Virus record (IMG/VR): IMGVR_UViG_3300020473_001965
Coordinates: 1-64,000 of that record
Reading direction: 5' to 3' (one strand)
Length of the DNA stretch: 64,000 bases
Numbering within the stretch: position 1 is the first letter of the stretch; each line of letters opens with the position of its first letter. Shown piece after piece: positions 1 through 64,000 of the stretch. The translations under genes were made by a program, and so were the position numbers. Below the pieces are notes generated by a model. That model did no database searches and had not been told where the DNA came from. It saw only the letters and a program-made list of their open reading frames with translations.

Positions 1-375
1 TCGGGACGACGGTCTCGTTTCCGATTCCGCCAGAGAGACTTCTATCACCGACAGTTAGATTCTGGAGGATCTTAATGAAAACTCCTTCCCAAGACTTTTT
101 CTTGGTAGTTGCCCTTATCCCGTTTCCACGATGAACCTACAAATCCGTGGATACTCTCAGCAGCATTCCCTCAGTGGTATGAGGACTCATGCATCGAATT
201 GCTGGACGATTCTCAGAGGTACCACCCTCCTTAACTCATCCCCTCTCTTAGTTGGGCGGCATAGTGAAAGAACACCACTTTCCCAAACGAGGTTTTCTCT
301 ACCGCGTGGCTTACACCATTGCGCTTAGGGGTCGGTAATACCACCTAAGTTTATAGACCCGAGAACTGGGGTCTT
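1..375 (-). ncRNA. Candidate large structured non-coding RNA, truncated by the left window edge
   Basis: Minus strand is a run of hairpins (GACCC..GGGTC, CTTAGG..CCTAAG, GCGGTAG..TATGCCGC, CCACG..CGTGG, CCAAGA..TCTTGG, GGAG..CTCC) with no credible ORF; preceded by a promoter and a boxA-like CGTTCTTTAACA. Confidence 0.6.
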
Positions 376-382
376 TTTATAA

Positions 383-434
383 TGTTAAAGAACGTAATAG
401 AAAAGATTATACATAGATAATTTTTCTTGTACAC
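383..434 (-). promoter_or_regulatory. Promoter GTGTAC-N17-TATAAT followed by a boxA-like antiterminator (383-394)
   Basis: Same spacing as the repeated phage promoter family; CGTTCTTTAACA resembles rrn boxA. Confidence 0.6.
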
Positions 435-458
435 ATTTTTTTAATAAATTATGTGCTA

Positions 459-674
459 TTACTTCTTCTGAACAAACGCGTAGAGTTTTTCAGCCTCAAT
501 AATGATATCTTCAGACGTAAACGGATCTATTGGCTTGCGCGCATAGTGCCGATCATTATCTGCAAGAAAGTGCTCATTAGATTCAAGTCGGCTGACTCTC
601 TCACTGACGATACCCATCGCCATTCCCAGCAGTTCTGTTCGGAGCTGGTACCCGCTTTTGTTACTATCACTCAT
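459..674 (-). CDS. Small conserved-type phage hypothetical protein
   Basis: 71 aa ORF with AGGAG RBS; KSGYQLRTELL...EAEKLYAFV pattern. Confidence 0.7.
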   Translation of the reverse strand: MSDSNKSGYQLRTELLGMAMGIVSERVSRLESNEHFLADNDRHYARKPIDPFTSEDIIIEAEKLYAFVQKK

Positions 675-757
675 TTTTTCTCCTTTGTGTGTGTGTTATG
701 AGTATTGAGCATACGCTCTATTAATACTAAACAAAAGAAATGTCTTGTATAATAAGT

Positions 758-1543
758 TTATATTTTTAAACAAAGACACTGGATCGACCCACCAGATTTT
801 AGAAATTCTCCTACATCAACTGGTCTTGTTTTTATTCCATGGTTATTTTTTAGAACTTTTTCTACTTCTGAGTGTCTAGATGGTATCAATAGCGTCTCAT
901 TAACCAGCATAGAGTTACACATAAACAACCTGGCATCTGCTTCACTTATAGGAATTAAATTAATTACTTCGGACAGTTTTTCTATTTCTCCGGATTTGAA
1001 AGCATCAGGAAAATATATTGCATGAGTATCTGAAACCTTGCAAAAACACGTGTCTAGATGATAATATCTAGGGTCTACTAATTCTAAACTAATAAGTTGC
1101 AACCCTAAGGCGCCCGCAGTGATCTCTAGAGATAAAAGATCAGATCTATAACCATAACCACCAATTAGCGTGTTAGAGTGTATCAGAGAATCACCACAAC
1201 CTTCGAATGATAATCCTGGAACTATATCGACAACAGAGAACCCCTCGTTGATAAACCACTTTCTAAAATGGGTCGATTCTCCCTTTCTTTCATCATGTTT
1301 CATAGAAGAAATGACAAAAGTCTTTCCAGAAACGATGCCAGCATTGGCAGTAAAAACCATATCTGGTAAACCGGACTGCGGAGAAATTGTTTTTACAACA
1401 CCACCAGATTCCTGTATTGCTTTGACAAGACCCAACCACTGATCTTGTGACAATCTGTTGTCTACTGGATCTCCTGTCATCCATGGATTGATAGAATAAT
1501 CAATTTTAAAGTGATCCGGTGGGCATAAAAGAAAAGTATCCAT
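758..1543 (-). CDS. Amidinotransferase / dimethylarginine dimethylaminohydrolase family protein
   Basis: INPWM, LPDMVFTANAG, FEGxGD, YHLDTCF and C-terminal GGSIQC motifs. Confidence 0.88.
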   Translation of the reverse strand: MDTFLLCPPDHFKIDYSINPWMTGDPVDNRLSQDQWLGLVKAIQESGGVVKTISPQSGLPDMVFTANAGIVSGKTFVISSMKHDERKGESTHFRKWFINEGFSVVDIVPGLSFEGCGDSLIHSNTLIGGYGYRSDLLSLEITAGALGLQLISLELVDPRYYHLDTCFCKVSDTHAIYFPDAFKSGEIEKLSEVINLIPISEADARLFMCNSMLVNETLLIPSRHSEVEKVLKNNHGIKTRPVDVGEFLKSGGSIQCLCLKI

Positions 1544-1569
1544 ATTATTAAATATGGAAAATTATATTA

Positions 1570-2571
1570 TCATTCAATAGATTGAATAAGACCTGCGCTG
1601 ATCCAGTCTTCTAGACCGTCCTGCCAAACTAAGGAGCCGTCCGAAGACAATCCTGTTAGTGACATAATAGCAGCTGTTCCTAGCGTAACTATGACAGGTC
1701 TCAATTCTGAATCTGAAAATGTCTGAGTTGGATTTTCACAACTCATTTCACAAATAGAATTAGTAGGATTTTCAAAATCACAATGGTCTGAATCTACAAT
1801 CTTCACAATTTGATAATCGGTCATCATTCTAAACAGGTCTAATCCATTATTTTCACCATTGCATGTTGACGGTTCACCCATGATAAAAAACGCCGGAGAA
1901 GATACGTGGTCTGCATAAGCCCGGCCAATAAAATCATCTACACCAGGAACGTCCTCTGTGTCTGTTGTATCTAATCCTAAAACACCGATAGCATTGCTGT
2001 CTTCGGCCGCGGCAATAATTGCCGCCAGTCCACCCGCAGAATGCCCAGCATATACTACGTTTTCACTGCCATGTATCATAGCTAGCTCAATCATATTCTG
2101 GCCGTTCATTTCGTGATCAACACCAAAAAATACGTTGTAATGACATAATGTAGGAAGTAAAACTTCAACACCCCATGATGCTAGGTGTTCTGCCCAGCCT
2201 GTCATAACTCCAGAGCCCCGGGCGAAACCATGTCCTAGAACAACAACCGGTGGATCATCAACATCAGGTGTATGTATTTCATATTCCATGCTAGAACAGT
2301 TTGTTACAGTAGCTGTTCTTATTTCTTTTGTTGAATAATAACCGCCAGATTGAGAAAAATCGGTAACAGGCTGATCAGTATCTTCAGTAGATTCAGGGCT
2401 GGCCGAATCTTCACTTTCAACAACAGTTTCTTCTTCTTCGGGAATAGAAGTTTCTTCATTTTCTTCCGTAGTATCAGAAAATATATCACCTTGTACCTTT
2501 TCTGAATCGTGAGTTATTCCAACTTCGCAAGCTGTTATCACAGCAAGCAGCAATACAATACTGGGTTTCAT
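1570..2571 (-). CDS. Lipoprotein with alpha/beta-hydrolase domain (chlorophyllase/dienelactone-hydrolase-like)
   Basis: Lipobox-like ITAC, acidic linker, HGF, GHSAGG nucleophile elbow, DHCDF His. Confidence 0.8.
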   Translation of the reverse strand: MKPSIVLLLAVITACEVGITHDSEKVQGDIFSDTTEENEETSIPEEEETVVESEDSASPESTEDTDQPVTDFSQSGGYYSTKEIRTATVTNCSSMEYEIHTPDVDDPPVVVLGHGFARGSGVMTGWAEHLASWGVEVLLPTLCHYNVFFGVDHEMNGQNMIELAMIHGSENVVYAGHSAGGLAAIIAAAEDSNAIGVLGLDTTDTEDVPGVDDFIGRAYADHVSSPAFFIMGEPSTCNGENNGLDLFRMMTDYQIVKIVDSDHCDFENPTNSICEMSCENPTQTFSDSELRPVIVTLGTAAIMSLTGLSSDGSLVWQDGLEDWISAGLIQSIE

Positions 2572-2572
2572 T

Positions 2573-3088
2573 TCAAATATCTCCAACTGCTGATAAAACT
2601 ACAGGACAAGGGAAATTAAGCGCCATCTCAATCAATACACATCCTGCGCCCTGACAAGACTTAATAGTTACATCGAAATCCAGATCCATTTCTTCTTCTG
2701 AAACGATCGTACCCCGCATAACACTCTTGATCTTTAGCGTTGCGCTACCTCCCAACGCCGTATCTTCAATGTGCGTTTCATCGCAGACAAAAATACCACC
2801 ATTTCCGATCTCACAACTTGTGTCATCGGTGTTGAACTGTGAAAGACTTCCATCTTTTACTGTGAATTTAGAAGGTACCATTTCGGTAACGTCTTGATAC
2901 GCATTCACACCGCAATTATCGCTAACTGACCTTGGGTTAGAAACAGACCATTGCCCGTCTATGGGCACCAGCTCATTTTCGTATGTAGAAGAGTTAAGAA
3001 GATTTTCATAATCTCCTGTGTCACCCAGCGGATTCTTGGCTGGGGCGCAGGCAAATAGTGTCACTAAAAGAAATAAGGGATTTATCAT
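2573..3088 (-). CDS. Hypothetical lipoprotein
   Basis: Signal peptide ending LFAC, DTG motif, paired Cys. Confidence 0.7.
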   Translation of the reverse strand: MINPLFLLVTLFACAPAKNPLGDTGDYENLLNSSTYENELVPIDGQWSVSNPRSVSDNCGVNAYQDVTEMVPSKFTVKDGSLSQFNTDDTSCEIGNGGIFVCDETHIEDTALGGSATLKIKSVMRGTIVSEEEMDLDFDVTIKSCQGAGCVLIEMALNFPCPVVLSAVGDI

Positions 3089-4011
3089 TATTCTATAACC
3101 TCGCTAGCATCAAGTGCAGCCAAAACACCATCGATCGTCCAGAAAGCAGTGTATATTTCAGCATCAGCGACCCAAGACATGCCGCATTCAATCCACCATC
3201 TATTGTTCCATGACTTAGTACGGATGGTTTGATAAGAAAGTGTAACTGTGGTGTCTTGGCCAAATGAATTGTCTATCCAGTCACCAAAAAAGAAACCATT
3301 TAGAAGATCTTCTGCATCAGTATCGTAATAATAACGGAGGTCTTCGATGAAATCAGGAGTAATCTCTATCATCAGTTCTCCAAGAACAAAATAATCGTCC
3401 TTGTGGTCTTCAGTTGTCTCAATGGCAACCAAAGAGTAGGGAAGGTCTAGCGTAAGATGTGCAACCATCGCGATGACAACCGCTCTGGTACGTGAGGCTT
3501 CTTCGTGGTCTGCCAGATAATAATAGTGGTCCCACGCGTAAGAGGGTTCACCCCCAAGCAGCGCTTGCTCTAAATTCGCCAAATACCTTGATGCAAAGTC
3601 TACGACAATTCTTTTTGCCCAGTCCTGATCTTCGATCTCGCCACGTTCAATCGCTTGAATAATACGATTTGTTATATGACGATAAGTTGTTGGAAACATA
3701 CCCCACGGATCATTACAATACTCGAATAAGCTCGCAATCTCATCGATTTTTTCGTAAATGTCATAGATGTCTTCAGATTCAGTTGTTTTTGTAAGGCCTA
3801 CAATTCTATTGGCAGAAGAAGATGAAATTAGGTCGTTGTTGCACAGAGTATCATCATATAAAAGATCACCACCCGCCTCTTGATAGTTTGTTGGGTCTAC
3901 TTCTATTTCTCTATTTTCGATGTATTCGACACTACCTGAATCTCCTGATTCTGGAACGGCACAACCCACAATAATTGCGCTAAAACATAAATAAACAGCT
4001 CTTTTTAACAT
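3088..4011 (-). CDS. Lipoprotein, DUF5995-like
   Basis: IVGC lipobox; YRHIT, DFASRYL, AHLTLDLP resemble DUF5995. Confidence 0.65.
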   Translation of the reverse strand: MLKRAVYLCFSAIIVGCAVPESGDSGSVEYIENREIEVDPTNYQEAGGDLLYDDTLCNNDLISSSSANRIVGLTKTTESEDIYDIYEKIDEIASLFEYCNDPWGMFPTTYRHITNRIIQAIERGEIEDQDWAKRIVVDFASRYLANLEQALLGGEPSYAWDHYYYLADHEEASRTRAVVIAMVAHLTLDLPYSLVAIETTEDHKDDYFVLGELMIEITPDFIEDLRYYYDTDAEDLLNGFFFGDWIDNSFGQDTTVTLSYQTIRTKSWNNRWWIECGMSWVADAEIYTAFWTIDGVLAALDASEVIE

Positions 4012-4021
4012 ATTTTAATCC

Positions 4022-4051
4022 AAAAAAATAGGACACCTGTAACCCGTGCCC
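4022..4051 (-). terminator. Intrinsic terminator
   Basis: GGGCAC..GTGTCC stem followed by a U-run on the minus strand. Confidence 0.5.
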
Positions 4052-4066
4052 TCCTGCGGTTTTCGA

Positions 4067-4186
4067 CTACTCAGCAGCGGAATCGCCGGTATCAACAACT
4101 TCAGCAGTGTCGGCACCGGTGTCTTCATCTTTATCACCACATGCGCTCAAAAATCCGAGTGCAGCAATTGCAAGAAAAAATTTCAT
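4067..4186 (-). CDS. 39-aa acidic micro-lipoprotein MKFFLAIAALGFLSACGDKDEDTGADTAEVVDTGDSAAE (not in ORF track)
   Basis: Hand-translated; GGAGGTG RBS; LSAC lipobox. Confidence 0.75.
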   Translation of the reverse strand: MKFFLAIAALGFLSACGDKDEDTGADTAEVVDTGDSAAE

Positions 4187-4262
4187 TATTCACCTCCAAG
4201 GCGAAAATATACTCATAGGTAAATTATTGTATATAGCTAACGAATTTTTTATTCGCTTTTAT

Positions 4263-5183
4263 TTATAAACTACTCACTGTGCCTGATGACCAGTCTATTT
4301 CTGCGAATTCATTTACTGTGTTATCCCCTGTTATCACACGGGTGTCTGTCCATGTTAACATCCCATTGAGATAAATGTTAACAGTGACTTCATTGTCACC
4401 ATAGACATCTGAAGTACTGCCTTGATAGTCATGAACGATCACAGTATATGTTCCGTCTATTTGAGGATCCAAAATATTAATATTTTCTGGTCCAGTCCCT
4501 GAAATATCGTCTAGGTCAAGTGAAGGATCGTCACCTTCGTATCCTGACAGTCCCCAATCCATATCATGTAGCCATTCGATAGACGGAGTACAGTTAGAAT
4601 AATAACAATCTGTAGAAATATTGTTATAAGTTCCGCCTGGCGCTAGTAAGTGAAGATCCATGTCGTCGTTTGGAAACTCCCAAAACATCTCGATCCAAAG
4701 ATTTTCAGCCGGAGTTGAGCTCAGTGTTACTTCACAAGGATCAGAAATGAGACCCAAATCATTAGTAACTACTAACCTTCCTATGTAGTCTCCTGCAAGA
4801 TCGGGTGTAAATGGATATCGATTTGACGATCCAGCTGGCATCAAAGCTGTAGAGCCTTCTGGAATAGAGATTAACTCCCAATTATAGTCTATAATATCAC
4901 CGCCGCCTGGATCGTATGAACTGTTTCCAACCCATGTTGCTGACTCAAAAGGAGGAGATACCGGGTTGGGTGTAGCATCACATAGTGCTATCGGGATTTC
5001 TGGATCTGGGTCTGCATCACCCGTCTCTTCTCTATCGGGAGGAAGCTCTTCAGGTTTGTCACCAGTATCTATCGTTGGCGTAGCTGTGTCTACACCTTCC
5101 GTCATTCCCTCCCCAAGGTTTTTTAAATCATAGTCTGAACAACCCAACAGCAAAAATAAAAATAAAATCGTGTTATTTCTCAT
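4263..5183 (-). CDS. Lipoprotein with PKD/Ig-like and YfaP(DUF2135)-like domains
   Basis: LLGC lipobox; SSYDP..YNWEL..LVVTND (PKD-like); DMDLHL..LDLDD..GPENI (YfaP-like). Confidence 0.7.
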   Translation of the reverse strand: MRNNTILFLFLLLGCSDYDLKNLGEGMTEGVDTATPTIDTGDKPEELPPDREETGDADPDPEIPIALCDATPNPVSPPFESATWVGNSSYDPGGGDIIDYNWELISIPEGSTALMPAGSSNRYPFTPDLAGDYIGRLVVTNDLGLISDPCEVTLSSTPAENLWIEMFWEFPNDDMDLHLLAPGGTYNNISTDCYYSNCTPSIEWLHDMDWGLSGYEGDDPSLDLDDISGTGPENINILDPQIDGTYTVIVHDYQGSTSDVYGDNEVTVNIYLNGMLTWTDTRVITGDNTVNEFAEIDWSSGTVSSL

Positions 5184-5353
5184 GAGAATTACATATACAG
5201 CTTTCTGTCTTTCTACAGCATTTTATGACAGCCTCAGGCTCCTGCAAGGCTTCAGTGGACTGTGATTCTTTTTGGGTATTGTCATTTTTATGTGCTATTT
5301 CAAGGCTGGCAACAAGTAAAAATGTAAAAATAAATACCACTATGTCTCCAAAA

Positions 5354-5720
5354 TGGTGGACCCGGCGGGAGTCGAACCCGCGTCCGCAATAACTTCAAAG
5401 TCGAGTCATTCACAGGTTTGTCTAATTTATTCCCAAATTAGAAAGGTAGCTACAAAATTCCCTTTTCCTATGTAGCCTTGGAAAACCACCTGTTTCCAGG
5501 GTAACCATTCTGATTTTTTATTTTTGCAGGATCTCTACCTGTTATCTTAAGTTGGGTATCAAGGTCTTAAGAAACCCCGTCGAATTAAGCGGCTAAGCGC
5601 TGTTCGTAGTGATAATTGTTGTTGGCAATTAAAGTTTTGAAACCGCGTTTAAGGTCAGCTATTTCGTGCGACCACCTGCACTCTCATTCTCCACTACCCC
5701 GTCGAAGCCGTTTCGGGCCC
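5354..5720 (-). ncRNA. ssrA: tmRNA; tag (A)ANNNYHYEQRLAA at 5585-5626
   Basis: 5' GGGCCCG pairs with 3' CGGGUCC-ACCA with G3.U Ala determinant; T-loop GGUUCGACUCC; tag ORF ends LAA-stop. Confidence 0.95.
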
Positions 5721-5726
5721 AAATCT

Positions 5727-5918
5727 CTACTTTTTCTCAGCTGAGATCGTGGAACGAACTAAATTCGCAGCTCTTGTTTTGAGATCACGCAATCCACGTC
5801 GTGCACGAACTCCTGCAGATTTATTTCCACGGGCGTTTTTGTGAACATCTAGTTCAAGACTTTCAACGAGGACCTTGATCTCTTCCCACTGGTTAAGAAT
5901 GTTATCAGTTTCTGACAT
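5727..5918 (-). CDS. Histone H1-like (Hc1 family) small basic protein
   Basis: GNKSAGVRARRGL motif. Confidence 0.75.
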   Translation of the reverse strand: MSETDNILNQWEEIKVLVESLELDVHKNARGNKSAGVRARRGLRDLKTRAANLVRSTISAEKK

Positions 5919-5980
5919 TTTTTTACTCCTTTAACGTCTAAGTGACATTATTATATATGCACACACAAAAGATTTTATCA

Positions 5981-6226
5981 TTAATTATTGACAATCAGCG
6001 TGCTGCCTTTATTGATCTCTCCATCTGCCACGGCTTTGCAAGCATTAGAAAGATATTTCATATCCTTGATATTTTCAAGCTCCAAAGATAGTAGATAGAC
6101 TAGCTGAACAATTTGTTTTTGCGAGACGCCAAAATTTAAAATCTCTTGTACTATTTCTCGACATCTAGCGCGATCTCTGATGTCCATCTCATCATCTGTT
6201 TCACCGTAAGACGTTAAATCACTCAT
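5981..6226 (-). CDS. Hypothetical protein
   Basis: ORF in operon context, start at MSDLT after GAGG. Confidence 0.65.
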   Translation of the reverse strand: MSDLTSYGETDDEMDIRDRARCREIVQEILNFGVSQKQIVQLVYLLSLELENIKDMKYLSNACKAVADGEINKGSTLIVNN

Positions 6227-6695
6227 TTCTATCCTCAAATACTTCTTCTCTTGTAAAAGATTCAATTTTAACTTTTGTTGATCCCAACATATGAAGAACC
6301 TTACCTGTAACAGTACCTTTGAATTCCTCTTTTGTTAAAATAATGGGCGGGGCCTCTAAATTAGTCTCATAGTAAAACTGAACTTCTTCCCAAACAGGGA
6401 GGTCACATTCATATGTTTCCAAAATCTTTGAAAGATTTGCAGGAAGTGATAGCTTTATATCATTTTTAGTCATGACTGACATCGACGATTCGCGCCCTAC
6501 CACAATCTCAGACTTACAAAGATCATGAATTTTATGAACAACGCCACAATTGTTACAATGGCAGAATTTTTCAATCACTTTGTCTTCATCATCAACAACA
6601 GAAAAAACAACAAACTTATGAAAAAGTGGGTCCTTCATTTTTCTGTATTGAGGCAAAATACAGTGACATTGAATTAAATGTTTAAGTCCTCTCAT
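6219..6695 (-). CDS. Hypothetical protein, possible Zn-binding
   Basis: CHC and CNNC motifs; overlaps neighbours. Confidence 0.65.
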   Translation of the reverse strand: MRGLKHLIQCHCILPQYRKMKDPLFHKFVVFSVVDDEDKVIEKFCHCNNCGVVHKIHDLCKSEIVVGRESSMSVMTKNDIKLSLPANLSKILETYECDLPVWEEVQFYYETNLEAPPIILTKEEFKGTVTGKVLHMLGSTKVKIESFTREEVFEDRNE

Positions 6696-7183
6696 AATAA
6701 TCTTCTCATTTTTCTATTTATGGCTCTTCTTTCTTTTCTATTTACTCTCTCTAAAAAAGTAATTCCATCTAGGTGGTCTATTTCATGCTGAACACAAATA
6801 GCTTCTAAGTCTTTGAAGACTCTTGATTCTCGTTCTCCGTTGATGCTTAGATAACTAATTTGAACTGTACTGTACCTTTGAACAGCAACTTCCACACCGG
6901 GAAAGCTTAGGCATCCTTCTTTTTCATAAGACTCTCCTCGGCCTTCTCTGATTACTGGATTAATAAAGCATAAGGGCTCTTCTTGATCTTCTGAGCAGTC
7001 CATCACAAAGATCCTATTCAAATATCCTGCCTGATTTGCCGCTAAACCTACTCCCTTTGATTCGTACATCAAGTCTAACATTTTATCAATTTGAGCAATC
7101 ACCTTGTCGTCAATTTTTTCAACTTCTTTGCAAGGCGATGATAAGGACGGATCTGGGTATTTGAGTATTTTTTCACTTTTCAT
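6692..7183 (-). CDS. def: Peptide deformylase
   Basis: GVGLAANQ, EGCLS and HEIDH motifs. Confidence 0.95.
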   Translation of the reverse strand: MKSEKILKYPDPSLSSPCKEVEKIDDKVIAQIDKMLDLMYESKGVGLAANQAGYLNRIFVMDCSEDQEEPLCFINPVIREGRGESYEKEGCLSFPGVEVAVQRYSTVQISYLSINGERESRVFKDLEAICVQHEIDHLDGITFLERVNRKERRAINRKMRRLL

Positions 7184-7665
7184 TTTGAATGTTTGTCCGC
7201 CACAGCCGACGAAGCCCAAGAATCAGGTTTAGTTCTTATAGGGAACCCTGTGCTTTTAGCATAACCGGTGAGTTGTTCAGCGTATTTACCTGTTGCGCCT
7301 TTATCTGGAGAAGTGCTAATGTCTAGGTGTAGTTCTAAATTAGCCTCTGGGCACGTTTCTGATATCATCAAGGTGGTATTTACTGTTTTTGTCACTTCTT
7401 CTAGCATTCTTGTAACAAGCAGCCTAAAAGGGCCCACAGGCACTCTGTCTCTTTTAAGAAAATACCTTCCACCTTGTTGATTTTCTGCACCATGAAGACA
7501 AACCGCAGTTACAAAAACGCATATGTCTTTTGTCATAAAACTATCAGTACCTATAAAAATTCGCCCCTTGTCTTTTGTGTGTGCCCTTAATTCTACTATC
7601 AGGTCATCGATATCGATTGTATTTCCTTTTGGGTCAAACCAAAAATTACTTTTTAACAGGCTCAT
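7180..7665 (-). CDS. YkuK (DUF458) RNase H-like protein
   Basis: IFIGTDS, LHLDI and C-terminal AVADKHSK. Confidence 0.8.
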   Translation of the reverse strand: MSLLKSNFWFDPKGNTIDIDDLIVELRAHTKDKGRIFIGTDSFMTKDICVFVTAVCLHGAENQQGGRYFLKRDRVPVGPFRLLVTRMLEEVTKTVNTTLMISETCPEANLELHLDISTSPDKGATGKYAEQLTGYAKSTGFPIRTKPDSWASSAVADKHSK

Positions 7666-9022
7666 TTATTAAAGCTCCAGATGTATTTTTAATTAGAAGT
7701 GCACTGTTATGACAAACTCTCATACAATTAATAAAGCTACCAGCCGGAATCTTTTTTACTCTATTGAAAAACTTTTCTAATCCCTCTATTATAATAGGGT
7801 TTTCTTTTTTATCGTGTGCAGCAGCAAAGTCTTTTATTGAAAACATTCCAAAATCTCTAGCTATAGGGATTGTTCTAAAAGCAGCATCAATATTGATTTT
7901 AGTCTTTCTAATTTCACTATCAGACGTGTTTTTTGAAGGTGTAAAATGAATGCTTCTCCCACTCAGAGCCTTCATCCTGTATTGCATTGTCCTGTCAAAC
8001 AACTCTAAAGAGAAAGGGTCTAAGTTTTTTCTTTTTGCTTCAGCGTTCTTTTTAACTCTGTTTAAATGGTGGTGAATCTGTGCTGTTTTTGTATTGTTGA
8101 TAAAGATAATCTTACTAGGCTTTATTTCAACTCGATCAACCAGTTTAATTTCACTATAATCAATAGATGATATGAGATTCCCTTTCAAGTATGATACCGG
8201 GTCAGTGTCACAAACAACAGACATGTCAACAAAAGAGTTGATCGATTTTTCATCCTTTAATAGTTTTACAGGAAATATATTTAAAGCCTTTCTTTGCATG
8301 TTTACAAACAGTGTCTGTAAAACTTCATCTGCGTAACCTTGTGACACAATAACCATGGGATCTGTATTTTTAGATGCAAATTCTAATATGTGGTGTATCT
8401 CAGCTACGCTTTCAATGACACCATCAATAATTATCACTTTTGCAAAAGAATGATCCCAACTGTTACTCTTAATAAAAAATTCATTAAACGTCTCAACGTC
8501 AAAAGAAAACGCGTTTTTTATTTCAATAGTAGGATTTTCTATCTTTGAATCTTCAACAAAGAATTTACCAGACAAGCCTGTGGATACGAAAGCCTCTTCT
8601 AGTGCATGGCGTGTTATTTCACACCCAGACGCCTGGCTTACAAATTTTATAACTTCTTTTTTTCTCGTAGGAGAAACTATCTTTTCAATCATTTCAAATG
8701 ATGGGCATTTAATATCATCATTTGATGACTTAAGTAAGTTAATTGTGTACCATAATCCAAAATCAGAAAAAAAGGGTGCTTTATAAAAAAGCTCCAGGCT
8801 TTGTTGCGTCACAAAATCTATAATGGGTCGTGAAAGATTTTTCTCATATGTGAGACATTGAAACTTGTCTGATATGTTTGAAAGATAAAATATTTTATCG
8901 TCCGCATTCGAAAACAATGCGTTCCCTGTTTGAAATTGATTCAGCCTGGACCAAATTTCATCAATAGACTTTCTATATTCATCTTCATACAAGTCATTAG
9001 ACAGCACGTTTACAAAGCTCAT
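7646..9022 (-). CDS. Highly divergent GroEL/Cpn60-like protein
   Basis: Apical-domain-like IIDGVIESVAEIHHILE..PMVIVSQG..EVLQTLFVN..DMSVV; no GDGTT motif. Confidence 0.65.
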   Translation of the reverse strand: MSFVNVLSNDLYEDEYRKSIDEIWSRLNQFQTGNALFSNADDKIFYLSNISDKFQCLTYEKNLSRPIIDFVTQQSLELFYKAPFFSDFGLWYTINLLKSSNDDIKCPSFEMIEKIVSPTRKKEVIKFVSQASGCEITRHALEEAFVSTGLSGKFFVEDSKIENPTIEIKNAFSFDVETFNEFFIKSNSWDHSFAKVIIIDGVIESVAEIHHILEFASKNTDPMVIVSQGYADEVLQTLFVNMQRKALNIFPVKLLKDEKSINSFVDMSVVCDTDPVSYLKGNLISSIDYSEIKLVDRVEIKPSKIIFINNTKTAQIHHHLNRVKKNAEAKRKNLDPFSLELFDRTMQYRMKALSGRSIHFTPSKNTSDSEIRKTKINIDAAFRTIPIARDFGMFSIKDFAAAHDKKENPIIIEGLEKFFNRVKKIPAGSFINCMRVCHNSALLIKNTSGALINEPVKK

Positions 9023-9071
9023 AAGATACTATACCGCATTAAATGCCATGGTTAAAGTTATCGAAAAAAGC

Positions 9072-9353
9072 CTAATCGTCGTCTGATCTAGACTTGCCGA
9101 AACCTGAAAATGCTGACGCAAGTGAGTCAGTTGCATTTCTAAGTCGTTCTGCTTCACCCTGCTTGGCTTCGGCTATCTTTTCTTTCTCTGCGGCCGTTAC
9201 AGCAAATCTCATAATCGCTGAAGACACACCTAACGTAATTAAAGTTATGCCCAAAGTGCTCAAATCATATGCACCAGCAGCTGCCGTTCCACAAACAACT
9301 AAGACCTCAGGGAACTGAAATCTTATTCCATCATTTTTAATACCAAATCTCAT
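9072..9353 (-). CDS. Small membrane protein
   Basis: Two hydrophobic segments; AGGAG RBS. Confidence 0.6.
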   Translation of the reverse strand: MRFGIKNDGIRFQFPEVLVVCGTAAAGAYDLSTLGITLITLGVSSAIMRFAVTAAEKEKIAEAKQGEAERLRNATDSLASAFSGFGKSRSDDD

Positions 9354-9399
9354 CGTATACTCCTGTTTAAAAATACACGCTAGAGTCTAATTGTATAAA

Positions 9400-11331
9400 T
9401 CAAGAATCGCGCCAGAGGTTGTTGCTAGCATACGTTAGAATTTCTTCAGCTGACTCAGGTGTGTAACCGTATTCATCAATCATGGTCTGAACCATCTCAT
9501 TATACTTCTTCTGCTGATCATCATCCCTTGATTTGCTCTTTGTGACGACACGCGCAAGATCTTTAATAGAGGTCATGAGATATGATTCAATCGCTTCTTT
9601 TAGTGGCGCGTAACTTGTATAGTCGATTCGCTCTTTTCTTCTCATTTTAGCAAACATATACGCTGTAACGTCTGACCTAAAACCATCCCGAGCAGAACCT
9701 GTAATACCGATTGTCTCTTCTATTGCACGCATGAAGTTTTCATCAGGATCCATAGATTCTTTTGTAACTCGATTCTTCATGCTCTGCTTAGTTGTAAAAG
9801 CCTCAGCATTATCTAGATAAGTGTCAAATAGTGACTGTGCTTGCTCTTCGTAAGCAGTAACAAATGCTTTTGCAATTTCATTCTCAAGCATTTTTAAGTA
9901 CTCTTCTCTGATCACTTTTCTTAACAGTTCTAAGCAGTGTGCCCTGAATTCTGCATCGATTAACTGCTCGTTAACTTGTCTGATAAGTGAATTCATCACT
10001 GAGATGGGTGTGATCATTTCGTTTTCTGAATCACTCAAGGCATTGTCTACGGCTTTCATTATAAACCTTGTAGAAATACCATTCATTCCCTCGTCTCTTG
10101 ACTCATCTCTCAGATCTTTAATGTCTACCTTCTTGACCCTGCCCTTTTCAATTACGTCTTCGCCGTTATAGATCTTCATTTTCGTCATAGGATCGCACTT
10201 CTGGCTTGTGTGAAGCCTAGAAAGGACAGAGAACATTGAGGCAATTCTCAGTGTGTGAGGTGCAATGTGCGCATTAAAGTCAGATCTTGAAAGAATCTTT
10301 TCATAAATTTTAATTTCTTGATCAAGTTCTAAAACGTACGGAACGTTAATTTTTACTACGCGATCTAAGATAGCTTCGTTTGTATGTTCACTTTGAAATT
10401 TATTCCATTCAGCTTCGTTACAGTGAGCAACAATCACACCGTCGAAGTATATCATATCATGCTTCCCTGGAGATGGAACCCTCTTCTCCTGCGTCGCAGT
10501 GATTATTGTATGGAGAAACTCAATCTCATTTTTGAACACCTCAACTAGCTCTACAATCCCTCTGTTACCTACATTGAAAGCGCCATTAAGGGACAGTACT
10601 CGAGGATCATCTTCAGCATATTTGTCAAGCTTTGAAATGTCTTCTGACCCTATTAGAACAGAAACATCCTGACTGTTTGCATCCATGGGTGGGACTGAAG
10701 CTATTCCTCTTCTAGCCCTTTGAGAAAACGTTGTTTCTTTAACAACAAAATTTTCGTATTCGCGGCCGTACTCTTCAAACAGCAGGTGCCTGGCAACCGG
10801 TGATATGTCACCCTCTATTTTCACACCCAGCAATTCCTCAAACTGGCTTCGAAGCCCCCGGGGTATTAAGTGTAAAGGCTCACCCCTCTGAGGATCACCT
10901 TGTAAATAAAAGTATCTTTCACCATCTAATGCACGCTTAATATGTTCTGTAAGAGCCGACTTACCAGCACCAACTGGACCCATCAAGAGCAATACTTGTC
11001 GTGATTCCTCACCTCTTTTAGATGCAGAGTTTAGAAATCTCATAACCTTGGCAATAACTTTTTCCATCCCAAAAAATTCAGATTGAAAATAATCATATGT
11101 TTTCAATGATTCGCCACCAAATAGTTTGTGACATCTTTCATCATTCTCATTCATCGACTGGACGCCGTGCCCTTCTATTGCTTCTGTAAGACGCTTATGA
11201 GCTAATTTTGCGATAGACGGGTTTTTTCTTATAATCTCTAGATACTCAATAAAAGTACCTTCAAACTTATCATCAGTCTTCTTAGCTCTTTGCTCTTTGA
11301 TTATTTTTAAAAAATCTTTTGATGCAGCCAT
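9400..11331 (-). CDS. prkA: PrkA/YeaG AAA+ serine protein kinase
   Basis: EFFGME, Walker A GPVGAGKS, GNRGIVELVEVFK, NEAILDR, EGMNGISTRF. Confidence 0.93.
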   Translation of the reverse strand: MAASKDFLKIIKEQRAKKTDDKFEGTFIEYLEIIRKNPSIAKLAHKRLTEAIEGHGVQSMNENDERCHKLFGGESLKTYDYFQSEFFGMEKVIAKVMRFLNSASKRGEESRQVLLLMGPVGAGKSALTEHIKRALDGERYFYLQGDPQRGEPLHLIPRGLRSQFEELLGVKIEGDISPVARHLLFEEYGREYENFVVKETTFSQRARRGIASVPPMDANSQDVSVLIGSEDISKLDKYAEDDPRVLSLNGAFNVGNRGIVELVEVFKNEIEFLHTIITATQEKRVPSPGKHDMIYFDGVIVAHCNEAEWNKFQSEHTNEAILDRVVKINVPYVLELDQEIKIYEKILSRSDFNAHIAPHTLRIASMFSVLSRLHTSQKCDPMTKMKIYNGEDVIEKGRVKKVDIKDLRDESRDEGMNGISTRFIMKAVDNALSDSENEMITPISVMNSLIRQVNEQLIDAEFRAHCLELLRKVIREEYLKMLENEIAKAFVTAYEEQAQSLFDTYLDNAEAFTTKQSMKNRVTKESMDPDENFMRAIEETIGITGSARDGFRSDVTAYMFAKMRRKERIDYTSYAPLKEAIESYLMTSIKDLARVVTKSKSRDDDQQKKYNEMVQTMIDEYGYTPESAEEILTYASNNLWRDS

Positions 11332-11376
11332 TATTACCTCTCAATTTTATTATATTGGGTGCGTTTTAATTATAAA

Positions 11377-12684
11377 TTAAATTTCCCAAGGTTCCTCTTC
11401 AATTATCGTATTTAACTTTACGACATCTTCCCAAAGCTCTGATATGCTCTTAACTACGTTTTCTGCATATGAAAGCTCTAGATCTCTTCCGTCGTGATCA
11501 TGATAAAGGACAAGAACGTTTCCTGCCTCTATTTCCGAAACACCGATCACCGGGATACTGTTTACTCCCGTATTTCTTATCATGTCTTCTCTAATTGGTT
11601 CCCATCCATCTTCATCAGAAATTTCATCGATAGTGTATGCGTTTTTCTTGGGGGAGTAACTAAACAAATTCAAGTCTTCAAAATCTTGACGATTCATTAA
11701 TGCTCTAATTGCAGCTACGTCATGGAATACTTCTCGAACAAAAAAGCATTCATCTATTCCTCTTTCTTTTTCTAATCTTTGAAAGAGGTGGAAGCCGACA
11801 TGATATGGGTTAATACCACCCACATGCGGTCTTACTACTTGATTGTGTGTTTTTAGAAAAGGTATGTGAATGTCTTGAGGTACTTCGAGTTCGTGCATAA
11901 TCTTATAATGCCAGAAACTAGCCCAACCTTCATTCAGTATTTTTGTTTTGATTTGAGGAATAAAATATAGAGATTCTGTTCGAACGATATCAATCAAATC
12001 TCTTTCCCAATCAGAGAGATGTGTACCATGTTCTACAATAAACCCTAGTAAATCGACGTCATAAGAAAGCGGGATTTTTTCTATGTCTACATTCTTGTAT
12101 TCACCCTTTTCATCGAATCTTATTTTTTCTGTTAATTCATTTTTGATTGTATCGTGAGGAATTCTTTCCTGACCGTCTCTGTACGTTTGAAATCTAATGG
12201 TGTGAGCAGCATCTAAAATCTTTTCAACCTTTTCGATACCGATGCTGGGATCTTCGATATAACCCTGTATTCTATTTCTAGCATTTCTAAACCTAGAAAT
12301 AACAGTTTCGGGTCGAGTATCTTTAAATTGAGGATTATTTTTAAAGAAATCACTATGACCCACACAGTGTGCCATAATCAACACCTGCATAAATAGTGGG
12401 TTTTCTCTCATCAAGTATGCTATTGATGGGTTGGAATTGATAATCAACTCGTACGGTAGGCCTTCGAGACCCATGTTATACATTTGATGGGTTCTTTCAA
12501 ACGATTTGCCGTAAGACCAGTGACCGTAATGAGACGGTAGACCATGATAAGACATGTGCCCAATCATTTCGTAGTAGTCACATATCTCATAATTGATGGG
12601 AAACCAGTCTAGATTATAATCCCTTGACATGTCAATAATACGACTATCCCAGTTTTCTAAGTCTGATATTTTCCAATCACTCAT
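11377..12684 (-). CDS. spoVR: SpoVR/YcgB family protein
   Basis: HWSYGK, YELIINSNP, AHCVGHSDFFKNN, TKILNEGWASFWH, NPYHVG. Confidence 0.93.
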   Translation of the reverse strand: MSDWKISDLENWDSRIIDMSRDYNLDWFPINYEICDYYEMIGHMSYHGLPSHYGHWSYGKSFERTHQMYNMGLEGLPYELIINSNPSIAYLMRENPLFMQVLIMAHCVGHSDFFKNNPQFKDTRPETVISRFRNARNRIQGYIEDPSIGIEKVEKILDAAHTIRFQTYRDGQERIPHDTIKNELTEKIRFDEKGEYKNVDIEKIPLSYDVDLLGFIVEHGTHLSDWERDLIDIVRTESLYFIPQIKTKILNEGWASFWHYKIMHELEVPQDIHIPFLKTHNQVVRPHVGGINPYHVGFHLFQRLEKERGIDECFFVREVFHDVAAIRALMNRQDFEDLNLFSYSPKKNAYTIDEISDEDGWEPIREDMIRNTGVNSIPVIGVSEIEAGNVLVLYHDHDGRDLELSYAENVVKSISELWEDVVKLNTIIEEEPWEI

Positions 12685-13855
12685 CTATCTTTCCTCCAAA
12701 TATTCTTGAAAAAGCCGGCCAGATGTCATCTTTTGAAGTGAGCATAATATTTTTAAACTTTTTGTCGACCATGTGCTCATATTCTTTAGACATAAGGGAC
12801 TGCTCAAACCGACTCCACTTTGGCTCTTCTTCATGCGGCAAGATTTCAATAAAACAATATAGCTGTGCCAGGTTTTTGATCTTGAGTGACTCATTAATAG
12901 CCCTAGGGTTGTCTTCAGGCCAATTATCACCATCTGAGCAGTGGAATGCGTAAATATTCCATGAATCAGGATGATAGCGCTTAGATATTATTTCATTTGC
13001 AAGCTTGGGCGCGGATGAAATGTAAGTACCTCCGGAGGTCATGACTTTAAAAAAGTCATCTTCATTTACTTCTTTTGCTTTAGTTGTATGAGCGAGAAAG
13101 ACAATTTCTGTATTTTCATACCGATGGTTGATAAACTGATATAATAGGAAAAAGAATGATCTTGCTATAAACTTTTTCTTTTGTGTCATCGAGCCTGACA
13201 CGTCCATCATGAAGAATATTACAGCATTTGAATTTTCACGGGGTGTAGGTTTAATATAGTGATACTTTAAATCATTTTGATGAAATGGAAATCTTTCCTC
13301 TTCTTCTGGGTCATAGTCACCTGTTCTCTGCGCTGCTTTTTTTCTTCTAATTTTGTTCTTAAGTGTTTCTTTCTTTGAAAGTCTTGGCCTAATCCCTTCT
13401 GATCGATAGCCCTTTCTCCTGAGCTTTTCTCCCATGATGTTCTTCATCTGCTTCTTTTCAAGCTCAGGAAGGTTCAGGTCGTCAAACAGGTAAGCCGCTA
13501 ATTCTTCGAGAGATATTTCTACTTCGTAGATTTCTTCGCCCTCTTCATTGCCTGCCTTGTTACCTGGCTTTTTTTCTTTGCCCTTCTTTTGAATGGATTG
13601 CCCACGAGTGATGTCTGCACCAGGTGCGCTACCTACTTTTCTATTTTTAGAATTTTCACCATATATGAATCTATACTCTTTGATACCTCTGACTGGTATC
13701 TTGATCTTCTTCTTGCCATCTTTTCCAATAATAGACTCATCTGAAACGATATCATGAATACCTTCCTTGATGGCTCTTTCTATCTTTTTCTTGTGTCTAG
13801 ATCTGTCACTAGCTGAACGATCTGAGTGTGTTTTATGATGTTTAAAAATGGACAT
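12677..13855 (-). CDS. yeaH: YeaH/YhbH (DUF444) VWA-containing protein
   Basis: DRSRH, MMDVSGSM MIDAS, SGGT, WNIYAFHCSDGDNW. Confidence 0.92.
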   Translation of the reverse strand: MSIFKHHKTHSDRSASDRSRHKKKIERAIKEGIHDIVSDESIIGKDGKKKIKIPVRGIKEYRFIYGENSKNRKVGSAPGADITRGQSIQKKGKEKKPGNKAGNEEGEEIYEVEISLEELAAYLFDDLNLPELEKKQMKNIMGEKLRRKGYRSEGIRPRLSKKETLKNKIRRKKAAQRTGDYDPEEEERFPFHQNDLKYHYIKPTPRENSNAVIFFMMDVSGSMTQKKKFIARSFFFLLYQFINHRYENTEIVFLAHTTKAKEVNEDDFFKVMTSGGTYISSAPKLANEIISKRYHPDSWNIYAFHCSDGDNWPEDNPRAINESLKIKNLAQLYCFIEILPHEEEPKWSRFEQSLMSKEYEHMVDKKFKNIMLTSKDDIWPAFSRIFGGKIDE

Positions 13856-13864
13856 AATAAAATT

Positions 13865-14452
13865 CTATTCCAATATTGAGTTTTGTATCAGCTCATGAAT
13901 ATAGGCTTCACTGTAACCCCTTAGTGTAGATTTTATCACCATATTCTTGTCAATAAACATAAATGTGGGCCATGACTCCACTGGTGGGCCCGAAATACCA
14001 TTTGGATCCAGCATTTCTCGATCACCACCCAGGACGAAATGGTCGTCCAATCCGTACGTGTCAGACCATAATTGTAAGTCTGCTAAATCTACGGGCTGAC
14101 CTGACAGATCATCAATTAAAATTGTGATAAATTCTAGGTCTTCTTCTGCATATTGGTCAGATATTGATTGTATAGATCCAGCAGTAACTCGACAATAACC
14201 GCACCACATTGTACTAAAGTCTAGAACAATAGGTTTTCCAATGTGATCATAGAGTTCAAAATCTTCTCCATGTTGGTCTGTTAGCTGCAAATTACACATG
14301 TGTTCTTCCTGGGTGTAACCGCAGTCGTCCCAAGTAACAAGGCTTTCAGGTTCAGATGGTGAAGAATCTTTTGAGTTGGATCCGCATGATTCGCCGCAGC
14401 CAACAAGAAAAATTGAAAAGAAAAGTGCTTTTAAGCTGAGATTTGATAACAT
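13865..14452 (-). CDS. TlpA-like thioredoxin-fold lipoprotein
   Basis: LVGC lipobox; WCGYC; cis-Pro WPT. Confidence 0.85.
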   Translation of the reverse strand: MLSNLSLKALFFSIFLVGCGESCGSNSKDSSPSEPESLVTWDDCGYTQEEHMCNLQLTDQHGEDFELYDHIGKPIVLDFSTMWCGYCRVTAGSIQSISDQYAEEDLEFITILIDDLSGQPVDLADLQLWSDTYGLDDHFVLGGDREMLDPNGISGPPVESWPTFMFIDKNMVIKSTLRGYSEAYIHELIQNSILE

Positions 14453-14486
14453 AATACATCCCTCTTATAATATATAGGATGTTTTC

Positions 14487-14831
14487 CTAGACCTTGAACT
14501 TTCTCCAAGCAAATCTTTTTCTTTTCGCCAGGTAGTTTACATCTACATCATGGTCGTAAGCCTCTTGTTCAAACCTAATTCTATAGTAAGCTGTTTCCTT
14601 GTTTCTATATTTTATTAAACCGTGCAGCCAGTCCCACACATAGAGGACATAAAAACCCACGACTAAAAGTTCACTGTACTGTTTGATGTGTATCGACTCA
14701 TGGTTTATAGTTCTGTCATTCCCTTCATCTCTAATAAAGATAAAGGGCCAAAGAGTGATTGCATATGCATTAATAACCCAGCTCAAAGCCTTAGGCACCC
14801 AACTATTTTTTACTATAATGGGTATTTTCAT
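14487..14831 (-). CDS. HExxH-containing protein (DUF4157-like)
   Basis: AITLWPFI..HESIHIKQ..FEQEAY. Confidence 0.7.
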   Translation of the reverse strand: MKIPIIVKNSWVPKALSWVINAYAITLWPFIFIRDEGNDRTINHESIHIKQYSELLVVGFYVLYVWDWLHGLIKYRNKETAYYRIRFEQEAYDHDVDVNYLAKRKRFAWRKFKV

Positions 14832-15823
14832 GCTTGATCTCCTGAAATTTTTAAATGGGCCCACTCAATTGCAGGTTTTAAATGAGCGTGACATTTTGAG
14901 AGCATAGTGTCATAATCGACCCAATCCCAACCATGATGTTCATACTCTCCAGTCTCTGGGTTCTTTTTAATTTTCGGTGTTTGTGAAGTTTCAGCTATCC
15001 AACATCTTGTCTTTGGTGTATCAAAAGAATCTTCACCCCACCTAAAATCCAGAACGGTAATGTTTGCCTCCTCTTCCACTTCGCGAAGAGCTGTTTCAAA
15101 ATGGCTACCATGATCGTCTGTATCCATCCTGCCTTTCGGGATATCATACTTTCCATAAATTTTAAGACCTAAAAATAGGCCTTTTTCATTGATAACTATG
15201 ATCCCTGCACCTTGTGGGCTTTCAAAAAGGTATTGAAGTGACTCATTTACCCCCTCTTTAGCAATTTTTAAAATCATGTCTAAGTGACGTTGATCAATTC
15301 CGGGTGGCGTACCGCCATGAAAGTCCAAAAGTATATTGATTGCATTTTTATATTTATTCTTCTGTTTTTCAGAAGGTGAGGAAGAAATATTGTGAAGCAT
15401 ATCTGCTAGCTTCACTCTTAGTGCTGTACCAGAAAGGCTTGTCACGTACTGCGAATAGTCAACATTTTTATCATGTGTTAAAGAACGAACGACATCAATT
15501 ACTTCATTTTTGACCTGTTCGTTTTCGATACTTTGACCAATCCTATCTAAGACTTCTTCTTCAGACTTAAATACACCCCCTTTTTCATAATCTTCTAAAG
15601 CATCATGTAGTAGTGCAGCTAGCTGGCCTATTTTATCTGACGGATAGAATCTCCTCATTATGTTTCTAACAGCCTTTGGGTGCTCATAATAAGGTTCGCC
15701 AGATCTTCTACGTTGATCTCTGTGTACCTCTTCACCTGCTCGATAGGTATCTGCATAGGTATCAGAAGTAATAACCTCAGAAATGTATTCTCTAATTAAT
15801 CTTGACATGTTTTTGCTGACCAC
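14828..15823 (-). CDS. HD-domain (RelA/SpoT/Mesh1-type) hydrolase fused to a Nudix hydrolase
   Basis: HRDQRRRSGEPYYEHP, AALLHDALED, VKLADMLHN; Nudix box PKG..TALREVEEEAN. Confidence 0.88.
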   Translation of the reverse strand: MVSKNMSRLIREYISEVITSDTYADTYRAGEEVHRDQRRRSGEPYYEHPKAVRNIMRRFYPSDKIGQLAALLHDALEDYEKGGVFKSEEEVLDRIGQSIENEQVKNEVIDVVRSLTHDKNVDYSQYVTSLSGTALRVKLADMLHNISSSPSEKQKNKYKNAINILLDFHGGTPPGIDQRHLDMILKIAKEGVNESLQYLFESPQGAGIIVINEKGLFLGLKIYGKYDIPKGRMDTDDHGSHFETALREVEEEANITVLDFRWGEDSFDTPKTRCWIAETSQTPKIKKNPETGEYEHHGWDWVDYDTMLSKCHAHLKPAIEWAHLKISGDQA

Positions 15824-15858
15824 CAGGAATAAGTATTATCTGAAGAGGATTTTTTAAT

Positions 15859-17514
15859 ATGGCAACAAGAACAAGAAACTTTGGTGCAGGTGTTGTAAAA
15901 ATTAACGAAGGGCTAATAATTTCGGGTTCTGATCCACAAGTATACGTCAGTGGAAACATCAACATAGACTCGCTCACAGAACCTCGCATTCAATTTCAAA
16001 TAGGCGGTGAAGACAGAGCCAAGATTCTTGTCAATACGTCGAACAACCTGGTTTTCCACAATCAATTTGTCAATAAACACATTGTTTTTAAGGCGAATGA
16101 TCAAGGTGTCACCCGAGAGGGTTTTCGTATCGATGGGGCAGTACCTGAAGTTGTTGTCAATCAGGGTTCAGAATCAATGATTGATTTTCGTGTAGAATCA
16201 AACAACAATACACACATGCTTTTCGTGGATGGGGGAAATGAAAAAGTAGGTATTGGAACAGCTTCTCCCTCCACCACATTTCATGCATATGCTAATGTAT
16301 CCAATGCGTACGTAGCCACAATTGACAATGACCAAGCCTCAGCAGGACATGTTCTAAAGCTTCTAACAGACGGAAACGGATCTGGAACACGAATACTAGA
16401 AATGGAAGACGGCGACGGCGATGTTATTTTCCGGGCCCGCGCCGATGGTCGGTTTGGCTTTGGGCCCGACGGTGTCAGCAGTATGGGCGCCGGCACTTTC
16501 GTAGTGGGTATTGATAATTCTTCTCATACAGCTGACATAGCGATATCGAAAAGACTTCAGCATCTCGGAGACTCAAACACGTATCTAGACTTCCCTTCAG
16601 CCGATACCTTCAACCTTGTAGCAGGCGGCAATTCTTTCCTTAAATACGATAGTGGAAATATTCTACTAAACAATGCAAATGCAGATGTTGACACAAAGAT
16701 TATGGCTGATAATGGCGCTGTAGTGCTACATGTTGATGCTGGAACGAACAGGGTTGGTGTTGGTACGACTGGGCCCGATCGGGCGCTAGATGTGCTAGAT
16801 TCATCAAACCCGCAGATGAGATTGTCACACACAGACGGATCAAATTATGTTGATTTTCAAGCTAGTGCAGCTGGTGATCTAATTCTGACAGGATCGGCTT
16901 CAAACGCAACATACATCTTTACATCAGCTGGAAATGCAAAGATCAACGTACAATCAAATGCAGGGGACGGCGATGCCGAAGTAGGATTTAGTGTCGATGC
17001 AGGAGCAAATATTGCGTGGTCGTTAGGTGTTGACGATGGCGACTCAGATAAGTTTAAAATAGGTGGATCAACAATTGGAGCAAATACTCGCCTTACAATT
17101 GACTCTAACGGTCATGTAGGAGTAGGCACTACTAATCCAGCTAGCACGCTCTCAGTGGCAGGATCAATAGCAGTAAACGTTACATACTTTGGTCAAGCGA
17201 ATGATCCAGGAACAACGTACACAATGAATGCTACAGATTGTGTTGTTATCGCCAATACACGACCAACAGCACAGGGTGGTATCGATAGCGCAATAACGAT
17301 AACACTTCCAGATGCATCTGACTTCCCTGGACGCATTGTCACAATCAAGGATGGCGCAGGCTATAGTGATGTAAATGCTATCAATATTAACGCAGCATCA
17401 GGCGACAATCTAGACGGAAACCCATCAACTACTACTACGAATCTACCTACTCCAGCAAGCTTTAAGACACTAGTATCTGACGGTGTCAATAGCTGGTATG
17501 AGATAGGTAGCTAG
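15859..17514 (+). CDS. Tail-fibre-like virion structural protein
   Basis: Repeated (K/R/H)VG(I/V)GT beta units, Gly/Ser/Asn-rich, C-terminal ITLPDA..GRIVTIKD..SDGVNSW module. Confidence 0.7.
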   Translation: MATRTRNFGAGVVKINEGLIISGSDPQVYVSGNINIDSLTEPRIQFQIGGEDRAKILVNTSNNLVFHNQFVNKHIVFKANDQGVTREGFRIDGAVPEVVVNQGSESMIDFRVESNNNTHMLFVDGGNEKVGIGTASPSTTFHAYANVSNAYVATIDNDQASAGHVLKLLTDGNGSGTRILEMEDGDGDVIFRARADGRFGFGPDGVSSMGAGTFVVGIDNSSHTADIAISKRLQHLGDSNTYLDFPSADTFNLVAGGNSFLKYDSGNILLNNANADVDTKIMADNGAVVLHVDAGTNRVGVGTTGPDRALDVLDSSNPQMRLSHTDGSNYVDFQASAAGDLILTGSASNATYIFTSAGNAKINVQSNAGDGDAEVGFSVDAGANIAWSLGVDDGDSDKFKIGGSTIGANTRLTIDSNGHVGVGTTNPASTLSVAGSIAVNVTYFGQANDPGTTYTMNATDCVVIANTRPTAQGGIDSAITITLPDASDFPGRIVTIKDGAGYSDVNAININAASGDNLDGNPSTTTTNLPTPASFKTLVSDGVNSWYEIGS

Positions 17515-17885
17515 AATTCTTCATCGTGATTTGAAGAAAATGGGAACTTTACTACATTCTCTGGAAGTATAACATCGTCTTCTGCTTCTGATTTGTCGAT
17601 TGCTTCGAGCAATATACCGTTTTTAATCAATTCTTTTTTCGAACATGTTCCAGGTGCCAGTTCTATTCCAGAATTGTCATACAAGTAAATTATTTCTTTT
17701 CCAGGAGTACCGACATGAGCAATTCTTACAATTCCTGTGCCAGGCAATAACCATAGTTGTCCGGGTAATACAGGAAAAAGTTCATTTTTTTGATAACTCT
17801 TTATGACAACTGTCATACCTAAAATCAACCCTATAAAACTAGATCCTAGTATTAGCATTGACAAAGTGATGGGTTCTATATTCAT
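17511..17885 (-). CDS. Hypothetical membrane protein
   Basis: N-terminal TM helix. Confidence 0.6.
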   Translation of the reverse strand: MNIEPITLSMLILGSSFIGLILGMTVVIKSYQKNELFPVLPGQLWLLPGTGIVRIAHVGTPGKEIIYLYDNSGIELAPGTCSKKELIKNGILLEAIDKSEAEDDVILPENVVKFPFSSNHDEEF

Positions 17886-17895
17886 TTTAAAGTTA

Positions 17896-17971
17896 TGGAG
17901 CCACTGATAGGGTTCGAACCTACGACCTGCTGATTACAAATCAGCTGCTCTACCAACTGAGCTACAGTGGC
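17896..17971 (-). tRNA. tRNA-Thr(UGU)
   Basis: Complete cloverleaf, anticodon loop TTTGTAA, encoded CCA. Confidence 0.95.
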
Positions 17972-17976
17972 AATTA

Positions 17977-18438
17977 TTAAATTATTTTCAATACTTCCCA
18001 TGATGATTCGCGAGTGGGAGTTATTACTTCAAATCCGTCACCCGGGGCCAGTCCCAACATGGCTTTTCCGAAAGGTGAGACGTAACTTATCTCACCCTGC
18101 GAAGGGTCTGATTCATGAATACCTACAATAGTAATTGTTTTAATTTCATCTGTATCTAAATTTTGAACCTCTGCAGACCTACCAAAAGATACAACATCAC
18201 TAGACATGTCGGGTGCTGTAATAGAAGAAGTATCGATAATTTCTTTAAGATCATCTATAGACTTTTCAACTTTTGATCTTTCATTAATAGCAGTAGCATA
18301 TTTTGAGTCTTCTCTAAAGTCACCATCACCCATCGCATCAGCGACTTCTTTTTGAGCTGCCTTTAATTTCTTATTTAAGTTTTCAAACTTTTGTATAAGC
18401 TTTTTATAGCCACCACTTGTTATAAGGTGTCTATTCAT
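17977..18438 (-). CDS. greA: Transcription elongation factor GreA/GreB
   Basis: GDFREDSKY and ISYVSPFGKAMLG motifs. Confidence 0.88.
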   Translation of the reverse strand: MNRHLITSGGYKKLIQKFENLNKKLKAAQKEVADAMGDGDFREDSKYATAINERSKVEKSIDDLKEIIDTSSITAPDMSSDVVSFGRSAEVQNLDTDEIKTITIVGIHESDPSQGEISYVSPFGKAMLGLAPGDGFEVITPTRESSWEVLKII

Positions 18439-18796
18439 TTGTCTGTTCCCCCTCTTTTGCCTTGTAATAGAAAATAGTAAATCTACCATCCGAACATACT
18501 AGAGGTAGATTATCGTCAAATAGTTGATCAGCAAACATTGTAGGTATTACTAGAAATTCTGAATCGTTCCAAAAACTATCTGTTTCGCTGTAATCTTTTT
18601 TGCAAGAAACCAAAATACCTCCTGTTCCTACTTCCATATTGGGGGAAGAACAAAAGTCTTTGTCCATGTTTACTAGAAGGGCATCTAAGCACATACTAGA
18701 CGTGTGTATAAAATCTTTGCCTGCATATTCTATAATGTTTTGCTTAATGCAACCAGTCGCGAAAACTAACGATAGTGAAAATAAAATTGATCTCAT
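18431..18796 (-). CDS. Hypothetical lipoprotein
   Basis: ATGC lipobox. Confidence 0.6.
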   Translation of the reverse strand: MRSILFSLSLVFATGCIKQNIIEYAGKDFIHTSSMCLDALLVNMDKDFCSSPNMEVGTGGILVSCKKDYSETDSFWNDSEFLVIPTMFADQLFDDNLPLVCSDGRFTIFYYKAKEGEQTNE

Positions 18797-18824
18797 GCAT
18801 TATTATAGTATGTAAACTAGAAAT

Positions 18825-19250
18825 TTATAAGTCTTTTTGCCTCTCTACTAATTCGCTACTACTTTGGATTTTTTGACCACCTAAATTCCAAACAAGTTCT
18901 ATGCCTAATTGATCACAGAGGGCAACTTCAGGTGTGTTGTTGTTTTTTCTGTCCCCTCCGTTTCCGAAGTAGTCAATGTCCATGGTATTTTTAAGATCAG
19001 CAATGGATTCACAAACAGAGTCGTCGTCATCCTTACCTTGGATTACAGCAACGACCCCCTTGAATGCAGATAAAATTTCAGCTCTTTCAGACCATGGCAT
19101 AAAAATATACCCCTTTTTTCTTTGAAGCCAATCATCTGAATTTGCGATAATTACTACGTCCCCAACATCAGCGGCCGATTGAATCATTCTTACATGTCCT
19201 ACGTGAACCGGGTCGAACCCTCCACTTAATGCGATCTTTTTATTTTTCAT
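18825..19250 (-). CDS. Cytidylyltransferase-like (HxGH) nucleotidyltransferase
   Basis: GGFDPVHVGH, NGGDR, KIQSSS. Confidence 0.88.
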   Translation of the reverse strand: MKNKKIALSGGFDPVHVGHVRMIQSAADVGDVVIIANSDDWLQRKKGYIFMPWSERAEILSAFKGVVAVIQGKDDDDSVCESIADLKNTMDIDYFGNGGDRKNNNTPEVALCDQLGIELVWNLGGQKIQSSSELVERQKDL

Positions 19251-19295
19251 AAGTCACCACGAATAATAGTTACTATATGATGCAAGGAATCTATT

Positions 19296-20096
19296 GTGTA
19301 TGATTTTTCAAAAATCAAGAAATTTTTTGTAAGTTTGACAAAGAAAACATTAAGAATTTGTGTACTGGTTTCCTTAGGTATTTTTGTAGTGTACCCTACG
19401 GGAATTAGCACCAAAAGTGAAATATATCAAAAGAGGTCAAATATACCTGAGACAAACAATCCTTTCCCTTTTGATTCGTTCGCATTCATATCAGTTGAGT
19501 CTGAATTATTTTCTGGCAATGAATCAGTTGGAGGAATGACGTCTAGCGCATCAGGTATTGTCGTCATGACAAATGATCAAGTCCACACTTACATTTTAAC
19601 AGCTGGTCATGTGTGTGACCCAGCTTATGAGACAAAGGGTGTGTATCCCATCAACATGTCAGCAAAATCAGACGTGTCAGTCTATGACTATTTTGGCAAT
19701 CTTCATGAAACTGAAGTATTAGGTGTAGACTATAATCACGATCTTTGTCTACTGCGATCCCCAGATATCTGGACACCAGGCGTTACGTTGTCTAAGTATC
19801 AATCAAAAATAGGTGAAAAAGTATACGCCATCTCTGCTCCACACTCAATATTTTCTCCTGGAAATGCGTTGCTGTTTGACGGATATTTTACAGGTTTTGA
19901 CCCTGGAAATAATGCCTTCTATACAATTCCAACAAAACCAGGAAGTTCTGGTGCGGGAGTCTTGAATGACAGCGGAGAGTTAATAGGAATAATTCACAGC
20001 GCTCCGGGTTCATTTGAAAATCTTGCAATAGCCTCGTCGATCAAAAATGTAAAGTACTTCTTATTTGAATACGTCAACCCAGTAGTGACTTTCTAG
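19296..20096 (+). CDS. Trypsin-like serine protease, membrane-anchored
   Basis: LTAGHVC, DLCLL, PGSSG catalytic triad. Confidence 0.85.
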   Translation: MYDFSKIKKFFVSLTKKTLRICVLVSLGIFVVYPTGISTKSEIYQKRSNIPETNNPFPFDSFAFISVESELFSGNESVGGMTSSASGIVVMTNDQVHTYILTAGHVCDPAYETKGVYPINMSAKSDVSVYDYFGNLHETEVLGVDYNHDLCLLRSPDIWTPGVTLSKYQSKIGEKVYAISAPHSIFSPGNALLFDGYFTGFDPGNNAFYTIPTKPGSSGAGVLNDSGELIGIIHSAPGSFENLAIASSIKNVKYFLFEYVNPVVTF

Positions 20097-20340
20097 ACCT
20101 TTTAGGTTTTTCAAAGCTGCATTTTTCTAAAAGGGCAATTCGCTGTCCACGCTCAATGGTCATGATTTGAACGCACGGGCCCCATTTTTCATCTATAAAA
20201 AAACCAGTAATTTTACCGGACAGTACAGTGCCGCCATAAGCTTCGAACCATATCTCATCAAGGAGCTTAAAACCCTCCATTTCTTCGATAGCGTCTTTCT
20301 TCACTACCTCTTTAACTGTTTTCTTCTTTTTACGTGCCAT
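20074..20340 (-). CDS. Basic hypothetical protein
   Basis: ORF coupled to the dnaJ stop. Confidence 0.6.
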
Positions 20341-21361
20341 GATCTTTTAACTTTTTGATTAATTCAGTACATGAATCCGATAAATTAGTAGGTACTGCAA
20401 TCCCCACCTTGACATATAGGTTTCCCGGGGCAGTTTTCATTCCCGGCATTCCCTTTCCACGAATCTCAAATACTTTTTCACCTTTAGTTCCCTTTTTTAT
20501 CTTTATAGTTTCTTTACCCCACAAAGAATCAACGTTGATCTCTCCCCCAAGTACAAATGTTGAAAATGGTGCAGTTGTCTTTGAGTAAAGATCCTTTCCT
20601 TCTCTTTCAAATGATTTGTGCTGAGCTATTCTTATAACAACGTATGCATCCCCCGGCACTCGAGAAAGATTAACATGGTCTCCCTTCCCTGATATTCTGA
20701 GCCTATTTCCTTCCATCACACCAGGCGGAATATTGACATTAACGATATCAGTTTTTCTTTTGAACGCAGAGCCATTACATGATGAACATGGGTTAGTGAT
20801 TACCTGACCTAATCCATGACATGCCGGGCAAGTCTGATTAAAAACCATGAAGCCTTGTTGTACTCCAACACGACCAGATCCGTTACACTGTCGACAATCT
20901 TCCGGTTTTGAACCTGCTGGATGTCCTCTACCGTCACAGGTATCACATGCGATTGATCGCTGTATTTTTACCTTTCTCATCCCGCCAAAAGCTGCTTCTT
21001 CTAGAAGAATGGTTTTCTCTGCTAAAACATCGCCATTTCTAAAATCTTGACGGGTTTCTTGTGCACGGCGCCTCGCATCTCCAAACCCTCTGCCAAAAAA
21101 ATCACCAAAATGAGAAAAAATATCTTCAAAACCGTGAAATTCATGAGCACTGCCGCCACCACTGTCGTAGTGAGCCCTCTTTTTAGGATCAGACAGTACT
21201 GAATAGGCTTCTGATACTTCTTTAAATTTTGTTTCTGCCGTACTATCCCCGGGATTTTTGTCAGGATGGTACTTTAGAGCGAGTTTCCTATAAGCTTTCT
21301 TGATAGTGGTTTGATCAGCATCTTTTCCAACACCTAATATGTCATATAAATCATTTTTCAT
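20330..21361 (-). CDS. dnaJ: DnaJ chaperone
   Basis: J-domain HPD, G/F linker, four CxxCxGxG-type repeats. Confidence 0.95.
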
Positions 21362-21788
21362 CGACTTTAAATTTTTGGATCACGAAGTCTCTGACCATTG
21401 ATTTTCTAGATGCTTTCTGATATCTATCAGGATCGCTACCAGGAGGGCCAAACCACAAATTAAGCTCATATTGAGACACCCTCATGTCTTTCTCTAAACT
21501 ACTTCTTAGTTTTCTATGAATCTTTCTAAATTTTCTCTTTATTTTCCTGCATTCATCATAGGAAAGGTTGGAAAAATTTTGATTCAATTCAAAAGTATTA
21601 AGGGTTGGAATAATCCCAAGATTAAGATATTCCAACCCTACTAAAATACTTTTAGCATTTCTATCACTCATTAGCCTGTTCATCTCCCTTAAAACTGTTC
21701 CTGAACTATCCAAAACAGAAAGAATTGCTAACTTTAATAGAACCTCACCTAACATTTCTCCCGAAGGGTGGTTACTAAGACCAGTCAT
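21351..21788 (-). CDS. Hypothetical protein
   Basis: ORF overlapping the dnaJ start. Confidence 0.55.
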
Positions 21789-21847
21789 CTTTTCACCTTA
21801 CTTACTAGTCGTTATCAATTACGTTTGTAATCGATAATGAATTATAT

Positions 21848-22099
21848 CTACAGTGTGGTTTTCTGTATAAGAGGGATTTTATTATTTTTTATTTCTCTAA
21901 TCACAAAAGGTTTCATTGTTTTAATAACATCAGGCTTTGTGAAATTAACAGAGTTAGGTGCTTCTAAATCCTCGCACCTGTCTTGCGTCCCGTATTCCAC
22001 ATGAGCGATTTGAGAAGGTGCTTCACTACCTGCGGAAAAAGATGAGTAAGATGTAAGTAAGCCTATCAGACAAGCAGTAATAATAATATAGCGCTGCAT
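21848..22099 (-). CDS. Hypothetical secreted protein
   Basis: Signal-peptide-like N-terminus. Confidence 0.5.
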   Translation of the reverse strand: MQRYIIITACLIGLLTSYSSFSAGSEAPSQIAHVEYGTQDRCEDLEAPNSVNFTKPDVIKTMKPFVIREIKNNKIPLIQKTTL

Positions 22100-22133
22100 T
22101 TTGCTATTCCTATTTTTTACGTCTTAAGTATTA

Positions 22134-23627
22134 CTATTGAGGAATAATTTCTACATCTTGGGAAAACTTTTTTCTCTGGTAAATCTGAGCTTGATTTTTC
22201 ATCCAAAAATTTGCCTCTTCCCCATTTTGAAATTCTTTTTCAAAAACTTCTTCCCATTCATCAGTCGCTTTATTGTATTCTTCTATGACAACGTAAGTAA
22301 TTCCGGAACCTATGTGAACATGGGAAGACACACGAAACCCTTCTTGCTCCATCACATCCATGGGATCCATGTTCGGCGTGTGATACGACCTCCCGGGCTC
22401 TTCTTTAATGATGCCCTCGTCCAACCAAGCGTCCCTCTTTTTCATGATATCAGTAAGTTCCCTATTCCACGGCCCATCAGTTCCAGACATTGTGCACTTC
22501 GTCAAGACCTCTTCGGCTGTGAACTCTTCGACAACCTCTGGCTGAAACATGTCATAGTAGACGTCTTTCGGTATACCGTCGGGTTTTGTTATCTTTGTCT
22601 GGTCATCTAAAACCATATCACCCATCTCAACCCACGCATGGACAATCGGTTTGGGTGGCTTCTCCCACTTGTCTGTTACCTTTCCGTGAACGACCTTAAA
22701 CTTGCTCAAATCATTAAGATCGGGATGTTTTACTCCGTCGCCTTCAGGGTCATCTGGCCTTGTATAGTGTTGTTCAAACCACATCTCAGCTTTTTGAACT
22801 GTAAAGGGGAAACATTGACCTATAGCAATTACATTTTCTCGAAGAAGTGCTCTTACCATTTCTCGAGTTGCATTTTCTTTAAGATGTTTTTTCAATAGAG
22901 TTAAAAGCTCTTCATCTTTCACTGCATATGCTCTCGGCCCGCCCGCGGCAGCTTCAATAGCCTCGATAGCTTTGCGCTGCTCATCAGCTGTAAGCATTTT
23001 AATTACATCTTCAGGGTGTTGTGTTGCTCTTAGCCCCCCGAGATTAAATGCATTTTGACGCCTTTCCCATGCAGCCATTTCTTCATCAGAAAGCCATGAA
23101 GGTCGAGTTGCCTTTCTTGTTCTGCCTCGGCCAAAACTTGAATCGTCAATTTGATCCCAAAGCTCATCTCTGTCCATGCTCTTGCCCAAGAATTCAATTT
23201 CCTTTCCCGCTTCGTTCCACACTTCCTCAGGGATTAGAACTTCAGAGCCACTGTCATACCTATGAATGCCACCTGACTTTTCTATAACCCAGTGCGGTAC
23301 CTTATAAGCATACACATTTCCCGATCTTCCATGATTCATCGCGATATCAACTGGGTTAGGAGTTAAGAAAACACCAGACTTAACTGGGTTGTCAAGCCAA
23401 TGTCTTTCCCAAACATCAGTCCCAGGAACGGTTACCATATCGCCCGTTCTTTCTCCAGTATCCGGATCTACGGCGTCACGATCCCACATTCGAAGGTAAG
23501 ACATTTTAGTTTGAGGTCTCGCGGGCCGCTTATTAATATGGTATAAGACTCTTTTAGTTTTATCGTTACGACCGGTTCGTTCACTAAGAACTTGTCTAAT
23601 GTACTCGTGAAGGAGATTCACTTGCAA
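22134..23627 (-). CDS. Multidomain putative virion-internal protein (ART-like plus Cys-His-Asp domain)
   Basis: LLHEYIRQVLSE motif; LYH..GVFLT..EVLIP; internal REMVRALLRE; GQCF..HAWVE..D. Confidence 0.6.
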   Translation of the reverse strand: MQVNLLHEYIRQVLSERTGRNDKTKRVLYHINKRPARPQTKMSYLRMWDRDAVDPDTGERTGDMVTVPGTDVWERHWLDNPVKSGVFLTPNPVDIAMNHGRSGNVYAYKVPHWVIEKSGGIHRYDSGSEVLIPEEVWNEAGKEIEFLGKSMDRDELWDQIDDSSFGRGRTRKATRPSWLSDEEMAAWERRQNAFNLGGLRATQHPEDVIKMLTADEQRKAIEAIEAAAGGPRAYAVKDEELLTLLKKHLKENATREMVRALLRENVIAIGQCFPFTVQKAEMWFEQHYTRPDDPEGDGVKHPDLNDLSKFKVVHGKVTDKWEKPPKPIVHAWVEMGDMVLDDQTKITKPDGIPKDVYYDMFQPEVVEEFTAEEVLTKCTMSGTDGPWNRELTDIMKKRDAWLDEGIIKEEPGRSYHTPNMDPMDVMEQEGFRVSSHVHIGSGITYVVIEEYNKATDEWEEVFEKEFQNGEEANFWMKNQAQIYQRKKFSQDVEIIPQ

Positions 23628-24187
23628 TCTCCTGCCTTAACTAAGTCTTCAACACCATCAGCATCCCAGATACAACCAGATGCCACATCCCACCCGTAAT
23701 ACCACATAACATCTCTTTTCTTATGTAAGTAAGGGCAAATCTCTATACCTGAGTATGCTTCAGCCACTTTCGGCCAATCAATCAGGTCTTCTTCTCTATC
23801 GTCAGGAAATACGGGATGAGGAACACTATATTTTTTAACAAACTTGTCAAAGTAATACTCGTCTGTTATGTGAAGTATATTGTATCCTTTATCTTTAAGT
23901 ATGACGTTATAAGTCCCGTCATATTTGCTGTATCCGTCTGACAGTCCTGTTTCACAAAAAGCCTTCCAGTCCATTGCACTTCCGTCCTGGCACTCGTACC
24001 ATAAGCCGTTTGGTTTTCTATCTACCTTTTGAGTAAATCCTGATATTTGCGGTTTGTCATCTACCCGAGTGCCCGGGCGACTATGATGTATTCTAAGCTT
24101 GTCTTTAGCGTAGATTGGAAATCCTTCCAGGAGAATGCTTCTTACAAATTCACGGATTAGAGCCTTTTGTTTCTTCTGAATTGTCAC
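23618..24187 (-). CDS. Phage protein with LIREFVRSILLE motif and KPNGLW..WDVASGCIWD domain
   Basis: Motifs read directly. Confidence 0.65.
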   Translation of the reverse strand: MTIQKKQKALIREFVRSILLEGFPIYAKDKLRIHHSRPGTRVDDKPQISGFTQKVDRKPNGLWYECQDGSAMDWKAFCETGLSDGYSKYDGTYNVILKDKGYNILHITDEYYFDKFVKKYSVPHPVFPDDREEDLIDWPKVAEAYSGIEICPYLHKKRDVMWYYGWDVASGCIWDADGVEDLVKAGDCK

Positions 24188-24542
24188 TTCTTTTCCGTCT
24201 CCTGTCTAGTTTTTTCTTCAATCTTTTAAGATTTTTAATATCGTCTTCTTGAATTTCAAGGGTAATAGGCTTTTCCCACTCAATAAGACGGTTATTAATA
24301 ATATCTATTTTCCTTTCTGTAATATAATTCTTCCAGGCGATCCATAAAAGAAAAATAATAGCATAAAAGTCATAGATGTTAGCATCTAGTCTCGGACCGA
24401 TTCTGGCGTTGACGAAGACAAAAGGAACCAGCCAAGCCATCGCCCAGGCGACTATTCCTACCTTGATAGCAGATGCTACAGGTTTCGCTAGGGCTCTCAA
24501 AGCCCCGGCGACGGATTGGAGACGAGAAGACCAGGGACGCAT
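24150..24542 (-). CDS. Membrane protein
   Basis: Two TM segments and a basic tail. Confidence 0.6.
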   Translation of the reverse strand: MRPWSSRLQSVAGALRALAKPVASAIKVGIVAWAMAWLVPFVFVNARIGPRLDANIYDFYAIIFLLWIAWKNYITERKIDIINNRLIEWEKPITLEIQEDDIKNLKRLKKKLDRRRKRSDNSEETKGSNP

Positions 24543-24606
24543 GTCTATAAATATAAATGTTTCTAGGATTTTATCTGTAAGCTAGAAAATTAATTTATGG
24601 GTGGAT

Positions 24607-24641
24607 AAAAGGAAAAGGATCCCCAAAACAACAGGGATCCT
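24607..24641 (-). terminator. Intrinsic terminator
   Basis: GGATCCC stem plus U-runs on the minus strand. Confidence 0.55.
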
Positions 24642-24670
24642 CCAGGAGTCTTCTAGATATACTCTAGAGT

Positions 24671-25552
24671 CTATTCGACGTCAAACATGTCGGACAGGGA
24701 TAAAGTTGAATATTTTCCGGTCTTTCGAGCCTTCTTCACGGCCCTCTCTACGCTAGCGTTCGCGCGAGAAGCCATCGGAGCAGGTGCAGATTCTTGTTTA
24801 ACAACCTTCACGTTAAGTGGGCTCATGTCATGGGCAGCCTCTTGACCCTCTTTCTCTTGAGCGCGGTCCATTCTAGGAATTAAGTGCTTAAAAACCTTCT
24901 GGACTAGCTGTTCTGCCTGGACAAGATAGATCTGGACCCATTCAGGTAGATCGTCTTCATCGTGCAAGTGAGCACCCAGCAGACCTGAAAGATAATGGAT
25001 TAACATTAATTGATCACGAGCGTACTGGCCTTCGTGAGCATCGGACTTCTGGTCACCATAATCGAGCATCATCCCTTCCCCGGGGATAGACGATGTCGGC
25101 TTTGATCCACACCCACATGCCTCGAGGATCGCCCGAGATGTAACACCCTCACTAGTTGGAATCAATGATAGAACATCATCTACCATTCTTTGCGCTTCGT
25201 CTTCGGAAACACCCATGTTCAAAAGATATCTCATGAGTTGTGTAAGCTCTTGAGTAGTATCTGGGATATTGCTAAGGTCGCCTCGCTCTACACCTCTAGC
25301 ATCCGCAGGTTCTTGATCTTCGCGCCGTGCCGGATCTTTGTATGGTAGCTTATAAGCTTGCTTACGGGTCTTTCGCGCGAGCTGCCCTGTTTCAGCAACG
25401 ATAGAGCTGCTTTTTTCCGCTAGCGTTCGAGATTCGGGCTCTCTCGCGTCCTCATTGAGGTCGCTCGAATCGCCCTTGGACTGGTCAATTCCTGTTTCAT
25501 TAAAATCTCGCCAGCCATTCCAAAGATCATACGAAGAAATCTTCTTAGTCAT
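24671..25552 (-). CDS. Putative virion protein with C-terminal DxDxLPEWVQ domain
   Basis: Paralogous domain shared with 25545-26339. Confidence 0.65.
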   Translation of the reverse strand: MTKKISSYDLWNGWRDFNETGIDQSKGDSSDLNEDAREPESRTLAEKSSSIVAETGQLARKTRKQAYKLPYKDPARREDQEPADARGVERGDLSNIPDTTQELTQLMRYLLNMGVSEDEAQRMVDDVLSLIPTSEGVTSRAILEACGCGSKPTSSIPGEGMMLDYGDQKSDAHEGQYARDQLMLIHYLSGLLGAHLHDEDDLPEWVQIYLVQAEQLVQKVFKHLIPRMDRAQEKEGQEAAHDMSPLNVKVVKQESAPAPMASRANASVERAVKKARKTGKYSTLSLSDMFDVE

Positions 25553-26339
25553 TGTCTAGCTCCAGCTCACCATCTTCTGGTTTGACAATTTTATACTCAA
25601 GATGATGCTTCACCTTGCCGATCGCATCAGAGATGATTGCAATTTTAGATTGGCACCACTCGGGGATCTCATCTTCATCCTCTAGCATATTCCAGAGGTC
25701 AACACCGTATTCAGCTATCTTATAGAGTTGTTGGCGTGTCATACGAGACTTACCACCGTTGCCGAGCTTTCTTCCACCTTCGTCAGGTCCCATGCCGTCG
25801 CCGTCATGGTCAGGTTTAGCACCTTGGACTTTTGTAATAACACCGTGAGGAGGCTCCTCAGGAAGCATTTGAGGTAACTCCTCTCCGGGTTGCTCACTAT
25901 GTCCGCCACAAGCTTCAATCAGCTTAAGAAGCTCACTTCTATCCATTTTTCTTGTCATTTTCTTCCCCTCATTAGGTCGAAGTGCTCGATGAGCCATGTA
26001 TAGGTCATCCGAAGCCGCTTCGGGCCCGATTGACTCGAGAAATCCCACTAGAACTTGGTGGGAAGACATACCGCTTGGGTCTTCGTCGACAGCAATTGCT
26101 TCAAGCTTTTTATCGAATTCTCCAGTAGCATACACATCATTTCGCAGGAGGTCAAGAATGTGATCAGCAACTTGATTTGGAGTTTTCGCCCGTTGACCAA
26201 AGACTCTACCGAGCTCATATCGAAGACTATAGTAGCTTGTCTCTACATTAGGGTCAAGCATAATGTTCTCATTCATCTCCGCAGATATCTCTAAGATCAT
26301 TCTACGTAGCTGTTTTGCTTCGAAGTGGTCAGTAGGCAT
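25545..26339 (-). CDS. Putative virion protein with C-terminal DEDEIPEWCQSKI domain
   Basis: QLRRMILE N-motif; paralogue of the neighbour. Confidence 0.65.
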   Translation of the reverse strand: MPTDHFEAKQLRRMILEISAEMNENIMLDPNVETSYYSLRYELGRVFGQRAKTPNQVADHILDLLRNDVYATGEFDKKLEAIAVDEDPSGMSSHQVLVGFLESIGPEAASDDLYMAHRALRPNEGKKMTRKMDRSELLKLIEACGGHSEQPGEELPQMLPEEPPHGVITKVQGAKPDHDGDGMGPDEGGRKLGNGGKSRMTRQQLYKIAEYGVDLWNMLEDEDEIPEWCQSKIAIISDAIGKVKHHLEYKIVKPEDGELELDND

Positions 26340-26344
26340 TGATT

Positions 26345-26911
26345 CTAGTCCTCTAGAATACCAGCAAGCTTAGCGAGACGACGGTTATTGAATGATTCTT
26401 GAACGGGTTGACGTCCTTCCTCTTCTTCCGCAGCTTCGATGTGACCAGCCATCTCACTAGTAAGCGATTGTGTCTCTTCAAGTGCCTCTACTGTTGGACG
26501 ATTCGGTTCGGTACCGGTTTGAGTATAAACTTCTTCAGCTTCACCCATGCGACCCACATTAATGTTGTCATGCCATGTTTCGCCGGCCTCAGCTCCACCG
26601 CGGAGGGCAGCAAGGACTTGCTCAATGCTGGCTCTTCCAGATTGAACAGCATTTCTCAAAGTTTCCAGAGCAGCATCAAAGCTGTCATCAGCCGCCGCGC
26701 GACCTTCAGGAGATCCGTACTGGCCTACGCCCTCTTCGACTTCGTCGACTTCATCAAGCTCTTCATTTTCAAAATAAGATTCTTCAACTTCGTCGAGGTC
26801 TTCATCCTCTTCAGTTTCAGCATATTCTTCAGATTCGGTAAGCGTCTCTCCACGAACAGCCTTAAGCTCTTCGAGGATCATCGCTCTCAGGTCCTTATTG
26901 GTAATTTTCAT
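26345..26911 (-). CDS. Very acidic putative head-core/scaffold-like protein
   Basis: MKITNKDLRAMILEEL start, E/D-rich, RRLAKLAGIL end. Confidence 0.65.
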   Translation of the reverse strand: MKITNKDLRAMILEELKAVRGETLTESEEYAETEEDEDLDEVEESYFENEELDEVDEVEEGVGQYGSPEGRAAADDSFDAALETLRNAVQSGRASIEQVLAALRGGAEAGETWHDNINVGRMGEAEEVYTQTGTEPNRPTVEALEETQSLTSEMAGHIEAAEEEEGRQPVQESFNNRRLAKLAGILED

Positions 26912-27049
26912 TGTTTTGCTTCCTTATAATTTCGAGGCTAAGCCTCATTGTTAAATACCACAAGCTATATTTATCATCTCCGGGGAAACTATTCCCTCCA
27001 GATGCTCATTAACAGCTACTATTTGTGTGATTTTTATAAAAATTTGCGT

Positions 27050-27589
27050 TCAACGACCTTCGCCGCTGCCTCCTTGTGCGTTCAAACCACTACGATCATG
27101 CCAGTCGTAGCTCGTAGCATCGTCAATGATGGGTTCCCCACCAGCGCCGGCAGCCCACGTGTAACAGGTACGAGCGGAATGGCACTTAAAGTGGTGCATC
27201 CAACAGTACCCAAGCGTTTCCCAGCCTCTCCCCTCGTCCATGGCGTCTTTGATCTCGTCCCACGTCATAAGCTCACCAGGCATGCACTCAGACATGCGAG
27301 GCGATATGTCAAACGCGGCACAATTCGAGCACTTCGATTCCTGCGCGGCTTCCGGCGTCGTACTCCAGTGATCCGCTAATCTCTCCCAATAGTCTTTATC
27401 TGAGGGGTTAAGCGGACCATACTGGATGTGCTTAGCCTTGATAGCGCTATCTCGATTCTTCGTATTAAGCTTTAAGTTTTGTGTTGCTGGGGGACACGCG
27501 AAGTCTTTTGCACGCCGCTTTGTATCTTCGACTAAGCGATCCATCTCTTGTTTAATAATAGACCTGAGAAGGTTTGGGCTGAGCTTCAC
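27050..27589 (-). CDS. Cys-rich phage protein
   Basis: MKLSPNLLRSIIKQEM start; CPPATQ, CSNC, YCWMHHFKCHSARTC. Confidence 0.7.
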   Translation of the reverse strand: MKLSPNLLRSIIKQEMDRLVEDTKRRAKDFACPPATQNLKLNTKNRDSAIKAKHIQYGPLNPSDKDYWERLADHWSTTPEAAQESKCSNCAAFDISPRMSECMPGELMTWDEIKDAMDEGRGWETLGYCWMHHFKCHSARTCYTWAAGAGGEPIIDDATSYDWHDRSGLNAQGGSGEGR

Positions 27590-27603
27590 GTTTATCCCCG
27601 TGA

Positions 27604-28266
27604 TTATATCTTTTGGGTGATCGTGTTGTTCTTAAAGTCGCCAGGTCGCACCGTGTCTTCTTTCCCGGAAGCGAGGATCTCTTCTGCGCTAGCGTAGTAC
27701 CTTTCCCCGGTGAGTGATGCGTTCATAGCGCTTTGGAATGAGTCGTACGTGCCGATCGCCTTTGGGAGTACGAAGAGCTGATACTGATCATCGGGCGTGC
27801 CTGGGAATCCCTTTCCTAAGATAACGTTCTGCCCGGATCTGGCAACGCCTCCTAGACCCTTAGGAGAATTAACTAGCCAGATGATAGGCAATTCCTTCTC
27901 CACGCCGTCTACCTTAAGCGTCTTTCCCTCGCTTAGAATGTTACTAATCTCTTCCTTGATGATCTCTCTAATTCTACTCTCTGAAATAAGCATAGTGTTT
28001 CTTCCTTTTAGTTGCTTGTTTTCTTCCTTGACACCTTGGATGAACATCTTAAGGTCTTCTGGATCCATTGGTGGCCTCTCTGCACCTATTAACTCGAGTA
28101 TCTCTGTTCTTATTGCGTCGTAATCTTGACTTCGTTCAATATACGAACCAATTGCAGACTCAAATTCATCCGGGTCTTCGGCATCTAGTCTGTGGAGCTT
28201 CTCTGCCCCGATGTGTCTAACGATGTCTTGTGCACTCATCTGCATGAAGATGTTCCTCCGATACAA
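27604..28266 (-). CDS. Hypothetical protein with internal MLISESRIREIIKEE motif
   Basis: ORF track plus motif. Confidence 0.6.
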   Translation of the reverse strand: MYRRNIFMQMSAQDIVRHIGAEKLHRLDAEDPDEFESAIGSYIERSQDYDAIRTEILELIGAERPPMDPEDLKMFIQGVKEENKQLKGRNTMLISESRIREIIKEEISNILSEGKTLKVDGVEKELPIIWLVNSPKGLGGVARSGQNVILGKGFPGTPDDQYQLFVLPKAIGTYDSFQSAMNASLTGERYYASAEEILASGKEDTVRPGDFKNNTITQKI

Positions 28267-28407
28267 TTAAATATCTCTTTGGTCCCTAAAAATTAATAGG
28301 GAGACCCTATTTTCAAGGGCCTCCCCCACGGAGCGATAATCGAGGTTATTACTAATGGCCGTCCGTATATCTATAATACTGCACCATTAACGCCTGTGTT
28401 AAATAAC

Positions 28408-28434
28408 AAAAAGGGGGACGCCGAAGCGTCCCCC
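28408..28434 (-). terminator. Intrinsic terminator
   Basis: GGGGGACGC-UUCG-GCGUCCCCC hairpin followed by U-run. Confidence 0.85.
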
Positions 28435-28459
28435 GAGTACTAGACTTATCAATTGATGA

Positions 28460-28693
28460 TTAGCCTACTTGAACGTCACCATTGTAGCCGAACTCACTGT
28501 TAAGGAAGCCCTGAAGAGCCTGTGCCTCGCGAACCGTCATGGTGAGAGAGGTCTGGCTCGTGCTATAACCGGTATCCGTTGCTGGATTGGTCGTAATAGT
28601 GAGCGAGTTGCCCCCTGCCTTGTGAGCTGTTGCGTTGCGGGTGATGCCAAAGCTGAAGCGCTTGGTAGACTTAGTCTTAGTGTAATTACTCAT
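28460..28693 (-). CDS. Small hypothetical protein with own promoter and terminator
   Basis: AGGAG RBS; flanking signals. Confidence 0.7.
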   Translation of the reverse strand: MSNYTKTKSTKRFSFGITRNATAHKAGGNSLTITTNPATDTGYSTSQTSLTMTVREAQALQGFLNSEFGYNGDVQVG

Positions 28694-28780
28694 GTGTTCA
28701 TTTTCTCCTAAATTGTTGAACGTTGTGTCGGTATTTTCCGAACTCTGTAATACTACTGCAACGGGTCACCGTGTACAACT

Positions 28781-28910
28781 AAAAAGTTTTCGAAATTTTC
28801 TCCGGAAGAAATTTTTGAGTTTTACTTTTTTCCATTTTGAATAGCGCAGCTATTTTAGCTCTCTTCGTTGAAGGGGTAAAAAGTTTTCGGCAAGTTCTCC
28901 GGAAAAAAAT
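28781..28910. repeat. Imperfect direct repeat AAAAAGTTTTCG..TTCTCCGGAA(G/A)AAAT (x2)
   Basis: Copies at 28781 and 28878. Confidence 0.75.
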
Positions 28911-28920
28911 GCGTAGACTT

Positions 28921-29113
28921 AGGCCCATCCCAGGGGGTACCCCCCGACTGAATACGGGGGCTGGGGGGCCCCGCCCTCTGGGGCCGGGGGCCCTAGGCTC
29001 TAGATAGGGGGGCCTGGGGTAGGGCGCCCTAGGTCTGCACGGGTAGGGGCCCCCGGGGCTATGGTAGGGGCGCCCTTACTGTCACCGGTCATGTAGATGG
29101 GGCGCGCCCTAGG
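28921..29113. repeat. G-run and palindrome-rich block (GGGGGTACCCCC, TAGGGCGCCCTAGG variants); candidate genome terminus or packaging signal
   Basis: Non-coding, extremely GC-rich, repeated palindromes. Confidence 0.6.
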
Positions 29114-29387
29114 CCTGCATGAGCCGATTGTATGTCTCCCTAGGGATGAGCTTTCCCTCTACTGTGCCGTCGTAGTTCTTAAAGATAACGAAGTTAAAGC
29201 GATTCGACGGGACAAGCTTAACCAGCTCGCATGCCTGATGCTCATCCTCGGTTGTATAACTACCCATATCCCACAGGATGGTGAACCAGCCGTTGCCATG
29301 AACCTCTGTGACCTTCCCTTGATACTTCCTGCCACCGGCATATGTGATTCGGTCCTCTACCATGTCGCCTACTTTAAGCATTGTCAT
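29109..29387 (-). CDS. MKVGDLV-family KOW/SH3-like protein
   Basis: MLKVGDMV..GKV..ILWD. Confidence 0.7.
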   Translation of the reverse strand: MTMLKVGDMVEDRITYAGGRKYQGKVTEVHGNGWFTILWDMGSYTTEDEHQACELVKLVPSNRFNFVIFKNYDGTVEGKLIPRETYNRLMQA

Positions 29388-29406
29388 ACTCCTGCATTGC
29401 TTAGTG

Positions 29407-29443
29407 ACATTCTTATTATATCCCGCGCCGCGGCGTCTTACAT
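29407..29443 (-). promoter_or_regulatory. Repeated early promoter
   Basis: ATGTAA-N17-TATAAT; core identical to the 32151 copy. Confidence 0.75.
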
Positions 29444-29635
29444 TTAGCTCGTGACAACTGTTAGCCTTTTTTGCTCATGAACCGTTGTAGTGTCGCCTTC
29501 TAAGACTTCCCATGTACAGTACTCAGCATCGTAAGACAGTCGCTTGCGCCGTACGACGACCCCCACCCTGCCAGTGTCCAGCCTTCCTCCCCACCGAGAG
29601 ACCTTCCAGATCTTTACTAGATCACCGACTTTCAT
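29444..29635 (-). CDS. MKVGDLV-family cassette
   Basis: Starts in the ATGAAAGTCGGTGA overlap. Confidence 0.75.
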   Translation of the reverse strand: MKVGDLVKIWKVSRWGGRLDTGRVGVVVRRKRLSYDAEYCTWEVLEGDTTTVHEQKRLTVVTS

Positions 29636-29804
29636 TGATAACCTCTGCATTCACAAAATCAAGATCACTGCGGGTCCACGTATCAAATTCGCCATCAATA
29701 AGAAATTCAAACTTATAGCCATCTGCCCATGTACAAACACCAATCCAGCTGTGGCGATCCATTTCAGTGATATAATCTACTTTGACGCAATCACCGACTT
29801 TCAC
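29622..29804 (-). CDS. MKVGDLV-family cassette
   Basis: MKVGDCV...EVINESR. Confidence 0.75.
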   Translation of the reverse strand: MKVGDCVKVDYITEMDRHSWIGVCTWADGYKFEFLIDGEFDTWTRSDLDFVNAEVINESR

Positions 29805-29952
29805 TGATCACCTCTAAATCACGCAGAGAAAATTTCTCGCCACAATGCAGGATTACCCACGGGTGCCTTCGCGCCATGGGATTATCAGTAACAATCTCCA
29901 TAATTATTCCAGTTGTTCCATTTTTTAGTCTTACTAGATCACCGACTTGCAT
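29791..29952 (-). CDS. MKVGDLV-family cassette, 53 aa (not in ORF track)
   Basis: Hand-translated MQVGDLVRLK...LEVISESR. Confidence 0.75.
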   Translation of the reverse strand: MQVGDLVRLKNGTTGIIMEIVTDNPMARRHPWVILHCGEKFSLRDLEVISESR

Positions 29953-30118
29953 CGATCACCTCTTCAATTTGTGTATAGTGAAAAGCCTTCAACACACCGT
30001 CAACTTTGATAATAGGGTTCTTGAACGAATCCAGATCGACGACTAGTCCCAACTTGCCAGCTGAAGGACCGTTCCTTCGTGTCGAGTCGTGAAGCTTTAC
30101 TAGATCACCGACCTTCAT
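29939..30118 (-). CDS. MKVGDLV-family cassette, 59 aa (not in ORF track)
   Basis: Hand-translated MKVGDLVKLH...EEVIDASR. Confidence 0.75.
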   Translation of the reverse strand: MKVGDLVKLHDSTRRNGPSAGKLGLVVDLDSFKNPIIKVDGVLKAFHYTQIEEVIDASR

Positions 30119-30275
30119 TAATCACCTCAATCTGAGTCTCTGGCCAGACAACCATCGATCCATCACAGTCTAGAATATCCCACCAGCCTTCTGCAAACTC
30201 ACCATAACTGACTAGCACTCCGATTCGCTCTTTGTCGAAAGAGCCCATAAACTTTACAATGTCACCGACTTTCAT
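30105..30275 (-). CDS. MKVGDLV-family cassette, 56 aa (not in ORF track)
   Basis: Hand-translated MKVGDIVKF...IEVINEGR. Confidence 0.75.
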   Translation of the reverse strand: MKVGDIVKFMGSFDKERIGVLVSYGEFAEGWWDILDCDGSMVVWPETQIEVINEGR

Positions 30276-30465
30276 TGATGACCTCCATCAGAGATACCAT
30301 TGACTGGGTGAAGTCTCCGTTGTCCCAAAGGACGTCTGCACTCAGTTGCTTCCTCGTGCGACCACTGGTCCAGACCTGCATGACGACACCTGTCTGTCTC
30401 TCACCCGGTGTCACCGTCGATCCCCAAGTGCCTTTAAACTTTATCAGATCTCCAACCTTCAGCAC
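30262..30465 (-). CDS. MKVGDLV-family cassette
   Basis: MLKVGDLI...VLWDNG...EVINESR. Confidence 0.75.
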   Translation of the reverse strand: MLKVGDLIKFKGTWGSTVTPGERQTGVVMQVWTSGRTRKQLSADVLWDNGDFTQSMVSLMEVINESR

Positions 30466-30650
30466 ACCTTCTCCAACTCATCCTCGTCAAACTCAGCGAC
30501 CTGACCCAGAACCATGACTTTGGCTGCGGGAATGTAGAGCCGCTTTGCCAAAGCAATGACCACACCGATCTGGCCTTCTGCTTCCGGCCATGCAGAATGG
30601 ACACTGTTGTCATGAAGAATCCTGACCATGTCTCCTACAGCCAACTCCAC
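30459..30650 (-). CDS. MKVGDLV-family cassette
   Basis: ELAVGDMVRI..GVVI. Confidence 0.7.
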   Translation of the reverse strand: MELAVGDMVRILHDNSVHSAWPEAEGQIGVVIALAKRLYIPAAKVMVLGQVAEFDEDELEKVC

Positions 30651-30651
30651 T

Positions 30652-30765
30652 TCAGCACCCCACACAGTGCATGCACCATGGCATGTTGCAGGCTACCGCG
30701 ATGATGGCGGGAACGATTGCGATGATTGCGAGTGTTCTAGTGATGTCTTGAGCAGCTTGTGCCAT
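30652..30765 (-). CDS. 37-aa membrane peptide ending CMHCVGC (not in ORF track)
   Basis: MAQAAQDITRTLAIIAIVPAIIAVACNMPWCMHCVGC; GAGG RBS. Confidence 0.65.
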   Translation of the reverse strand: MAQAAQDITRTLAIIAIVPAIIAVACNMPWCMHCVGC

Positions 30766-30805
30766 TTTGAGTACCTCTTGGTGAGAGTGACGTAAGGCGT
30801 TTCCT

Positions 30806-30846
30806 CCTTACATTCTTATAATACCACGCTCACCCGAGTCTTACAC
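30806..30846 (-). promoter_or_regulatory. Repeated early promoter
   Basis: GTGTAA-N17-TATTAT with TG extension, ends GTAAGG. Confidence 0.8.
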
Positions 30847-31020
30847 TAACTCAAGCCACTCCGCCTTGACACACCACTGGCGTCCGTCTTCCCACATAAC
30901 GAGAATGTTGTCGTCTCTCATAAACTTCGGGAGGATCTTGACAACCAATCCGGAATGCGCGCGGTCTGGTTTGTGGCTGTACTTTACTAGAGAGCCTTCT
31001 TCGATTCTGGCTTTACCCAT
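30841..31020 (-). CDS. MKVGDLV-family cassette, 59 aa (not in ORF track)
   Basis: MGKARIEEGSLVKY..GLVV..VMWEDG..WLELV. Confidence 0.7.
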   Translation of the reverse strand: MGKARIEEGSLVKYSHKPDRAHSGLVVKILPKFMRDDNILVMWEDGRQWCVKAEWLELV

Positions 31021-31220
31021 ACTCCCTCCTTCATCCAGTAGTCGACGTCGCTACGAGAGACACCTTCAATTGAAGTCTCCAACGTCGTCCCCGGGATACC
31101 TGACCACAAGACCTCTACCCAATCACACGCTTCAGCGAACTCTTCGTCCGAGTCATAGGGCGTGATGTCCAGGATCACACCCGTCTCATCACCGCACTGC
31201 ACCAAGTCACCGACTTTCAC
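30987..31220 (-). CDS. MKVGDLV-family cassette
   Basis: MKVGDLV..GVIL..VLW. Confidence 0.75.
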   Translation of the reverse strand: MKVGDLVQCGDETGVILDITPYDSDEEFAEACDWVEVLWSGIPGTTLETSIEGVSRSDVDYWMKEGVWVKPESKKAL

Positions 31221-31410
31221 TGACTACCTCCAAAAACATTTCTTTCACTCTTCGCGTTGTCCCTGTCTCAGGCCACATGACGTGTACGATGTTGTACATA
31301 GAGTGCAGCCCTTGATCCTCATGCTTGACGACGATGCCGTGACCAGGTGGGTAGGCATGGATCCGACTCGAGTAGTTAACTATCTTTACTAGATCACCGA
31401 CTTTCATCAA
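31207..31410 (-). CDS. MKVGDLV-family cassette
   Basis: MKVGDLV...LEVVSESR. Confidence 0.75.
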   Translation of the reverse strand: MMKVGDLVKIVNYSSRIHAYPPGHGIVVKHEDQGLHSMYNIVHVMWPETGTTRRVKEMFLEVVSESR

Positions 31411-31624
31411 TCACCTCGAGCTCCACCACCGGGATGTTCAATTTGCAGTCGTCGTACATCACAACTGCATGCAGCTCCGGGTCTACCTCTCGCCAGTCAA
31501 TCATTGGACCCAGCTCATCTGTCCGCCAGACTTTCTTCTGAATCGTGTCGACAACAATTCCCGTACGGGTCGCGACCTGTTTTTCATCGATCTTCTTTAG
31601 TCTTACCAAATCACCTGTCTTCAT
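31394..31624 (-). CDS. MKVGDLV-family cassette
   Basis: MKTGDLV...LEVIDESR. Confidence 0.75.
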   Translation of the reverse strand: MKTGDLVRLKKIDEKQVATRTGIVVDTIQKKVWRTDELGPMIDWREVDPELHAVVMYDDCKLNIPVVELEVIDESR

Positions 31625-31802
31625 GTACTCTCTCCACTCTTTCTCGCATAATCCAGTTGCACCTGCCATCAGCCCACAGTACGACTGGGTCACGCCTCCC
31701 CGGCCGTGGGTCTGATCCTTGATTGTCTGACCAATCGATAACAACCCCTGTCATCCGACTCTCCGAAAAGAGGTTCTTCACTAAGTCACCAATCTTCAGC
31801 AT
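31611..31802 (-). CDS. MKVGDLV-family cassette
   Basis: MLKIGDLV..VLWADG..HEDR. Confidence 0.75.
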   Translation of the reverse strand: MLKIGDLVKNLFSESRMTGVVIDWSDNQGSDPRPGRRDPVVLWADGRCNWIMRERVERVHEDR

Positions 31803-31972
31803 GCCAATCTCAACTCGTCTTCCCATACACCAATCATATGCCCATCGTCCCAAAGGATCACGCAGAAACAGTACTCACCGTTAACTGTGTGCTCGGTTTC
31901 GACAACAATGCCAACCGGAAGTCCTTCGACCCCCGGTTCGCGTTTCATCTGTACGAGATCTCCTACGTTCAC
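31796..31972 (-). CDS. MKVGDLV-family cassette, 58 aa (not in ORF track)
   Basis: GTG start NVGDLVQM..GIVV..ILWDDG. Confidence 0.7.
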   Translation of the reverse strand: MNVGDLVQMKREPGVEGLPVGIVVETEHTVNGEYCFCVILWDDGHMIGVWEDELRLAC

Positions 31973-31983
31973 TCAGCTCTCCG

Positions 31984-32103
31984 TCAGTGTCCTGGGCAGT
32001 GCATGCAAAGATCGAGCACTTCAGCCAAAACGATGATTGTTGGGAACATAGCGACGATCACCGTTCCAGTGATCTGATCTTGATATTTCTTGAGTGTTTC
32101 CAT
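31984..32103 (-). CDS. 39-aa membrane peptide ending CMHCPGH (not in ORF track)
   Basis: METLKKYQDQITGTVIVAMFPTIIVLAEVLDLCMHCPGH; AAGGA RBS. Confidence 0.65.
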   Translation of the reverse strand: METLKKYQDQITGTVIVAMFPTIIVLAEVLDLCMHCPGH

Positions 32104-32150
32104 TGTCTCTTCCTTGGTGAGGAGGTTACGTTAGTAAGGTTGTTTTCCTT

Positions 32151-32191
32151 CCTTACATTCTTATTATATCCCGCGCCGCGGCGTCTTACAC
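32151..32191 (-). promoter_or_regulatory. Repeated early promoter
   Basis: 41-bp family copy. Confidence 0.8.
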
Positions 32192-32195
32192 TGGA

Positions 32196-32390
32196 TTACT
32201 CAGATTCCTTTACCACCTCGAGCCAGTCAGCCGGCTCCCAGTCTACGACCAGAGAGTCACACCACATCACACCGACTCGCCGCATGTTCCCACTAATCTT
32301 CTGGCGATCGTCAACAATTAGTCCAACCGATGGCGGCTCACCGCATGGGATCGATTCACCCGGCATTATGACGAGATCACCGGCTTTCAC
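32196..32390 (-). CDS. MKVGDLV-family cassette
   Basis: MKAGDLV..GLIV..VMW..WLEVV. Confidence 0.75.
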   Translation of the reverse strand: MKAGDLVIMPGESIPCGEPPSVGLIVDDRQKISGNMRRVGVMWCDSLVVDWEPADWLEVVKESE

Positions 32391-32690
32391 TTACGCCTCC
32401 CCCGACGCAGAGGACGACCCAGTCTCGGGTTGCGCTTCTTTACGAAGTTCCGATCGTGGTACCAAGCAGCACCGCAAGCCAGCAACACCGAGAACATCAG
32501 CATCATGAACGCTGAGAACTGAAAAAAGAATGATACTTCAGGACAATACATTATGCTGCTACCCTCCGAAACTTGAGGCGCACGTTCTTCGCTCCGCGAC
32601 TGCGCCAGATGTTGAACTGCCTGAAAGCCTCATCGCAGCTGTACGTGCCACTGTAGTGGCCACCGATAAACAACTCGTACTTGACCCGCA

Positions 32691-32858
32691 CTACTTCACC
32701 TCAGTGAGCGCGCTGGGAATGTGACGAGACAAATGATTTGACATGTCCCACTTGACGAGAATGATCGGGGTCTCATTGCCCCACTTCTTAGTCTTCGCCA
32801 ACACCCGACCAATTTGGCCGGGATAGCTGACATGCGTTACGCGAGCTCCAACCTTCAT
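32691..32858 (-). CDS. MKVGDLV-family cassette
   Basis: MKVGARV..GRV..VKWD. Confidence 0.7.
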   Translation of the reverse strand: MKVGARVTHVSYPGQIGRVLAKTKKWGNETPIILVKWDMSNHLSRHIPSALTEVK

Positions 32859-32950
32859 GAGATCACCTGTGCGATCGCCATGCAAACGCCGAGCTCTGAG
32901 ACGACGCCGAGGTATCCGAGAAGAATGTAGTTTCCGATTTGTTCAGTCAT
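32855..32950 (-). CDS. 31-aa hydrophobic peptide (not in ORF track)
   Basis: MTEQIGNYILLGYLGVVSELGVCMAIAQVIS; AAGGA RBS. Confidence 0.55.
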   Translation of the reverse strand: MTEQIGNYILLGYLGVVSELGVCMAIAQVIS

Positions 32951-32990
32951 GTTATTTCCTTGGTGAGGAGTTGATTTGTGGTAGGACCAT

Positions 32991-33031
32991 CCCTACATTT
33001 ATATAATACCACAACTTACCAAGTCTTACAT
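32991..33031 (-). promoter_or_regulatory. Repeated early promoter
   Basis: 41-bp family copy. Confidence 0.75.
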
Positions 33032-33107
33032 GAAAAAGCGAGGGATGATTCGTCTACCAACGTCGGAAGGCAGCATCCTCCGAATCTCGGCTCTCCCTCG
33101 GGAACCA

Positions 33108-33395
33108 TTACTGTTTATTATCTTCCTGTTTTCCCATTGGCGTATACCAGCTGGGCTTATTTTGCTCCATAATGATTGAAGCCTCCTTCATTATCTGCAG
33201 AATCTTGTCCGCTTGCTCCTCTGCTGTGCCGTTCACAAAACCTTCCAGCTCCTGCGGATGCGCTTCGAAGTAAAGCCGTCCGACCGTCATCTTCTCAGCT
33301 TCGGTCATCGACTCAACATTCCAGTACTTGTCTATGGCACACTTCTTCTTCCATGCGTAGTAAGCAGTGCACCCTCCAATAATCAGCTCTATCAT
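33108..33395 (-). CDS. Hypothetical protein
   Basis: ATGA-coupled to the upstream gene. Confidence 0.55.
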   Translation of the reverse strand: MIELIIGGCTAYYAWKKKCAIDKYWNVESMTEAEKMTVGRLYFEAHPQELEGFVNGTAEEQADKILQIMKEASIIMEQNKPSWYTPMGKQEDNKQ

Positions 33396-34153
33396 CGCCG
33401 GGACTGCCTTTTGCGCAGTCGCTTCGAGCTCACCGTCTGAGGCAATCCGTTGCACAAGATATCTTGCACGACTTCTGAGTATTGCGCTGTCACGTACGGG
33501 TCACTCGTTACAATAGCAGCATCATTATTCCATACCGCCAAGTCACCCTCAGAAAAACGAGGCTCAGTCAGGGTCTTAACAGCACCCTTGAACATGTTCT
33601 TGAGGCGGGACAACGCGCGGTTATCGAGAGTCCCGTGTGTGTCGTAGAACGCTTGAGCTGAACGATACTGCCTATAGTGACCCTGACGATGCTGCCAGTA
33701 CCAGTCACCGCGCTTCGTCCCATAGATGAGAAGTGCCTCTACGAGTCGTCGCTCATCATCGGTGAGCACGGGCAGACCATTGTCAGCCAACTCTTTGGCT
33801 TGTTCCAAGAGGCTAGTTAGAAAAGCCTCTTGCTTCGGGGAAAGTCGCCAGCCCTTCGACAACTTGTACTTGAAGTCACCGAGTGGTCCGGCCATGGCCT
33901 CCATCCCGGGCGTCACCATTGCTCGCTCAATCTCCGCAGTACGGTCAGCGTTATGAACGACAGGAGCACCCTGCTCGATCAGGCTGTCCAAGTACTTACG
34001 CTGGCCGGCCGAAAGACCCTTGTTGCGCTCGAGACGCGCGATCATGTCAGTCACGAATCGAGCCGACTTGTCATGCTCCATCCCAGCGTCAACCCAAAGC
34101 ACTAGCGTCTCCTTGGCCTCGCGCAACCGAACTTCCCGAGATTTCCTAGCCAT
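33392..34153 (-). CDS. Hypothetical early protein with C-terminal KOW-like segment
   Basis: GGAGG RBS; FSEGDLAVW..AIV. Confidence 0.7.
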   Translation of the reverse strand: MARKSREVRLREAKETLVLWVDAGMEHDKSARFVTDMIARLERNKGLSAGQRKYLDSLIEQGAPVVHNADRTAEIERAMVTPGMEAMAGPLGDFKYKLSKGWRLSPKQEAFLTSLLEQAKELADNGLPVLTDDERRLVEALLIYGTKRGDWYWQHRQGHYRQYRSAQAFYDTHGTLDNRALSRLKNMFKGAVKTLTEPRFSEGDLAVWNNDAAIVTSDPYVTAQYSEVVQDILCNGLPQTVSSKRLRKRQSRR

Positions 34154-34286
34154 TATCGACCTCCATCGATGAGAATAAAAAGTGTCATGACAACCGGTAG
34201 CGGCCACCAAAGTTTCAGAAGTTTCAAAGCGACCTGTCCCATCAGGATCCAGGTACCAGCATCAGCAAGATTCTCCACAGCGTTCT

Positions 34287-34327
34287 CCTTACTTTCTAAT
34301 AATATCACGCTATGGCTTATCTTACAC
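34287..34327 (-). promoter_or_regulatory. Repeated early promoter
   Basis: 41-bp family copy. Confidence 0.8.
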
Positions 34328-34542
34328 TAAGCTGTCATCATTTCTTTGGGTACTTTAGCTTTTGTCTCAATCTCATTGAGGAGCCGACTGAGAGACGTCA
34401 CCTCGTCGACTTCTTGTTCAAACGTAGCACCGTCAGCTAGTCGCTGCCTGCATGCTTGGTAAGCTTTATTTAGTTTCGTCCAACGCTCGAGTTCTGCGAG
34501 CCCGAGGTTCGTGTATACATACGACGCAGCAGATCCCATCAT
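34327..34542 (-). CDS. Hypothetical protein
   Basis: GGAG RBS. Confidence 0.55.
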   Translation of the reverse strand: MMGSAASYVYTNLGLAELERWTKLNKAYQACRQRLADGATFEQEVDEVTSLSRLLNEIETKAKVPKEMMTA

Positions 34543-34552
34543 TATCTCCGTT

Positions 34553-34840
34553 CTAAACTAGTTTGATGAGTTTTATCGAATTGAGCGCCTGCTCCAGGTA
34601 GATCCTTTGTTGTTTGAGTTGTGCTACCTGTGTGTCAATAGTGGCACCTGACTCATGCAGGCAACCGAGTGGTGCCAAGTCTGCTTCTGTTCCTTTGCGC
34701 TCGAGTTGATCGACTACAAGTGAGATCCGCGAGCGAATGTTTGTGAGATTTGTCTTGAGCGTAATCGCAGTCTTTTCAAGTGCAGCTCTAGCTTCACCCA
34801 TCTCCTGCGCCATTACAGCCAGCTTGTCATAATCTTCCAT
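34553..34840 (-). CDS. Hypothetical coiled-coil protein
   Basis: Directly after a promoter-like GTGTAC..TACAAT. Confidence 0.6.
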   Translation of the reverse strand: MEDYDKLAVMAQEMGEARAALEKTAITLKTNLTNIRSRISLVVDQLERKGTEADLAPLGCLHESGATIDTQVAQLKQQRIYLEQALNSIKLIKLV

Positions 34841-34890
34841 GCTTTATTGTATCGTGAACACACTATAGTGTACACCTGAAAGCAAACTTT

Positions 34891-35091
34891 TTATTGAGTC
34901 GCCGACTCCGCCTCATCTTCTTCGTTCCACATGATGAAACAACCGATCGTAGTGATGGGAATCCAGAAAACTGCAGGACCCCATGACACCCAAGAGTGAG
35001 CATCGACTCCAAACAGTTGCACGAACCATGCCCAACCGCACGGTGGAATCCAACAGGCGGTGACCCATTCAACAAAACGAGGTGGCAACAT
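34891..35091 (-). CDS. Trp-rich membrane protein
   Basis: AAGGAG RBS; hydrophobic. Confidence 0.55.
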   Translation of the reverse strand: MLPPRFVEWVTACWIPPCGWAWFVQLFGVDAHSWVSWGPAVFWIPITTIGCFIMWNEEDEAESATQ

Positions 35092-35196
35092 TACTGATCT
35101 CCTTGATAAACAGTTTTATGCTTTTGCTTTCTTGTATACTTCTTAGGGCTGTGAGCACCCGCTCCGGTTCTGAAGTGCGCTTGCACAGCGACCCAG

Positions 35197-35526
35197 TTAC
35201 GGGGCTTCGGAGTCTTTGGTGATTTCTTCTTCTTCTTTGCCATTGCAAGAGTCCTTTCCTAACTGTTCTATTGTACCATAGTCAGGCTCGCAATACACTA
35301 AAAGATCAGATAAAAGTTGGAGCTCTTTCTGATACATGTGACACTGTTGTGCGCGACGCAAGATATCATTGTTAGAGCCGTAGTAACCGTCTTCTCCTCG
35401 CGATTCTATGCGTCTCTGCAGATCGTGAGCCGCGTCGAGCAGCCCTTTAAGTGATCGATCGACTGCATCTAGAACCCACCTCTTGCGCTCTAGAATGTAC
35501 TCAGATTCTTTCTTCTTCTCGCCCAT
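35197..35526 (-). CDS. Hypothetical protein
   Basis: ORF track. Confidence 0.6.
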   Translation of the reverse strand: MGEKKKESEYILERKRWVLDAVDRSLKGLLDAAHDLQRRIESRGEDGYYGSNNDILRRAQQCHMYQKELQLLSDLLVYCEPDYGTIEQLGKDSCNGKEEEEITKDSEAP

Positions 35527-35539
35527 GTATCAACTCATG

Positions 35540-35818
35540 TCACTCCGCAGGAGTCATCTGTGTAGCACGTAGGCGGTCCAGATGTACTCTCTGGAGTTCA
35601 CCGTTACTAAGCACGTCGTACATTTCGTCTTCGTACCATTTCATCGGTCGGCCTTCGCCCCAGTACGACTCGACGACTCTTTCAATGACAAGACCATCAA
35701 CCCACAGCCACTCGTCGAAGCCTTCTAGTTGAGTAGTAGCAACCCAGACTTGTTCGCCCAATTCGAATCGCCAGCGGTTGTTCGCCGTAAACTTCTCTTC
35801 TGCGTTTTTGTCTCTCAT
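35540..35818 (-). CDS. KOW/SH3-like hypothetical protein
   Basis: FELGEQVWV..GLVI..YDVL. Confidence 0.6.
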   Translation of the reverse strand: MRDKNAEEKFTANNRWRFELGEQVWVATTQLEGFDEWLWVDGLVIERVVESYWGEGRPMKWYEDEMYDVLSNGELQRVHLDRLRATQMTPAE

Positions 35819-35834
35819 TTTACTGCTTTCTTTT

Positions 35835-35921
35835 TGGTAGGACAGGCGGGACTCGAACCCGCATGCTCATTCGAGCGAGAGATTTTAAGTCTCTTGTGTC
35901 TACCGATTCCACCACTGTCCC
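35835..35921 (-). tRNA. tRNA-Leu(UAA)
   Basis: Cloverleaf with long variable arm, loop CTTAAAA, CCA. Confidence 0.95.
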
Positions 35922-35927
35922 GAGTTT

Positions 35928-36005
35928 TGGTAGGCTCACCGGGACTCGAACCCGGAACCCGCAGTTTATGAGACTGCTGCTCTAACCTGATTGAGCTATG
36001 AGCCT
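35928..36005 (-). tRNA. tRNA with CAU anticodon, probably Ile2 (alternatively elongator Met)
   Basis: Cloverleaf, loop CTCATAA, AGGCTCA acceptor resembles Ile tRNAs, CCA. Confidence 0.9.
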
Positions 36006-36014
36006 GTAAGATGT

Positions 36015-36130
36015 GAGACACCTGTTTGTTAGTCGATAATAGTTGTATGCGCGTTAATAACCGACTGCTAGGCTGTGCCTCCCTGCGCCCGGGCGAGCGT
36101 TTGTGTCCCTGACCTAATGTCTCCGCCGCC
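36015..36130 (-). ncRNA. Candidate small structured RNA between tRNA-Lys and tRNA(CAU)
   Basis: GAGACA..TGTCTC closing stem, AGTCGGT..ATCGACT; upstream promoter-like ATGAAC..TACGAT. Confidence 0.4.
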
Positions 36131-36177
36131 ACTCTTTATCGTACCGCGCTCCCCGTCAATGTTCATGCCAAAAGTAA

Positions 36178-36253
36178 TGGTGGGCCGTCCGAGACTCGAA
36201 CTCGGAACCTGCGGATTAAAAGTCCGATGCTCTGCCGGTTGAGCTAACGGCCC
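36178..36253 (-). tRNA. tRNA-Lys(UUU)
   Basis: Cloverleaf, loop CTTTTAA, CCA. Confidence 0.95.
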
Positions 36254-36257
36254 GTAC

Positions 36258-36692
36258 GATAGAGTTCCCAGCTTCTCTATCTAGACACAGCCTGTAAAGT
36301 CAGTACTTCGACTACGCTTACGCAACCACGAGATAGCTTACTGCTCGTAAGTCTTACCCACTATCTCTCTGGCCTGTGTCCCCCACTATAAGAAAGAGCT
36401 TTGGTGAGTTGGCACGTATCCCAGTACCCGTTCGCTCACCCTTGTGTTTCGGAAGTGCTCTACCCTCCCGATCTTCGCCGCCCCTCCCTTGTGCACAGGG
36501 AATGGCATTGAAAATGTAAAGTGAAGAGGAGGTAGGAATCCGTTTAGTTCGGCCGAGACATGCGGTTGGTGCATCATGCCTCTCGGTGCCGCGGACCTCT
36601 TGTGACCACCAATACGTCACTCACCGTCAGCTTCTTTGTTCGACGACTGCCGATTCCTACCAGTTCCTCGGACCGCTAAATCCAAGGCCTCT
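36258..36692 (-). ncRNA. Candidate structured ncRNA(s) in the tRNA operon leader
   Basis: Long-range GGTAGGAATC/GATTCCTACC, CCGAGA/TCTCGG, GGTGAG/CTCACC, GACACAG/CTGTGTC and GAGATAG/CTATCTC helices; no credible ORF. Confidence 0.6.
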
Positions 36693-36696
36693 AAAT

Positions 36697-36731
36697 TGTC
36701 AAAGAGCGGAGAGGACCTAATCTTTCGATTC
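36697..36731 (-). promoter_or_regulatory. boxB-like GAAA hairpin plus boxA (CGCTCTTTGACA) antitermination site
   Basis: Resembles rrn leader arrangement; lies between promoter and RNA genes. Confidence 0.6.
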
Positions 36732-36767
36732 CAGACGGCTGAACCATCAGCGCGAGCAGTGTCCTTT

Positions 36768-36808
36768 CCTTACTTTCTTATTCTACCACGTTTGGGGGGT
36801 TTTTACAT
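36768..36808 (-). promoter_or_regulatory. Repeated early promoter
   Basis: ATGTAA-N17-TAGAAT, 41-bp family. Confidence 0.8.
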
Positions 36809-36813
36809 CAAAA

Positions 36814-36890
36814 TGGCACGCCCGATAGGATTCGAACCTATGACCCTCGGCTTAGAAGGCCGATGCTCTATCCAGCTGAGCTACGGGCGC
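36814..36890 (-). tRNA. tRNA-Arg(UCU)
   Basis: Cloverleaf, loop TTTCTAA-type with anticodon TCT, CCA. Confidence 0.95.
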
Positions 36891-36895
36891 TTAGT

Positions 36896-37114
36896 TCATG
36901 TCGTAAATTCGTCTTCGATCCAGTCGTCGTCGTCTTCGTCATCGGCAACGTCTTCGTCCCAAACCATCGGCTCTTCGTCAGCTGACTCGCCCAATCCGTT
37001 CTGTCTGTTCTTCTCATCAATGACACCAGTCAACAAAATGATCTGGCCTTCGTCGTCGTAGACTATATCCCAGTGAAGCTCGCGAGCCATTTCTTCAATA
37101 TCGCTGATCGTCAT
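36896..37114 (-). CDS. Acidic hypothetical protein
   Basis: ATGA coupling; D/E-rich tail. Confidence 0.6.
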   Translation of the reverse strand: MTISDIEEMARELHWDIVYDDEGQIILLTGVIDEKNRQNGLGESADEEPMVWDEDVADDEDDDDWIEDEFTT

Positions 37115-37326
37115 TCTGTCACCGACATCGGAGTATCTGTCTTCTTCACAGTCTTTATCAAGCCCTCAAGCAACCCAGCAACCTCACCTCTCTGAGCACG
37201 AAGCGTATAACTCCTCCCAAACCGAATGATAATGTCCTGAGTAGCCTTGCACTCCTCGACTGAGACTCTTTCTGTACCCGCGTCAGTAGCCACTGACATT
37301 TGCTTAAGCAGCTTGTTGTATGTCAT
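37111..37326 (-). CDS. Hypothetical protein
   Basis: GGAGG RBS after promoter 37335-37373. Confidence 0.6.
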   Translation of the reverse strand: MTYNKLLKQMSVATDAGTERVSVEECKATQDIIIRFGRSYTLRAQRGEVAGLLEGLIKTVKKTDTPMSVTE

Positions 37327-37334
37327 TTCCTGCC

Positions 37335-37373
37335 TCCACCTCTATTCTACCGTGCGTTTCTTCCGTTTTACAC
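37335..37373 (-). promoter_or_regulatory. Repeated early promoter (variant)
   Basis: GTGTAA-N17-TAGAAT. Confidence 0.65.
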
Positions 37374-37533
37374 GACATAAAACTTTTTTTGCTTTAACAG
37401 CGCACATCTTAACTTGCAGCTGCAAAGCTCCGAGGACCACAGCGCCTGCAACGATAGCCGTCATATAGAACGGTACCGTCCGCTGCTCCTTCCCTGTTTC
37501 TCTTCTTTCCCATGGTTCTGACATAGATTCATT

Positions 37534-37583
37534 GCCCCGAAAGGGCCGCCCGGCTCACCAAGGAAGAGGTGACCCACCGGGCG
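37534..37583 (-). other. 3'-UTR double hairpin whose loop and arm are antisense to the shared early-gene leader
   Basis: CGCCCGG..TCACC-TCTTCCTT-GGTGA..CCGGGCG; 37554-37568 is the exact reverse complement of 32107-32121. Confidence 0.7.
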
Positions 37584-37595
37584 ACAAGAGCGTCA

Positions 37596-38345
37596 TTAGC
37601 CGACGCTCACTCGGGCCACCTCCTGAAAACCTGTTGCGCGCAAGTTGAGGTAGAAGATGTGACCGGCACCGCCGAAGCGATTCTTCTCGGTCGTCAGAAC
37701 ACGACACCCGAAGAGGTCCTGGTCCTTGCGCTCCACGTCCAGCGCGAGCTTTGCATCTACCATGTGCTTGAGCTTGTTGCTACCAGCCATCTGGCCGCCC
37801 TTCGTCACCTGACCGATGATGATGGCATTGACCATGTGGGCCTTGCAGTAGTCTGTAATCATCTGAAGAGCGCGCTCAGCAGTCGCGGTCGTGATTCGAC
37901 CGGTGTTGAACTTACCGTCCTCCATGCACTGCAGCGAGTCCACGATCAGGACGAAGTCCTTACCCGGGTTTGCAGCACGAACCGCGTCGCAGTTCGCCAG
38001 TAGCTGGGGAACGTTTGTCTCCTGCCCTGCCACGAAACCGCTCCGCAGCTTCAGCCGCTCTGCAGTCATCCGTACTTGGTACAACGACTCCTCAGCTGTG
38101 TTGAACATTGCAACAGCTCCCTTGCGGGTCAAGCTGTTAGCCAGCGTGAGCATCATAGTCGTCTTACCCGAACCAGGGGTACCGGTGAAAAGATAGACAG
38201 CCGAAGGAGTAAGTCCCTCGCCGCCAAGAGCGTCGTCAAAGAATTTGACACCGGTTGGGATTCTCCGCCGCAGTGCGTCGGGCACCTCGATCTCGAGGAT
38301 GTTGGTTCCAACTTTGATTCCATTGTCGCGTACGTTGAGCTTCAT
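37596..38345 (-). CDS. RadA/Sms-like RecA-fold ATPase (core only)
   Basis: GTPGSGKTT, IVDSLQ, KHMVDA, KNRFG signature; no Zn-finger or Lon domain. Confidence 0.85.
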   Translation of the reverse strand: MKLNVRDNGIKVGTNILEIEVPDALRRRIPTGVKFFDDALGGEGLTPSAVYLFTGTPGSGKTTMMLTLANSLTRKGAVAMFNTAEESLYQVRMTAERLKLRSGFVAGQETNVPQLLANCDAVRAANPGKDFVLIVDSLQCMEDGKFNTGRITTATAERALQMITDYCKAHMVNAIIIGQVTKGGQMAGSNKLKHMVDAKLALDVERKDQDLFGCRVLTTEKNRFGGAGHIFYLNLRATGFQEVARVSVG

Positions 38346-38388
38346 TTTTGATTTCCTTGGTGAGGAGTTGTTAAGCGTAAGTGTTATT

Positions 38389-38429
38389 CCTTACTATCTA
38401 ATAATACCATGTGCAGCCGGGCTTTACAC
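38389..38429 (-). promoter_or_regulatory. Repeated early promoter
   Basis: 41-bp family copy. Confidence 0.8.
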
Positions 38430-38695
38430 TAATTATGCGCGTACCCTGAAGTAAGACTATAAACTGCTGCTGTTCGCTGCAACTTTTCGATGGCTTCAGC
38501 CTTGTCGACTTCTGCTGTGATCTTGACTTCCTGAGGGAGCTCTTCGAAGAGAGTGTTCCCATCGAGCTCTACAGTTGCGCGCTCGACCAGCTCCTGGACA
38601 GAGCTCGTGATCACAAGATTTGCGGCAAACAGCTCGGCTCGTACCTTCGACTGCTCAAAAGGAGTAAGCTTTTCGATCTCTGTAATCTCGCTCAT
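38429..38695 (-). CDS. Hypothetical protein
   Basis: Start at MSEITE. Confidence 0.55.
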   Translation of the reverse strand: MSEITEIEKLTPFEQSKVRAELFAANLVITSSVQELVERATVELDGNTLFEELPQEVKITAEVDKAEAIEKLQRTAAVYSLTSGYAHN

Positions 38696-38973
38696 CCGAA
38701 CACCGCGTTGAAAGCACCAATAAAGATCCATGAGTAGATAACCCACAGCAAACTGATGACAAGCATAAAGCCGCCAATGTAAGCACATGCCATCATCATG
38801 GCAGTGTCGATTCCCCAGTTAACCCAATCTTTCATTGTTTCTCTCCATCTCCGATCAAAAGGTTGGCAAAGAGCTTGAAGCCCTCACCACAAAAGTAAAT
38901 GAATATCCAAGAGGCGAAAGTCAGCGCCCACATAATAAGAAATACCTTGAAAACGAACTCCATTGCCGCCTCT

Positions 38974-39014
38974 CCTTACTTTCTTATTCTACCACAACTA
39001 CGGGTGCGTTACAC
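38974..39014 (-). promoter_or_regulatory. Repeated early promoter
   Basis: 41-bp family copy. Confidence 0.8.
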
Positions 39015-39324
39015 GAAGTTTCGCATCATCAAACTCAAGGACACGCCCTGCTTTCTCTTCGAAGTCACTTAGCTTGCTAATGCGTCTACTGAGAACATCA
39101 CAAAGCTGGATGCAATCGACTTCCCACTCACCCTCTTCCCCTGCGTCGTCCAGAGGTACCGCTACCTCCATTGTCCGTGCTTGCCCAGCGATAGCTCCCT
39201 CTCGGAAACGATCGAGTACTTCAAGTACAAGACCTGTCGTCTTCACGTCACCGCGATCTAGGAACGTAATAGTATCGCCCGCTTCAATGAACGGGCTCCT
39301 ACCAAAGTCTGGTTTGATCAGCAT
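38998..39324 (-). CDS. KOW/SH3-like hypothetical protein
   Basis: IEAGDTITF..GLVLEV. Confidence 0.6.
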   Translation of the reverse strand: MLIKPDFGRSPFIEAGDTITFLDRGDVKTTGLVLEVLDRFREGAIAGQARTMEVAVPLDDAGEEGEWEVDCIQLCDVLSRRISKLSDFEEKAGRVLEFDDAKLRVTHP

Positions 39325-39331
39325 GTCACCC

Positions 39332-39697
39332 CTACCAGTTGATTGGGTCGTTGCTAGGGCGACCCCAAACGTCTACTTTCTGCGTCTCCGAACGATTGGC
39401 TTTTTTCTGTGCCTCACGTGCTTCGACACCTGCATCGAACATGTCCTTCTCGCTTTGGGTGTCCAGCGCACCTTCAATGAAGAAACTGAAGGTGTCGTCC
39501 TTCGACCAGTCATTGTCGAACGCAAGACCGTAGCCGATAAGCTGGACAGTTTCAGGACAGCACTCCGCGGGTGCGTCAAACTCCTGCACTGAGTAGTTCA
39601 GGTCGCCATCAAAGCCTTCCTGCTCTACATAATCCATCAGGTCTTCGATTCCCTCGAAGTCGTCCATGCTACCAATGATAAAAGTATAGGTCTTCAT
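39332..39697 (-). CDS. Acidic hypothetical protein
   Basis: GGAGG RBS. Confidence 0.65.
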   Translation of the reverse strand: MKTYTFIIGSMDDFEGIEDLMDYVEQEGFDGDLNYSVQEFDAPAECCPETVQLIGYGLAFDNDWSKDDTFSFFIEGALDTQSEKDMFDAGVEAREAQKKANRSETQKVDVWGRPSNDPINW

Positions 39698-39698
39698 T

Positions 39699-39878
39699 CT
39701 ATTTGCCCTCCGCTTGCAAGCGCTTCTTGTATCCCTGTGCCTCGCTCCGGCTCAGACCGCTTACCACCGGCCGAATGAACGGGTCACAGATTGGGCTACG
39801 CATCCCCTTGACGTCTGAAGAGCGAAACACCGCCCAGCTGTAAGAGTCATCTCCCATAAACTTCTTGATTGTGTACAT
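39699..39878 (-). CDS. 59-aa hypothetical protein (not in ORF track)
   Basis: MYTIKKFMGDDSYSWAVF...; AAGGAGG RBS after promoter. Confidence 0.65.
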   Translation of the reverse strand: MYTIKKFMGDDSYSWAVFRSSDVKGMRSPICDPFIRPVVSGLSRSEAQGYKKRLQAEGK

Positions 39879-39890
39879 TGTGTACCTCCT

Positions 39891-39931
39891 TGGTTCTATC
39901 TAATAATACCACGCTGCGATGCGTTTTACAC
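39891..39931 (-). promoter_or_regulatory. Repeated early promoter
   Basis: 41-bp family copy. Confidence 0.75.
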
Positions 39932-40341
39932 TAAAGCACGGGCGTGTGATTGGGGTCGTCGGTCACCAGGTCTACAGCTGCCTTGTATCGGGCGTGGTCA
40001 TATCCTTGTGTGTCGATAAGCAGCCTATCTCCCATCTGATGGTCCGGACCGTCGAAGCACTTTACGATAAACTTCGTGGGGTCACCCGCCATCTTACGAG
40101 CGTGAAAGAGCATCGCGAGGTCTTCGAACTCAGGCAGCCAAAAGACCAGCTCGCGGAACTCTGAGTACGGCACAAGCAGCTCCACAGGGACCAGCTCCAC
40201 CTCCTTACCCGGCAGTCCGCATCTCCGCAGAACCTCCGTGATTGTCGGGTACTGCTCTTCATCTGCTTCGACACACAGACACATGTTCTCATCAAACATC
40301 GTGTGCTTCTTCCGATATCCCGCGTGTTCTACTACAAACAT
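39931..40341 (-). CDS. Hypothetical protein
   Basis: TAATG coupling; DTQGYDHARY motif. Confidence 0.6.
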   Translation of the reverse strand: MFVVEHAGYRKKHTMFDENMCLCVEADEEQYPTITEVLRRCGLPGKEVELVPVELLVPYSEFRELVFWLPEFEDLAMLFHARKMAGDPTKFIVKCFDGPDHQMGDRLLIDTQGYDHARYKAAVDLVTDDPNHTPVL

Positions 40342-40739
40342 TATTCTTCCTCGTCTTCCCATGGCATTCTAAGGTCTACGCCAGGCATAGAGATCACTTG
40401 ATTGCCTACTTGAATGGTAACTCGTTCTCCACCGCCGAGTGTCTCCAGGACAATCCCAAAGCTCCCAGTGGTCACTCCGCGGGCATTCCATGGTACCCGC
40501 TTGATCTCGACTAAGTCCCCTTCTTGATAAGGGAACGTCCGAACTTTTCGAGGCCCCTGCATGCGTGCGTATGCCTTCGCGCTCCGCCGCTGCGATCGCC
40601 GCTCTTTAGCTGCCGCCGGGTCGTAGCCCTCAGTCATCTCGAGCTTCCGCTCGGTGACCTCAATCTCACCCTCAGCCTCTAGAGCTTTTTTCTGTGCCTT
40701 GATGGTTCTGAGTAGATTGCGAGGAATCTTGGGTGCCAC
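40341..40739 (-). CDS. Basic protein with C-terminal KOW-like domain
   Basis: YQEGDLVEIK..GIVLE. Confidence 0.65.
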   Translation of the reverse strand: MAPKIPRNLLRTIKAQKKALEAEGEIEVTERKLEMTEGYDPAAAKERRSQRRSAKAYARMQGPRKVRTFPYQEGDLVEIKRVPWNARGVTTGSFGIVLETLGGGERVTIQVGNQVISMPGVDLRMPWEDEEE

Positions 40740-40748
40740 TGGGTACCT

Positions 40749-40789
40749 CCTTACTTTCTTATTCTACCATGCTCCCACGTATCTTACAC
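40749..40789 (-). promoter_or_regulatory. Repeated early promoter
   Basis: 41-bp family copy. Confidence 0.8.
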
Positions 40790-41365
40790 GGAACCCGTGT
40801 GTATCATTGAGCGAACGGCAGTCCAGAACTCGATCTCATTAGTATGGTGACTCAGCTGCCTTCTCGAGTCATTCACTGATGTCCTCGATCGTTCGTCTAG
40901 CTTCTGAAGACAGGGCTCGAGCATTTCGTTGCCCGGCCCATAGACAAGCTTTACCCTGACATCCCCCGGCCGGGTGAGACGATGAAGATTGGTCAGCCAC
41001 TGAAAGAGGTAGTACGACACAGTCCTCGCTTCTTCTATGTTTGCAGCCGGAATGTAACCAGCAGGGGTATACCCAATAGTCACCTCATAGACTCCGCTTC
41101 CGCCCTCTTCTGACCGCTGGGTCACTAGAGGTTCTAGGGTGGACCATATCCTCTTTGCAGCTGTCCTCAACTCCTCGCGATCATCATCCGGCAAAGACCA
41201 TTGACTCAGTAGTCCAGACCCTTCAGGCCGGTGCTGCCAGACTTCTGTAAACAGCCCAGTCTCCACGTCATAGGCGTTTCTCAAATTGCTATCCCAAGCT
41301 TCGTCGACTGTAGGGGCGTATGTGATGTCCTCAAGCATTGTCTTGAGCAAGGACACTAGACCCAC
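40784..41365 (-). CDS. Hypothetical protein, paralogue of 44186-44923
   Basis: GVYEVTIGY..YIPAANIEEA. Confidence 0.65.
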   Translation of the reverse strand: MGLVSLLKTMLEDITYAPTVDEAWDSNLRNAYDVETGLFTEVWQHRPEGSGLLSQWSLPDDDREELRTAAKRIWSTLEPLVTQRSEEGGSGVYEVTIGYTPAGYIPAANIEEARTVSYYLFQWLTNLHRLTRPGDVRVKLVYGPGNEMLEPCLQKLDERSRTSVNDSRRQLSHHTNEIEFWTAVRSMIHTGSV

Positions 41366-41562
41366 CTGTCTAGTCGAGTAGAGTGCTCGAGCTTAGTTTC
41401 CTCTTCCTCTTCAACCTCAACCGGTGTTGGCTCCAGGTATGGGTCTAGACTATCGCCCCTGATCCACATCCCAAACTGAGCACCCCACGTCGGATGAAGG
41501 CTGATAGCAATGAGGAAGCCCCAGACTCCGAATCCGATGATAGTGAATAGCGCTTCAACCAT
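41356..41562 (-). CDS. Small membrane protein
   Basis: N-terminal TM; TAATG coupling. Confidence 0.6.
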   Translation of the reverse strand: MVEALFTIIGFGVWGFLIAISLHPTWGAQFGMWIRGDSLDPYLEPTPVEVEEEEETKLEHSTRLDRWV

Positions 41563-42905
41563 TACGCCGCCTCCTTGCTTGCATTGCCCTTCAGCTCCAC
41601 GACTGTGTCACCGCGGTGTGCGTCGAAGTACAGCTTGCGTCCCGGGACGATCACCCATGCCCGACGCATGCGGGAGGGACCAGGGTCGGCAGCCTCCCCG
41701 TCGGTGCAGACGATGTAGCCATCGAAGCGGTGACGGTTCTCTTCAGCGTGCCGAGCAACTGCCCTGAAGCACGTGCCGCCGCAGCGGAAGCGGTTGAGCT
41801 TCGAGCGCGAGCCCTTCTTCCAGACGATCTCATTGTCGGTGTCAACCGTGCTGTCGAATGGGTAGAAGGTGAACGTTACCTTGCGTGCCAGCTGCTCCAG
41901 CTCTGCGTAGAGCAGTGCCAGCGACTCATCATCAACCGAGCCACTCTGATCGACGTAGACTGCCACGTTGGCGCTGTGACCAATCTTGCGGCCGCTGTGG
42001 ATGTAGGGGTACTTGCGGTTGAGACGCTTCATGGTGCGGCTCTTGTTAGCGCGCTGACTCATGCCAACGAAGTTACGAAGGACTGCGCGCCAGTCAACCT
42101 CATTCGAGCACATCCGACGGAGCTCGCTCCGCATCTCAGCGGGCACCGAGCCCCACTGGCCCTTGCTGTCACACTTCTTGACTGCGTTCTTGAGGGCTTG
42201 CTTGACCTTGCCCTTGACGAGCTCCTTCTCAGCGTCGGTAGCACCCTCGCCCCACTCACCGTGGTCGTCCATGGTACCGGGAACGCCGTCTCCCTCTCCG
42301 GGCTGGCCGCCTTGGCCGTCGCCACCAGTGAGATCGTCCTTCATCTGCTCGTCATCCATCAGCTGGCCGAAGTACCACTCCGCGCTCATGTTCGGCGGGA
42401 AGCTTTCAATCTTTGCCGAGATGCGATCGAAGCGTGCCTTGGCCTGCTCATCGAGCTTGGCGTACGCATCCGGATCGATGTGGATGGCCTGGCCAGGAAT
42501 GAGACCACCCTTGGGAAGCTCCTCCACTGGGATGATCGAGTTGATCGCGAGGTCGGTCGCGTAGTTGTGAACGATGTGCGGGGTCTTCTTGCGGCTAGTC
42601 GTGTGCTCGAAGACCAGGTGGTACACCTCGTGCTTGAGAAGTCCCTTTACTTCTTTGTTGCTCAGCGAGGCGAGGAAGCGGCGGTTCCACCACATCTTGA
42701 TATCACCGTCCTTGGCGAGCACGCCGGCGGTCGGGATCGAGTCCGTCTCCACCTTGGTGACGTCACGAAGCATGGCCGAGAAAAAGGGCTCATCCCACAT
42801 CAACGCTGTGAGGTGGTTGCCAAGGTCGAAAGCAGCGAGCTCCGCGTCGGTCAGCTCTGCGCCTGGTGCCACTGGGATGTCGGTCGAGGTAGTGTTGTCA
42901 GCCAT
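41562..42905 (-). CDS. DUF2201-type metallopeptidase-VWA protein
   Basis: HEVYH, NYATDLAIN, DQSGS MIDAS, GGT, TDG. Confidence 0.88.
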   Translation of the reverse strand: MADNTTSTDIPVAPGAELTDAELAAFDLGNHLTALMWDEPFFSAMLRDVTKVETDSIPTAGVLAKDGDIKMWWNRRFLASLSNKEVKGLLKHEVYHLVFEHTTSRKKTPHIVHNYATDLAINSIIPVEELPKGGLIPGQAIHIDPDAYAKLDEQAKARFDRISAKIESFPPNMSAEWYFGQLMDDEQMKDDLTGGDGQGGQPGEGDGVPGTMDDHGEWGEGATDAEKELVKGKVKQALKNAVKKCDSKGQWGSVPAEMRSELRRMCSNEVDWRAVLRNFVGMSQRANKSRTMKRLNRKYPYIHSGRKIGHSANVAVYVDQSGSVDDESLALLYAELEQLARKVTFTFYPFDSTVDTDNEIVWKKGSRSKLNRFRCGGTCFRAVARHAEENRHRFDGYIVCTDGEAADPGPSRMRRAWVIVPGRKLYFDAHRGDTVVELKGNASKEAA

Positions 42906-42914
42906 TTGTTATCT

Positions 42915-42955
42915 CCTTACTATCTAATAATATCACGCTGCGCCGAATCTTACAC
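42915..42955 (-). promoter_or_regulatory. Repeated early promoter
   Basis: 41-bp family copy. Confidence 0.85.
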
Positions 42956-43016
42956 CAAAGCGCGCCAGCTCCACCACAGAGCTGACGCTTTGGCACACCC
43001 TCTAGCGAGGACTGAA

Positions 43017-44045
43017 TCATGAACGGCTAGCCTGAACGGCCTCGACGACCTTCTTACCGATGAGCTTGTGAAGCTTCTGGATGTTCTTCAGGTTGGAAGT
43101 ACCAGACACCTGGTTCCAGAGGTGAACGAGCATCTCGGAGCTAGGAAGAGCGTTGGCGAACGCGGCCACGTTGGCAGCCTGGCTGGCCTTCCACTCGTTG
43201 TCCTTGCAGTGAGCTGCGAGCTTGCCGATCAGGCCGTTGACCTTGGAGGCCTCGAAGCCCTTGATCTGCTCCGCCACTGCCTCGAAGTTGTCGAGCACGT
43301 CCTCAGCGGACACCTCGTTCTCCCAGTTCTTGGCGAACTCCACCAGCGAGATGGCAGCTTCAACACCGACCATACCCAGAGCGACCGGGTACCACACGTC
43401 GGAAGGCTGCTCCACCTCACCCATGTGCTTGAGGCTCAAGTCAAGGCGTTCCCACGAAGCGGGGTTCGGGGCGACCTTGCCAGGCTCCGTCGCTGCGGTA
43501 GGACGAAGGTGCTCCTCGTGCTGACGAATGAAGTCGACGATGACAGGGGCCAGACGACCCTCAGCCCAGTCGAGGAAGTCAGCGTGAGTCGGCTCCAACT
43601 CAATGCTCCAGAAACGACGGAGAAGAGCAGGGTCCATCTCGTTGACCTCGTACTCGGCACCAACGTTGACCGCCGCGAAGACGCGGGTGTCAGGGTGCAG
43701 CTTGTGACCGTTGAGCTCCCGGTCCAGGACGATCTGGAACGCAGCCTGAATGACCTCGGGGGTCGCACGGTTGAGCTCGTCCATGAAGAGGACGACTGGC
43801 TCACGGCAAGCTTGAGCGTACCAGTCTGGCGGGCAGAAGCGAGTGGTACCATCGACCAGCTCGGGGAGACCAACCATGTCACCTTCGCTCATTTGCGACA
43901 GGCGGCGGTCGATCACCGGCAGCTCCAACCCGGCTGCGATATCCTTGACGAGGTACGACTTACCGATACCGGTAGGACCTTGAATGAGGACCGCAATCTC
44001 TGCGGGGAGGCGAGGGGCGATGTTGTTGAAAGTCTTGATGTCCAT
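43017..44045 (-). CDS. MoxR-type AAA+ ATPase
   Basis: GPTGIGKS, LFMDELNRA, MDPALLRRF, PNPASWE. Confidence 0.9.
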   Translation of the reverse strand: MDIKTFNNIAPRLPAEIAVLIQGPTGIGKSYLVKDIAAGLELPVIDRRLSQMSEGDMVGLPELVDGTTRFCPPDWYAQACREPVVLFMDELNRATPEVIQAAFQIVLDRELNGHKLHPDTRVFAAVNVGAEYEVNEMDPALLRRFWSIELEPTHADFLDWAEGRLAPVIVDFIRQHEEHLRPTAATEPGKVAPNPASWERLDLSLKHMGEVEQPSDVWYPVALGMVGVEAAISLVEFAKNWENEVSAEDVLDNFEAVAEQIKGFEASKVNGLIGKLAAHCKDNEWKASQAANVAAFANALPSSEMLVHLWNQVSGTSNLKNIQKLHKLIGKKVVEAVQASRS

Positions 44046-44082
44046 GCTAGTTTCCTTGGTTAGAGGGGGTGTGTTTTTGTTT

Positions 44083-44123
44083 CCTTACTATCTAATAATA
44101 TCACGTCGCGACGGGTCTTACAC
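44083..44123 (-). promoter_or_regulatory. Repeated early promoter
   Basis: 41-bp family copy. Confidence 0.85.
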
Positions 44124-44185
44124 CGTTTTCACCGCTTATTAGTAAGTATTCTGTTCAACGGTGAAACTCTGCGGTGGAGCTGCCG

Positions 44186-44923
44186 CTAGGCAGCGTCCTC
44201 TTCGTCGTTCTCGAGAATGCCCATCGTCATCGCGAGGGCGAGGCACGCCTCTTCCTTCTCACGCCGGAGGTTCGCGAGCTTCGACTCATGACGCTCGATC
44301 TCGTCTTGGATTCGCTGGTCGTAGCGATCGGCGCCGCTGTTGCTCTGAAGTCGCTCAGCATTCGCGATCGTCGGGTAGGTCTCCCAGCTGATGCGCATGC
44401 GATCCGGGTCTAGACCCAGCGGGCCGACGAGCATCGCGCTCGCGAGCTGCTCTGCTTCTGCGACGTTCTTTGCCGGAATGTACGCGATGGTACGGTACCC
44501 GCAGCTGATCTCGTAGAGACCGATGACAGTGTCTTCATGACGATGCTGATAGTTGCGCATGTACCTCACGCGGTTGTACACGCGGTCGTCGAGGCGGTTC
44601 TCGCGGCGGACCTTAGCCTTGTACGAGCTCTTCTTGCCTTTGCGGCGCTCCAGCTCATCCGCGTGCCAATCCACCGCATCACTCGAGTTCACGAAGCCAA
44701 GGGCGTGGATCTGATCGAACGTGTAGCCCCAAAGCTGACAGTCGTCATTCTCGTTGACGTACTTGTCGCGGTACTTGTTGTACCGGTCGCACCAGACTTC
44801 TTTTCGGACCACGCGCGGCGGTCCGTGCGGGCTCCTGCCCAGCGTGCCCTTCGGCTTCGCCTGCAACAGGTCGTCAATGATGGCGAATCGGGTCGCGCTC
44901 GGGGTCGGTACGAATGGCTTCAT
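44186..44923 (-). CDS. Hypothetical early protein
   Basis: AAGGAG RBS; GLYEISCGY..YIPAKNVAEA. Confidence 0.7.
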   Translation of the reverse strand: MKPFVPTPSATRFAIIDDLLQAKPKGTLGRSPHGPPRVVRKEVWCDRYNKYRDKYVNENDDCQLWGYTFDQIHALGFVNSSDAVDWHADELERRKGKKSSYKAKVRRENRLDDRVYNRVRYMRNYQHRHEDTVIGLYEISCGYRTIAYIPAKNVAEAEQLASAMLVGPLGLDPDRMRISWETYPTIANAERLQSNSGADRYDQRIQDEIERHESKLANLRREKEEACLALAMTMGILENDEEDAA

Positions 44924-44945
44924 ATGTCTGTTCTCCTTAGTGATT

Positions 44946-44986
44946 CCTTACTATCTAATAATACCATGCGCCGGCGGGCTTTACAC
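44946..44986 (-). promoter_or_regulatory. Repeated early promoter
   Basis: 41-bp family copy. Confidence 0.85.
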
Positions 44987-45002
44987 CAAACGCCGCTCCG
45001 CT

Positions 45003-45242
45003 TCAGCGGTGGCAACCGTCGTCACGCCAGACGATCGTCCCACGCTTCGTGTTCATGTAGTCACTGATCACCAGCAGCTCACCATCGGGGTGCGGGTGCG
45101 CGGCGACCACGCAGTAGTCGTACGCGTCCAGGACATATGTCTCGAAGGCATGCAGAGTCCTCGCCTTGTGGGCCAGTACCCGAAGCTCCGCCGCTGGGAT
45201 TCTCTGTCTCTTGCTGCTCATCACGTTCTCCTTTGTGCGCAT
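45003..45242 (-). CDS. Hypothetical protein
   Basis: AAGGAG RBS before MSSKR. Confidence 0.55.
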   Translation of the reverse strand: MRTKENVMSSKRQRIPAAELRVLAHKARTLHAFETYVLDAYDYCVVAAHPHPDGELLVISDYMNTKRGTIVWRDDGCHR

Positions 45243-45245
45243 TCT

Positions 45246-45698
45246 TTACGCTCCGTATCCGTACTCTTCTGCCTTCGCCTCGTAGATCTCCCACTGCTCC
45301 AGCTCATATCCACCATTTGGGCGCAAGCCCAATGCGACTTCCTCACGGTCCTGCCGCTCCTGCTCAGCCAGCCACGCCGCCTCGGCCTCCCACTGCTCCT
45401 TCGCAGTCTCCGCCATGCGCACGTTCGCAGCCCAGACCTCTTCGAGGGTCATGTCCTCGTGGGGCATGCGCTTGCAACCCCACACGTCCTTGTGCCACTC
45501 ACAGTACGCATCGCGAGCCGAGCTCAGCTCCAACTCATAGACATTGGCGTACTCTTCCGCCAGGTCTTCCGACATGTTGGTCCAGAAGTCCCAGCCCTCC
45601 GCCACTGCCTGCGCATCGCGCGCGGCGTTCTGCGCCCGGATGTAACCCAGGACGTCAGTGTTTCCGAGGAGGCCAAGTTCGCGGGTGGTGAGGGTCAT
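45246..45698 (-). CDS. Acidic, Trp-rich hypothetical protein; first gene of the early island
   Basis: GGAG RBS after promoter 45739. Confidence 0.7.
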   Translation of the reverse strand: MTLTTRELGLLGNTDVLGYIRAQNAARDAQAVAEGWDFWTNMSEDLAEEYANVYELELSSARDAYCEWHKDVWGCKRMPHEDMTLEEVWAANVRMAETAKEQWEAEAAWLAEQERQDREEVALGLRPNGGYELEQWEIYEAKAEEYGYGA

Positions 45699-45738
45699 GC
45701 TAAGCTCCGATTCTGCGCCGGCCGAGTTGCCGCCGATT

Positions 45739-45779
45739 CCTTACTATCTAATAATATCACGCGGGCTCGAGTCTTACAC
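45739..45779 (-). promoter_or_regulatory. Repeated early promoter
   Basis: 41-bp family copy. Confidence 0.85.
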
Positions 45780-45941
45780 AAAAACGCGCGTTACTCCGAT
45801 ATCAATATCCGGGCAACATCCGATATCACCTCCCGCCGGGAACACGGGAAGACGCTGAGCACGCGCGCTGCGACCCTGCGTAAATATTTTGCGCCCCTCA
45901 CCCGGTGCCGCGCGGTGGTGGAGCTCAGACCAGGAGACGTT

Positions 45942-45961
45942 GAAAGTGATAATCATTATCA
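45942..45961. promoter_or_regulatory. Fur-box-like operator
   Basis: GAAAGTGATAATCATTATC is 17/19 to GATAATGATAATCATTATC; perfect TGATAAT-C-ATTATCA. Confidence 0.7.
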
Positions 45962-45969
45962 AAAACTAA

Positions 45970-45987
45970 TGAATGAACATTCATTCA
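45970..45987. promoter_or_regulatory. Perfect inverted repeat TGAATGAA-CA-TTCATTCA (TetR-type operator-like)
   Basis: Seen directly. Confidence 0.55.
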
Positions 45988-46060
45988 CTCACACGTCCGC
46001 GCGGCCCGGGCCACCCATGAACGCACATTCACTCCGGGCCGCGCTAAATGTTGATTCGAC

Positions 46061-46297
46061 TCAGCTCTGCTGATGCTTACGCAAAGGCTCTCGAATCCAG
46101 TCAGTAGCTTCCTTACCGATCGGGAGCCGGCCGAGCACGGGTTCGTGTGTACCCTTAGAGCATGCCAACACCCAGCCGTCGTCGACTAATCCCTTCGCGT
46201 GCTCCCACATAACGTCTGAGTCGTGTGGGCCGATGACGCAACGATACTTCAATTCAACGCTACCTCGCTCAACAAATATTACTGTCCAAATCAACAC
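46061..46297 (-). CDS. Hypothetical protein
   Basis: GAGGTG RBS, GTG start. Confidence 0.5.
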   Translation of the reverse strand: MLIWTVIFVERGSVELKYRCVIGPHDSDVMWEHAKGLVDDGWVLACSKGTHEPVLGRLPIGKEATDWIREPLRKHQQS

Positions 46298-46784
46298 TCA
46301 CCTCAATAAAATTAATTTTTGCCCACCCTGAACCCGTGCCACTTTATCGGTCGAAACCGGTGCACACCACGCCACTACTTCGCTCGGGGGATGAGCTTCA
46401 GTGCACGCCAAACGTCGATGCCCGAGGGTCACCGCGAAACCTCCTACTCTTTATCTTACCGCAGGGAGCGACAGTGTACACTTTGCGAGTCTTTTTTTAT
46501 TTTTACAACAAAAACGTGTACAATATGTGAGCCCGGGCTAAGTACGCTAGTCCCCCGATTCCCGTCAGTTTTCGACCTGTCAATGCGTACGCTGACCCGA
46601 GTACTCGCGGAGGGGGCGTGTCGAGGGCTGCTCTACGGGCTACCATGCGTGGCCATTTAGCCACGTGCCATTGATCATGGGGAGTACCCAAGTCCGCTTT
46701 TTTAGAGTGTACGAAAAGCCCGGGCAAAAGTACCTCTGGTCGACGAAGAGAGAGATAGCCCTCGTTACCCAATGCTAGTGCGCG

Positions 46785-46995
46785 AGTAACGGGTCGTCGA
46801 CGAGTAACTTGCGGGCATTAGTTACTTGCGGGCCCGAGGAAAAGTTACTTGCGGGCAGGGCGCAAGCGCGAGCAAAGCTGGGCACAAGTTACTCGTCGTC
46901 TGAGGAAAAGTTCGAGGAAAAGTAACTTGTCGAAGGGTCGCGTGTCGTTCCCTCTCTATACGAGTATGAGTACGAGGACGAGTTACTTGTCGTCC
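46785..46995 (+). repeat. Cluster of AGTWACTTG repeats; three carry the extended CGAGGANNAGTWACTT motif
   Basis: Copies at 46803, 46820, 46843, 46887, 46921, 46981. Confidence 0.8.
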
Positions 46996-47015
46996 CCCAC
47001 TCTCTTCCTTTCTCT

Positions 47016-47756
47016 CTATAGCGTTTCTTGTTTTTTGCCGCCGTGATTGGGCCGGAGTCGGGCTGTTAGCTTGACGTCTCGGCTGATCACTGTCTTGCCT
47101 CGGGTGTTGGGCATGGTCGTTAGCTTGAACTCCTCCCACACGTCTTCTCGATAGAGGATGATCGGGTCCTGCCCCTTGAGTCCTGTTCCGTTCCAGTTGG
47201 GTGACTTCATGACCCACTCATCAACGGCCGTCTTGACTCCTTGCTTCTCGCTTTCTTCTCTCTTTGTCGCCTTGTCGTTGCCCTTGTACTCATCCCGATC
47301 CGAGTAGTACAGATCAGTCTCAGCCCACTGCCCGTGATAGTCGTCACAGACTATGATCGACATGGGATGGATCACGGCTTGAATCAGCTCGAGCTCCTTC
47401 ATCACCGTCTTGTAGTTGTGGTCTCCATCGACTAACACAAGGTCGAACTTTGACTTTCTATTTTGATTAAGCTCAAGCCACTCGAGACTGTTAATGTGTT
47501 GAAGGATGACGTCCCTTCCCCTTCTCTCATCGAGCCCAAGCAAGTCAACATGCGCGTACTGTGATAGTTGTTCGATCACTAGCTCACACGGAATGATGTC
47601 GATTCCCACGTAAGTAAAGCCCTTGAACAGGCTCAAGTTATGAATCAGGGGCAATGCAGTCTGCCCTCGATGAACTCCTATTTCTAGTACCTTGGGTTCC
47701 TGATATCCTGCGAGATACCCTTCACATATTGTTTTAACAAAGCCTAAGTATGACAT
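47016..47756 (-). CDS. Class I SAM-dependent methyltransferase (Methyltransf_24-like)
   Basis: VLEIGVHRG, DLVLVDGDH, IVCDDY. Confidence 0.85.
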   Translation of the reverse strand: MSYLGFVKTICEGYLAGYQEPKVLEIGVHRGQTALPLIHNLSLFKGFTYVGIDIIPCELVIEQLSQYAHVDLLGLDERRGRDVILQHINSLEWLELNQNRKSKFDLVLVDGDHNYKTVMKELELIQAVIHPMSIIVCDDYHGQWAETDLYYSDRDEYKGNDKATKREESEKQGVKTAVDEWVMKSPNWNGTGLKGQDPIILYREDVWEEFKLTTMPNTRGKTVISRDVKLTARLRPNHGGKKQETL

Positions 47757-47819
47757 GACTAGATTATACAGAGTCTGTGTTTTCTTGTATTGATTCTAAC
47801 GAGAGAATATTTACTTTAT

Positions 47820-48569
47820 ATGAGCACGTGGGAAGAGCTAAGCGAGAAACACAGTCCGATCGTCTGGCTTCCCACACGTGAGACTTGGCACACATGTCGC
47901 TGTCGATACTATGTACACATTCCCAAGACAGGAGGCAAGATGTTTCGATCACATGGCACGCCTGACTTCGGTAGTCGGGGTTTCGAGTTCAGCCGCAAGC
48001 ACGTGTGGGACCCGCGAGTAACTTATCCAAAACAGGGCGCAAGTTACTTTTCAACTGTTCGCAACCCATACGATTGGCTCATTAGCATGTGGTTCTACAA
48101 TTGGGGTGAAAAGGTAGGTGCAGGCCCTCAGGACATGTACCTGTCTCTTGAACACTTCCTTTATGACTTTAACTCCCCTAAGCTGACGGGCAAGAACCAG
48201 TGGGACACGAGAGAGCTTGGCGCGACCAAGCATATCATGTGGCCTCTAAGATACTTTCAACTTGCGCAAACATTCGATCCTTTCGATTCGCCCGGAAGGA
48301 AGGAAAGCTTTGCTTCTTTCTACATCAGGCTTGAACGAATTGATAGTTTTTTTAGAGATGCATGGTCATGGACATCTAAGTCTAAGCCGCCAAAGACTAA
48401 CACATCGAAGCACAACGATTATCGTACATATTACACACCTGACCTCGTTGATCACATAGCCAACTGGAGGGGTCAAGAGCTTTCACTGATGGGTTACGAT
48501 TTTGATGGGCCCAAAGGTCCTGAAGTTACGTTTTCGATAAGAGGTTCTTACTATTATCAGCCTGAATGA
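47820..48569 (+). CDS. Sulfotransferase family 2 protein
   Basis: HIPKTGG, VRNPYDWLISMW, NTS, MGYDF. Confidence 0.85.
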   Translation: MSTWEELSEKHSPIVWLPTRETWHTCRCRYYVHIPKTGGKMFRSHGTPDFGSRGFEFSRKHVWDPRVTYPKQGASYFSTVRNPYDWLISMWFYNWGEKVGAGPQDMYLSLEHFLYDFNSPKLTGKNQWDTRELGATKHIMWPLRYFQLAQTFDPFDSPGRKESFASFYIRLERIDSFFRDAWSWTSKSKPPKTNTSKHNDYRTYYTPDLVDHIANWRGQELSLMGYDFDGPKGPEVTFSIRGSYYYQPE

Positions 48570-49348
48570 TCTGGAATGATAAAGGGGCATGTGACTTTTA
48601 TCGCCCGATAATCGTCCATGGGCCCATCAAAATCATAACCAAGCATGTGAAGCTCTTGTCTTCGAAACTCGGATATCACACTTATCATCTCGACATCGTA
48701 AAAGTCCCGATAGTCACGCCTCTTTCTTACTTTTGACCGATTAAGCCATAAGACTTCCTCTGTCTCTTGATCACCTCGGAGATAACGTATCACTTCATCT
48801 AAGTGTTCGAATCGAATGTAAAAGTCAGCAAAGCTGTGGGAAAGCAATCTCTTTTTTTTGAAAGACTGGAACGTCTGCCATGTCTGGAGATATCGAAGAG
48901 GCCATCGGGCGTTGTCCCAACCCCTCGCTGACTTCCTATTCCAGTACGTCATTTGAGTCGGACCGGGTTGATGCATGTCCATGATGAAGTCTTTGAAACT
49001 CGGGTATGAGCCGCGGATTCCAGCTTGACCCCATGGCCCGTGAAACCACATGCTCAACAGTAAGTCGTATGGGTTTCTGATACATGAGAAGATTATGTGC
49101 CCTTCCGGGCGTGCTTTGCACCAGTCATGATTTGTCTTGCTAACATATGATCGCTTACCTGTAACATGATTAAAGATAGACTCGAGTTCTTTAGATATCG
49201 TGTGCCCTGCCGTCTTGTGTATGTGCACGAACATGTTTTTCTTCGGCCCGCACAACAGAGCGTAAACTTCTGCCATCGGTACTTCTAAGGGAAAACCTCC
49301 TGTTGTGGATGCTCCACTATCTCTGACTAACTCATAAAATGTGCTCAT
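48557..49348 (-). CDS. Sulfotransferase family 2 protein
   Basis: HIHKTAG, IRNPYDLLLSMW, IRFE, LGYDF. Confidence 0.85.
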   Translation of the reverse strand: MSTFYELVRDSGASTTGGFPLEVPMAEVYALLCGPKKNMFVHIHKTAGHTISKELESIFNHVTGKRSYVSKTNHDWCKARPEGHIIFSCIRNPYDLLLSMWFHGPWGQAGIRGSYPSFKDFIMDMHQPGPTQMTYWNRKSARGWDNARWPLRYLQTWQTFQSFKKKRLLSHSFADFYIRFEHLDEVIRYLRGDQETEEVLWLNRSKVRKRRDYRDFYDVEMISVISEFRRQELHMLGYDFDGPMDDYRAIKVTCPFIIPDHSG

Positions 49349-49354
49349 GTTTAG

Positions 49355-49591
49355 TTACTCGTCGCCATCGTCACCGATAGCTTCAACTGGGCATGACTCT
49401 AGAGCCTCATAGCACTGGTCTAGTTCCTCGTCGTTCTCGGGTTGCTTGTACACGATATCATGATCCTCGTCATCACTTATGCGAAAGTTATTGGGCGCGC
49501 AATCAGAACAGACGGAGCAGATGATGCACTCCCGATCGACGTAGAATTTTCCGGGGACGTTGTCTTCCCACTTATCGTTTTTATCTGCCAT
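49355..49591 (-). CDS. Single-cluster ferredoxin
   Basis: CIICSVCSDCAP...CPVEAI. Confidence 0.9.
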   Translation of the reverse strand: MADKNDKWEDNVPGKFYVDRECIICSVCSDCAPNNFRISDDEDHDIVYKQPENDEELDQCYEALESCPVEAIGDDGDE

Positions 49592-49617
49592 GTAGATATC
49601 TATCGAGCCTTCGAGGA

Positions 49618-50370
49618 TTAGTAACTTGTGAGAAGTTTCGGTGCATGTGATGCATCGAACTCAAATGGAACATCTATGACAAATGTTTCATATTCGTCGA
49701 CCGGCCCTTCGATATCGTAGCCCAACATGTCCAGCTCTTGTCGGCGCCACTGTTCGATGTGATCAATCAAATCAGTTGTGTAATAAGACCTGTAATCTTT
49801 GTGGGCAGAAGCATTCTTTTTTTTCAGATTGTCGACACCCAACCACGTACCGAGCTTCTCCAGGCGAACATAGAAGTCAGCAATGCTATAAAACTTACCT
49901 GTCTGCCTGAAAGGCTCGAATGTTTGAGCCATCTGAAGATGCCTTAGCTGCCAGCTAATGTAGTCACCCATGTCTGCGGGCCCATCCCAAAACTCATTCT
50001 TGACTATCTCGTCTGAATTGAATCGAAAGAGAAAGTCCTCCAAGTTTTTAAAGACATCTCGAACACCCGGATACTTTTGATTCCCGGGCCAGCTATAGTG
50101 CCACATACTTATGAGCCAAGAATAGGGATTCCGAACTGTTGCGAAGTAGGGACCGTCATTCGGATTATACATTGGACTAGTCGAGTGCATGGTTGTTCGC
50201 GGTCGTAGTACACTCTTTAATGTGTTCCCGCCTGTCTTGGGAATGTGCACATAAACGTGATGATCGATATCGTTTGGAGGTCTGTTCACCGGTGATCGAT
50301 TGGGTACCCAGCTGGGTTGATACTCAAGCTTTTCTGCCAGCTCTAAGAATGTGCTATGCTTGCTTGACAT
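49618..50370 (-). CDS. Sulfotransferase family 2 protein
   Basis: HIPKTGG, VRNPYSWLISMW, NAS, LGYD. Confidence 0.85.
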   Translation of the reverse strand: MSSKHSTFLELAEKLEYQPSWVPNRSPVNRPPNDIDHHVYVHIPKTGGNTLKSVLRPRTTMHSTSPMYNPNDGPYFATVRNPYSWLISMWHYSWPGNQKYPGVRDVFKNLEDFLFRFNSDEIVKNEFWDGPADMGDYISWQLRHLQMAQTFEPFRQTGKFYSIADFYVRLEKLGTWLGVDNLKKKNASAHKDYRSYYTTDLIDHIEQWRRQELDMLGYDIEGPVDEYETFVIDVPFEFDASHAPKLLTSY

Positions 50371-50749
50371 CTAGGCTCTTGTCCAATCGGGCAATCTCAT
50401 CCAAGCTTTCGAGGATTAGTAACTTAACGTCATTGTTAATCTGTACGCTTTTCATCTTATGCCGCGCGGCTTCAGTCCAATATCCCTTCACTTCGATGTA
50501 GAGATCGTGATCTGGGAGATAGAAGTCAGGGATATAGTTCCGGACTCTGCGTGACCTCGTGATGTACTTTAACTTAAGATTTGGGTTGCGTATCCACTTG
50601 ATTCCCAATTCATCCAGCCTCTTCGCACAAGCCACCTCCCACGTGCTATCCATCGAGACAGTTGTCCCTTCAACTGTGACATAGTCCGATCGCTTACTCC
50701 AAAGCTTGAATCTTCTCCTGCGACCTCTGTTTCGTTTTCTTCGCGTCAT
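50354..50749 (-). CDS. PD-(D/E)XK endonuclease
   Basis: STWE..YIPDFYL..IEVKG. Confidence 0.8.
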   Translation of the reverse strand: MTRRKRNRGRRRRFKLWSKRSDYVTVEGTTVSMDSTWEVACAKRLDELGIKWIRNPNLKLKYITRSRRVRNYIPDFYLPDHDLYIEVKGYWTEAARHKMKSVQINNDVKLLILESLDEIARLDKSLDVKQA

Positions 50750-50857
50750 GCGTATAAATAGGCTCCCAAATGTTGAACCAGTGCGTGGACGCCCGAGGAC
50801 AAGTAACTTGTCGGAGGGTCGACACGTCACAACTACACTGTGAGTCCGGCGCCGGCG

Positions 50858-51586
50858 CTAGCGTATATTTGAAACACTGCAATTAGTTATGTTATATGAC
50901 TCTGTACGAAAAGATTCTGAGAAAGTATAGTAGAAATAATTGGTGTCTTTTGTTACACCCATCCACTCACATAGTGCGTCAATAAAATCTGGGCGCTGAT
51001 GGTTTCCCTTCTTTATTTTCTTTGCTGTATTCTTCCTAAAATCTACTCTTTCTCGAGTGTTGTCTTTTGAGTGGTCAACAGGGAGCATATAATAGTCTGC
51101 TTCCCAAAAGTCTAGTCCTGCAACGATAACGTTGTCATAGAAAAAAGATGCATAGCATATTGCACGCAATCCTGTATCCGGATTCTCGTTCCAGAGATAA
51201 TCAAAACTCTTATTCTGGTCCGGGAGAATAGACTTGTCTATGTTGTAATACGCGTGGTTCGCCCTTATATCTTTTATATTATATCTTCTTATCGGTTTGT
51301 TCGTAGGGTAGGGGGTACGTTCTCCGAAGCGAAACTGTCGGTCACCAAGACTTGTCAAGAAGTTTGTTGTTTTCCCTGAGCGCTTTCCTCTTTCTATTAT
51401 AGATGTAGGGAACTGACCCTCCCAATCATTTACAACAATCAAGTCTGTTTCTGGGTGCTTCTCCGCTAAAGCAATTCCATCTTGGGCGCTAGCGCCTCTA
51501 CATAAAATTATGACTGAGTTTTCACAAACAACCGGAGTTGTACCGAATGCATAAGATCTAGCTAGCTCTCGAAAAGTCGACGACAT
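50858..51586 (-). CDS. Sialyltransferase/MAF(DUF115)-like protein
   Basis: ILCRGAS, VVN, TGLRAI, VAGLDF pattern. Confidence 0.55.
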   Translation of the reverse strand: MSSTFRELARSYAFGTTPVVCENSVIILCRGASAQDGIALAEKHPETDLIVVNDWEGQFPTSIIERGKRSGKTTNFLTSLGDRQFRFGERTPYPTNKPIRRYNIKDIRANHAYYNIDKSILPDQNKSFDYLWNENPDTGLRAICYASFFYDNVIVAGLDFWEADYYMLPVDHSKDNTRERVDFRKNTAKKIKKGNHQRPDFIDALCEWMGVTKDTNYFYYTFSESFRTESYNITNCSVSNIR

Positions 51587-51587
51587 G

Positions 51588-52340
51588 TTACTTGCGCTTG
51601 CCTAATATAAAACCCCATGGACGGAACTGAGATAGTGTGTTGCCGTCGATCTCTTCGATATCTCGTGTGTCTCCTACACCCCAGTCACATACTTTCAAAT
51701 CTTTGTCGTGAAGTATCCAGACAAGTAACTTGCCGGGGTCGCCCGCCATTGACTGAGCCAGATCATTTACACAGTCAGCTAATGAGTCATATGCATAGTG
51801 GCGCTCGTGACGATATCCATTTGATCTGCGATTCCAGTTGCCTACGTGATAAATCTTAGATGTGCCGTTGTGGGGTTCTGCCCAAACACACACCATGTGT
51901 CCAGGAAAAGATGGCTTCCATCCCCACTTGAGCTCACTATCTTTGACGGCAATTACTGATAGTAGCATGGGAGAGTGCTGTTCGCCTATTGAGTTTGCGA
52001 GGTATCGAGCGTAGTCGTCGCAGTCCATTGGGCCGTCTGTATCATAGTCTTCTCCGCACTCCATTGCACGAATTCTATTTTCAATCACGCCCGGTGGGAG
52101 GCAGACATCGCCTAGCTCTCGCTTGCCGTCGGGAACGTATGGAAGTTTGAGCACCCGTTCTAAAGGAATGTGTATGTCTTCATCATCGTAAATCTCAGGT
52201 TGATATCTTCTTGTCGCTCTATCTACGTAGATAAAAGCGTATAGATTTGCCCATATTAGATAAATTTGTGTTGCAGGACCGAACCTCATTAGAGTTCTGG
52301 CACCCCACTCATATATTCTTCTCATAATGTCTTTTAACAT
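51588..52340 (-). CDS. Transglutaminase-like Cys protease-fold protein
   Basis: DCDDYA..GHMVC. Confidence 0.55.
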   Translation of the reverse strand: MLKDIMRRIYEWGARTLMRFGPATQIYLIWANLYAFIYVDRATRRYQPEIYDDEDIHIPLERVLKLPYVPDGKRELGDVCLPPGVIENRIRAMECGEDYDTDGPMDCDDYARYLANSIGEQHSPMLLSVIAVKDSELKWGWKPSFPGHMVCVWAEPHNGTSKIYHVGNWNRRSNGYRHERHYAYDSLADCVNDLAQSMAGDPGKLLVWILHDKDLKVCDWGVGDTRDIEEIDGNTLSQFRPWGFILGKRK

Positions 52341-52403
52341 ATCACCCTCCGTTATAGATAATTATCTTTCAAGGGAAGATACTTAGTATAAAGAGGTCGC
52401 ATT

Positions 52404-52955
52404 ATGTCAGAAATGAAACTCATTATGGAAGGCTGGCGTCAACACCTGCAAGAAGGTGAGAACAGACAACGTATTTTAAACTACCTGGCAGAAAACAACA
52501 TTGTTCTTACAGAAGAGCAGATCGAAGAAGCAATGCCAAAGTGGCTGAAGAAGCTTGGCGCCGGGGCTGCTCTTACGGCCACTCTTGCAGGTGTGCCGTC
52601 AGCTGCGTCAGCAGCACCCGGTGGTGCTCAAGGCGCTGATACTCAGACGGTGCAAGTTGATGCAGAAGATGCTAGTGAATCAGACGATTTCAACGCTGCG
52701 CTAGGACTTCTTAAGGCATACATCGACTCAAAGGATTCGACTAAAGAAAAGATGGACCTAGAGTTTAAGCTGATGAATGTGCAGAAAGCTCTTGACAAAG
52801 CTGCTGATGGTGATTCTTCAATGCTAAATTCACTAGGCAAAGGTGAGGCTTCGTTTTTAGATTCCGTCATGGGAAAAATCAATAAGTACAAGGCACAAGA
52901 TCTAAAGTTATATAACAGCTACAAAGATGCCGGCTCCAAAATCAACATAAGGTAA
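52404..52955 (+). CDS. Putative virion protein with MSEMKLIMEGWR motif
   Basis: Shared N-terminus with the next gene; internal hydrophobic stretch. Confidence 0.7.
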   Translation: MSEMKLIMEGWRQHLQEGENRQRILNYLAENNIVLTEEQIEEAMPKWLKKLGAGAALTATLAGVPSAASAAPGGAQGADTQTVQVDAEDASESDDFNAALGLLKAYIDSKDSTKEKMDLEFKLMNVQKALDKAADGDSSMLNSLGKGEASFLDSVMGKINKYKAQDLKLYNSYKDAGSKINIR

Positions 52956-52960
52956 CAGCC

Positions 52961-53602
52961 ATGTCAGAAATGAAGCTCATCATGGAGGGATGGAGAACAT
53001 TCCTCAACGAAGTTAAAGGTAGCAGCCTCAAAAACGACGAAGGTGCCGATATCGGTCGTCTTCTCAGCGGAGTGGTTGAGACACCTTTTCTAGGCCATGG
53101 CCCTCGAACCGTTGTTGCAGTCGACGTCCAGGGACACGGACCAATCGCATTCTATAGAAGCACAGGGACAGGAACACCTGAACTTGATACCGGCGACATG
53201 TGGTTGCCATGCGGCGGTGCATCGTATTCATCCGGGTCGAAGCCAGGGACGAATCCAGGCGATCCATGGTTGGTCAAGTGGAAAGGAGGTAAGGTCCCAC
53301 CAGAAGGTCACGTCTTTAGAGCAGTAGGCGTTGCTTTGGCTAAACTGATTCCTGAGAGTGAGCATGGTCGAAGTCTTTGGCAGTGGGGTTCATCAATGGG
53401 ATATCCGAGCATGGAGCAATTAAAGAAGACAGTTGGAACTACAGTGTTCGGACCCATGCTGTTCAACAGGTGGCTAAACAAACACAAAGCATTACGACCT
53501 GACTGGTCACCTCAACCCCTAGCAGGTTCTAATCAAGACACGTACGTAGGACCGTTCAGCCAGACAATTGAGATGATCAGACAAAAAGTTTCACAATTGT
53601 GA
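52961..53602 (+). CDS. Putative virion protein with MSEMKLIMEGWR motif
   Basis: Shared N-terminus; FYRSTG..WLP. Confidence 0.7.
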   Translation: MSEMKLIMEGWRTFLNEVKGSSLKNDEGADIGRLLSGVVETPFLGHGPRTVVAVDVQGHGPIAFYRSTGTGTPELDTGDMWLPCGGASYSSGSKPGTNPGDPWLVKWKGGKVPPEGHVFRAVGVALAKLIPESEHGRSLWQWGSSMGYPSMEQLKKTVGTTVFGPMLFNRWLNKHKALRPDWSPQPLAGSNQDTYVGPFSQTIEMIRQKVSQL

Positions 53603-53668
53603 AATAAATCCGAATAAAAGCAGCCCTTCAAGCTTATAATACATGTAGCCTTTACTACGGGAGATAAA

Positions 53669-53995
53669 ATGACATTAGTACTGTTAAGCGCGCTTGGGCT
53701 GCTAAGCGCAGGTTGCACAGCTCACGCTCACCCTCAACATCATCATGTAAAACGACCAGCTGGGCCTACGATTCAAGTAACGCTAGGTTGGACATGGGTT
53801 GATGCTCGTTGGCATCACGGGCGTCACATCAAAGGATACTGGCGTCATCCTCACTACGGCAAATCATATCGCGAGTTTGCACATGGTCCGCCAGTAGCAA
53901 GGCCTCACCAGAACGCTGTTTGGGTGCCTGGTCACTGGAAGGGTCGTGGACACAGACGTCACTGGGTTAGAGGTCACTGGAAAGTCAGAAACTAG
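53669..53995 (+). CDS. WXXGXW-repeat His-rich lipoprotein
   Basis: SAGC lipobox; WVPGHW, WVRGHW. Confidence 0.7.
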   Translation: MTLVLLSALGLLSAGCTAHAHPQHHHVKRPAGPTIQVTLGWTWVDARWHHGRHIKGYWRHPHYGKSYREFAHGPPVARPHQNAVWVPGHWKGRGHRRHWVRGHWKVRN

Positions 53996-54252
53996 TCTTC
54001 TTGATCAACAACGAGGTAGACTCTTCCATTAGGACCTCTTTTAACCATCCCTCCCCAGTTGCAAAATGTGTTGTTTCGAAAGTCTTCTCGGGAATTCCAT
54101 GTTCCGGAAGCTACTACCGATCGACTGCAGTGTGCGTAGCCCGTCTTTCCTGCGCAAGTCCAGCGCAAGTCTGAAGAGCACTTGGGACAAATTAGCTTTT
54201 CGGTCATGTACTTACTAGGCATATCTCTATTATAAGTATACACCTGCTGCAA
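53992..54252 (-). CDS. Zn-ribbon hypothetical protein
   Basis: CPKC..C..C. Confidence 0.5.
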   Translation of the reverse strand: MQQVYTYNRDMPSKYMTEKLICPKCSSDLRWTCAGKTGYAHCSRSVVASGTWNSREDFRNNTFCNWGGMVKRGPNGRVYLVVDQED

Positions 54253-54259
54253 ATACTTT

Positions 54260-54559
54260 CTACTTCACCTCTTGCAAGATGATGCCTTGATAAAAGCCGC
54301 CTCGTTCTTCTTCTTTTCTTTCAGCAGCTCCGAGCGCGACTTCCCATTCCAGCCTGTTTAAGTGACAAAAAGCTTTGATTACTTCAATCATATCAGCGGC
54401 TTCTTCATAACATGGATTGTCCATAAACTCCTGGGTTTCTTCTTCCATTTTTGCTTTTAGAAACACCATGTGCTCGTCAGGCCCATGAACAGTTCGAGTC
54501 AGACACCACTTGCCATCTGACTCGATTATTTCTGGTATACAATCTCTAACTAGTTTCAT
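54260..54559 (-). CDS. PRA-PH/MazG-like NTP pyrophosphohydrolase
   Basis: KLVRDCIPEII, EETQEF, EEAADMIEV, ERGGF. Confidence 0.85.
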   Translation of the reverse strand: MKLVRDCIPEIIESDGKWCLTRTVHGPDEHMVFLKAKMEEETQEFMDNPCYEEAADMIEVIKAFCHLNRLEWEVALGAAERKEEERGGFYQGIILQEVK

Positions 54560-54682
54560 TCGTCTTCCATTTCATCAAGTAACTTTTGAACGGTTTTGTT
54601 AATCTTCTTGACCCTTCCATACTCCAAAAAGAAAAAAGTCCCCCAGCCGACGATAGCCATGACTAGCGCCGCCCAAAAGATA

Positions 54683-54868
54683 CTATTCATCTTCAACCCA
54701 GTACATTGGGTCATTCATTCTTTCTACAGTCTGCTCAATGCTCGCCTTGTTGCGACCAGCTGCGTAGCAAACAGACTCATCAGTCCTGCAAAACTCTTGC
54801 TTTAGAAAGATTCCCCAGCGATCTGGGCCTACTTCTCTTACTTCCCATTGCATATTCTTCTTAGGCAT
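54683..54868 (-). CDS. Hypothetical protein
   Basis: Coupled ORF. Confidence 0.55.
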   Translation of the reverse strand: MPKKNMQWEVREVGPDRWGIFLKQEFCRTDESVCYAAGRNKASIEQTVERMNDPMYWVEDE

Positions 54869-55226
54869 TTGTCAACTCCAGATTTTCAAAACCTTCGTCT
54901 CTTGAAAGATTGTGTGCAATTGCCCTGTGCCCAGGAGCACGAGGATTCATATCGTTGATTAGATGACGATCACCCATACAAATACCCATAATAAGCCGAT
55001 CCCATGGAACAGAGTTTAATCTGAGTTCATTCTCAGTATGCTCTCGCATCGACTCAGGACGTGCTGTTGTCAAGATAATCATGTGACCGGATTCAGACCA
55101 GTGATTCATCTTTGCCAAGACACCTGGCAAGACTTCTACAGGTGATGTCTTAAACGTTTCAAACTTACGGTACTTAAAAATCGTACCGTCGATATCACAA
55201 AATATCGTCTTCGCAAATCTATTCAT
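54861..55226 (-). CDS. HAD-superfamily phosphatase
   Basis: CDIDGT, LTTAR, IND. Confidence 0.8.
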   Translation of the reverse strand: MNRFAKTIFCDIDGTIFKYRKFETFKTSPVEVLPGVLAKMNHWSESGHMIILTTARPESMREHTENELRLNSVPWDRLIMGICMGDRHLINDMNPRAPGHRAIAHNLSRDEGFENLELTNA

Positions 55227-55272
55227 TTGTACTCCTTAAATCTATTGTAACACAGATATTAGAGATTTACAT

Positions 55273-55887
55273 TTAAAAGGCAGATTGATAGTCTTGCCAA
55301 TCTACATTTGTTGTGTTGGGCCCAGAGCCCGCTAGCTCGGGATACATGATATGACCCTTCTTGCGGGAATGCAACCAGCCTATGGCATGGCCAAGCTCGT
55401 GTTCAACAATGTACTTTTTTTTGCTCACGTACGTATTTTGAAAAAAGACTTCTGACTTAACCAGATATGTCGGGTCCGCGGTCAGTGCGTACCTTTTTGT
55501 AGTTGCTAGGTGAGATCTGCTAACAGAAGCAGAAAGCTCTTCTTGAGTAGGCAAGCGAAATGTGATTGCTCCCCACTCTGAAGTACAAAGCGTTGCCGTT
55601 GACTTGAATGTTACTTTGCCAAAAGAATAACCCAATGCTCTCCAAAAGTCTAGGCCTTGTTTCAATCTTTGTTCGGTTATGGGTGCACCGGGACACACAG
55701 TTACATCAGGAGGTTCATCAAACCGGCCAGCAAGAACTATCTTTCGTTTGTACTTGTCGTTGTCAGAGACATCAACAGTTGATACAGTCGGTATCTTGAA
55801 CATGTCATTGTTATGCTCTCTTGGCTTCTCTTCACTGTAGCACCCTAATCCTGCAAATATCAAGAAGACGGCGACATTACGCGCCAT
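55273..55887 (-). CDS. Matrixin-like zinc metalloprotease lipoprotein
   Basis: HELGHAIGWLH plus Met-turn HIMYP; GLGC lipobox. Confidence 0.8.
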   Translation of the reverse strand: MARNVAVFLIFAGLGCYSEEKPREHNNDMFKIPTVSTVDVSDNDKYKRKIVLAGRFDEPPDVTVCPGAPITEQRLKQGLDFWRALGYSFGKVTFKSTATLCTSEWGAITFRLPTQEELSASVSRSHLATTKRYALTADPTYLVKSEVFFQNTYVSKKKYIVEHELGHAIGWLHSRKKGHIMYPELAGSGPNTTNVDWQDYQSAF

Positions 55888-56164
55888 CAGACTCACGCTT
55901 AAAGTAAAGAACCAAAGTGTTGCCAGCTGCATCTTGAATTTCAAAACTGTCTTCTGGATTCTTATGTTTCTCACACAAAATATACGGTCCGTCTTCAAGA
56001 TCTTTCTGTTTACTTTTCTTGACCTGTCCTGTCTTCCAGTCTCTCACAATAAACTTTATGATCTTAGTATATTTTCCATCCGACTCTTTTCTGAAAGACG
56101 TTACTCTCTCTTCATGATTGTCCGGGCCTGCCATGTCGATACTTTTTCTAGATTTTAAACTCAC
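55877..56164 (-). CDS. Hypothetical protein
   Basis: ORF track. Confidence 0.5.
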   Translation of the reverse strand: MSLKSRKSIDMAGPDNHEERVTSFRKESDGKYTKIIKFIVRDWKTGQVKKSKQKDLEDGPYILCEKHKNPEDSFEIQDAAGNTLVLYFKRESDGA

Positions 56165-56315
56165 GTAATAATTTTCTCAGTTTTAATTAGTTTGTTAAAG
56201 AAAAAGAGCAACAAATAACCACACACCTGCGAGAAGTGCGAATGCTTTGTAGCCGCTTTTTTTATTATCTAAGGGTTGCAAACCACGAAGGAGTGCATCC
56301 CAAAATGTGGGTGGT

Positions 56316-56672
56316 TCATACATCAGAGCCAGCCCTCTCAACAGGTATGGGTCGATGAAGCTCATCAACTGCAACAAAGACTACTCTCTCAAAGTTTGCT
56401 ATTAGAGTACCCGATGTGTCCCGAACTGTCGCAGTAAAAGTCATGCTTGTTCTTCTTGTCTCTACGTGTCGAACTACGACTTCAACGATATCACCTAACC
56501 GAACCGTTGACTGAAAGTCTATTTCTTTTATGTGTCTTGTTGCTACCACAGATTTGCTAAGCAGCCTTGCTTCGATCCCACATACTTCATCTACCCACTT
56601 CATTAATATGCCGCCGTGAAGTGTCCCATGGGCATTTAAGTGTGGCTGCGTTACTAAGAATCTATAGATCAT
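56316..56672 (-). CDS. Hotdog-fold acyl-CoA thioesterase
   Basis: NAHGTLHGG..WVDE, FVAVD..P. Confidence 0.85.
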   Translation of the reverse strand: MIYRFLVTQPHLNAHGTLHGGILMKWVDEVCGIEARLLSKSVVATRHIKEIDFQSTVRLGDIVEVVVRHVETRRTSMTFTATVRDTSGTLIANFERVVFVAVDELHRPIPVERAGSDV

Positions 56673-56872
56673 GGCTTCTCTATGTATCTTCTATCTACGT
56701 TCCTATCCCAAAATAACTCAAACCCATAGTTTAGAAATGTAAGCAGTACATGCAAACTGATTGAAACGACTGTTGCTTCTTTCACGTCTCCAATTACAGC
56801 CCACATGAATGCTGTCGTTGTCACAACAGAGACAAGTCTCCAGGACAACACCTTGATAATTCTACTTTTCAT
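56669..56872 (-). CDS. DUF2061 membrane protein
   Basis: SRIIKVLSWR..ELFW. Confidence 0.75.
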   Translation of the reverse strand: MKSRIIKVLSWRLVSVVTTTAFMWAVIGDVKEATVVSISLHVLLTFLNYGFELFWDRNVDRRYIEKP

Positions 56873-57095
56873 CTGGCTTTGGCATCTCACAAGAGATAAC
56901 TGGGATTTCTTGTGCTTTGTCTTTTACAACATAGATTTTTTGGCCCACTTTAATTTCGCAGGGAATAGCGGAATTCTGCAAGATCCCTACCGAAGGACCA
57001 CCATTGGTTGCTGGATTTAGATTGAACTCCACAGTTGATAAAACAGCGTCATGAGATATCACTGTGCCTATCAATACAAAAGAACTAAGCGTCAC
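56862..57095 (-). CDS. Hypothetical protein
   Basis: GTGA coupling to thyX. Confidence 0.55.
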   Translation of the reverse strand: MTLSSFVLIGTVISHDAVLSTVEFNLNPATNGGPSVGILQNSAIPCEIKVGQKIYVVKDKAQEIPVISCEMPKPDEK

Positions 57096-57814
57096 TTGTC
57101 ACCTTCCCTTCCTTTAATGCGGCGATATGCGCCTATTGTTTCTGGAAACAGATCTGTCGCTATTTCTAGACAGGCTTCTGCAACTTTCTGTATTTCCCAC
57201 TGTGCACCGTCATGAGTCCGAAGATCTACGAACTTCAAGAGATTGTTGAGATCAACTGTCCCATAGTACTCCGTGTACATATTTTGTGGGAGTATTCCTC
57301 TTGCTTGCTCTCGACAGACGCCGGCAGCAATTAAGTCATTGAACATTCTGAGTGAATGTTCATGATGCCTCTTAATTAATGACGCTGCCTGGAGTTTTCC
57401 GCCGTCTTCGTAATTGTAGATAACAGGATTTTCTAATTCGTCTGCATTACTGGCTTGACGATTAGACTTATGCTGTGTCCTAAATGATTCAGGTTCATAA
57501 AAGCCAATACCTACATCGGTATAGCGCCGAGAAATCTCGTTATAAGACCACGTTCTATGACGATGGTGCTGAGAACGTACGAACAAAGGAACGTTAAACC
57601 GATAAGTGATAATACAGTGCTCCAAAGTCGAAGTGTGCTTGTGCCGTATGAGATAGTTAATGAGCTTCTTGTCTCTTTCATCTAGACTCTCCTTTTCTAC
57701 TCCGAAGGAAACACGAGCGCTATTGACAACAGTCAAGTCAGTACCCATGTGATCTACGTAATCTACACTACCAATGTCATCACTGTAAATCTTAATCGAC
57801 TTCTTGTAGTTCAT
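57092..57814 (-). CDS. thyX: Flavin-dependent thymidylate synthase
   Basis: ARVSF, HTSTLEH, RHRTWSYNEISRRY, AQWEI. Confidence 0.95.
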   Translation of the reverse strand: MNYKKSIKIYSDDIGSVDYVDHMGTDLTVVNSARVSFGVEKESLDERDKKLINYLIRHKHTSTLEHCIITYRFNVPLFVRSQHHRHRTWSYNEISRRYTDVGIGFYEPESFRTQHKSNRQASNADELENPVIYNYEDGGKLQAASLIKRHHEHSLRMFNDLIAAGVCREQARGILPQNMYTEYYGTVDLNNLLKFVDLRTHDGAQWEIQKVAEACLEIATDLFPETIGAYRRIKGREGDK

Positions 57815-58001
57815 TCTTTTCCTCTTTTTGTTTGTTCCATGCTTTATCAGCCTTGCGACCTACTAGACCGTAACCGATGGCTAATGGTACTGATCCTGCT
57901 AAAAAGGTTACATGATGATACCAGCGCCAGGATGCTGGATCATCTGGGTAGTTGAACAAATCAAACCACCTATAAGACCACTTTACCAGAAACTCTCCCA
58001 T
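57792..58001 (-). CDS. Small membrane protein
   Basis: One TM. Confidence 0.5.
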   Translation of the reverse strand: MGEFLVKWSYRWFDLFNYPDDPASWRWYHHVTFLAGSVPLAIGYGLVGRKADKAWNKQKEEKNELQEVD

Positions 58002-58009
58002 AATAGATT

Positions 58010-58219
58010 CTAATCTGGGTTATTGAATTGTTCAATATCTTTCTTTCCCGCCTTCTGAACATTTTCTGCACGAATCCGTAGTACCTCGCCTTCGTGTAAA
58101 ATAGTGGCGATCTTCTCCCAGGTGTGATATTCAACAAGCAACCCTATGTTCCAAGCTTCATATCTTGAGAAGAAAGATTTGGGCTTGACTTTAAATCTTA
58201 CTAAATCACCAGCCTTCAT
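58010..58219 (-). CDS. MKVGDLV-family cassette
   Basis: MKAGDLV..GLLV. Confidence 0.75.
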   Translation of the reverse strand: MKAGDLVRFKVKPKSFFSRYEAWNIGLLVEYHTWEKIATILHEGEVLRIRAENVQKAGKKDIEQFNNPD

Positions 58220-58220
58220 T

Positions 58221-58424
58221 CTACTTGCTCCATGACACTCCGATTCGGCCGTCTTTGTCAAGTACTTCAAGAAGCGGGCCAGATTTTTGCCAACGTTCCC
58301 AAGCATCGTCAACGTCATATTCTAGCATATGATCATCAGCCCTATCACAGTACTCTTTAAACGTTAAGACTCTAATTACAAGCAACTCTCCATCGTCAAT
58401 CAAGTCCCCGGGTTTTAGATCCAC
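58221..58424 (-). CDS. MKVGDLV-related protein
   Basis: LKPGDLI. Confidence 0.6.
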   Translation of the reverse strand: MDLKPGDLIDDGELLVIRVLTFKEYCDRADDHMLEYDVDDAWERWQKSGPLLEVLDKDGRIGVSWSK

Positions 58425-58666
58425 CTAACACCTCACAGCGATGCCTAACAACGCAATTATGACTAAGCATGCTCCAAAAGCTTTTCCAATCAAAACCCAG
58501 TCTTCTTTATCGAGATATTTACCCATCACCCCTTTCTCTTCTTTCACGAATTTCTTTTTGTAAATCTATCAAATCATACGGTCCAGTGCGTTTTTTCCTC
58601 ACTAGGTAAAAGAACATCACAAACGCAAACGAAACTGTAAATGCAGCTGCTACAGCAAGAAGCGAC

Positions 58667-58852
58667 TCAAGCACTGATCACCTCCAACCTTCGTGACTTA
58701 TCGGTCTGTATAGACCCGTCTTGCCACATCACCTTAACATCTTTCCGACCAGCATACACACCCACCTCAATAATCATTCCAACCCAGTCATATCCGGTTG
58801 GTGCCCATTTCTGGGTTTTGAAATCGAACTTTACCAAATCACCGACTTTCAT
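58667..58852 (-). CDS. MKVGDLV-family cassette
   Basis: MKVGDLV..VMWQDG..LEVISA. Confidence 0.75.
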   Translation of the reverse strand: MKVGDLVKFDFKTQKWAPTGYDWVGMIIEVGVYAGRKDVKVMWQDGSIQTDKSRRLEVISA

Positions 58853-59048
58853 TGACTACCTCGAGAGATTCTGGGTATTCTTCTTCAGCTGGATATCTAT
58901 CGTTCCAGCACACTACAGCATATCTTTCTTGTGGGTCTCCAAAATTGTCAACATCAGTATGAAAATCAATTATGACACCCACCCATTGCTTTTCATGTGT
59001 GCTTACCCACGCGTCTTCTTTTGGTCTAACTAAATCCCCAACTCTCAT
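58839..59048 (-). CDS. MKVGDLV-family cassette
   Basis: MRVGDLV...LEVVNESR. Confidence 0.75.
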   Translation of the reverse strand: MRVGDLVRPKEDAWVSTHEKQWVGVIIDFHTDVDNFGDPQERYAVVCWNDRYPAEEEYPESLEVVNESR

Positions 59049-59179
59049 GATCGGACCTTCATCACATCATCATGATCAAATAGCTCGCCAGTATGAATTT
59101 TTACTCTGTCAAGGTCGAACCAAACAACAATGCCTAAAGAATTATCTCGTACAACCTTGATCAAATCACCTACTTTCAT
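59045..59179 (-). CDS. MKVGDLV-family cassette, 44 aa (not in ORF track)
   Basis: MKVGDLIKVVRDNSLGIVV... Confidence 0.7.
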   Translation of the reverse strand: MKVGDLIKVVRDNSLGIVVWFDLDRVKIHTGELFDHDDVMKVRS

Positions 59180-59489
59180 CACATCCTCCGCATCCGTGGT
59201 CGATTTCTTTGTCGATTCCTTTAAGCTTAACCCACCCGCTCCAGATTATTGGGACTGCAAGCCAGTGTATACATAGCAACCAAGAGGCTGGTGCACCGGC
59301 GTAAAAGGCGGGATGAACATTATTTCCGAGAAATATAAAAAGCAAAGGGAAAAGCACATCTTCAATAATCTCCCATCCGATAATAATTATCACCAACGCG
59401 AGTCCGTGTTGCTTCATCGTACGTTTGATTGTGCCCCACCGAAAATGATCCAGCTTGTGGCCTAATCTATCTTTGATCCATTTTAACAT
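59166..59489 (-). CDS. Membrane protein embedded in the cassette array
   Basis: WEIIEDVLFP..LCIHW; ends DESR in the junction. Confidence 0.7.
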   Translation of the reverse strand: MLKWIKDRLGHKLDHFRWGTIKRTMKQHGLALVIIIIGWEIIEDVLFPLLFIFLGNNVHPAFYAGAPASWLLCIHWLAVPIIWSGWVKLKGIDKEIDHGCGGCDESR

Positions 59490-59667
59490 CTTCGCTTACC
59501 TTTCTCACATATCCAGCCGGCCACCACTTTACCACACCGCAACAAAGCACATTGATAAAGTGCATGGTCCCTGTACTTTCTTCGGGTTTTGCCTTTTCAA
59601 TCAGCACGCCGAGAATAAGATCTTCTTGGCCTTTCACGCCAACTTCCACTAAATCACCGACTTTCAC
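59467..59667 (-). CDS. MKVGDLV-family cassette
   Basis: MKVGDLV..GVLI. Confidence 0.75.
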   Translation of the reverse strand: MKVGDLVEVGVKGQEDLILGVLIEKAKPEESTGTMHFINVLCCGVVKWWPAGYVRKVSEDVKMDQR

Positions 59668-59812
59668 TGATCAGCTCCAACCACCCTTCGGCAATATACC
59701 TTACCTCACACGTCGTTTGGTCAAGAACACCTACCAACGCTGTATTGTCCACTTTTGCTACCAAATAACATTTGCCAAACCGCTTGTGCTTTACCAAGTC
59801 ACCGACTTTCAT
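59654..59812 (-). CDS. MKVGDLV-family cassette, 52 aa (not in ORF track)
   Basis: MKVGDLVKHK...LELISESR. Confidence 0.75.
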   Translation of the reverse strand: MKVGDLVKHKRFGKCYLVAKVDNTALVGVLDQTTCEVRYIAEGWLELISESR

Positions 59813-59979
59813 TTAATCACCATAAGGTAGCGAGTTGCGACTTCTTCGAGTATCTTAGTTTGACCGTGTGCAGTCCACAATATGCGGGCGGCCTTCCAAT
59901 CAAATGGGCGAATGCTGAGTATTACACCAGACCCTTGTAGCGTACCGAATTTATGTTTTACTAAATCACCGACTTTCAC
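59809..59979 (-). CDS. MKVGDLV-family cassette, 56 aa (not in ORF track)
   Basis: GTG KVGDLVKHK..GVIL..ILW. Confidence 0.75.
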   Translation of the reverse strand: MKVGDLVKHKFGTLQGSGVILSIRPFDWKAARILWTAHGQTKILEEVATRYLMVIK

Positions 59980-60069
59980 TGATCACTAGCGTTCCAGCAA
60001 TTGCACGACGAACAGCATCGGCCGCCGGCAAAAATGTCTGCCATAAATCTAAAAAACTTCTTAATCATA

Positions 60070-60480
60070 TTACCTGTCTTCATCATCTTCTCCTCTAGCA
60101 TAAATATCTCGTCCTTCTTCATATGCCTTTAGAACTGAGACAAGATTGAGAATATCTGAGCATGCGTCAATCCCGATGGTCTGCATCTCCATCAGGGCTT
60201 TTAGCTCCATCGACTCAAGATCTACAGCGACCTCACCGCTGCCGTAATCGACGACCATTTTCTTGATAATCGGCCCCACATGAATTCTATGCTCTGTTGT
60301 GGGCTTATGATTTGTGAATCCTTTTTCATACGCAAACAATTCTACAGCTTCCTTAGCCTCTCTTAGACCGCACTTCGTCTCACTTCGAACTGCTTTGATT
60401 GCAGCGATTTTTTTTGGGCTTGAATCATCGAGCCACTCGATTAGTGAATTATATGTCGACCTTCTAATTCTTAGAATCAT
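60070..60480 (-). CDS. Protein with ribosomal protein bL12 (L7/L12) C-terminal-like domain
   Basis: KIAAIKAVRSETKCGLREAKEAVE. Confidence 0.75.
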   Translation of the reverse strand: MILRIRRSTYNSLIEWLDDSSPKKIAAIKAVRSETKCGLREAKEAVELFAYEKGFTNHKPTTEHRIHVGPIIKKMVVDYGSGEVAVDLESMELKALMEMQTIGIDACSDILNLVSVLKAYEEGRDIYARGEDDEDR

Positions 60481-60808
60481 TTGTCACCTCCAATAGTGCC
60501 TCAGCAAGTATCGCTGACTGTGTCACGTTCATATCAAAAGGCGGAGTTTCTCCAGATTCGACGCCGCCATGTTTGACAATCAAAGCTTTCAATATTCCAA
60601 CTGGAACCCAACCGTATACTGTGCCGGTGGGGTCGTCAGGTGCCTCTGCGTATCCGATAATCATGGGCTCAACAGCTGATGGGAAACCCACCTCCACCTC
60701 AGTGTACGGGCCCTGATTGTCTCTGGGGTTAGAATAACTGGTATCACTAGCTTGAACACTCATGTTAAACCCAGATTTACAAAACAAACGCTTATACATC
60801 TTTCTCAT
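60464..60808 (-). CDS. Phage hypothetical protein
   Basis: MSVQAS..VEVGFP..VYGWVP..HGG. Confidence 0.7.
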   Translation of the reverse strand: MRKMYKRLFCKSGFNMSVQASDTSYSNPRDNQGPYTEVEVGFPSAVEPMIIGYAEAPDDPTGTVYGWVPVGILKALIVKHGGVESGETPPFDMNVTQSAILAEALLEVTNDSKN

Positions 60809-60986
60809 TTAGCTTCTTGGCTCTCCATTCCTTAAATTTTTCAGTTGACATTCCACCGATGACGTCTTCTAATTGTGCATCGTGCAACTCTGTTTCGTCA
60901 GGGAAGATTGATGCAGATTCGACCGTGTGTGTTCTAAGTTTCTTCTTTAACCAATCCCTTAAGTTGACAATATTATTGACTTTCAC
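60792..60986 (-). CDS. Small protein with double-glycine leader-like motif
   Basis: ELHDAQLEDVIGG. Confidence 0.55.
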   Translation of the reverse strand: MKVNNIVNLRDWLKKKLRTHTVESASIFPDETELHDAQLEDVIGGMSTEKFKEWRAKKLNEKDV

Positions 60987-61170
60987 TTACAACATCCCAA
61001 TACTCTTTCAGGTCACTCTTGATCCTGCCGTCTGGCAGCATTACTTTAATCGCATTTCCCGAAACTTCATATACTAGAAAGGGCTCTTCTGTGTATGGAA
61101 CTCCATGCTTGCTAGTCTTTTTCATCCAGAACGCAATGTACTTCATTTGCACTAAGTCACCAGCTTTCAC
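60973..61170 (-). CDS. MKVGDLV-family cassette
   Basis: MKAGDLV...DVVSESQ. Confidence 0.75.
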   Translation of the reverse strand: MKAGDLVQMKYIAFWMKKTSKHGVPYTEEPFLVYEVSGNAIKVMLPDGRIKSDLKEYWDVVSESQ

Positions 61171-61370
61171 TTAGATTCTCCAGTGTGGGCCGTGCCTCTC
61201 GTTTGAAATTCAATTAAGATGGGTTCACCCTTTTGGTCTACCATCTTTTGGAAATTAAAGTCGGCGGCGCCCAAGAAGACTGATGATCCATCGTGGAAAG
61301 TCACGCATACATGATGCACGTCTGGCTTTGCCTTCTTTATTCCATCAAACATTTTAACGTGAACAGTCAA
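61167..61370 (-). CDS. Hypothetical protein
   Basis: Coupled ORF. Confidence 0.5.
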   Translation of the reverse strand: MTVHVKMFDGIKKAKPDVHHVCVTFHDGSSVFLGAADFNFQKMVDQKGEPILIEFQTRGTAHTGESK

Positions 61371-61383
61371 CTTAAATTCCTTT

Positions 61384-61608
61384 CTACAGTTGTTCCTCTA
61401 GTCTCTCAAGAATCCACAAGTCGGGATCACCTGTTCTGGCTTTTGCGATACCATAAGGCATTTCCCCTGAGTTGCAAAAGTATTCGTACAGCTTATCGTA
61501 AGCTGTCGTTCCATAGAAGTCTAAATCTCCTGCAATAAAGTCTGGCATCAGAGTGCTTTCATCGATAGTCAACCCAGCTCCAGCATAAATCTCATTTAAC
61601 ATCTTCAC
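61384..61608 (-). CDS. Phage hypothetical protein
   Basis: GEMPYGIAKARTGDPDLWI. Confidence 0.7.
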   Translation of the reverse strand: MKMLNEIYAGAGLTIDESTLMPDFIAGDLDFYGTTAYDKLYEYFCNSGEMPYGIAKARTGDPDLWILERLEEQL

Positions 61609-61613
61609 TCCTC

Positions 61614-61805
61614 CTAGTATACCACTTTAAGTTTAAGGTAGCCAAAAGACTGATCTGACATCTCAGCACTCATAGCTTCCAAATCTTCGACATGAGAATC
61701 ATATTCAGCTGAGTTCTCATCCGTTGTCTTCATGATCTTAATGACTTCATTAAAGTAAGCGCGAGCTGACTCGCGGAGTTGTTCAAGATTGGCTTCTTCA
61801 TTCAT
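61614..61805 (-). CDS. Hypothetical protein
   Basis: AGGAGG RBS after promoter 61820-61860. Confidence 0.6.
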   Translation of the reverse strand: MNEEANLEQLRESARAYFNEVIKIMKTTDENSAEYDSHVEDLEAMSAEMSDQSFGYLKLKVVY

Positions 61806-61819
61806 AGCTTTTACCTCCT

Positions 61820-61860
61820 GGCTATGATTATATTATACTATAAGCCGCTTGATCTTACAC
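61820..61860 (-). promoter_or_regulatory. Promoter of the GTGTAA family
   Basis: GTGTAA-N17-TATAAT. Confidence 0.65.
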
Positions 61861-62300
61861 TAAACTGGATACTCAAAATTAGCTGTTACTATGTTTGTTG
61901 CTATCTCAGTTGCGCCATTGCGAAGATGAAATCTTCTAGCCATATCTGTCAGAGGAGACAGTGTTACGACCCTTTGGATTCCCCAGTCAGACTCCTTTAC
62001 ATACTTTAGAAGTGCATTGATTATGGCTTTCCCTGCGCCGCGGCGCAAACTCCACACTGTATATGGGATACAAATGCGGCCGTCGCTGAGTGTATATGAA
62101 CTCAGCGTCATAATATCAACTGGTATGGCATGTGTTCTTGCAACACAGCAGAAAGCGACGTAGTCTCCGGAAAGATCTCTTAGACCAAAGACTTCTCGAC
62201 CCGGGTACGTTTTAAAAGCTACTCCTAGCTCTGGTCTTACTGGATCACTATCACGCCATAGCTTGGGTGTATTGCTTACATTCTCAAGCACGTATTCCAT
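61860..62300 (-). CDS. GNAT-like phage protein
   Basis: DPVRP, YTVWS..RGAGK, VTLSP..FHLRNGA. Confidence 0.65.
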   Translation of the reverse strand: MEYVLENVSNTPKLWRDSDPVRPELGVAFKTYPGREVFGLRDLSGDYVAFCCVARTHAIPVDIMTLSSYTLSDGRICIPYTVWSLRRGAGKAIINALLKYVKESDWGIQRVVTLSPLTDMARRFHLRNGATEIATNIVTANFEYPV

Positions 62301-62301
62301 A

Positions 62302-62502
62302 TCAAAACTCGCTTAACTTCAGTGGTTCAAGTCTATCTAGCTGTGTCCACGAAACTCCTGAATGCCATAACACCTTGGCCACTCGGACCATCACTGATGA
62401 GTCGTCAGGGTGATGCATTTTAAAATCGAGCAGAACTCCGGCATTCCGGCCTCGTATGTCGACGTCATTTCTTTTTATTCGTACCAAGTCACCTATTTTC
62501 AT
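62302..62502 (-). CDS. MKVGDLV-family cassette
   Basis: MKIGDLV..VLWHSG. Confidence 0.75.
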   Translation of the reverse strand: MKIGDLVRIKRNDVDIRGRNAGVLLDFKMHHPDDSSVMVRVAKVLWHSGVSWTQLDRLEPLKLSEF

Positions 62503-62701
62503 CTACAACTACTCTCCCAGGATTATCAATAGCATCTCTCATAGTCAGGCCGAAGTGCTCAGCAACAGCTAAAACTATTCTTTTCATTTGAGACGACTTT
62601 CCAGTGATAACAATAAAAGGCACGTCGAAGTCATTACAGCACCTTGATATAATATCGGAAACATCTTTGTGTCTCACCCCATGAAGATCAACTGTTTTCA
62701 T
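62489..62701 (-). CDS. Stand-alone Smr-domain-like protein
   Basis: VDLHG..VITG..NPG. Confidence 0.75.
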   Translation of the reverse strand: MKTVDLHGVRHKDVSDIISRCCNDFDVPFIVITGKSSQMKRIVLAVAEHFGLTMRDAIDNPGRVVVDENR

Positions 62702-62873
62702 CGATCACCACCCGGAGTCTAATTGACTGATCATGTGTGTAATGCCATTCGCCAGGGATTCCCTCCCAATCGACTACAACATAGTCCTTTGTTATCTTTA
62801 TAACTCTTCCCGATGCCACGTTGTGCTTCCACATAGGAGACATCTCAACTCTATCACCTACCTTGAAATTCAT
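62688..62873 (-). CDS. MKVGDLV-family cassette
   Basis: MNFKVGDRV..GRV..VDWE. Confidence 0.7.
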   Translation of the reverse strand: MNFKVGDRVEMSPMWKHNVASGRVIKITKDYVVVDWEGIPGEWHYTHDQSIRLRVVIDENS

Positions 62874-63441
62874 CACTCTGCTCTGTTGTTCTGGACCACC
62901 ATGGCGGAAGATCTCCCGATCTCCACTTAGCAAATCTTACCTTGTCCTTTAAATAATATTCTCTATAGCAGTCAACAGGATCATCACTTACCTTGTAATC
63001 TTCTAACATACAAATTGAGAACGGTGATAATCCTTTCGACTGTAATCGAGGCGGATGATTATTGTGTAGCCAACGATGCACCCTAGAAGACTTGTGGGTT
63101 TTGCCATATCGCTTTTCATACTCTTCACAAAGTGCTAATCCCAGCTTAGAGTGCCAGACATAATTGTCTAAGCTCTCTCTAGTCCAAACACTGCATGGGT
63201 GATTGATGTGTGTCATCTTCCACTCGGGCTGAAAAACGGTGGGAACTTCTTGATAAAGAAAAGCTTTTGCTTCTTTCTGCGTTCTAAAATCTTTTATATC
63301 CTTCTTAAGGTAGTCAAGCCAGCCCAACCAGTGCGCTGTACACAGCATCTGGCCTGACTCCAGAATCATCTTCAAGACGTGCTTGTCACAGTGGTAACTA
63401 GCTGCAATTTCTGGGTCGTTGTCAAGAATAAAGATGTTCAT
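62854..63441 (-). CDS. Pyrimidine-dimer glycosylase (DenV-like) family protein
   Basis: MNIFILD..HCDKHVLKMILESGQML, HINHPC, YREYY..PPWW. Confidence 0.8.
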   Translation of the reverse strand: MNIFILDNDPEIAASYHCDKHVLKMILESGQMLCTAHWLGWLDYLKKDIKDFRTQKEAKAFLYQEVPTVFQPEWKMTHINHPCSVWTRESLDNYVWHSKLGLALCEEYEKRYGKTHKSSRVHRWLHNNHPPRLQSKGLSPFSICMLEDYKVSDDPVDCYREYYLKDKVRFAKWRSGDLPPWWSRTTEQSDEFQGR

Positions 63442-63644
63442 ATTGTTTCTTTTCTCTCTGTCACTATTCTTAGTGTGCTGCAATCAACCCACTGAATTTT
63501 GCCATCCCAAAGCAGTATTTCAGCAGATCGGGTAGTGGCGCCAGTTCGAGACAACCTCAAAACGACGCCAAGATCAACATCAAACTTTTCTCGCACATCA
63601 TCTTTAGCTGAGTACCATTTGACGAGATCACCCTTTCTGATCAT
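63438..63644 (-). CDS. MKVGDLV-family cassette
   Basis: MIRKGDLVKW..GVVL..LWDG. Confidence 0.7.
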   Translation of the reverse strand: MIRKGDLVKWYSAKDDVREKFDVDLGVVLRLSRTGATTRSAEILLWDGKIQWVDCSTLRIVTERKETI

Positions 63645-63653
63645 TGGAGTACC

Positions 63654-63872
63654 TTACTTTAGTTTTAGAGTTGCAACTTCAGTGTCTAGCTCGATTGAAA
63701 AGTTTCCAAAGTTATACGAGGTTTCAAGCAACGCTGCAGCCGTAGTTTCAAGATCGAGCGTGATTGAATAATTGCCTCGCTTAAAATCATATTGTTGCAA
63801 CGAAGTGTCTAGGCCAAACTCATAGTAATCATAGGTTACTGCCTCTGAAATATCGTCTGGGACGAACGTCAT
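63654..63872 (-). CDS. Hypothetical protein
   Basis: ORF track; internal SI(T/E)LD(L/T)E repeat. Confidence 0.5.
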   Translation of the reverse strand: MTFVPDDISEAVTYDYYEFGLDTSLQQYDFKRGNYSITLDLETTAAALLETSYNFGNFSIELDTEVATLKLK

Positions 63873-64000
63873 TTGAGAAACAACTTCATCCCATACTTCA
63901 TCTTCGTCAAAGTTGTCATCTTCTGGGCTTGTTAGATTGAGGTGCTTTGTTGCTTCGCTGAAGTCGTATTCATTACCTTCATCATCAATAAAGTAACCTT

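What the first reader, a model, noticed from the sequence alone, without database searches (positions are those of the whole stretch)
35835..36890. Codon-usage relay: early GC-rich genes deliver tRNAs for the A-ending codons of the AT-rich genome
Seen: the tRNAs read UUA, AAA, AGA, probably AUA (Ile2) and ACA, codons that are rare in GC-rich hosts. Four of the five sit under early promoters inside the GC-rich island, whose first genes (41.5-45.7 kb) favour G/C third positions, while the left arm is A/T-rich. Inference: the earliest genes match the host tRNA pool, and the phage tRNAs then license the AT-rich genes, acting as a translational timer.
Basis: partly seen in the sequence, partly recalled or inferred. 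Interest (0 to 1): 0.63.

Follow-up and report, generated by a model that had tools for sequence, protein, structure and literature searches.

The report
Early tRNA operon of marine jumbo phage
An uncultured marine jumbo phage carries an early-transcribed cluster of tRNA genes, plus its own tRNA-modifying enzyme, for the A-ending codons that fill most of its genome. Its GC-rich early genes and its most abundant proteins avoid those codons, which is a clear example of a known strategy rather than a new one.

Summary
Window 35835-36890 (- strand) encodes tRNA-Arg(UCU), Lys(UUU), a CAU tRNA and Leu(UAA). tRNA-Thr(UGU) lies at 17.9 kb. Three more tRNAs (Gly-UCC, Ser-UGA, Asn-GUU) lie outside the window in this 236-kb far-T4-like phage.

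The cluster sits in a 20-kb array of about 16 near-identical sigma-70-like promoters that coincides with a GC-rich island. Five genes at 41.5-45.7 kb have GC3 of 0.76-0.80, against 0.35 ± 0.05 for the bulk genome. They almost lack the served codons (19 vs 175 per 1000). The served codons are the ones most over-used in the bulk relative to the island (p = 2e-6).

The CAU tRNA is very probably tRNA-Ile2. It is not an initiator, it resembles Ile2-type tRNAs, and the phage encodes a minimal TilS that lies next to CAU tRNAs in relatives.

- The host is unknown.
- The late capsid gene and the SSB gene also avoid UUA, AGA, AUA and AAA.
- Intergenic DNA and first codon positions in the island are GC-rich too.
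- No timing data exist.

The best reading is early-expressed codon compensation, a known kind of system. The island recurs in relatives with only 56% protein identity. A conserved structured RNA lies inside the operon.

The parts
35835..35921 (-). tRNA-Leu(UAA), reads UUA (and UUG); 3' CCA encoded
   Evidence: ARAGORN; Rfam tRNA 58.5 bits; sequence
35928..36005 (-). CAU-anticodon elongator tRNA, most likely tRNA-Ile2 (lysidine at position 34, reads AUA)
   Evidence: A1:U72 is paired and the anticodon stem lacks three G:C pairs, so it is not an initiator. Identity is 0.67-0.74 to Ile2-type CAT tRNAs, 0.51 to a Met-elongator type and 0.55 to an initiator. The phage encodes a TilS N domain. That gene lies within 0.06-2.2 kb of a CAT tRNA in 4 of the 6 related records that carry it.
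36178..36253 (-). tRNA-Lys(UUU), reads AAA (and AAG)
36258..36332 (-). 75-nt non-coding block just upstream of tRNA-Lys; 92% identical in relative G001; function unknown
36518..36695 (-). Conserved structured non-coding RNA of about 178 nt inside the tRNA operon; no Rfam family
   Evidence: 83% DNA identity to G001, whose MoxR protein is only 56% identical. RNAalifold gives 50 pairs, 14 of them with compensatory changes among 3 sequences. No Rfam match at E <= 1.
36770..36812 (-). Promoter P36808 of the early family; drives the ncRNA, then tRNA-Lys, tRNA-Ile2 and tRNA-Leu
   Evidence: PWM score 43.1. The same 'tRNA-Arg then promoter' arrangement occurs in G003 and G001.
36814..36890 (-). tRNA-Arg(UCU), reads AGA (and AGG); starts 5 nt after the stop codon of ORF 36896-37114
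38391..38433 (-). Promoter P38429; heads the unit KaiC/RecA-like ATPase (37596-38345), three small ORFs, then tRNA-Arg
   Evidence: PWM score 49.9; Pfam KaiC-type ATPase
29405..45783 (-). Array of about 16 copies of one promoter cassette, TTTaGTGTAAGA-N12(GC-rich)-TGgTATTATtAGAtAGTAAGGA. It has a non-canonical -35 element, an extended -10 and a Shine-Dalgarno site, and it coincides with the GC-rich island of small ORFs.
   Evidence: gene calls
41562..45698 (-). GC3-rich core (GC3 0.76-0.80): DUF2201/VWA protein 41562-42905, MoxR-type AAA ATPase 43017-44045, and unknowns 44186-44923, 45003-45242 and 45246-45698. The four larger genes each have their own strong promoter (P42955, P44123, P44986, P45779); 45003-45242 shares P45779.
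17896..17971 (-). tRNA-Thr(UGU), reads ACA; lies in the AT-rich arm with no early-family promoter nearby

Best explanation
The locus is an early-transcribed decoding-supply operon of an uncultured marine far-T4-like jumbo myovirus.

Two promoters of one phage-specific sigma-70-like family transcribe it. P38429 gives a mixed mRNA/tRNA unit that ends in tRNA-Arg(UCU). P36808 gives a conserved structured RNA followed by tRNA-Lys(UUU), tRNA-Ile2(CAU) and tRNA-Leu(UAA).

Other parts of the genome add tRNA-Thr(UGU), Gly(UCC), Ser(UGA) and Asn(GUU), and a 200-aa TilS catalytic domain that presumably converts C34 of the CAU tRNA to lysidine. Together these raise the cell's capacity to read UUA, AGA, AUA, AAA, ACA, UCA and GGA. 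Those codons make up 17.5% of all codons in the bulk genome.

Genes that must be translated well whatever the phage supplies are purged of UUA, AGA, AUA and AAA. These are the genes behind the early promoters, the SSB gene and the major capsid gene. I infer that these four codons are poorly served by the host.

Shown: the genes, promoter motifs, codon statistics, the TilS domain and the conservation in relatives.
Inferred: early timing, lysidine formation, host tRNA scarcity, and the benefit to translation.

The GC richness of the early array is partly a regional property of the DNA and is not fully explained by codon choice.
For: - tRNAs and anticodons.
- Promoter family and its positions.
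- Served codons number 175 per 1000 in the bulk, 68 in the early array and 19 in the core.
- Served codons are the most differential between bulk and island.
- Genes behind early-type promoters outside the island also avoid the four codons although their GC3 is bulk-like: 6 of 6 fall below the 25th percentile.
- SSB and MCP avoid them.
- The TilS N domain scores 116.5 bits against TIGR02432 (cut-off 93.6), has an SGGVDS PP-loop and aligns to A. aeolicus TilS residues 25-229.
- TilS-N lies next to CAT tRNAs in relatives.
- The CAT tRNA resembles Ile2-type tRNAs.
- The island, the promoter family and the 'tRNA-Arg then promoter' arrangement are kept in G003 (81%) and G001 (56% MoxR identity).
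- Precedents: the AT-rich jumbo phage PA5oct (33% GC) on a 66% GC host has 12 tRNAs (PMC7318152), and its record carries a homologous short TilS. MIJ3 TilS is described in PMC6892783.
Against: - The host is unknown, so scarcity of the matching host tRNAs is inferred only from codon avoidance within the phage.
- The one bacterial bin that holds a related contig is about 41% GC and has tRNAs with the Leu(UAA), Arg(UCU), Lys(UUU), Thr(UGU) and Ser(UGA) anticodons and three CAT tRNAs. That contig is probably mis-binned phage DNA.
- MCP keeps ACA, UCA and GGA at bulk levels, so three of the seven served codons show no sign of being slow.
- All A-ending codons are depleted in the core, not only the served ones.
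- Intergenic GC and GC1 are raised in the island.
- No RNA evidence exists for expression or timing.
- The TilS homologue lacks the C-terminal tRNA-binding domains, so its specificity is unproven.
Confidence: 0.6

Rival explanations
1. Strict relay or timer. Early genes are built for the host tRNA pool. The AT-rich bulk cannot be translated efficiently until the phage tRNAs accumulate, so tRNA supply itself sets the temporal programme.
For: The same codon statistics as above. The tRNAs lie behind early-type promoters. A candidate distinct motif, aATAATTAa, lies 13-71 nt upstream of structural genes and the PrkA operon, which suggests separate promoter classes.
Against: - If separate promoter classes exist, transcription could set timing without tRNA gating.
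- The capsid gene, the late gene that needs most translation, avoids UUA, AGA, AUA and AAA. So late translation does not lean on those tRNAs where it matters most.
- The SSB gene does the same.
- Small ORFs at 50-64 kb with no strong early-family promoter have intermediate, not bulk-like, usage.
- No kinetic data exist.
Confidence: 0.2
2. Replacement or anti-defence tRNAs. The phage tRNAs substitute for host tRNAs that are lost when the host genome or RNA is degraded, or that are cut by anticodon nucleases (Lys-UUU, Arg and Leu species are typical targets). Early expression serves that purpose.
For: Early-type promoters. The set includes tRNA-Lys(UUU) and Arg(UCU). The phage also carries a tmRNA and its own TilS, which points to some independence from host translation maintenance. 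The literature considers this hypothesis for other phages (PMC12482277).
Against: Eight tRNAs cannot replace a whole pool. The set is tightly tied to the phage's own over-used A-ending codons, which replacement alone does not predict. I did not look for anticodon-nuclease countermeasures or for loop mutations relative to a host, and the latter cannot be assessed without the host.
Confidence: 0.15
3. The GC-rich island is primarily a DNA-level feature, and codon depletion is largely its by-product. Possible causes are region-specific mutation or repair bias, or selection on base composition of the first-expressed DNA (for example escape from AT-targeting silencers or nucleases).
For: - Intergenic GC is 0.47-0.53 inside the island and 0.31-0.38 outside, although the AT-rich promoter cassettes sit in those spacers.
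- GC1 is raised by about 0.1.
- The promoter spacers are GC-rich.
- The core uses G-ending four-fold codons (TCG, GCG, CCG, GTG, CTG) that the translationally selected MCP shuns.
- All A-ending codons are depleted.
- The island is maintained in relatives past synonymous saturation.
Against: Core GC3 (0.77) far exceeds local intergenic GC (0.47-0.50), so codon-level selection acts on top of any regional effect. Early-promoter genes outside the island avoid the four codons without being GC-rich. Served codons are more depleted than other A-ending codons.
Confidence: 0.25
4. The island is recently acquired foreign DNA from a GC-richer donor, and the tRNA cluster sits in it by accident.
For: A sharp GC3 step at the core block (0.57 to 0.78). 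The MoxR/VWA pair is widespread in unrelated phages.
Against: MoxR has a graded series of homologues from 97% down to 53% identity in marine phage contigs. The island, its promoter family and the tRNA-Arg position are shared with relatives at 81% and 56% identity. The promoters inside the island recur elsewhere in the genome. No mobility genes were seen.
Confidence: 0.05

Closest known systems
Phage T4 tRNA gene cluster and its early/late codon-usage split (from memory: Cowe & Sharp 1991; Kunisawa 1992; T4 tRNA region with two stable RNAs of unknown function). General early-vs-late codon differences in phages: PMC5683454.
   Same: A T4-like myovirus lineage. tRNAs are clustered and transcribed from sigma-70-like promoters. 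They read codons such as AGA, AUA and UUA that the phage uses more than its best-expressed genes do. Small stable RNAs are co-encoded with the tRNAs.
   Different: Here the compositional split is extreme (GC3 0.78 vs 0.35) and is regional, including non-coding DNA. The phage brings its own TilS. The host is unknown. The ncRNA has no detected similarity to any described family.
Codon-compensation model of phage tRNAs (Bailly-Bechet et al. 2007, cited in PMC7318152; marine cyanomyophage case from memory: Limor-Waisberg 2011, Enav 2012; Sf14 analysis PMC12482277).
   Same: The tRNA set corresponds to codons over-used by the phage. The bulk genome is A/T-ending, and the most strongly selected genes avoid four of the served codons.
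   Different: The host side of the comparison could not be made here. The internal contrast (early array, SSB and MCP against the bulk) stands in for it.
Pseudomonas jumbo phages PA5oct/MIJ3: short phage TilS plus 12 tRNAs in a 33% GC genome on a 66% GC host (PMC6892783, PMC7318152).
   Same: A homologous short TilS (38% identity over 93% of the protein). Jumbo phages with A/T-rich coding sequence and their own tRNAs.
   Different: A different phage lineage. The pairing of TilS with a CAU tRNA, and their adjacency in relatives, was not described in the passages I read. No GC-rich early island was mentioned in the passages I read.
Bacterial TilS / tRNA-Ile2 system (structures 1wy5, 1ni5, 3a2k).
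   Same: N-terminal PP-loop catalytic domain with SGGxDS and further conserved motifs. A CAU tRNA with an Ile2-like body.
   Different: Only the catalytic domain is present (200 aa, against 317-464 aa). The C-terminal domains that read the tRNA acceptor stem in the long forms (from memory) are absent.

Membership tests
tRNA-Ile2(CAU, lysidine) with TilS | Elongator-type tRNA with a CAU anticodon that is not an initiator | tested here: met
   A1:U72 is paired and the anticodon stem is GCAGU/ACUGC, without three G:C pairs
tRNA-Ile2(CAU, lysidine) with TilS | tRNA body closer to Ile2-type than to Met-elongator-type CAU tRNAs | tested here: met
   Identity is 0.74 to the Ile2-like tRNA of MAG G006, 0.67-0.70 to PGAP-named tRNA-Ile(CAT) of E. 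coli, 0.51 to the Met-elongator type and 0.55 to the initiator. The reference set is small, and no isotype covariance model was available.
tRNA-Ile2(CAU, lysidine) with TilS | A lysidine synthetase available to modify C34 | tested here: met
   TIGR02432 scores 116.5 bits against a cut-off of 93.6. The PP-loop reads SGGVDS. phmmer to 1wy5 gives E = 2.4e-17. The gene is next to CAT tRNAs in 4 of 6 related records.
tRNA-Ile2(CAU, lysidine) with TilS | Full-length TilS architecture with C-terminal tRNA-binding domain(s) | tested here: not met
   The protein is 200 aa and aligns only to residues 25-229 of the 317-aa A. aeolicus enzyme. Relatives have 202-222-aa ORFs.
tRNA-Ile2(CAU, lysidine) with TilS | Lysidine present at position 34, tRNA charged with Ile, and AUA decoded | not testable with these tools
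   Needs mass spectrometry of the tRNA and aminoacylation assays
Phage tRNA codon compensation | Phage tRNAs cognate to codons the phage uses heavily | tested here: met
   The seven served codons make up 175 per 1000 bulk codons. They rank 1, 2, 3, 4, 6, 7 and 20 of 59 for bulk-over-island use.
Phage tRNA codon compensation | Those codons are rare, or their tRNAs scarce, in the host | tested here: inconclusive
   The host was not identified. The only evidence is indirect: SSB, MCP and early-promoter genes avoid UUA, AGA, AUA and AAA.
Temporal (early/late) codon partition | Gene classes defined by measured time of expression | not testable with these tools
   The only evidence is promoter motifs. 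RNA contigs from the same sample matched only short tRNA-like stretches, at 90-99% identity, on very short contigs or with flanks unlike the phage.
Temporal (early/late) codon partition | Later genes richer in tRNA-served codons than early ones | tested here: met
   This holds for bulk and structural genes. The capsid gene is an exception for UUA, AGA, AUA and AAA.
Sigma-70 extended -10 promoter | TGnTAtaAT at -10 with 17-bp spacing to a -35 element | tested here: met
   TGgTATTAT lies 17 bp after GTGTAA in about 16 sites. The -35 hexamer is not TTGACA (3 of 6 match). Promoter activity was not tested.
Horizontally acquired genomic island | Absent from, or differently placed in, close relatives; a foreign gene set | tested here: not met
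   The island, with the same gene order and promoters, is present in G003 and G001. MoxR is a family-wide gene.

The most novel reading that the evidence does not exclude
The GC-rich early array is an adaptive, actively maintained 'landing zone' in one clade of marine jumbo phages. Both its DNA composition and its codon use would be kept host-like so that the first genes work before any phage factor exists. The operon inside it would then deliver what the AT-rich remainder needs: tRNAs, a phage-specific minimal TilS/tRNA-Ile2 pair that works without the usual tRNA-recognition domains, and a new structured RNA co-processed with the tRNAs.
Probability: 0.25. Interest if true: 0.7.

Novelty: new variant of a known kind. 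Interest (0 to 1): 0.5.

Why it matters
Phage tRNAs have been known for decades, and their purpose is still argued (PMC12482277). This genome offers an unusually clean natural contrast within one molecule. A promoter-defined gene class has GC3 of 0.55-0.80 and almost none of the served codons. The bulk has GC3 of 0.35 and 17.5% served codons. The contrast is kept in relatives whose synonymous sites should be saturated.

The genome also links a domain-minimal TilS genetically to CAU tRNAs in several marine jumbo phages. That raises a concrete biochemical question: how does a TilS without its tRNA-binding domains tell tRNA-Ile2 from tRNA-Met?

It also exposes a conserved structured RNA inside a phage tRNA operon.

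The limits are that the phage is uncultured and its host unknown. The central causal claim, that tRNA supply enables or times translation of the bulk genes, therefore cannot yet be tested directly.

Tried and rejected
- A generic sigma-70 consensus scan of 30-49 kb showed no enrichment. De novo motif work replaced it.
- Megablast of 33-40 kb against named phages hit only tRNA genes.
- BLAST of the CAU tRNA against phage and E. coli collections gave hits on tRNAs of various isotypes and weak E-values, not decisive alone.
- Host search, PrkA against species genomes: the best hit was a 23.8-kb contig in a MAG labelled Legionellales (77% aa). I take it for mis-binned phage DNA. The MAG is about 41% GC, and its own tmRNA (tag ANLENYEDAVAA) is unrelated to the phage tmRNA.
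- Host search, psbA: absent, so there is no cyanophage hallmark, although the record is only 87% complete.
- Host search, sequencing runs: only marine metagenomes hold the DNA, with no isolate or single-cell run.
- RNA evidence: metatranscriptome contigs of the same sample, laid on 35500-41400 (5,901 letters, within the operators' limit), matched only short tRNA-like stretches at 90-99% identity. These lay on very short contigs or had flanks unlike the phage, so they give no evidence that the phage locus is transcribed. This says nothing about silence.
- Rfam at E <= 1 found nothing in the spacers.
- A pattern scan of IMG/VR for more copies of the ncRNA returned 32 stretches. Only the two known relatives were real.
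- The T4 late promoter TATAAATA is not enriched (1 hit on the coding strand).
- Recent horizontal transfer of the island was rejected.
Full report
**What the window is.** The window is the first 64 kb of a 235,672-bp IMG/VR virus record with an estimated completeness of 87%. The same phage occurs on a 296,665-bp marine metagenome contig. About twenty marine metagenome runs from at least five studies also hold it. It encodes a T4-type major head protein, tail sheath, portal, family-B DNA polymerase and ribonucleotide reductase. The closest capsid matches are 35-46% identical and belong to uncultured huge phages and to Microcystis, Flavobacterium and Rhodothermus myoviruses. So it is a distant T4-like jumbo myovirus with no cultured close relative. 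Nearly all genes are on the minus strand, so transcription runs from high to low coordinates.

**Check of the observation.** ARAGORN and Rfam agree on four minus-strand tRNAs at 35835-36890: Leu(UAA), a CAU tRNA, Lys(UUU) and Arg(UCU). They also agree on tRNA-Thr(UGU) at 17896-17971 and a tmRNA at 5354-5720. The rest of the genome adds Gly(UCC), Ser(UGA) and Asn(GUU). Seven of the eight tRNAs therefore have an A-ending Watson-Crick cognate codon. All four clustered tRNAs encode their 3' CCA.

GC content is 0.35-0.42 in the left arm. It climbs to 0.48-0.53 at 25-40 kb, peaks at 0.58-0.60 at 42-45 kb and returns to about 0.42 by 55 kb. No other part of the genome exceeds 0.47 in 5-kb windows.

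I made my own gene calls and checked them against the database calls for 27.6-48.3 kb. Five genes at 41562-45698 have GC3 of 0.76-0.80, which is 8.8-9.6 SD above the bulk (0.353 ± 0.046). GC2 is flat.

**Promoters.** A generic sigma-70 scan was not enriched. K-mer enrichment in upstream regions followed by a position weight matrix found one cassette, TTTaGTGTAAGA-N12-TGgTATTATtAGAtAGTAAGGA. It has a -35-like GTGTAA, a 17-bp spacing, an extended -10 and then a Shine-Dalgarno site. There are about 16 strong copies, all on the minus strand, all between 29.4 and 45.8 kb. Six or seven weaker copies lie elsewhere.

- Each of the four larger core genes has its own strong copy.
- tRNA-Arg begins 5 nt after the stop codon of ORF 36896-37114, so it belongs to the unit headed by P38429.
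- P36808 lies 6 nt after tRNA-Arg and 517 nt before tRNA-Lys.
- A different motif, aATAATTAa, lies 13-71 nt upstream of 8 of its 11 minus-strand occurrences. These include structural genes and the PrkA operon, so it is a candidate late promoter.

'Early' rests on analogy with T4, where sigma-70-like promoters front arrays of small ORFs. It has not been measured.

**The CAU tRNA.** Three lines of evidence point to tRNA-Ile2.

1. It has a paired A1:U72 and no run of three G:C pairs in the anticodon stem, so it is not an initiator.
2. In a small panel it is 0.67-0.74 identical to Ile2-type CAU tRNAs. Two of these are E. coli tRNAs that PGAP names tRNA-Ile, and one is the Ile2-like member of a MAG's three CAU tRNAs. 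It is only 0.51 identical to the Met-elongator type and 0.55 to the initiator.
3. The phage encodes a 200-aa protein at genome 71192-71794 that passes NCBIfam's equivalog-domain model for the TilS N domain (116.5 bits, cut-off 93.6). It carries the SGGVDS PP-loop and aligns to residues 25-229 of A. aeolicus TilS. A weaker copy of the early promoter precedes it.

Six of 30 related viral records, most of them fragments, have the same short TilS. In four of the six a CAU tRNA lies 0.06-2.2 kb away. The closest named homologues are the short TilS proteins of Pseudomonas jumbo phages PA5oct and MIJ3 (38% identity; PMC6892783). PA5oct is a 33% GC phage on a 66% GC host and has 12 tRNAs (PMC7318152). 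Lysidine itself is not shown.

**Does the tRNA set fit the codon contrast?** Yes.

- The seven served codons make up 175 per 1000 codons in the bulk genome, 68 in the early array and 19 in the core.
- I ranked all 59 synonymous codons by over-use in the bulk relative to the array. The served codons take ranks 1, 2, 3, 4, 6, 7 and 20. Mann-Whitney p is 1.7e-6 against all codons and 0.0087 against the other seven A-ending codons.
- The first genes behind the six early-type promoters outside the island have bulk-like GC3 (0.24-0.44). All six still fall below the 25th percentile for the share of UUA, AGA, AUA and AAA among Leu, Arg, Ile and Lys codons.

The last result ties avoidance of these codons to the promoter class independently of local GC. 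The sample is only six genes.

**What does not fit a simple relay.**

1. The two proteins expected to be most abundant avoid UUA, AGA, AUA and AAA as strongly as the core does. These are the gp32-like SSB (171297-172076) and the major capsid protein (201396-203279). The four codons make up 0.02 and 0.06 of their Leu, Arg, Ile and Lys codons, against a bulk median of 0.38. The capsid is a late product. So these codons remain disfavoured when the phage tRNAs should be present.
2. MCP and SSB reach this with T- and C-ending codons (CTT, CGT, GGT, GCT, GTT) and shun G-ending four-fold codons. The core uses C- and G-ending ones (CTC/CTG, CGC, TCG, GCG, CCG). The core therefore carries a real GC shift on top of codon selection.
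3. Intergenic DNA inside the island is 0.47-0.53 GC, against 0.31-0.38 outside, and GC1 is raised by about 0.1. tRNA matching does not predict this.
4. MCP keeps ACA, UCA and GGA at bulk levels.
5. Every core gene has its own promoter, so the 'first genes' are first in position only.
6. The host is unknown.

**Relatives.** The MoxR ATPase of the core has hundreds of marine homologues, graded from 97% down to 53% identity. I fetched forty related viral loci.

- Record G003 (81% MoxR identity) has the same GC island, 18 copies of the same promoter family and a promoter directly after tRNA-Arg.
- Record G001 (56% identity) has an island of GC3 0.56-0.82 flanked by 0.30-0.44, promoters of the same type, tRNA-Arg followed by a promoter, and a tmRNA 86% identical to ours.
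- Other relatives with about 42-46% GC show a smaller bump or none.
- AT-rich and GC-rich relatives have a MoxR GC3 of 0.16-0.21 and 0.85-0.95 respectively.

At 56% protein identity synonymous sites should be saturated. The island is therefore actively maintained in this clade, and it is neither a recent import nor a decaying relic.

The 560-nt gap between P36808 and tRNA-Lys is not empty. A 178-nt block at 36518-36695 is 83% identical in G001 and about 74% in G003, which is more conserved than the proteins. It folds into a consensus of 50 base pairs, 14 of which show compensatory double changes among only three sequences. A second block at 36258-36332 is 92% identical in G001. Neither matches any Rfam family at E ≤ 1. 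From memory, T4 encodes two stable RNAs of unknown function in its tRNA cluster, and the arrangement here is analogous.

**Verdict.** The locus is an early-promoter-driven decoding-supply operon holding tRNAs and an unknown structured RNA. A phage TilS elsewhere in the genome complements it. The most likely function is classical codon compensation for an A/T-ending bulk genome. Genes that must be translated efficiently are selected not to depend on it.

This is a known kind of system (T4; the compensation model; PA5oct; Sf14, PMC12482277; early/late codon differences, PMC5683454). The variants here are the conserved GC-rich early array, the genetic linkage of a minimal TilS with CAU tRNAs, and the embedded ncRNA. 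The 'translational timer' is possible but not supported beyond what compensation already explains. The cause of the regional GC excess remains open.

Noticed in passing
window 36518-36695 (-) and 36258-36332 (-): Two non-coding blocks between promoter P36808 and tRNA-Lys are more conserved than the proteins in relatives. The first block is 83% identical in G001 and about 74% in G003; the second is 92% identical in G001. The 178-nt block has a consensus fold of 50 pairs, 14 with compensatory changes in 3 sequences. There is no Rfam match. It is probably a new phage small RNA processed together with the tRNAs.
   Followed up: partly
G000 71192-71794 (-) = L012:7192-7794: A 200-aa stand-alone TilS catalytic domain (TIGR02432, 116.5 bits) behind a weak early-type promoter. 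Homologous short TilS genes lie next to CAU tRNAs in related marine phage records and occur in the PA5oct/MIJ3 jumbo phages.
   Followed up: yes
window 5354-5720 (-): Phage-encoded tmRNA with tag ANNNYHYEQRLAA. It is 86% identical to the tmRNA of relative G001 (tag ANNNYHFESVRLAA), so it is conserved in the phage lineage. It is unlike the tmRNA of the MAG that holds a related contig.
   Followed up: partly
window 9400-13855 (-): A PrkA kinase, SpoVR and DUF444 (YeaH-like) trio of stress or sporulation-associated host-type genes sits in the AT-rich arm. The motif TATAATTAA lies 43 nt upstream of PrkA.
   Followed up: partly
G000 201396-203279 (-) and 171297-172076 (-): The major capsid and gp32-like SSB genes show strong translational codon bias. 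They prefer C-ending two-fold, G-ending Lys/Glu/Gln and T-ending four-fold codons. This gives an internal read-out of the unknown host's preferred codons.
   Followed up: partly
minus-strand sites such as G000 223084, 205819, 204933, 189281, 173668, 11374: The motif aATAATTAa lies 13-71 nt upstream of start codons in 8 of 11 occurrences, mostly at structural genes. It is a candidate late promoter, distinct from T4's TATAAATA.
   Followed up: partly
L021-L060 (MoxR loci of related viral contigs): In many loci of this phage family (overall GC 27-63%) the MoxR/VWA block forms a local GC bump, and in 24 of 40 loci tRNA genes lie within 10 kb of it. The amplitude of the GC3 excess varies widely among lineages of similar overall GC.
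   Followed up: partly
L082 (PBNF01000027.1, MAG labelled Legionellales bacterium SP195): A 23.8-kb contig of this public MAG encodes a PrkA 77% identical to the phage's. It is probably a jumbo-phage contig binned into a bacterial genome.
   Followed up: partly
window 47016-47756 (-) and 37596-38345 (-): Within the island there is a methyltransferase-like gene and a KaiC/RecA-like ATPase. The ATPase has GC3 of 0.70 and its own strong early promoter. The functions of both are unknown.
   Followed up: no

Follow-up and report, generated by a model that had tools for sequence, protein, structure and literature searches.

Bacterial ribosomal RNA (rrn) operons are protected from premature transcription termination by a promoter-proximal leader, which in E. 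coli consists of a boxB hairpin, boxA and boxC and acts with NusA/B/E/G, SuhB and S4. Phages carry cis-acting RNA signals of a related kind: the lambda nut sites, which depend on N, and the HK022 put RNAs lie just downstream of early promoters and make the host polymerase resistant to termination. Phage tRNA genes are in addition associated with other structured RNAs. The ROOL and GOLLD RNAs, single RNAs of 600-800 nt with unknown function, are encoded in phage and prophage tRNA islands, with tRNAs sometimes located inside GOLLD, and kissing loops are central to their architecture (bioRxiv 10.1101/2024.12.08.627333). The phage T4 tRNA gene cluster contains the stable "species 1 and 2" RNAs (rnaC, rnaD), which are small, of unknown function, co-transcribed with the tRNAs and processed from the cluster. 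Theta (HDV-like) ribozymes flank phage tRNAs and trim the tRNA precursors.

Here, we examined a tRNA array of an uncultured marine jumbo phage (IMG/VR record IMGVR_UViG_3300020473_001965; 235-kb genome) within a window of 64,000 nucleotides, positions 1 to 64,000 of that record. On the minus strand, positions 35835-36890 hold four tRNA genes, a promoter, a folded leader, a boxA-like motif and four structured RNAs, which we term D1 to D4. In transcription order, the features are as follows.

36814-36890 (-), tRNA-Arg(TCT), upstream of the internal promoter; the order tRNA-Arg, 21-37 nt, leader is conserved in several relatives.
36767-36812 (-), sigma-70-type promoter with an extended -10 TGGTAGAAT (TG-G-TAGAAT, 36780-36788), a weak -35-like ATGTAA and a conserved start-site/5' cassette AAGAAAGUAAGGA; the inferred start is about 36773.
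36710-36767 (-), Y-shaped leader RNA with closing stem GGAC/GUCC, a long arm (36738-36751) with conserved CUGCUCGC / CGUCUGG flanks, and a short arm AAUC-GAAA-GAUU (36719-36730).
36692-36708 (-), boxA-like motif CGCTCTTTGACAATTTA (CGCUCUUUGACAAUUUA).
36516-36691 (-), D1, a multibranch RNA of about 175 nt: outer GAGG/CCUC stem; hairpin with invariant loop UUUAGCGG (36666-36687); closing helix GGTAGGAATC (36652-36661) with GATTCCTACC (36531-36540); helix CUGACGG/CCGCGG around the P4 hairpin (36602-36620, loop AUUGGUG); P5 hairpin (36558-36579, loop CACCAAC). The P4 and P5 loops are complementary (UUGGU/ACCAA).
36391-36512 (-), D2, about 120 nt: hairpin CCCU-GUGCACA-AGGG with the palindromic loop GUGCAC (36491-36496); long-range stem UAGAGC/GCUCU (36455-36464 / 36392-36402) enclosing the conserved ACUUCCGAAACACAAGG and a variable hairpin.
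36258-36386 (-), D3, about 130 nt: invariant single-stranded 5' GUGGG; P1 GGACACAG/CUGUGUCU (36374-36381 / 36283-36290); P2 CCA/UGG with a variable hairpin insert; P3 UGC-GUAA-GCG (36315-36324); P4 (36298-36313); junction UUACAGG; 3' hairpin P5 (36258-36281) with loop AAGCUGGGAA.
36178-36253 (-), tRNA-Lys(TTT), directly abutting D3 (4-nt linker GUAC).
36006-36177 (-), D4, a spacer RNA of about 170 nt with a conserved core at about 36015-36115: closed helix GAGGCAC/GUGUCUC (36075-36081 / 36015-36021) enclosing hairpin AGUCG...CGACU (36031-36066), whose loop GAACGCGCAUACAACU is invariant; the 5' third is poorly conserved.
35928-36005 (-), tRNA with anticodon CAU (Met, or Ile2 if modified), abutting D4.
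35835-35921 (-), tRNA-Leu(TAA), the last RNA gene, followed without a terminator by a ribosome-binding site and the 92-aa ORF 35540-35818.

The initial annotation had described this locus as an rRNA-style antiterminated operon with two or three unknown structured RNAs among the tRNAs, and what it observed is confirmed: the promoter, the GAAA hairpin, boxA, the multibranch domain, the tRNAs and the closed domain before tRNA(CAU) are each present on the minus strand. However, the description was understated. Its "250-nt helical region" (36258-36505) is two independent modules, D2 and D3, which occur apart and in other orders in relatives, and there are four structured RNAs plus a structured leader. 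The second boxA, near position 390, exists as GTTCTTTAACATT at 381-393 (-), downstream of a good promoter. Its interpretation is partly supported, in that the structured RNAs are strongly supported whereas antitermination is plausible but unproven. The promoter lies inside a cassette GTGGTAGAATAAGAAAG that occurs 3 times in the window with at most 1 mismatch and 5 times with at most 3, against a shuffle expectation of 0.24 at 3 mismatches. The cassette is repeated at 38979-38995 and 40754-40770 and many times in a relative, G001, and TGGTATAAT is conserved at the same distance in homologous leaders.

To ask whether the RNAs belong to a described family, we compared the region with Rfam 15, a search proposed from the outset. 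No family other than tRNA was found at the gathering thresholds, and a covariance-model scan of 35700-37100 at E<=10 returned only tRNAs and chance hits. The absence of a hammerhead, twister or HDV core noted in the initial annotation thus extends to all Rfam ribozyme models and aptamers, as well as to ROOL and GOLLD. Only the four annotated tRNAs were called by ARAGORN and the Rfam tRNA model; D3 is a four-way junction, but its arm order differs from that of a tRNA and it has no 3' acceptor partner for GUGGG. A riboswitch or cis-regulatory 5' UTR is likewise not indicated, since the downstream neighbors vary among tRNAs, other modules, ORFs and U-runs. A blastn search of 50,697 GenBank phage records with the modules gave no match, and a search with the whole region returned only tRNA hits. 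Literature searches by topic and by sequence string found no description of these RNAs, and no paper found prints the sequences. The host was not identified: the closest cultured-phage protein match is at about 30% identity, and the only prokaryote-genome hit for D3 is a 3.9-kb contig in a Flavobacteriales MAG.

Every module recurs in related marine phage contigs. D3 was found in 7 IMG/VR contigs and in at least 120 marine metagenome contigs, D1 in about 25 distinct loci, D2 in 18 homologs (by nhmmer), D4 in 3 (L058, L141 and L142) and the leader in about 17-20. Two other routes to homologs were less productive: a first D1 pattern scan, GGCAGTCG...CTGACGGTGAG, returned mostly chance hits inside a phage protein gene and was discarded, and a search through neighboring proteins gave only 4 loci, with the 51%-identity relatives lacking the RNAs at that position. 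Folding energy alone is no better than chance (z-scores of -0.61, +0.29 and -1.03), so the evidence that these are real structures is comparative. In D3 (94 sequences), 95% of cells are paired and 23 of 33 pairs are compensatory; none of 500 shuffles reached the observed paired percentage and covariation score, and slid controls were 31-49% paired. In D1 (25 sequences), 95.6% of cells are paired and 22 of 41 pairs are compensatory, with 0 of 500 shuffles and slid controls of 42-48%; the comparison with one relative, L004, alone shows 10 compensatory pairs. In the leader, 97.5% of cells are paired and 9 of 19 pairs are compensatory, with 0 of 500 shuffles and slid controls of 20-53%. In D2, an RNAalifold alignment gave 6 of 11 compensatory pairs; paired cells were not counted and neither control was run. 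D4 is weak, with 3 of 25 compensatory pairs from four sequences. The D1 loop-loop pair and the D3 P3 helix never vary, so covariation neither supports nor contradicts them. Part of the D3 core is invariant by construction in the 94-sequence set because it was the search pattern, although an independent pattern later recovered 5 further loci (3 distinct D3 variants) with that core unchanged. A lack of conserved structure had been named as an outcome that would overturn the initial annotation, and the comparative data show the contrary.

The modules behave as independent genes. Each is single-copy in this genome, and across about 70 distinct contigs their order is shuffled, always within tRNA arrays and with linkers of 0-15 nt. 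The complete 293-kb relative G007 has only D1 and D3, and the 281-kb G008 has only D3. Contigs carrying D3 appear in 4 of 4 marine metatranscriptomes, and one 374-nt contig at depth 18 spans boxA-D1-D3 of a relative. These contigs are low-depth, unstranded assemblies that may include DNA, and they span module junctions, so they do not show processing. In D2, the loop is GUGCAC in 16 homologs, GCGCGC in one and GUGCAU in one; the one double substitution, GUGCAC to GCGCGC, keeps the loop self-complementary. The conserved palindromic loop suggests a kissing dimer.

We next compared the leader with the rrn antitermination signal. The segment GCTCTTTGACAA at 36696-36707 (-) is an exact match to the boxA pattern GCTCTTTRACAA and is close to GCUCUUUAACAA. 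The motif, GCUCUUU(G/A)ACAAUUUA, matches the E. coli rrn leader GCTCTTTAACAATTTA, boxA plus flank, at 15 of 16 positions; the latter sequence was verified in all 5,426 E. coli genomes, about 100 nt upstream of 16S rRNA. It begins about 65 nt downstream of the inferred start (about 85 nt to its 3' end) and about 5 nt after the Y-shaped hairpins, in the rrn order and within an operon of about 1 kb of untranslated RNA. The strict motif occurs only 3 times in the 235-kb genome, and two of the three follow promoters in non-coding regions. Among 17 homologous leaders, about 11-12 carry a good motif, and it also precedes D1 in L004 behind a different leader, but it is degenerate or absent in the remaining leaders and absent before D1-D3 of G007, which also lack the leader; the comparison therefore does not settle whether the motif is a conserved part of the leader. 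Binding of NusB-S10 to CGCUCUUUGACAAUUU and Rho-resistant elongation were not assayed. No phage NusB, S10 or NusG was found, so host factors would be used. Where D3 directly follows boxA, the spacing to its UGUGGGGG resembles the boxA to boxC (UGUGUGGG) spacing, although the GUGGG of D3 also occurs far from any boxA. As in the rrn operon, the transcript is long, untranslated, highly structured and carries tRNAs; unlike it, the unit is phage-borne and has no rRNA, and its hairpin element is a Y-shaped three-way junction rather than a single boxB. Nor is it a closed non-coding operon, as tRNA-Arg lies upstream of the promoter and no terminator separates tRNA-Leu from the next ORFs.

With respect to lambda nut and HK022 put, the GNRA-type GAAA hairpin recalls boxB and the two-arm, roughly 60-nt shape recalls put. 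The order, however, is hairpins and then boxA rather than the boxA then boxB of lambda, there is no sequence similarity to either, and a covariance model of the leader finds one copy per genome; an N-like protein was not looked for. ROOL and GOLLD share the genomic context, and GOLLD env-38 lies downstream of a tRNA-Met in a marine sample. Here several small (115-175 nt) independent RNAs are found rather than one large RNA; given the D2 palindromic loop and the complementary loops of D1, with multimerization only inferred, the data do not place these RNAs on either side of the oligomer-forming property of ROOL and GOLLD. The T4 rnaC and rnaD RNAs differ in size and fold, no GenBank phage record shows sequence similarity, and the present lineage is a marine uncultured one. 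D3, like the theta ribozymes, sits immediately 3' of tRNAs, but no HDV-like double pseudoknot can be drawn.

The best explanation, to which we assign a probability of about 0.6, is a phage transcription unit that makes stable non-coding RNAs together with tRNAs. The host-type promoter, the conserved Y-shaped leader, the boxA-like motif and the four independently folding and independently inherited RNA genes, none in a described family, are what the analysis demonstrates, and the presence of structured RNA genes arrayed with tRNAs is held with high confidence, D4 being the least supported; the steps that follow are inference. Host RNA polymerase would start at about 36773, and the nascent boxA would recruit host NusB and S10 with the other Nus factors, so that the polymerase can cross about 1 kb of untranslated, highly structured RNA without Rho-dependent termination; this step is tentative. 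The precursor would be cut by host tRNA-processing nucleases, RNase P at tRNA 5' ends and RNase E-type cuts in the conserved U-rich linkers such as CUUUAU|G, releasing the tRNAs and four compact RNAs, which is somewhat more likely than not. D2 would pair with itself through its palindromic loop, a proposal about as likely as not, and D1 would be locked, or chained to other copies, by the UUGGU/ACCAA contact. The mature RNAs may act in trans as stable decoys or scaffolds for a conserved component of the host translation or tRNA apparatus, like ROOL and GOLLD. Nothing here points to a specific molecular target, and this last step is an unlikely-to-possible guess rather than a conclusion.

Among the alternatives, the one that survives best, although we consider it unlikely, is that the leader and the boxA-like motif have nothing to do with Nus factors. 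The Y-element could be a 5' stabilizer, a processing site or the binding site of a phage protein, or could act directly on RNA polymerase as HK022 put does, with the boxA match a coincidence in a U/A-rich linker. Consistently, the Y-element is single-copy per genome and also precedes protein genes without boxA, in G001 and G007, and the 10-nt core of the motif occurs 17 times in the genome against about 5 expected, mostly inside genes. On the other hand, the full 13-16 nt match is rare and promoter-proximal twice, and it is found at the same place in many relatives, including the one with a different leader.

Less likely still, the modules could be cis-acting spacers that fold only to guide or insulate processing of the neighboring tRNAs, as rRNA operon spacers do, and are degraded afterward without function in trans. 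Their constant location in tRNA arrays with very short U-rich linkers and the RNA-library contigs spanning the junctions agree with this view. However, loops and junctions such as GUGGG, CGUGGUUGCGUAAGCGU and the P5 loop GGGAR in D3, UUUAGCGG in D1 and GUGCAC in D2 are far more conserved than a passive spacer needs, the same module sits next to different tRNAs, other modules or ORFs, and most phage tRNA arrays do without such elements.

It is improbable that one or more modules, D3 above all, are self-cleaving ribozymes of a new class that trim the tRNA precursors as theta ribozymes do. D3 usually starts 1-5 nt after a tRNA 3' end or after another module, behind a conserved UUAU|GUGGGGG junction, and has a compact four-way junction with near-invariant joining nucleotides. 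Against this reading, no HDV-type P1 partner exists for GUGGGGG, and changes in the candidate partner (junction UUACAGG) are not compensated; pairing of GUGGGG with the junction CCUUAC and pairing of the P5 loop with CCAG were rejected because variants are not compensated. RNA-library contigs also run uninterrupted across the D3 5' boundary, which is weak evidence because they could come from DNA or from uncut precursor. The D3 P4 loop AGUACU was considered as a kissing palindrome and rejected, because many variants break the palindrome and the whole arm is swapped in other variants.

About equally improbable is that D1-D4 are pieces of one large RNA machine, for example a fragmented GOLLD- or ROOL-like particle that assembles in trans. 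The tRNA-island context and the D1 and D2 loops would fit, but co-occurrence of the modules is not obligatory, each has its own closing helix, and no inter-module complementarity was consistent across homologs on inspection by eye. Finally, the reading that the region encodes small proteins and that the apparent structure is incidental is refuted; protein-level conservation of the overlapping ORFs was the other outcome set in advance as fatal to the initial annotation. Of the ORFs of 88 aa (36354-36620) and 63 aa (36386-36577) on the minus strand, neither is preceded by a ribosome-binding site, the 88-aa frame has a stop in 15 of 24 D1 homologs and spans three modules that are separated or reordered in relatives, and substitutions in helices are pairwise-compensatory.

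A bolder and unlikely possibility, still compatible with the data, is that a lineage of abundant, uncultured marine jumbo phages carries a "pseudo-rrn" operon, which would borrow the host's rRNA antitermination and co-transcriptional folding machinery through boxA to build a set of small self-assembling RNAs, for example a D2 kissing dimer and D1 loop-loop chains or rings, that act on the host's translation or tRNA apparatus during infection. At least one module, with D3 the best candidate, could then be a new ribozyme or a new class of RNA-only particle.

Four or five RNA classes without an Rfam family, with strong comparative support except for D4, would be added to the short list of phage-encoded structured RNAs of unknown function. 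Their constant association with tRNA arrays mirrors ROOL and GOLLD, whose role is an open question, and their small size makes structure determination and biochemistry much easier. If the boxA leader works as it does in rrn operons, this would be a phage using the host rRNA antitermination system for its own non-coding RNAs, a possible second phage route to antitermination that differs from the lambda N/nut route.

The 235,672-bp IMG/VR virus record, of which the first 64 kb were analyzed, is about 87% complete, is found in marine metagenomes and has no close cultured relative. The window carries five tRNAs and a phage-encoded tmRNA (5354-5720, minus strand; Rfam 111.7 bits) with the tag peptide ANNNYHYEQRLAA, and its G+C content varies strongly, from 36-43% over 1-24 kb to 50-60% over 30-48 kb. 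The initial annotation described an rRNA-style antiterminated noncoding RNA operon with two or three unknown structured RNAs among the tRNAs, and what it saw in the sequence is confirmed and enlarged here. The features, in order of transcription, are as follows.

36814-36890, minus strand, tRNA-Arg(TCT)
36780-36788, minus strand, extended -10 promoter TGGTAGAAT
36710-36767, minus strand, Y-shaped leader
36692-36708, minus strand, boxA-like motif CGCUCUUUGACAAUUUA
36516-36691, minus strand, structured RNA D1
36391-36512, minus strand, structured RNA D2
36258-36386, minus strand, structured RNA D3
36178-36253, minus strand, tRNA-Lys
36006-36177, minus strand, structured RNA D4
35928-36005, minus strand, tRNA(CAU)
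35835-35921, minus strand, tRNA-Leu(TAA)

tRNA-Leu is followed by a ribosome-binding site and a 92-aa ORF, with no predicted terminator between them. The promoter and 5' cassette GTGGTAGAATAAGAAAG recurs at 38979-38995 and 40754-40770 in front of protein genes. In the form GTGGTAGAATAAGAAAGTAAGGAG (36773-36789 in the present operon), this promoter plus 5'-UTR cassette drives protein genes directly, with a ribosome-binding site and start codon within about 15 nt, and about 13 copies lie in the 35-kb relative G001, the record that contains the related locus L004.

A search against Rfam 15, one of the checks proposed when the region was first annotated, found only the tRNAs, even at E<=10. The modules match nothing among 50,697 GenBank phage records, and no paper in the literature searched prints their sequences. 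Single-sequence folding energies are no better than those of shuffled sequences (z-scores of -0.61, +0.29 and -1.03), thus thermodynamics alone does not support structure. A lack of conserved structure had been named in advance as grounds for rejecting the RNA reading; the evidence that these are real structures is comparative.

A relative was found through the neighboring RadA-like protein (L004, 88% amino acid identity), and it keeps tRNA-Arg, the promoter, D1 and tRNA-Lys but lacks D2 and D3. In this one comparison D1 shows 10 compensatory pairs, and the closing helix changes from GGUAGGAAUC/GAUUCCUACC to GGUGGCGG/CCGUCACC. Among 25 distinct D1 sequences, 95.6% of cells are paired and 22 of 41 pairs have compensatory changes, whereas slid controls pair at 42-48%. 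The D1 loops AUUGGUG and CACCAAC are complementary over UUGGU/ACCAA in all 25 sequences; because they never vary, apart from one U-G, covariation provides no test of that contact. In several contigs (L101, L062, L055, L088, L123 and L129) another short conserved element, ...CCCGGGGGGAUUUGAUU..., lies between the leader and the first module, upstream of D1 or D3, and may be a further small module.

For D3, metagenome contigs aligned to the region showed a depth spike and consistent variant letters at 36281-36390. A 23-nt pattern from this interval found 7 IMG/VR contigs, and a 22-nt pattern found at least 120 marine metagenome contigs, which gave 93-96 distinct D3 sequences. On 94 sequences the D3 structure is 95% paired, with compensatory changes in 23 of 33 pairs; no shuffle out of 500 reached the observed values on any of the five measures, and slid controls pair at 31-49%. 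One contig, L091, carries a double compensatory change in the short P2 helix. The P3 region is invariant in this set by construction because it was the search pattern, but a second scan with a 5' pattern recovered 5 further loci (L153, L155 and L156; L154 and L157), representing 3 distinct D3 variants, in which the P4 arm is replaced by a different stem-loop (GAGA/UCUC, GGUCAG/CUGACU) while CGUGGUUGCGUAAGCGU stays unchanged. In the first three of these loci, D3 follows a tRNA 3' end after only 1-4 nt. Three features are invariant independently of the pattern, i.e., the single-stranded 5' GUGGG, the junction AGG, and GGGA(A/G) in the P5 loop (in all but two of the 94 sequences). In four contigs (L026, L028, L029 and L030), the sequence about 200 nt upstream of D3 ends like a tRNA, with a T-arm and CCA, but is not called by ARAGORN, and it contains stretches that look like a group I intron core (e.g., GAGACUAAACGGGAG...GAGAUAGUCC); it may be an intron-containing tRNA.

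D2 has 18 homologs, and 6 of its 11 consensus pairs are compensatory. Its hairpin loop is the palindrome GUGCAC in 16 sequences, GCGCGC in one and GUGCAU in one; self-complementarity survives a double substitution, as expected for a loop-loop homodimer. D4 has only three homologs; its 3' two-thirds are conserved, and it has 3 compensatory pairs. The leader folds as a Y, with 97.5% of cells paired and 9 of 19 pairs compensatory. A covariance model of the leader finds exactly one copy in each of the genomes G000, G001 and G007 (a complete 293-kb phage), and none in G008 (a 92%-complete 281-kb phage) or G002.

Each module is single-copy in this genome, and across about 70 distinct contigs the order of the modules is shuffled. 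The order is tArg-Ldr-D1-D2-D3-tLys-D4-tMet-tLeu in the window, tArg-Ldr-D3-D1-tLys-D2-tGln-D4-tMet-tLeu in contig L058, and tArg-D3-D2-tLeu... in contig L036 (Ldr, leader). The modules always lie inside tRNA arrays, with linkers of 0-15 nt that are usually U-rich, such as CUUUAU|G. G007 has only D1 and D3, and G008 has only D3. The modules therefore behave as separate genes, as the tRNAs do, and not as parts of one RNA. Protein-level conservation of the overlapping reading frames had also been set beforehand as a result that would count against the RNA reading, but the 88-aa ORF overlapping D1-D3 is broken by a stop in 15 of 24 homologs. D3 is essentially phage-only: prokaryote data with one genome per species gave one hit, on a 3.9-kb contig (L152, DQKQ01000027.1) binned into a Flavobacteriales MAG, which could be a weak hint at the host or a mis-binned phage contig.

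As to expression, D3-carrying contigs occur in four of four marine metatranscriptome libraries. These are unstranded assemblies at low depth that show no ends, and DNA carry-over is not excluded. One 374-nt contig at depth 18 spans boxA-D1-D3 of a relative.

We next sought whether the boxA-like motif resembles that of ribosomal RNA operons. In all 5,426 E. coli genomes, CACTGCTCTTTAACAATTTATCAGACAATCTGTGTGGGCACTCG stands about 100 nt upstream of 16S rRNA, seven times per genome, and the phage motif matches GCTCTTTAACAATTTA at 15 of 16 positions. A strict version of the motif occurs three times in 235 kb: here, at 381-393 on the minus strand, and once inside a gene. The initial annotation had inferred a second use of boxA for a noncoding transcript near the contig end, and at window 1-430 (minus strand) a second, strong promoter (TGTGTACAAG...TGTATAAT) is indeed followed by a boxA-like ACGTTCTTTAACATT (381-393) and a conserved noncoding stretch that runs off the contig end. 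This stretch has 80%-identical homologs over about 400 nt in two D3-bearing contigs (L083:4053-4448 and L140:2667-3071) and no Rfam family, and is probably another conserved phage noncoding RNA.

About 11-12 of 17 homologous leaders are followed by [GC][AC]UCUUU[UAG]ACA[AU]UU, and L004, which has a different leader, still has AUACUUUUACAUUUU before D1. In two relatives the Y-element precedes a protein-coding gene and lacks a good boxA (G001 and G007; L017:1520-1578 and G007:C1:43705-43762, the latter also L158:106-166), and in G007 it lies just after a stop codon with no obvious promoter. This fits a need for anti-Rho protection only where there is no translation, although there are just two such cases. 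Against the idea, D1-D3 of G007 have neither element. The phage encodes no NusB, S10 or NusG, thus any such mechanism would use host factors. A U-run directly follows P5 in 54 of 94 D3 copies, and tRNAs often follow, so read-through of terminator-like hairpins would be needed in many arrays.

Taken together, the interpretation first offered for this region is partly supported. The comparative data strongly support structured RNAs among the tRNAs, whereas rrn-style antitermination is inferred and stands as a good hypothesis that was not tested experimentally. The closest analogues are the rrn leader for the control element and, for the products, the ROOL, GOLLD and T4 rnaC/rnaD RNAs of phage tRNA islands, although tested membership fails for every known family. 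No function is known for D1-D4. Our best guess is that they are processed, stable, partly self-associating RNAs that act on the host's translation or tRNA machinery.

What the first reader, a model, noticed from the sequence alone, without database searches (positions are those of the whole stretch)
37534..37583. 3'-UTR hairpin exactly antisense to the shared ribosome-binding leader of early operons
Seen: after the RadA-like stop, the transcript forms CGCCCGG..UCACC-UCUUCCUU-GGUGA..CCGGGCG with an exposed anti-Shine-Dalgarno loop. Its CUCUUCCUUGGUGAG is a perfect 15-nt complement of the leader at 32107-32121, 12 nt of 32956-32967 and 38353-38364 (its own mRNA), and 9 nt of 30777-30785 and 44052-44060. 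All these targets overlap or adjoin the RBS. Inference: a 3'-UTR-derived small RNA, or a fold-back element as in hok mRNA, that shuts off a regulon of early operons. Because the cassettes are translationally coupled, blocking one leader could silence a whole train.
Basis: partly seen in the sequence, partly recalled or inferred. Interest (0 to 1): 0.8.

Follow-up and report, generated by a model that had tools for sequence, protein, structure and literature searches.

The report
Phage hairpin complementary to ribosome-binding leaders
Just after a RadA-like gene of an uncultured marine jumbo phage lies a conserved RNA hairpin whose tip has co-evolved across many related phages to stay complementary to the phage's own ribosome-binding leaders, so it most likely controls translation by RNA-RNA pairing.

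Summary
The minus-strand RNA after the RadA-like stop folds into a 10-bp outer stem, a 5-bp inner stem and an 8-nt pyrimidine loop (37585-37545). Its 15-mer is the exact complement of the leader at 32107-32121. It matches 12 nt of the leaders at 32956-32967 and 38353-38364, and 9 nt at 30777-30785 and 44052-44060. All five sites lie 3-11 nt upstream of a start codon.

Comparison with about 20 close and about 100 distant relatives shows the match is not chance:
- **Outer stem:** it changes freely through compensatory substitutions.
- **Anti-leader segment:** CCUUGG plus 4-5 nt tracks lineage-specific changes in the leader (CAC/GUG, AAC/GUU, GAC/GUC, AGC/GCU, CUAGAC/GUCUAG). One lineague has an unrelated RBS, CCUGGGGAG, and carries CUCCCCAGG.
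- **Permutation tests:** P = 1.5e-4 over 9 lineages and P < 1e-5 over 40.
- **Copy number:** one copy per genome fragment sampled.
- **Terminator status:** in distant lineages the hairpin is an intrinsic terminator; the window clade has lost the U-tract.
- **Rivals:** there is no conserved opposite-strand gene and no Rfam match.

The most likely function is an anti-RBS element, acting in cis as a fold-back or in trans as a 3' fragment. This resembles the icaR 3'UTR. Repression and a stable small RNA have not been shown.

The parts
37545..37585 (-). Conserved stem-loop: a 10-bp covarying outer stem, a 3-nt bulge, a 5-bp inner stem and an 8-nt pyrimidine loop.
   Evidence: Folds. The covariance model R1 scores 68.2 bits here and finds one copy in the window. 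The outer helix is 100% paired, with 5 pairs changed on both sides.
37554..37568 (-). Anti-leader segment CUCUUCCUUGGUGAG, made of the loop 3' part, the 3' inner arm and 1 further nt. The core CUUGGUGA is nearly invariant in close relatives.
   Evidence: the 3' arm is invariant and only the 5' arm varies.
37534..37547 (-). Second small hairpin (GCCC-UUUC-GGGGC) that overlaps the weak SD of the next gene. It is present only in the window subclade.
37596..38345 (-). RadA/KaiC-like RecA-superfamily ATPase of 249 aa, the cistron that carries the element at its 3' end.
   Evidence: Pfam PF06745 at 1.9e-12, PHROG hits, and tblastn at about 31% identity to annotated RadA/Sms.
38353..38364 (-). RadA's own leader target CUCACCAAGGAA (positions -19 to -8 from the AUG, includes the SD AAGGA). 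It is a 12-nt complement of the hairpin.
   Evidence: -20.5 kcal/mol. In the full-mRNA MFE, 12 of 12 leader nucleotides pair with the anti-leader.
38383..38432 (-). Promoter-like element of the RadA cassette, one of about 15 copies. It is followed by a 5' stem-loop, GUAAG...CUUAC.
   Evidence: (D1/D2).
32107..32121 (-). Leader with the perfect 15-nt complement. It sits upstream of a 39-aa hydrophobic peptide ORF (32103-31984).
   Evidence: I17; -28.1 kcal/mol, best site in 64 kb.
32956..32967 (-). Leader with a 12-nt complement, upstream of a 31-aa hydrophobic peptide ORF (32950-32855).
30777..30785 (-). Leader with a 9-nt complement (CUCACCAAG), upstream of a 37-aa hydrophobic peptide ORF (30765-30652).
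44052..44060 (-). Leader with a 9-nt complement (ACCAAGGAA) of the MoxR-like AAA_5 ATPase gene (44045-43017). In several other lineages this leader shares the RadA leader's lineage-specific motif.
37342..37524 (-). Downstream 60-aa small membrane-protein gene (MSEPW...), conserved in position in the relatives.

Best explanation
The hairpin is a conserved RNA element at the 3' end of the RadA-like cistron. Ancestrally it was that gene's intrinsic terminator. In the window clade it has lost the U-tract and now sits between cistrons.

Its tip carries an 'anti-leader': a pyrimidine run, then CCUUGG, then 4-5 nt. Selection keeps this segment complementary to the extended ribosome-binding motif that this phage uses in front of RadA itself and several other first genes of promoter cassettes.

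The most likely action is RNA-RNA pairing that covers the Shine-Dalgarno region (-19 to -8 in the RadA leader). The 8-nt loop would start the pairing and the weak inner stem would then open. This could happen within the RadA mRNA (a 5'-3' fold-back), in trans as a stable 3' fragment, or both. The expected result is lower translation and perhaps cleavage of the duplex.

Shown: the structure, the strand, the single copy, the complementarity and its co-evolution. Inferred: that pairing happens in the cell, that it represses, and whether it acts in cis or in trans.
For: **Structure.** Across 11 distinct close relatives the outer helix is 100% paired, and 5 of its 10 pairs changed on both sides. 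The covariation score is 0.43 against 0.18 for shuffles (0 of 500 reached it). Sliding the partner columns drops pairing below 48%.

**Strand.** About 20 of 163 cells are G-U pairs, which would be A-C mismatches on the other strand.

**Sequence constraint beyond the stem.** The 3' inner arm and loop end, CUUGGUGA, are invariant while the 5' arm drifts among UCACC, UCGCC, CCGCC, CGACC and UUGCC.

**Co-variation with the leader across deep lineages**:
- CUCAC|CAAGG with CCUUG|GUGAG in the window clade.
- AAC with GUU in L024 and L100 (11 nt in L100).
- GAC with GUC in L066, L067 and L068 (CUAGACCAAGG, 11 nt, in L066).
- AGC with GCU in L074 (11 nt) and L072.
- In L238/L056 the RBS consensus is CCUGGGGAGG at 5 genes, and CUCCCCAGG lies 3' of RadA.

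**Permutation tests.** Own-versus-permuted flank complementarity is 31 against 17.4 +/- 3.0, P = 1.5e-4. Over 40 unselected lineages it is 274 against 233.5 +/- 7.2, P < 1e-5.

**Copy number.** There is one copy per genome fragment, always right after RadA (268 kb searched).

**Position.** Targets sit on the SD, 3-11 nt before the ATG.

**Energetics.** The top duplex site in 64 kb is a leader, and 0 of 2000 shuffled queries reached it. The full-length mRNA MFE pairs leader and anti-leader in 4 of 6 lineages.
Against: - There is no direct RNA evidence. Only low-depth assembled metatranscriptome contigs exist, and one of them spans the hairpin.
- The 5-bp inner stem partly sequesters the anti-leader.
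- The leader motif also exists, and is shared among leaders, in lineages without any anti-leader hairpin (L070, L071 and the 51% clade). The leaders therefore do not depend on the hairpin.
- L060 has the hairpin, but its RadA leader lacks the motif.
- In the L002/L016 and L012/L015 subclades, loop changes weaken the SD-side pairing rather than being compensated.
- The lineages are related, so the independent compensated switches number about 3-5 and the permutation P-values are optimistic.
- MFE predictions for 870-nt RNAs are unreliable.
Confidence: 0.6

Rival explanations
1. The same 5'-3' pairing occurs but has a positive or protective outcome. The leader-hairpin duplex would shield the RadA mRNA ends from ribonucleases, or couple stability to translation as in B. 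subtilis hbs, rather than repress translation.
For: The evidence for pairing is the same co-variation as for the best explanation. The hbs precedent is in PMC5737220. In most lineages the element is the terminator hairpin, a natural 3' stabiliser.
Against: The duplex covers the SD itself, which normally blocks 30S binding. None of the data here distinguish the two outcomes.
Confidence: 0.15
2. The hairpin is an ordinary terminator or mRNA-stability stem-loop. Its complementarity to leaders is a relic of an inverted duplication, or chance, and has no function.
For: Relatives at about 51% identity and several other lineages have plain GC hairpins with a U-tract, or nothing, at the same place. 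In distant lineages the element is followed by a U-tract.
Against: The anti-leader stays conserved while the outer stem turns over. It tracks at least 4 different leader states and one unrelated RBS motif. A relic would decay. Chance expectation for a 9-nt match is of the order of 1e-3 to 1e-2 per lineage.
Confidence: 0.1
3. The shared motif is a DNA or RNA binding site for a phage factor whose specificity differs between lineages. The inverted copy in the hairpin would be one more site, so all copies co-evolve with the protein and not with each other.
For: The leader motif is shared by several leaders within a genome, even where no hairpin exists. This shows the motif has its own constraint.
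Against: The motif's position is fixed relative to start codons, not to promoters, and in L056 it is essentially the SD. The inverted copy always sits in the apex of an RNA hairpin with G-U-bearing covarying stems on the sense strand. Leader-hairpin pairs include G-U wobbles in L068 and L002, which are mismatches at the DNA level.
Confidence: 0.08
4. The sequence is the ribosome-binding site of a gene on the opposite (window plus) strand, such as the 144-aa ORF 37569-38003.
For: On the plus strand the sequence reads AAGGAAGAGGTG, with a GTG opening a 144-aa ORF. A genome-typical RBS would also track the genome's consensus.
Against: Fifteen of 22 hairpin-bearing relatives have no start codon within 14 nt. 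Where a GTG exists, the ORF is 22-26 codons. The G-U pairs favour the RadA-sense strand. No promoter element lies in that orientation.
Confidence: 0.02

Closest known systems
icaR mRNA 5'-3' UTR interaction, Staphylococcus aureus (PMC3868564)
   Same: Both have a pyrimidine-rich anti-SD motif downstream of the stop codon that is complementary to the SD region of the same mRNA. In icaR, pairing blocks the initiation complex and creates an RNase III substrate.
   Different: Here the motif sits inside the apex of a terminator-type hairpin, not in a long 3' UTR. It belongs to a phage and matches a leader shared by several genes. It is supported by cross-lineage co-variation but by no experiment. 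In the window clade the hairpin is intercistronic.
hok mRNA fold-back inhibition (fbi/tac) of the hok/Sok system (recalled from memory, not checked here)
   Same: In both, a 3'-terminal element pairs with the 5' translation-control region of the same mRNA and keeps the full-length transcript inert.
   Different: RadA-like is not a toxin. No Sok-like antisense gene and no 3' trimming step is evident. The nearest hok-like flavour is that three predicted targets encode 31-39 aa hydrophobic peptides.
3'UTR-derived small RNAs that share the mRNA's terminator (for example NarS, PMC7038943; CpxQ and SroC from memory)
   Same: In both, a regulatory RNA would arise from the 3' end of an mRNA and pair with RBS regions of other mRNAs. 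In distant lineages the element ends in a U-tract.
   Different: In those sRNAs the seed is normally single-stranded and lies upstream of the terminator. Here the seed is in the hairpin apex. The window copy lacks a U-tail, and no stable fragment has been shown.
B. subtilis hbs 5'/3'-UTR interaction (PMC5737220)
   Same: Both involve long-range pairing between the two ends of one mRNA, tied to translation initiation.
   Different: The hbs interaction protects against RNase Y and stabilises the mRNA. The outcome here is unknown.
Phage T7 gene 1.2 mRNA and RNase III (Saito and Richardson 1981; recalled from memory, could not be retrieved)
   Same: It is a phage precedent in which sequence at the 3' end of an early mRNA pairs with an upstream ribosome-binding site and inhibits translation.
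   Different: In T7 this is seen when RNase III processing fails. The present stem of 15 bp is shorter than typical RNase III sites, and no processing is known.

Membership tests
Intrinsic (Rho-independent) terminator | A G+C-rich stem-loop. | tested here: met
   The element has a 10-bp GC-rich outer stem plus a 5-bp inner stem.
Intrinsic (Rho-independent) terminator | A U-tract directly after the stem. | tested here: not met
   In the window the stem is followed by GGCCCUUUCGGGGC or a C-rich tract, and the terminator scan does not list it. The feature is met in distant lineages L024, L060, L062, L066, L067, L068 and L074.
Intrinsic (Rho-independent) terminator | It marks the end of a transcription unit. 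| tested here: inconclusive
   No promoter element lies between the hairpin and the next ORFs. The next promoter copy is at 36762-36811. One metatranscriptome contig spans the hairpin.
icaR-type 3' region / 5' UTR anti-SD pairing | A pyrimidine-rich motif 3' of the stop codon, complementary to the SD region of the same mRNA. | tested here: met
   A 12-nt Watson-Crick complement covers -19 to -8 of the RadA leader.
icaR-type 3' region / 5' UTR anti-SD pairing | The pairing is maintained in evolution. | tested here: met
   Compensatory states occur across lineages, with permutation P = 1.5e-4 and P < 1e-5.
icaR-type 3' region / 5' UTR anti-SD pairing | Pairing blocks initiation-complex formation and/or gives an RNase III substrate. 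| not testable with these tools
   This needs toeprinting, RNase III assays and reporter fusions.
3'UTR-derived trans-acting sRNA | A stable small RNA accumulates from the mRNA 3' end. | tested here: inconclusive
   Only Logan contigs at depth 2-5 exist. The exact pieces are 37435-37585, 37639-37789 and 37434-37617, and they carry no end information.
3'UTR-derived trans-acting sRNA | The seed is complementary to several target mRNAs at their RBS. | tested here: met
   Five leaders in the window match over 9-15 nt, and the best site in 64 kb is a leader. Two to five leaders match per genome in other lineages.
3'UTR-derived trans-acting sRNA | A single-stranded seed upstream of a terminator hairpin with a U-tail. 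| tested here: not met
   The seed lies inside the hairpin apex, half in the loop and half in the inner stem, and the window copy has no U-tail.
hok-type fold-back inhibition | A 3' element pairs with the 5' translation-control region of the same mRNA. | tested here: inconclusive
   The pairing is predicted in the MFE of the full-length mRNA in 4 of 6 lineages. This is a prediction only.
hok-type fold-back inhibition | The mRNA encodes a small toxin and has a cognate antisense RNA gene. | tested here: not met
   The cistron is a 249-aa RecA-superfamily ATPase. No antisense promoter or gene was found.
T7-type RNase III processing hairpin | An irregular duplex of about two helical turns (about 20 bp) with an internal loop. 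| tested here: not met
   Only 15 bp are present in the window clade.
Any Rfam family | A match to a curated covariance model. | tested here: not met
   There is no hit on the hairpin at gathering threshold or at E <= 10.

The most novel reading that the evidence does not exclude
Each phage of this group would carry exactly one 'anti-RBS' RNA, embedded in the RadA terminator. This RNA co-evolves with the genome's own extended ribosome-binding consensus (CUCACCAAGGAA, CUAGACCAAGG, UAGCCAAGGAA or CCUGGGGAGG). It would act in trans as a master brake on translation of a set of early cassettes. In this window those cassettes include three small hydrophobic peptides, which would make the element partly analogous to a trans-encoded type I antitoxin.
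Probability: 0.25. Interest if true: 0.8.

Novelty: new variant of a known kind. Interest (0 to 1): 0.66.

Why it matters
Post-transcriptional control in phages is poorly charted, and in uncultured jumbo phages it is almost unknown. This case gives a structured RNA family found only by comparison. It has a clear predicted partner, the phage's own ribosome-binding leaders, and natural compensatory variants that can serve directly as an experimental design. If pairing is confirmed, it would extend the icaR/hok type of 3'-to-5' mRNA control to viruses. It would also show that a terminator hairpin can carry a regulatory seed in its apex. Finally, it would give a handle on how these phages time or limit expression of early genes: RadA-like and MoxR-like ATPases and small membrane peptides.

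Tried and rejected
- **Near-DNA search of isolated phages:** only tRNA matches were found, so there is no cultured close relative. The protein search gave RadA/Sms hits at about 30% identity only.
- **RNA evidence:** runs holding the stretch are kept only as assembled contigs. Most of the signal was foreign tRNA, and three exact pieces at depth 2-5 tell nothing about RNA ends.
- **First RNAduplex scan:** it included outer-stem bases and was dominated by GC-rich coding sites, so it was uninformative. It was redone with the accessible 16 nt.
- **16S 3'-end mimic idea:** UCACCUC is shared with the anti-SD tail, but the 5' arm that carries it is the variable part. Rejected.
- **Opposite-strand RBS or gene:** rejected.
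- **Invertible RadA segment flanked by inverted repeats:** every relative has the same orientation relative to the upstream MoxR-like gene, and the stem has RNA-type G-U pairs. No support.
- **nut/boxB-like site:** the geometry does not fit, and it would not predict co-variation with leaders.
- **Pairing with the downstream gene's SD:** only 4-7 nt, and inconsistent between lineages.
- **Loop variants in L012/L015 and L002/L016:** no leaders were found that compensate them.
- **Extra scans with L100 and L141 queries:** these added only the L238 state.
- **T7 gene 1.2 precedent:** it could not be retrieved from the paper library.

Full report
**What is there.** Genes in this part of the window run on the minus strand. 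A 249-aa RadA/KaiC-like RecA-superfamily ATPase occupies 38345-37596. After its TAA stop the RNA reads GUCGCCCGGU-GGG-UCACC-UCUUCCUU-GGUGA-GCCGGGCGGC (37585-37545). That is a 10-bp outer stem, a 3-nt bulge, a 5-bp inner stem and an 8-nt pyrimidine loop. A small second hairpin follows, and then the ATG at 37524 of a 60-aa membrane protein. There is no U-tract. The 15-mer CTCACCAAGGAAGAG occurs exactly twice in 64 kb: once in the hairpin in inverted orientation, and once at 32107-32121.

**Context.** The 29-46 kb region is built of cassettes. About 15 copies of a promoter-like element (TGTAAGAC, a GC-rich spacer, GTGGTATTATTAGATAGTAAGGAG) each precede one or a few genes. Many are preceded by a hairpin-plus-T terminator. 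In short-leader cassettes the promoter-proximal GTAAGGAG serves as the SD. In long-leader cassettes that sequence is buried in a 5' stem-loop, and a second SD lies within CTCCTCACCAAGGAA, 3-11 nt before the ATG. This long leader precedes RadA, three 31-39 aa hydrophobic peptides and, in a variant form, a MoxR-like AAA_5 ATPase. The window comes from a 236-kb uncultured viral contig that encodes PrkA, SpoVR, a tmRNA and five tRNAs.

**The hairpin is a conserved RNA structure on the RadA-sense strand.** About 20 marine metagenome relatives with 69-99% RadA identity carry it at the same place.
- On 11 distinct sequences the outer helix is 100% paired, and 5 of 10 pairs changed on both sides. Examples are CGCCCGG/CCGGGCG, CGGACGG/CCGUCCG, GCUGGGUGGGG/CCCACCCAGC and GGGAGGGG/CCCCUCCC.
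- The covariation score is 0.43 against 0.18 for shuffles, and sliding the partners drops pairing below 48%.
- G-U pairs in about 12% of cells fit only the sense strand.
- A covariance model finds one copy per genome fragment in 268 kb, always directly after RadA.
- Rfam has no matching family.

**The tip is constrained in sequence, not only in structure.** In the inner helix only the 5' arm varies (UCACC, UCGCC, CCGCC, CGACC, UUGCC). The loop end plus 3' arm, CUUGGUGA, is invariant. That is the pattern expected when one strand has a second partner.

**The second partner is the leader.** Wider searches recovered about 100 more RadA-like loci. In several deep lineages a GC hairpin after RadA again carries CCUUGG plus 4-5 nt on the 3' side of its apex. 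There it is followed by a U-tract, so it is a canonical terminator. Those 4-5 nt follow the bases just upstream of CCAAGG in that genome's own RadA leader:
- Window clade: CUCA with UGAG.
- L024 and L100: AA with UU (11 nt in L100).
- L066, L067 and L068: GA with UC. L066 has CUAGACCAAGG with CCUUGGUCUAG, 11 nt. L068 has 13 bp with two G-U pairs.
- L074 and L072: AG with CU (UAGCCAAGGAA, 11 nt, in L074).

Two lineages with a different RBS have matching 3' sequence. L122 has CCAU(C)GAGG with CCUC-AUGG. L238/L056 uses CCUGGGGAGG at five genes and carries CUCCCCAGG just after the RadA stop.

Permuting hairpins among nine lineages gives a flank complementarity of 31 against 17.4 +/- 3.0 (P = 1.5e-4). 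An unselected comparison of 40 representative lineages gives 274 against 233.5 +/- 7.2 (P < 1e-5).

On a RadA protein tree the four main states fall into separate, well-supported clades, so at least three compensated switches occurred. The lineages are related, so these P-values overstate the number of independent events.

**Cis or trans.** The complement always includes RadA's own leader, which fits a fold-back. MFE folds of the 870-nt mRNA pair the two elements in 4 of 6 lineages, including 12 of 12 nt in the window. However, the motif is shared by other leaders: five in the window, four in L016 and five in L056, and by the MoxR-like gene's leader in L066, L067, L068, L072 and L074. In the window the best target is another gene's leader, at 15 nt and -28.1 kcal/mol, the top site on the whole sense strand. 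RadA's own leader scores -20.5. L060 has the hairpin, but its RadA leader does not match. The data cannot separate the two modes.

The leader motif also exists in lineages without any anti-leader (L070, L071 and the 51% clade). The leader therefore has its own reason to exist, as an extended RBS, and the hairpin follows it.

**Rivals.**
- *Opposite-strand RBS.* This is rejected. Fifteen of 22 hairpin-bearing sequences have no start codon within 14 nt on that strand, and the 144-aa antisense ORF is peculiar to the window.
- *Functionless relic or chance.* This does not fit the conservation amid stem turnover, nor the tracking of leader states.
- *A factor-binding site present in both orientations.* This would explain co-evolution, but not the constant placement in the apex of a covarying RNA hairpin, the fixed spacing to start codons, or the G-U wobbles in the intermolecular pairs.
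- *A protective rather than repressive outcome of the same pairing.* This stays open.

**RNA evidence.** Marine metatranscriptome runs contain exact fragments of this phage across the hairpin. They are assembled contigs at depth 2-5, so they neither show nor exclude a small RNA. One piece, 37434-37617, reads through the hairpin.

**Comparison with known systems.** The closest experimentally established parallel is the icaR mRNA of S. aureus. Its 3' UTR motif UCCCCUG pairs with its own SD, blocks initiation and creates an RNase III site (PMC3868564). Related ideas are hbs 5'/3' UTR pairing (PMC5737220) and 3'UTR-derived sRNAs (PMC7038943). From memory only, the hok fold-back and the T7 gene 1.2 case are also related.

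The present element differs from these in four ways: it is viral, it sits in the apex of a terminator-type hairpin, it matches a leader shared by several genes, and it has natural compensatory variants. I rate it a new variant of a known kind. The mechanism (repression, cis or trans) is inferred.

Noticed in passing
window 29402-45782 (minus strand): About 15 copies of a roughly 50-nt promoter-like element: TGTAAGAC, an 11-12 nt GC-rich and often palindromic spacer, then GTGGTATTATTAGATAGTAAGGAG. Terminator hairpins with T-runs often abut the next -35.
   Followed up: partly
window 38365-38400, 32122-32160, 32968-33000, 30786-30815 (minus strand): In long-leader cassettes the promoter-proximal SD-like GUAAGG is buried in a 5' stem-loop (GUAAGG...CCUUAC). 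In short-leader cassettes the same GUAAGGAG serves as the SD of the first gene.
   Followed up: no
window 29600-32900 (minus strand): A family of at least 8-11 paralogous small genes of about 55-80 aa begins MKVGDLVK. They are seen as DNA repeats D4/D5 and in the ORF translations.
   Followed up: no
window 30652-30765, 31984-32103, 32855-32950 (minus strand): The first genes behind three motif-bearing leaders are 31-39 aa hydrophobic peptides. Two of them end in CMHC(V/P)G.
   Followed up: no
window 5354-5720; 17896-17971; 35835-36890; 9400-12684: The phage encodes a tmRNA (tag ANNNYHYEQRLAA), five tRNAs (Thr, Leu, Met, Lys, Arg), and PrkA-like and SpoVR-like proteins.
   Followed up: no
window 1-22000 versus 30000-46000: There is a strong G+C difference within one viral contig: 36-43% against 50-60%.
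   Followed up: no
window 46803-46989: A cluster of short direct repeats (AGTTACTTGCGGGCA and CGAGGAAAAGTTACTTG) looks iteron-like (D17/D20).
   Followed up: no
L003-L005, L027-L033, about 20-60 nt after the RadA stop: In the roughly 51% identity clade the RadA gene is followed by a plain terminator and then a perfect palindrome, TTGCAACTAGTTGCA, conserved across contigs.
   Followed up: no
L056: 6309, 7594, 7985, 9103, 12213: This lineage uses a genome-specific extended RBS, CCTGGGGAGG, at five or more genes. Its complement lies just after the RadA stop, upstream of the terminator hairpin and not in the apex.
   Followed up: partly
L048 and L052 (contig 3300020469_000008); L049 and L053 (contig 3300006802_000087): Some viral contigs carry two RadA-like paralogues 15-20 kb apart.
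   Followed up: no
window 37434-37789: Exact fragments of this phage occur in two seawater metatranscriptome runs of 2025, so the phage is present in sampled communities. The remaining signal on the stretch was foreign tRNA.
   Followed up: partly
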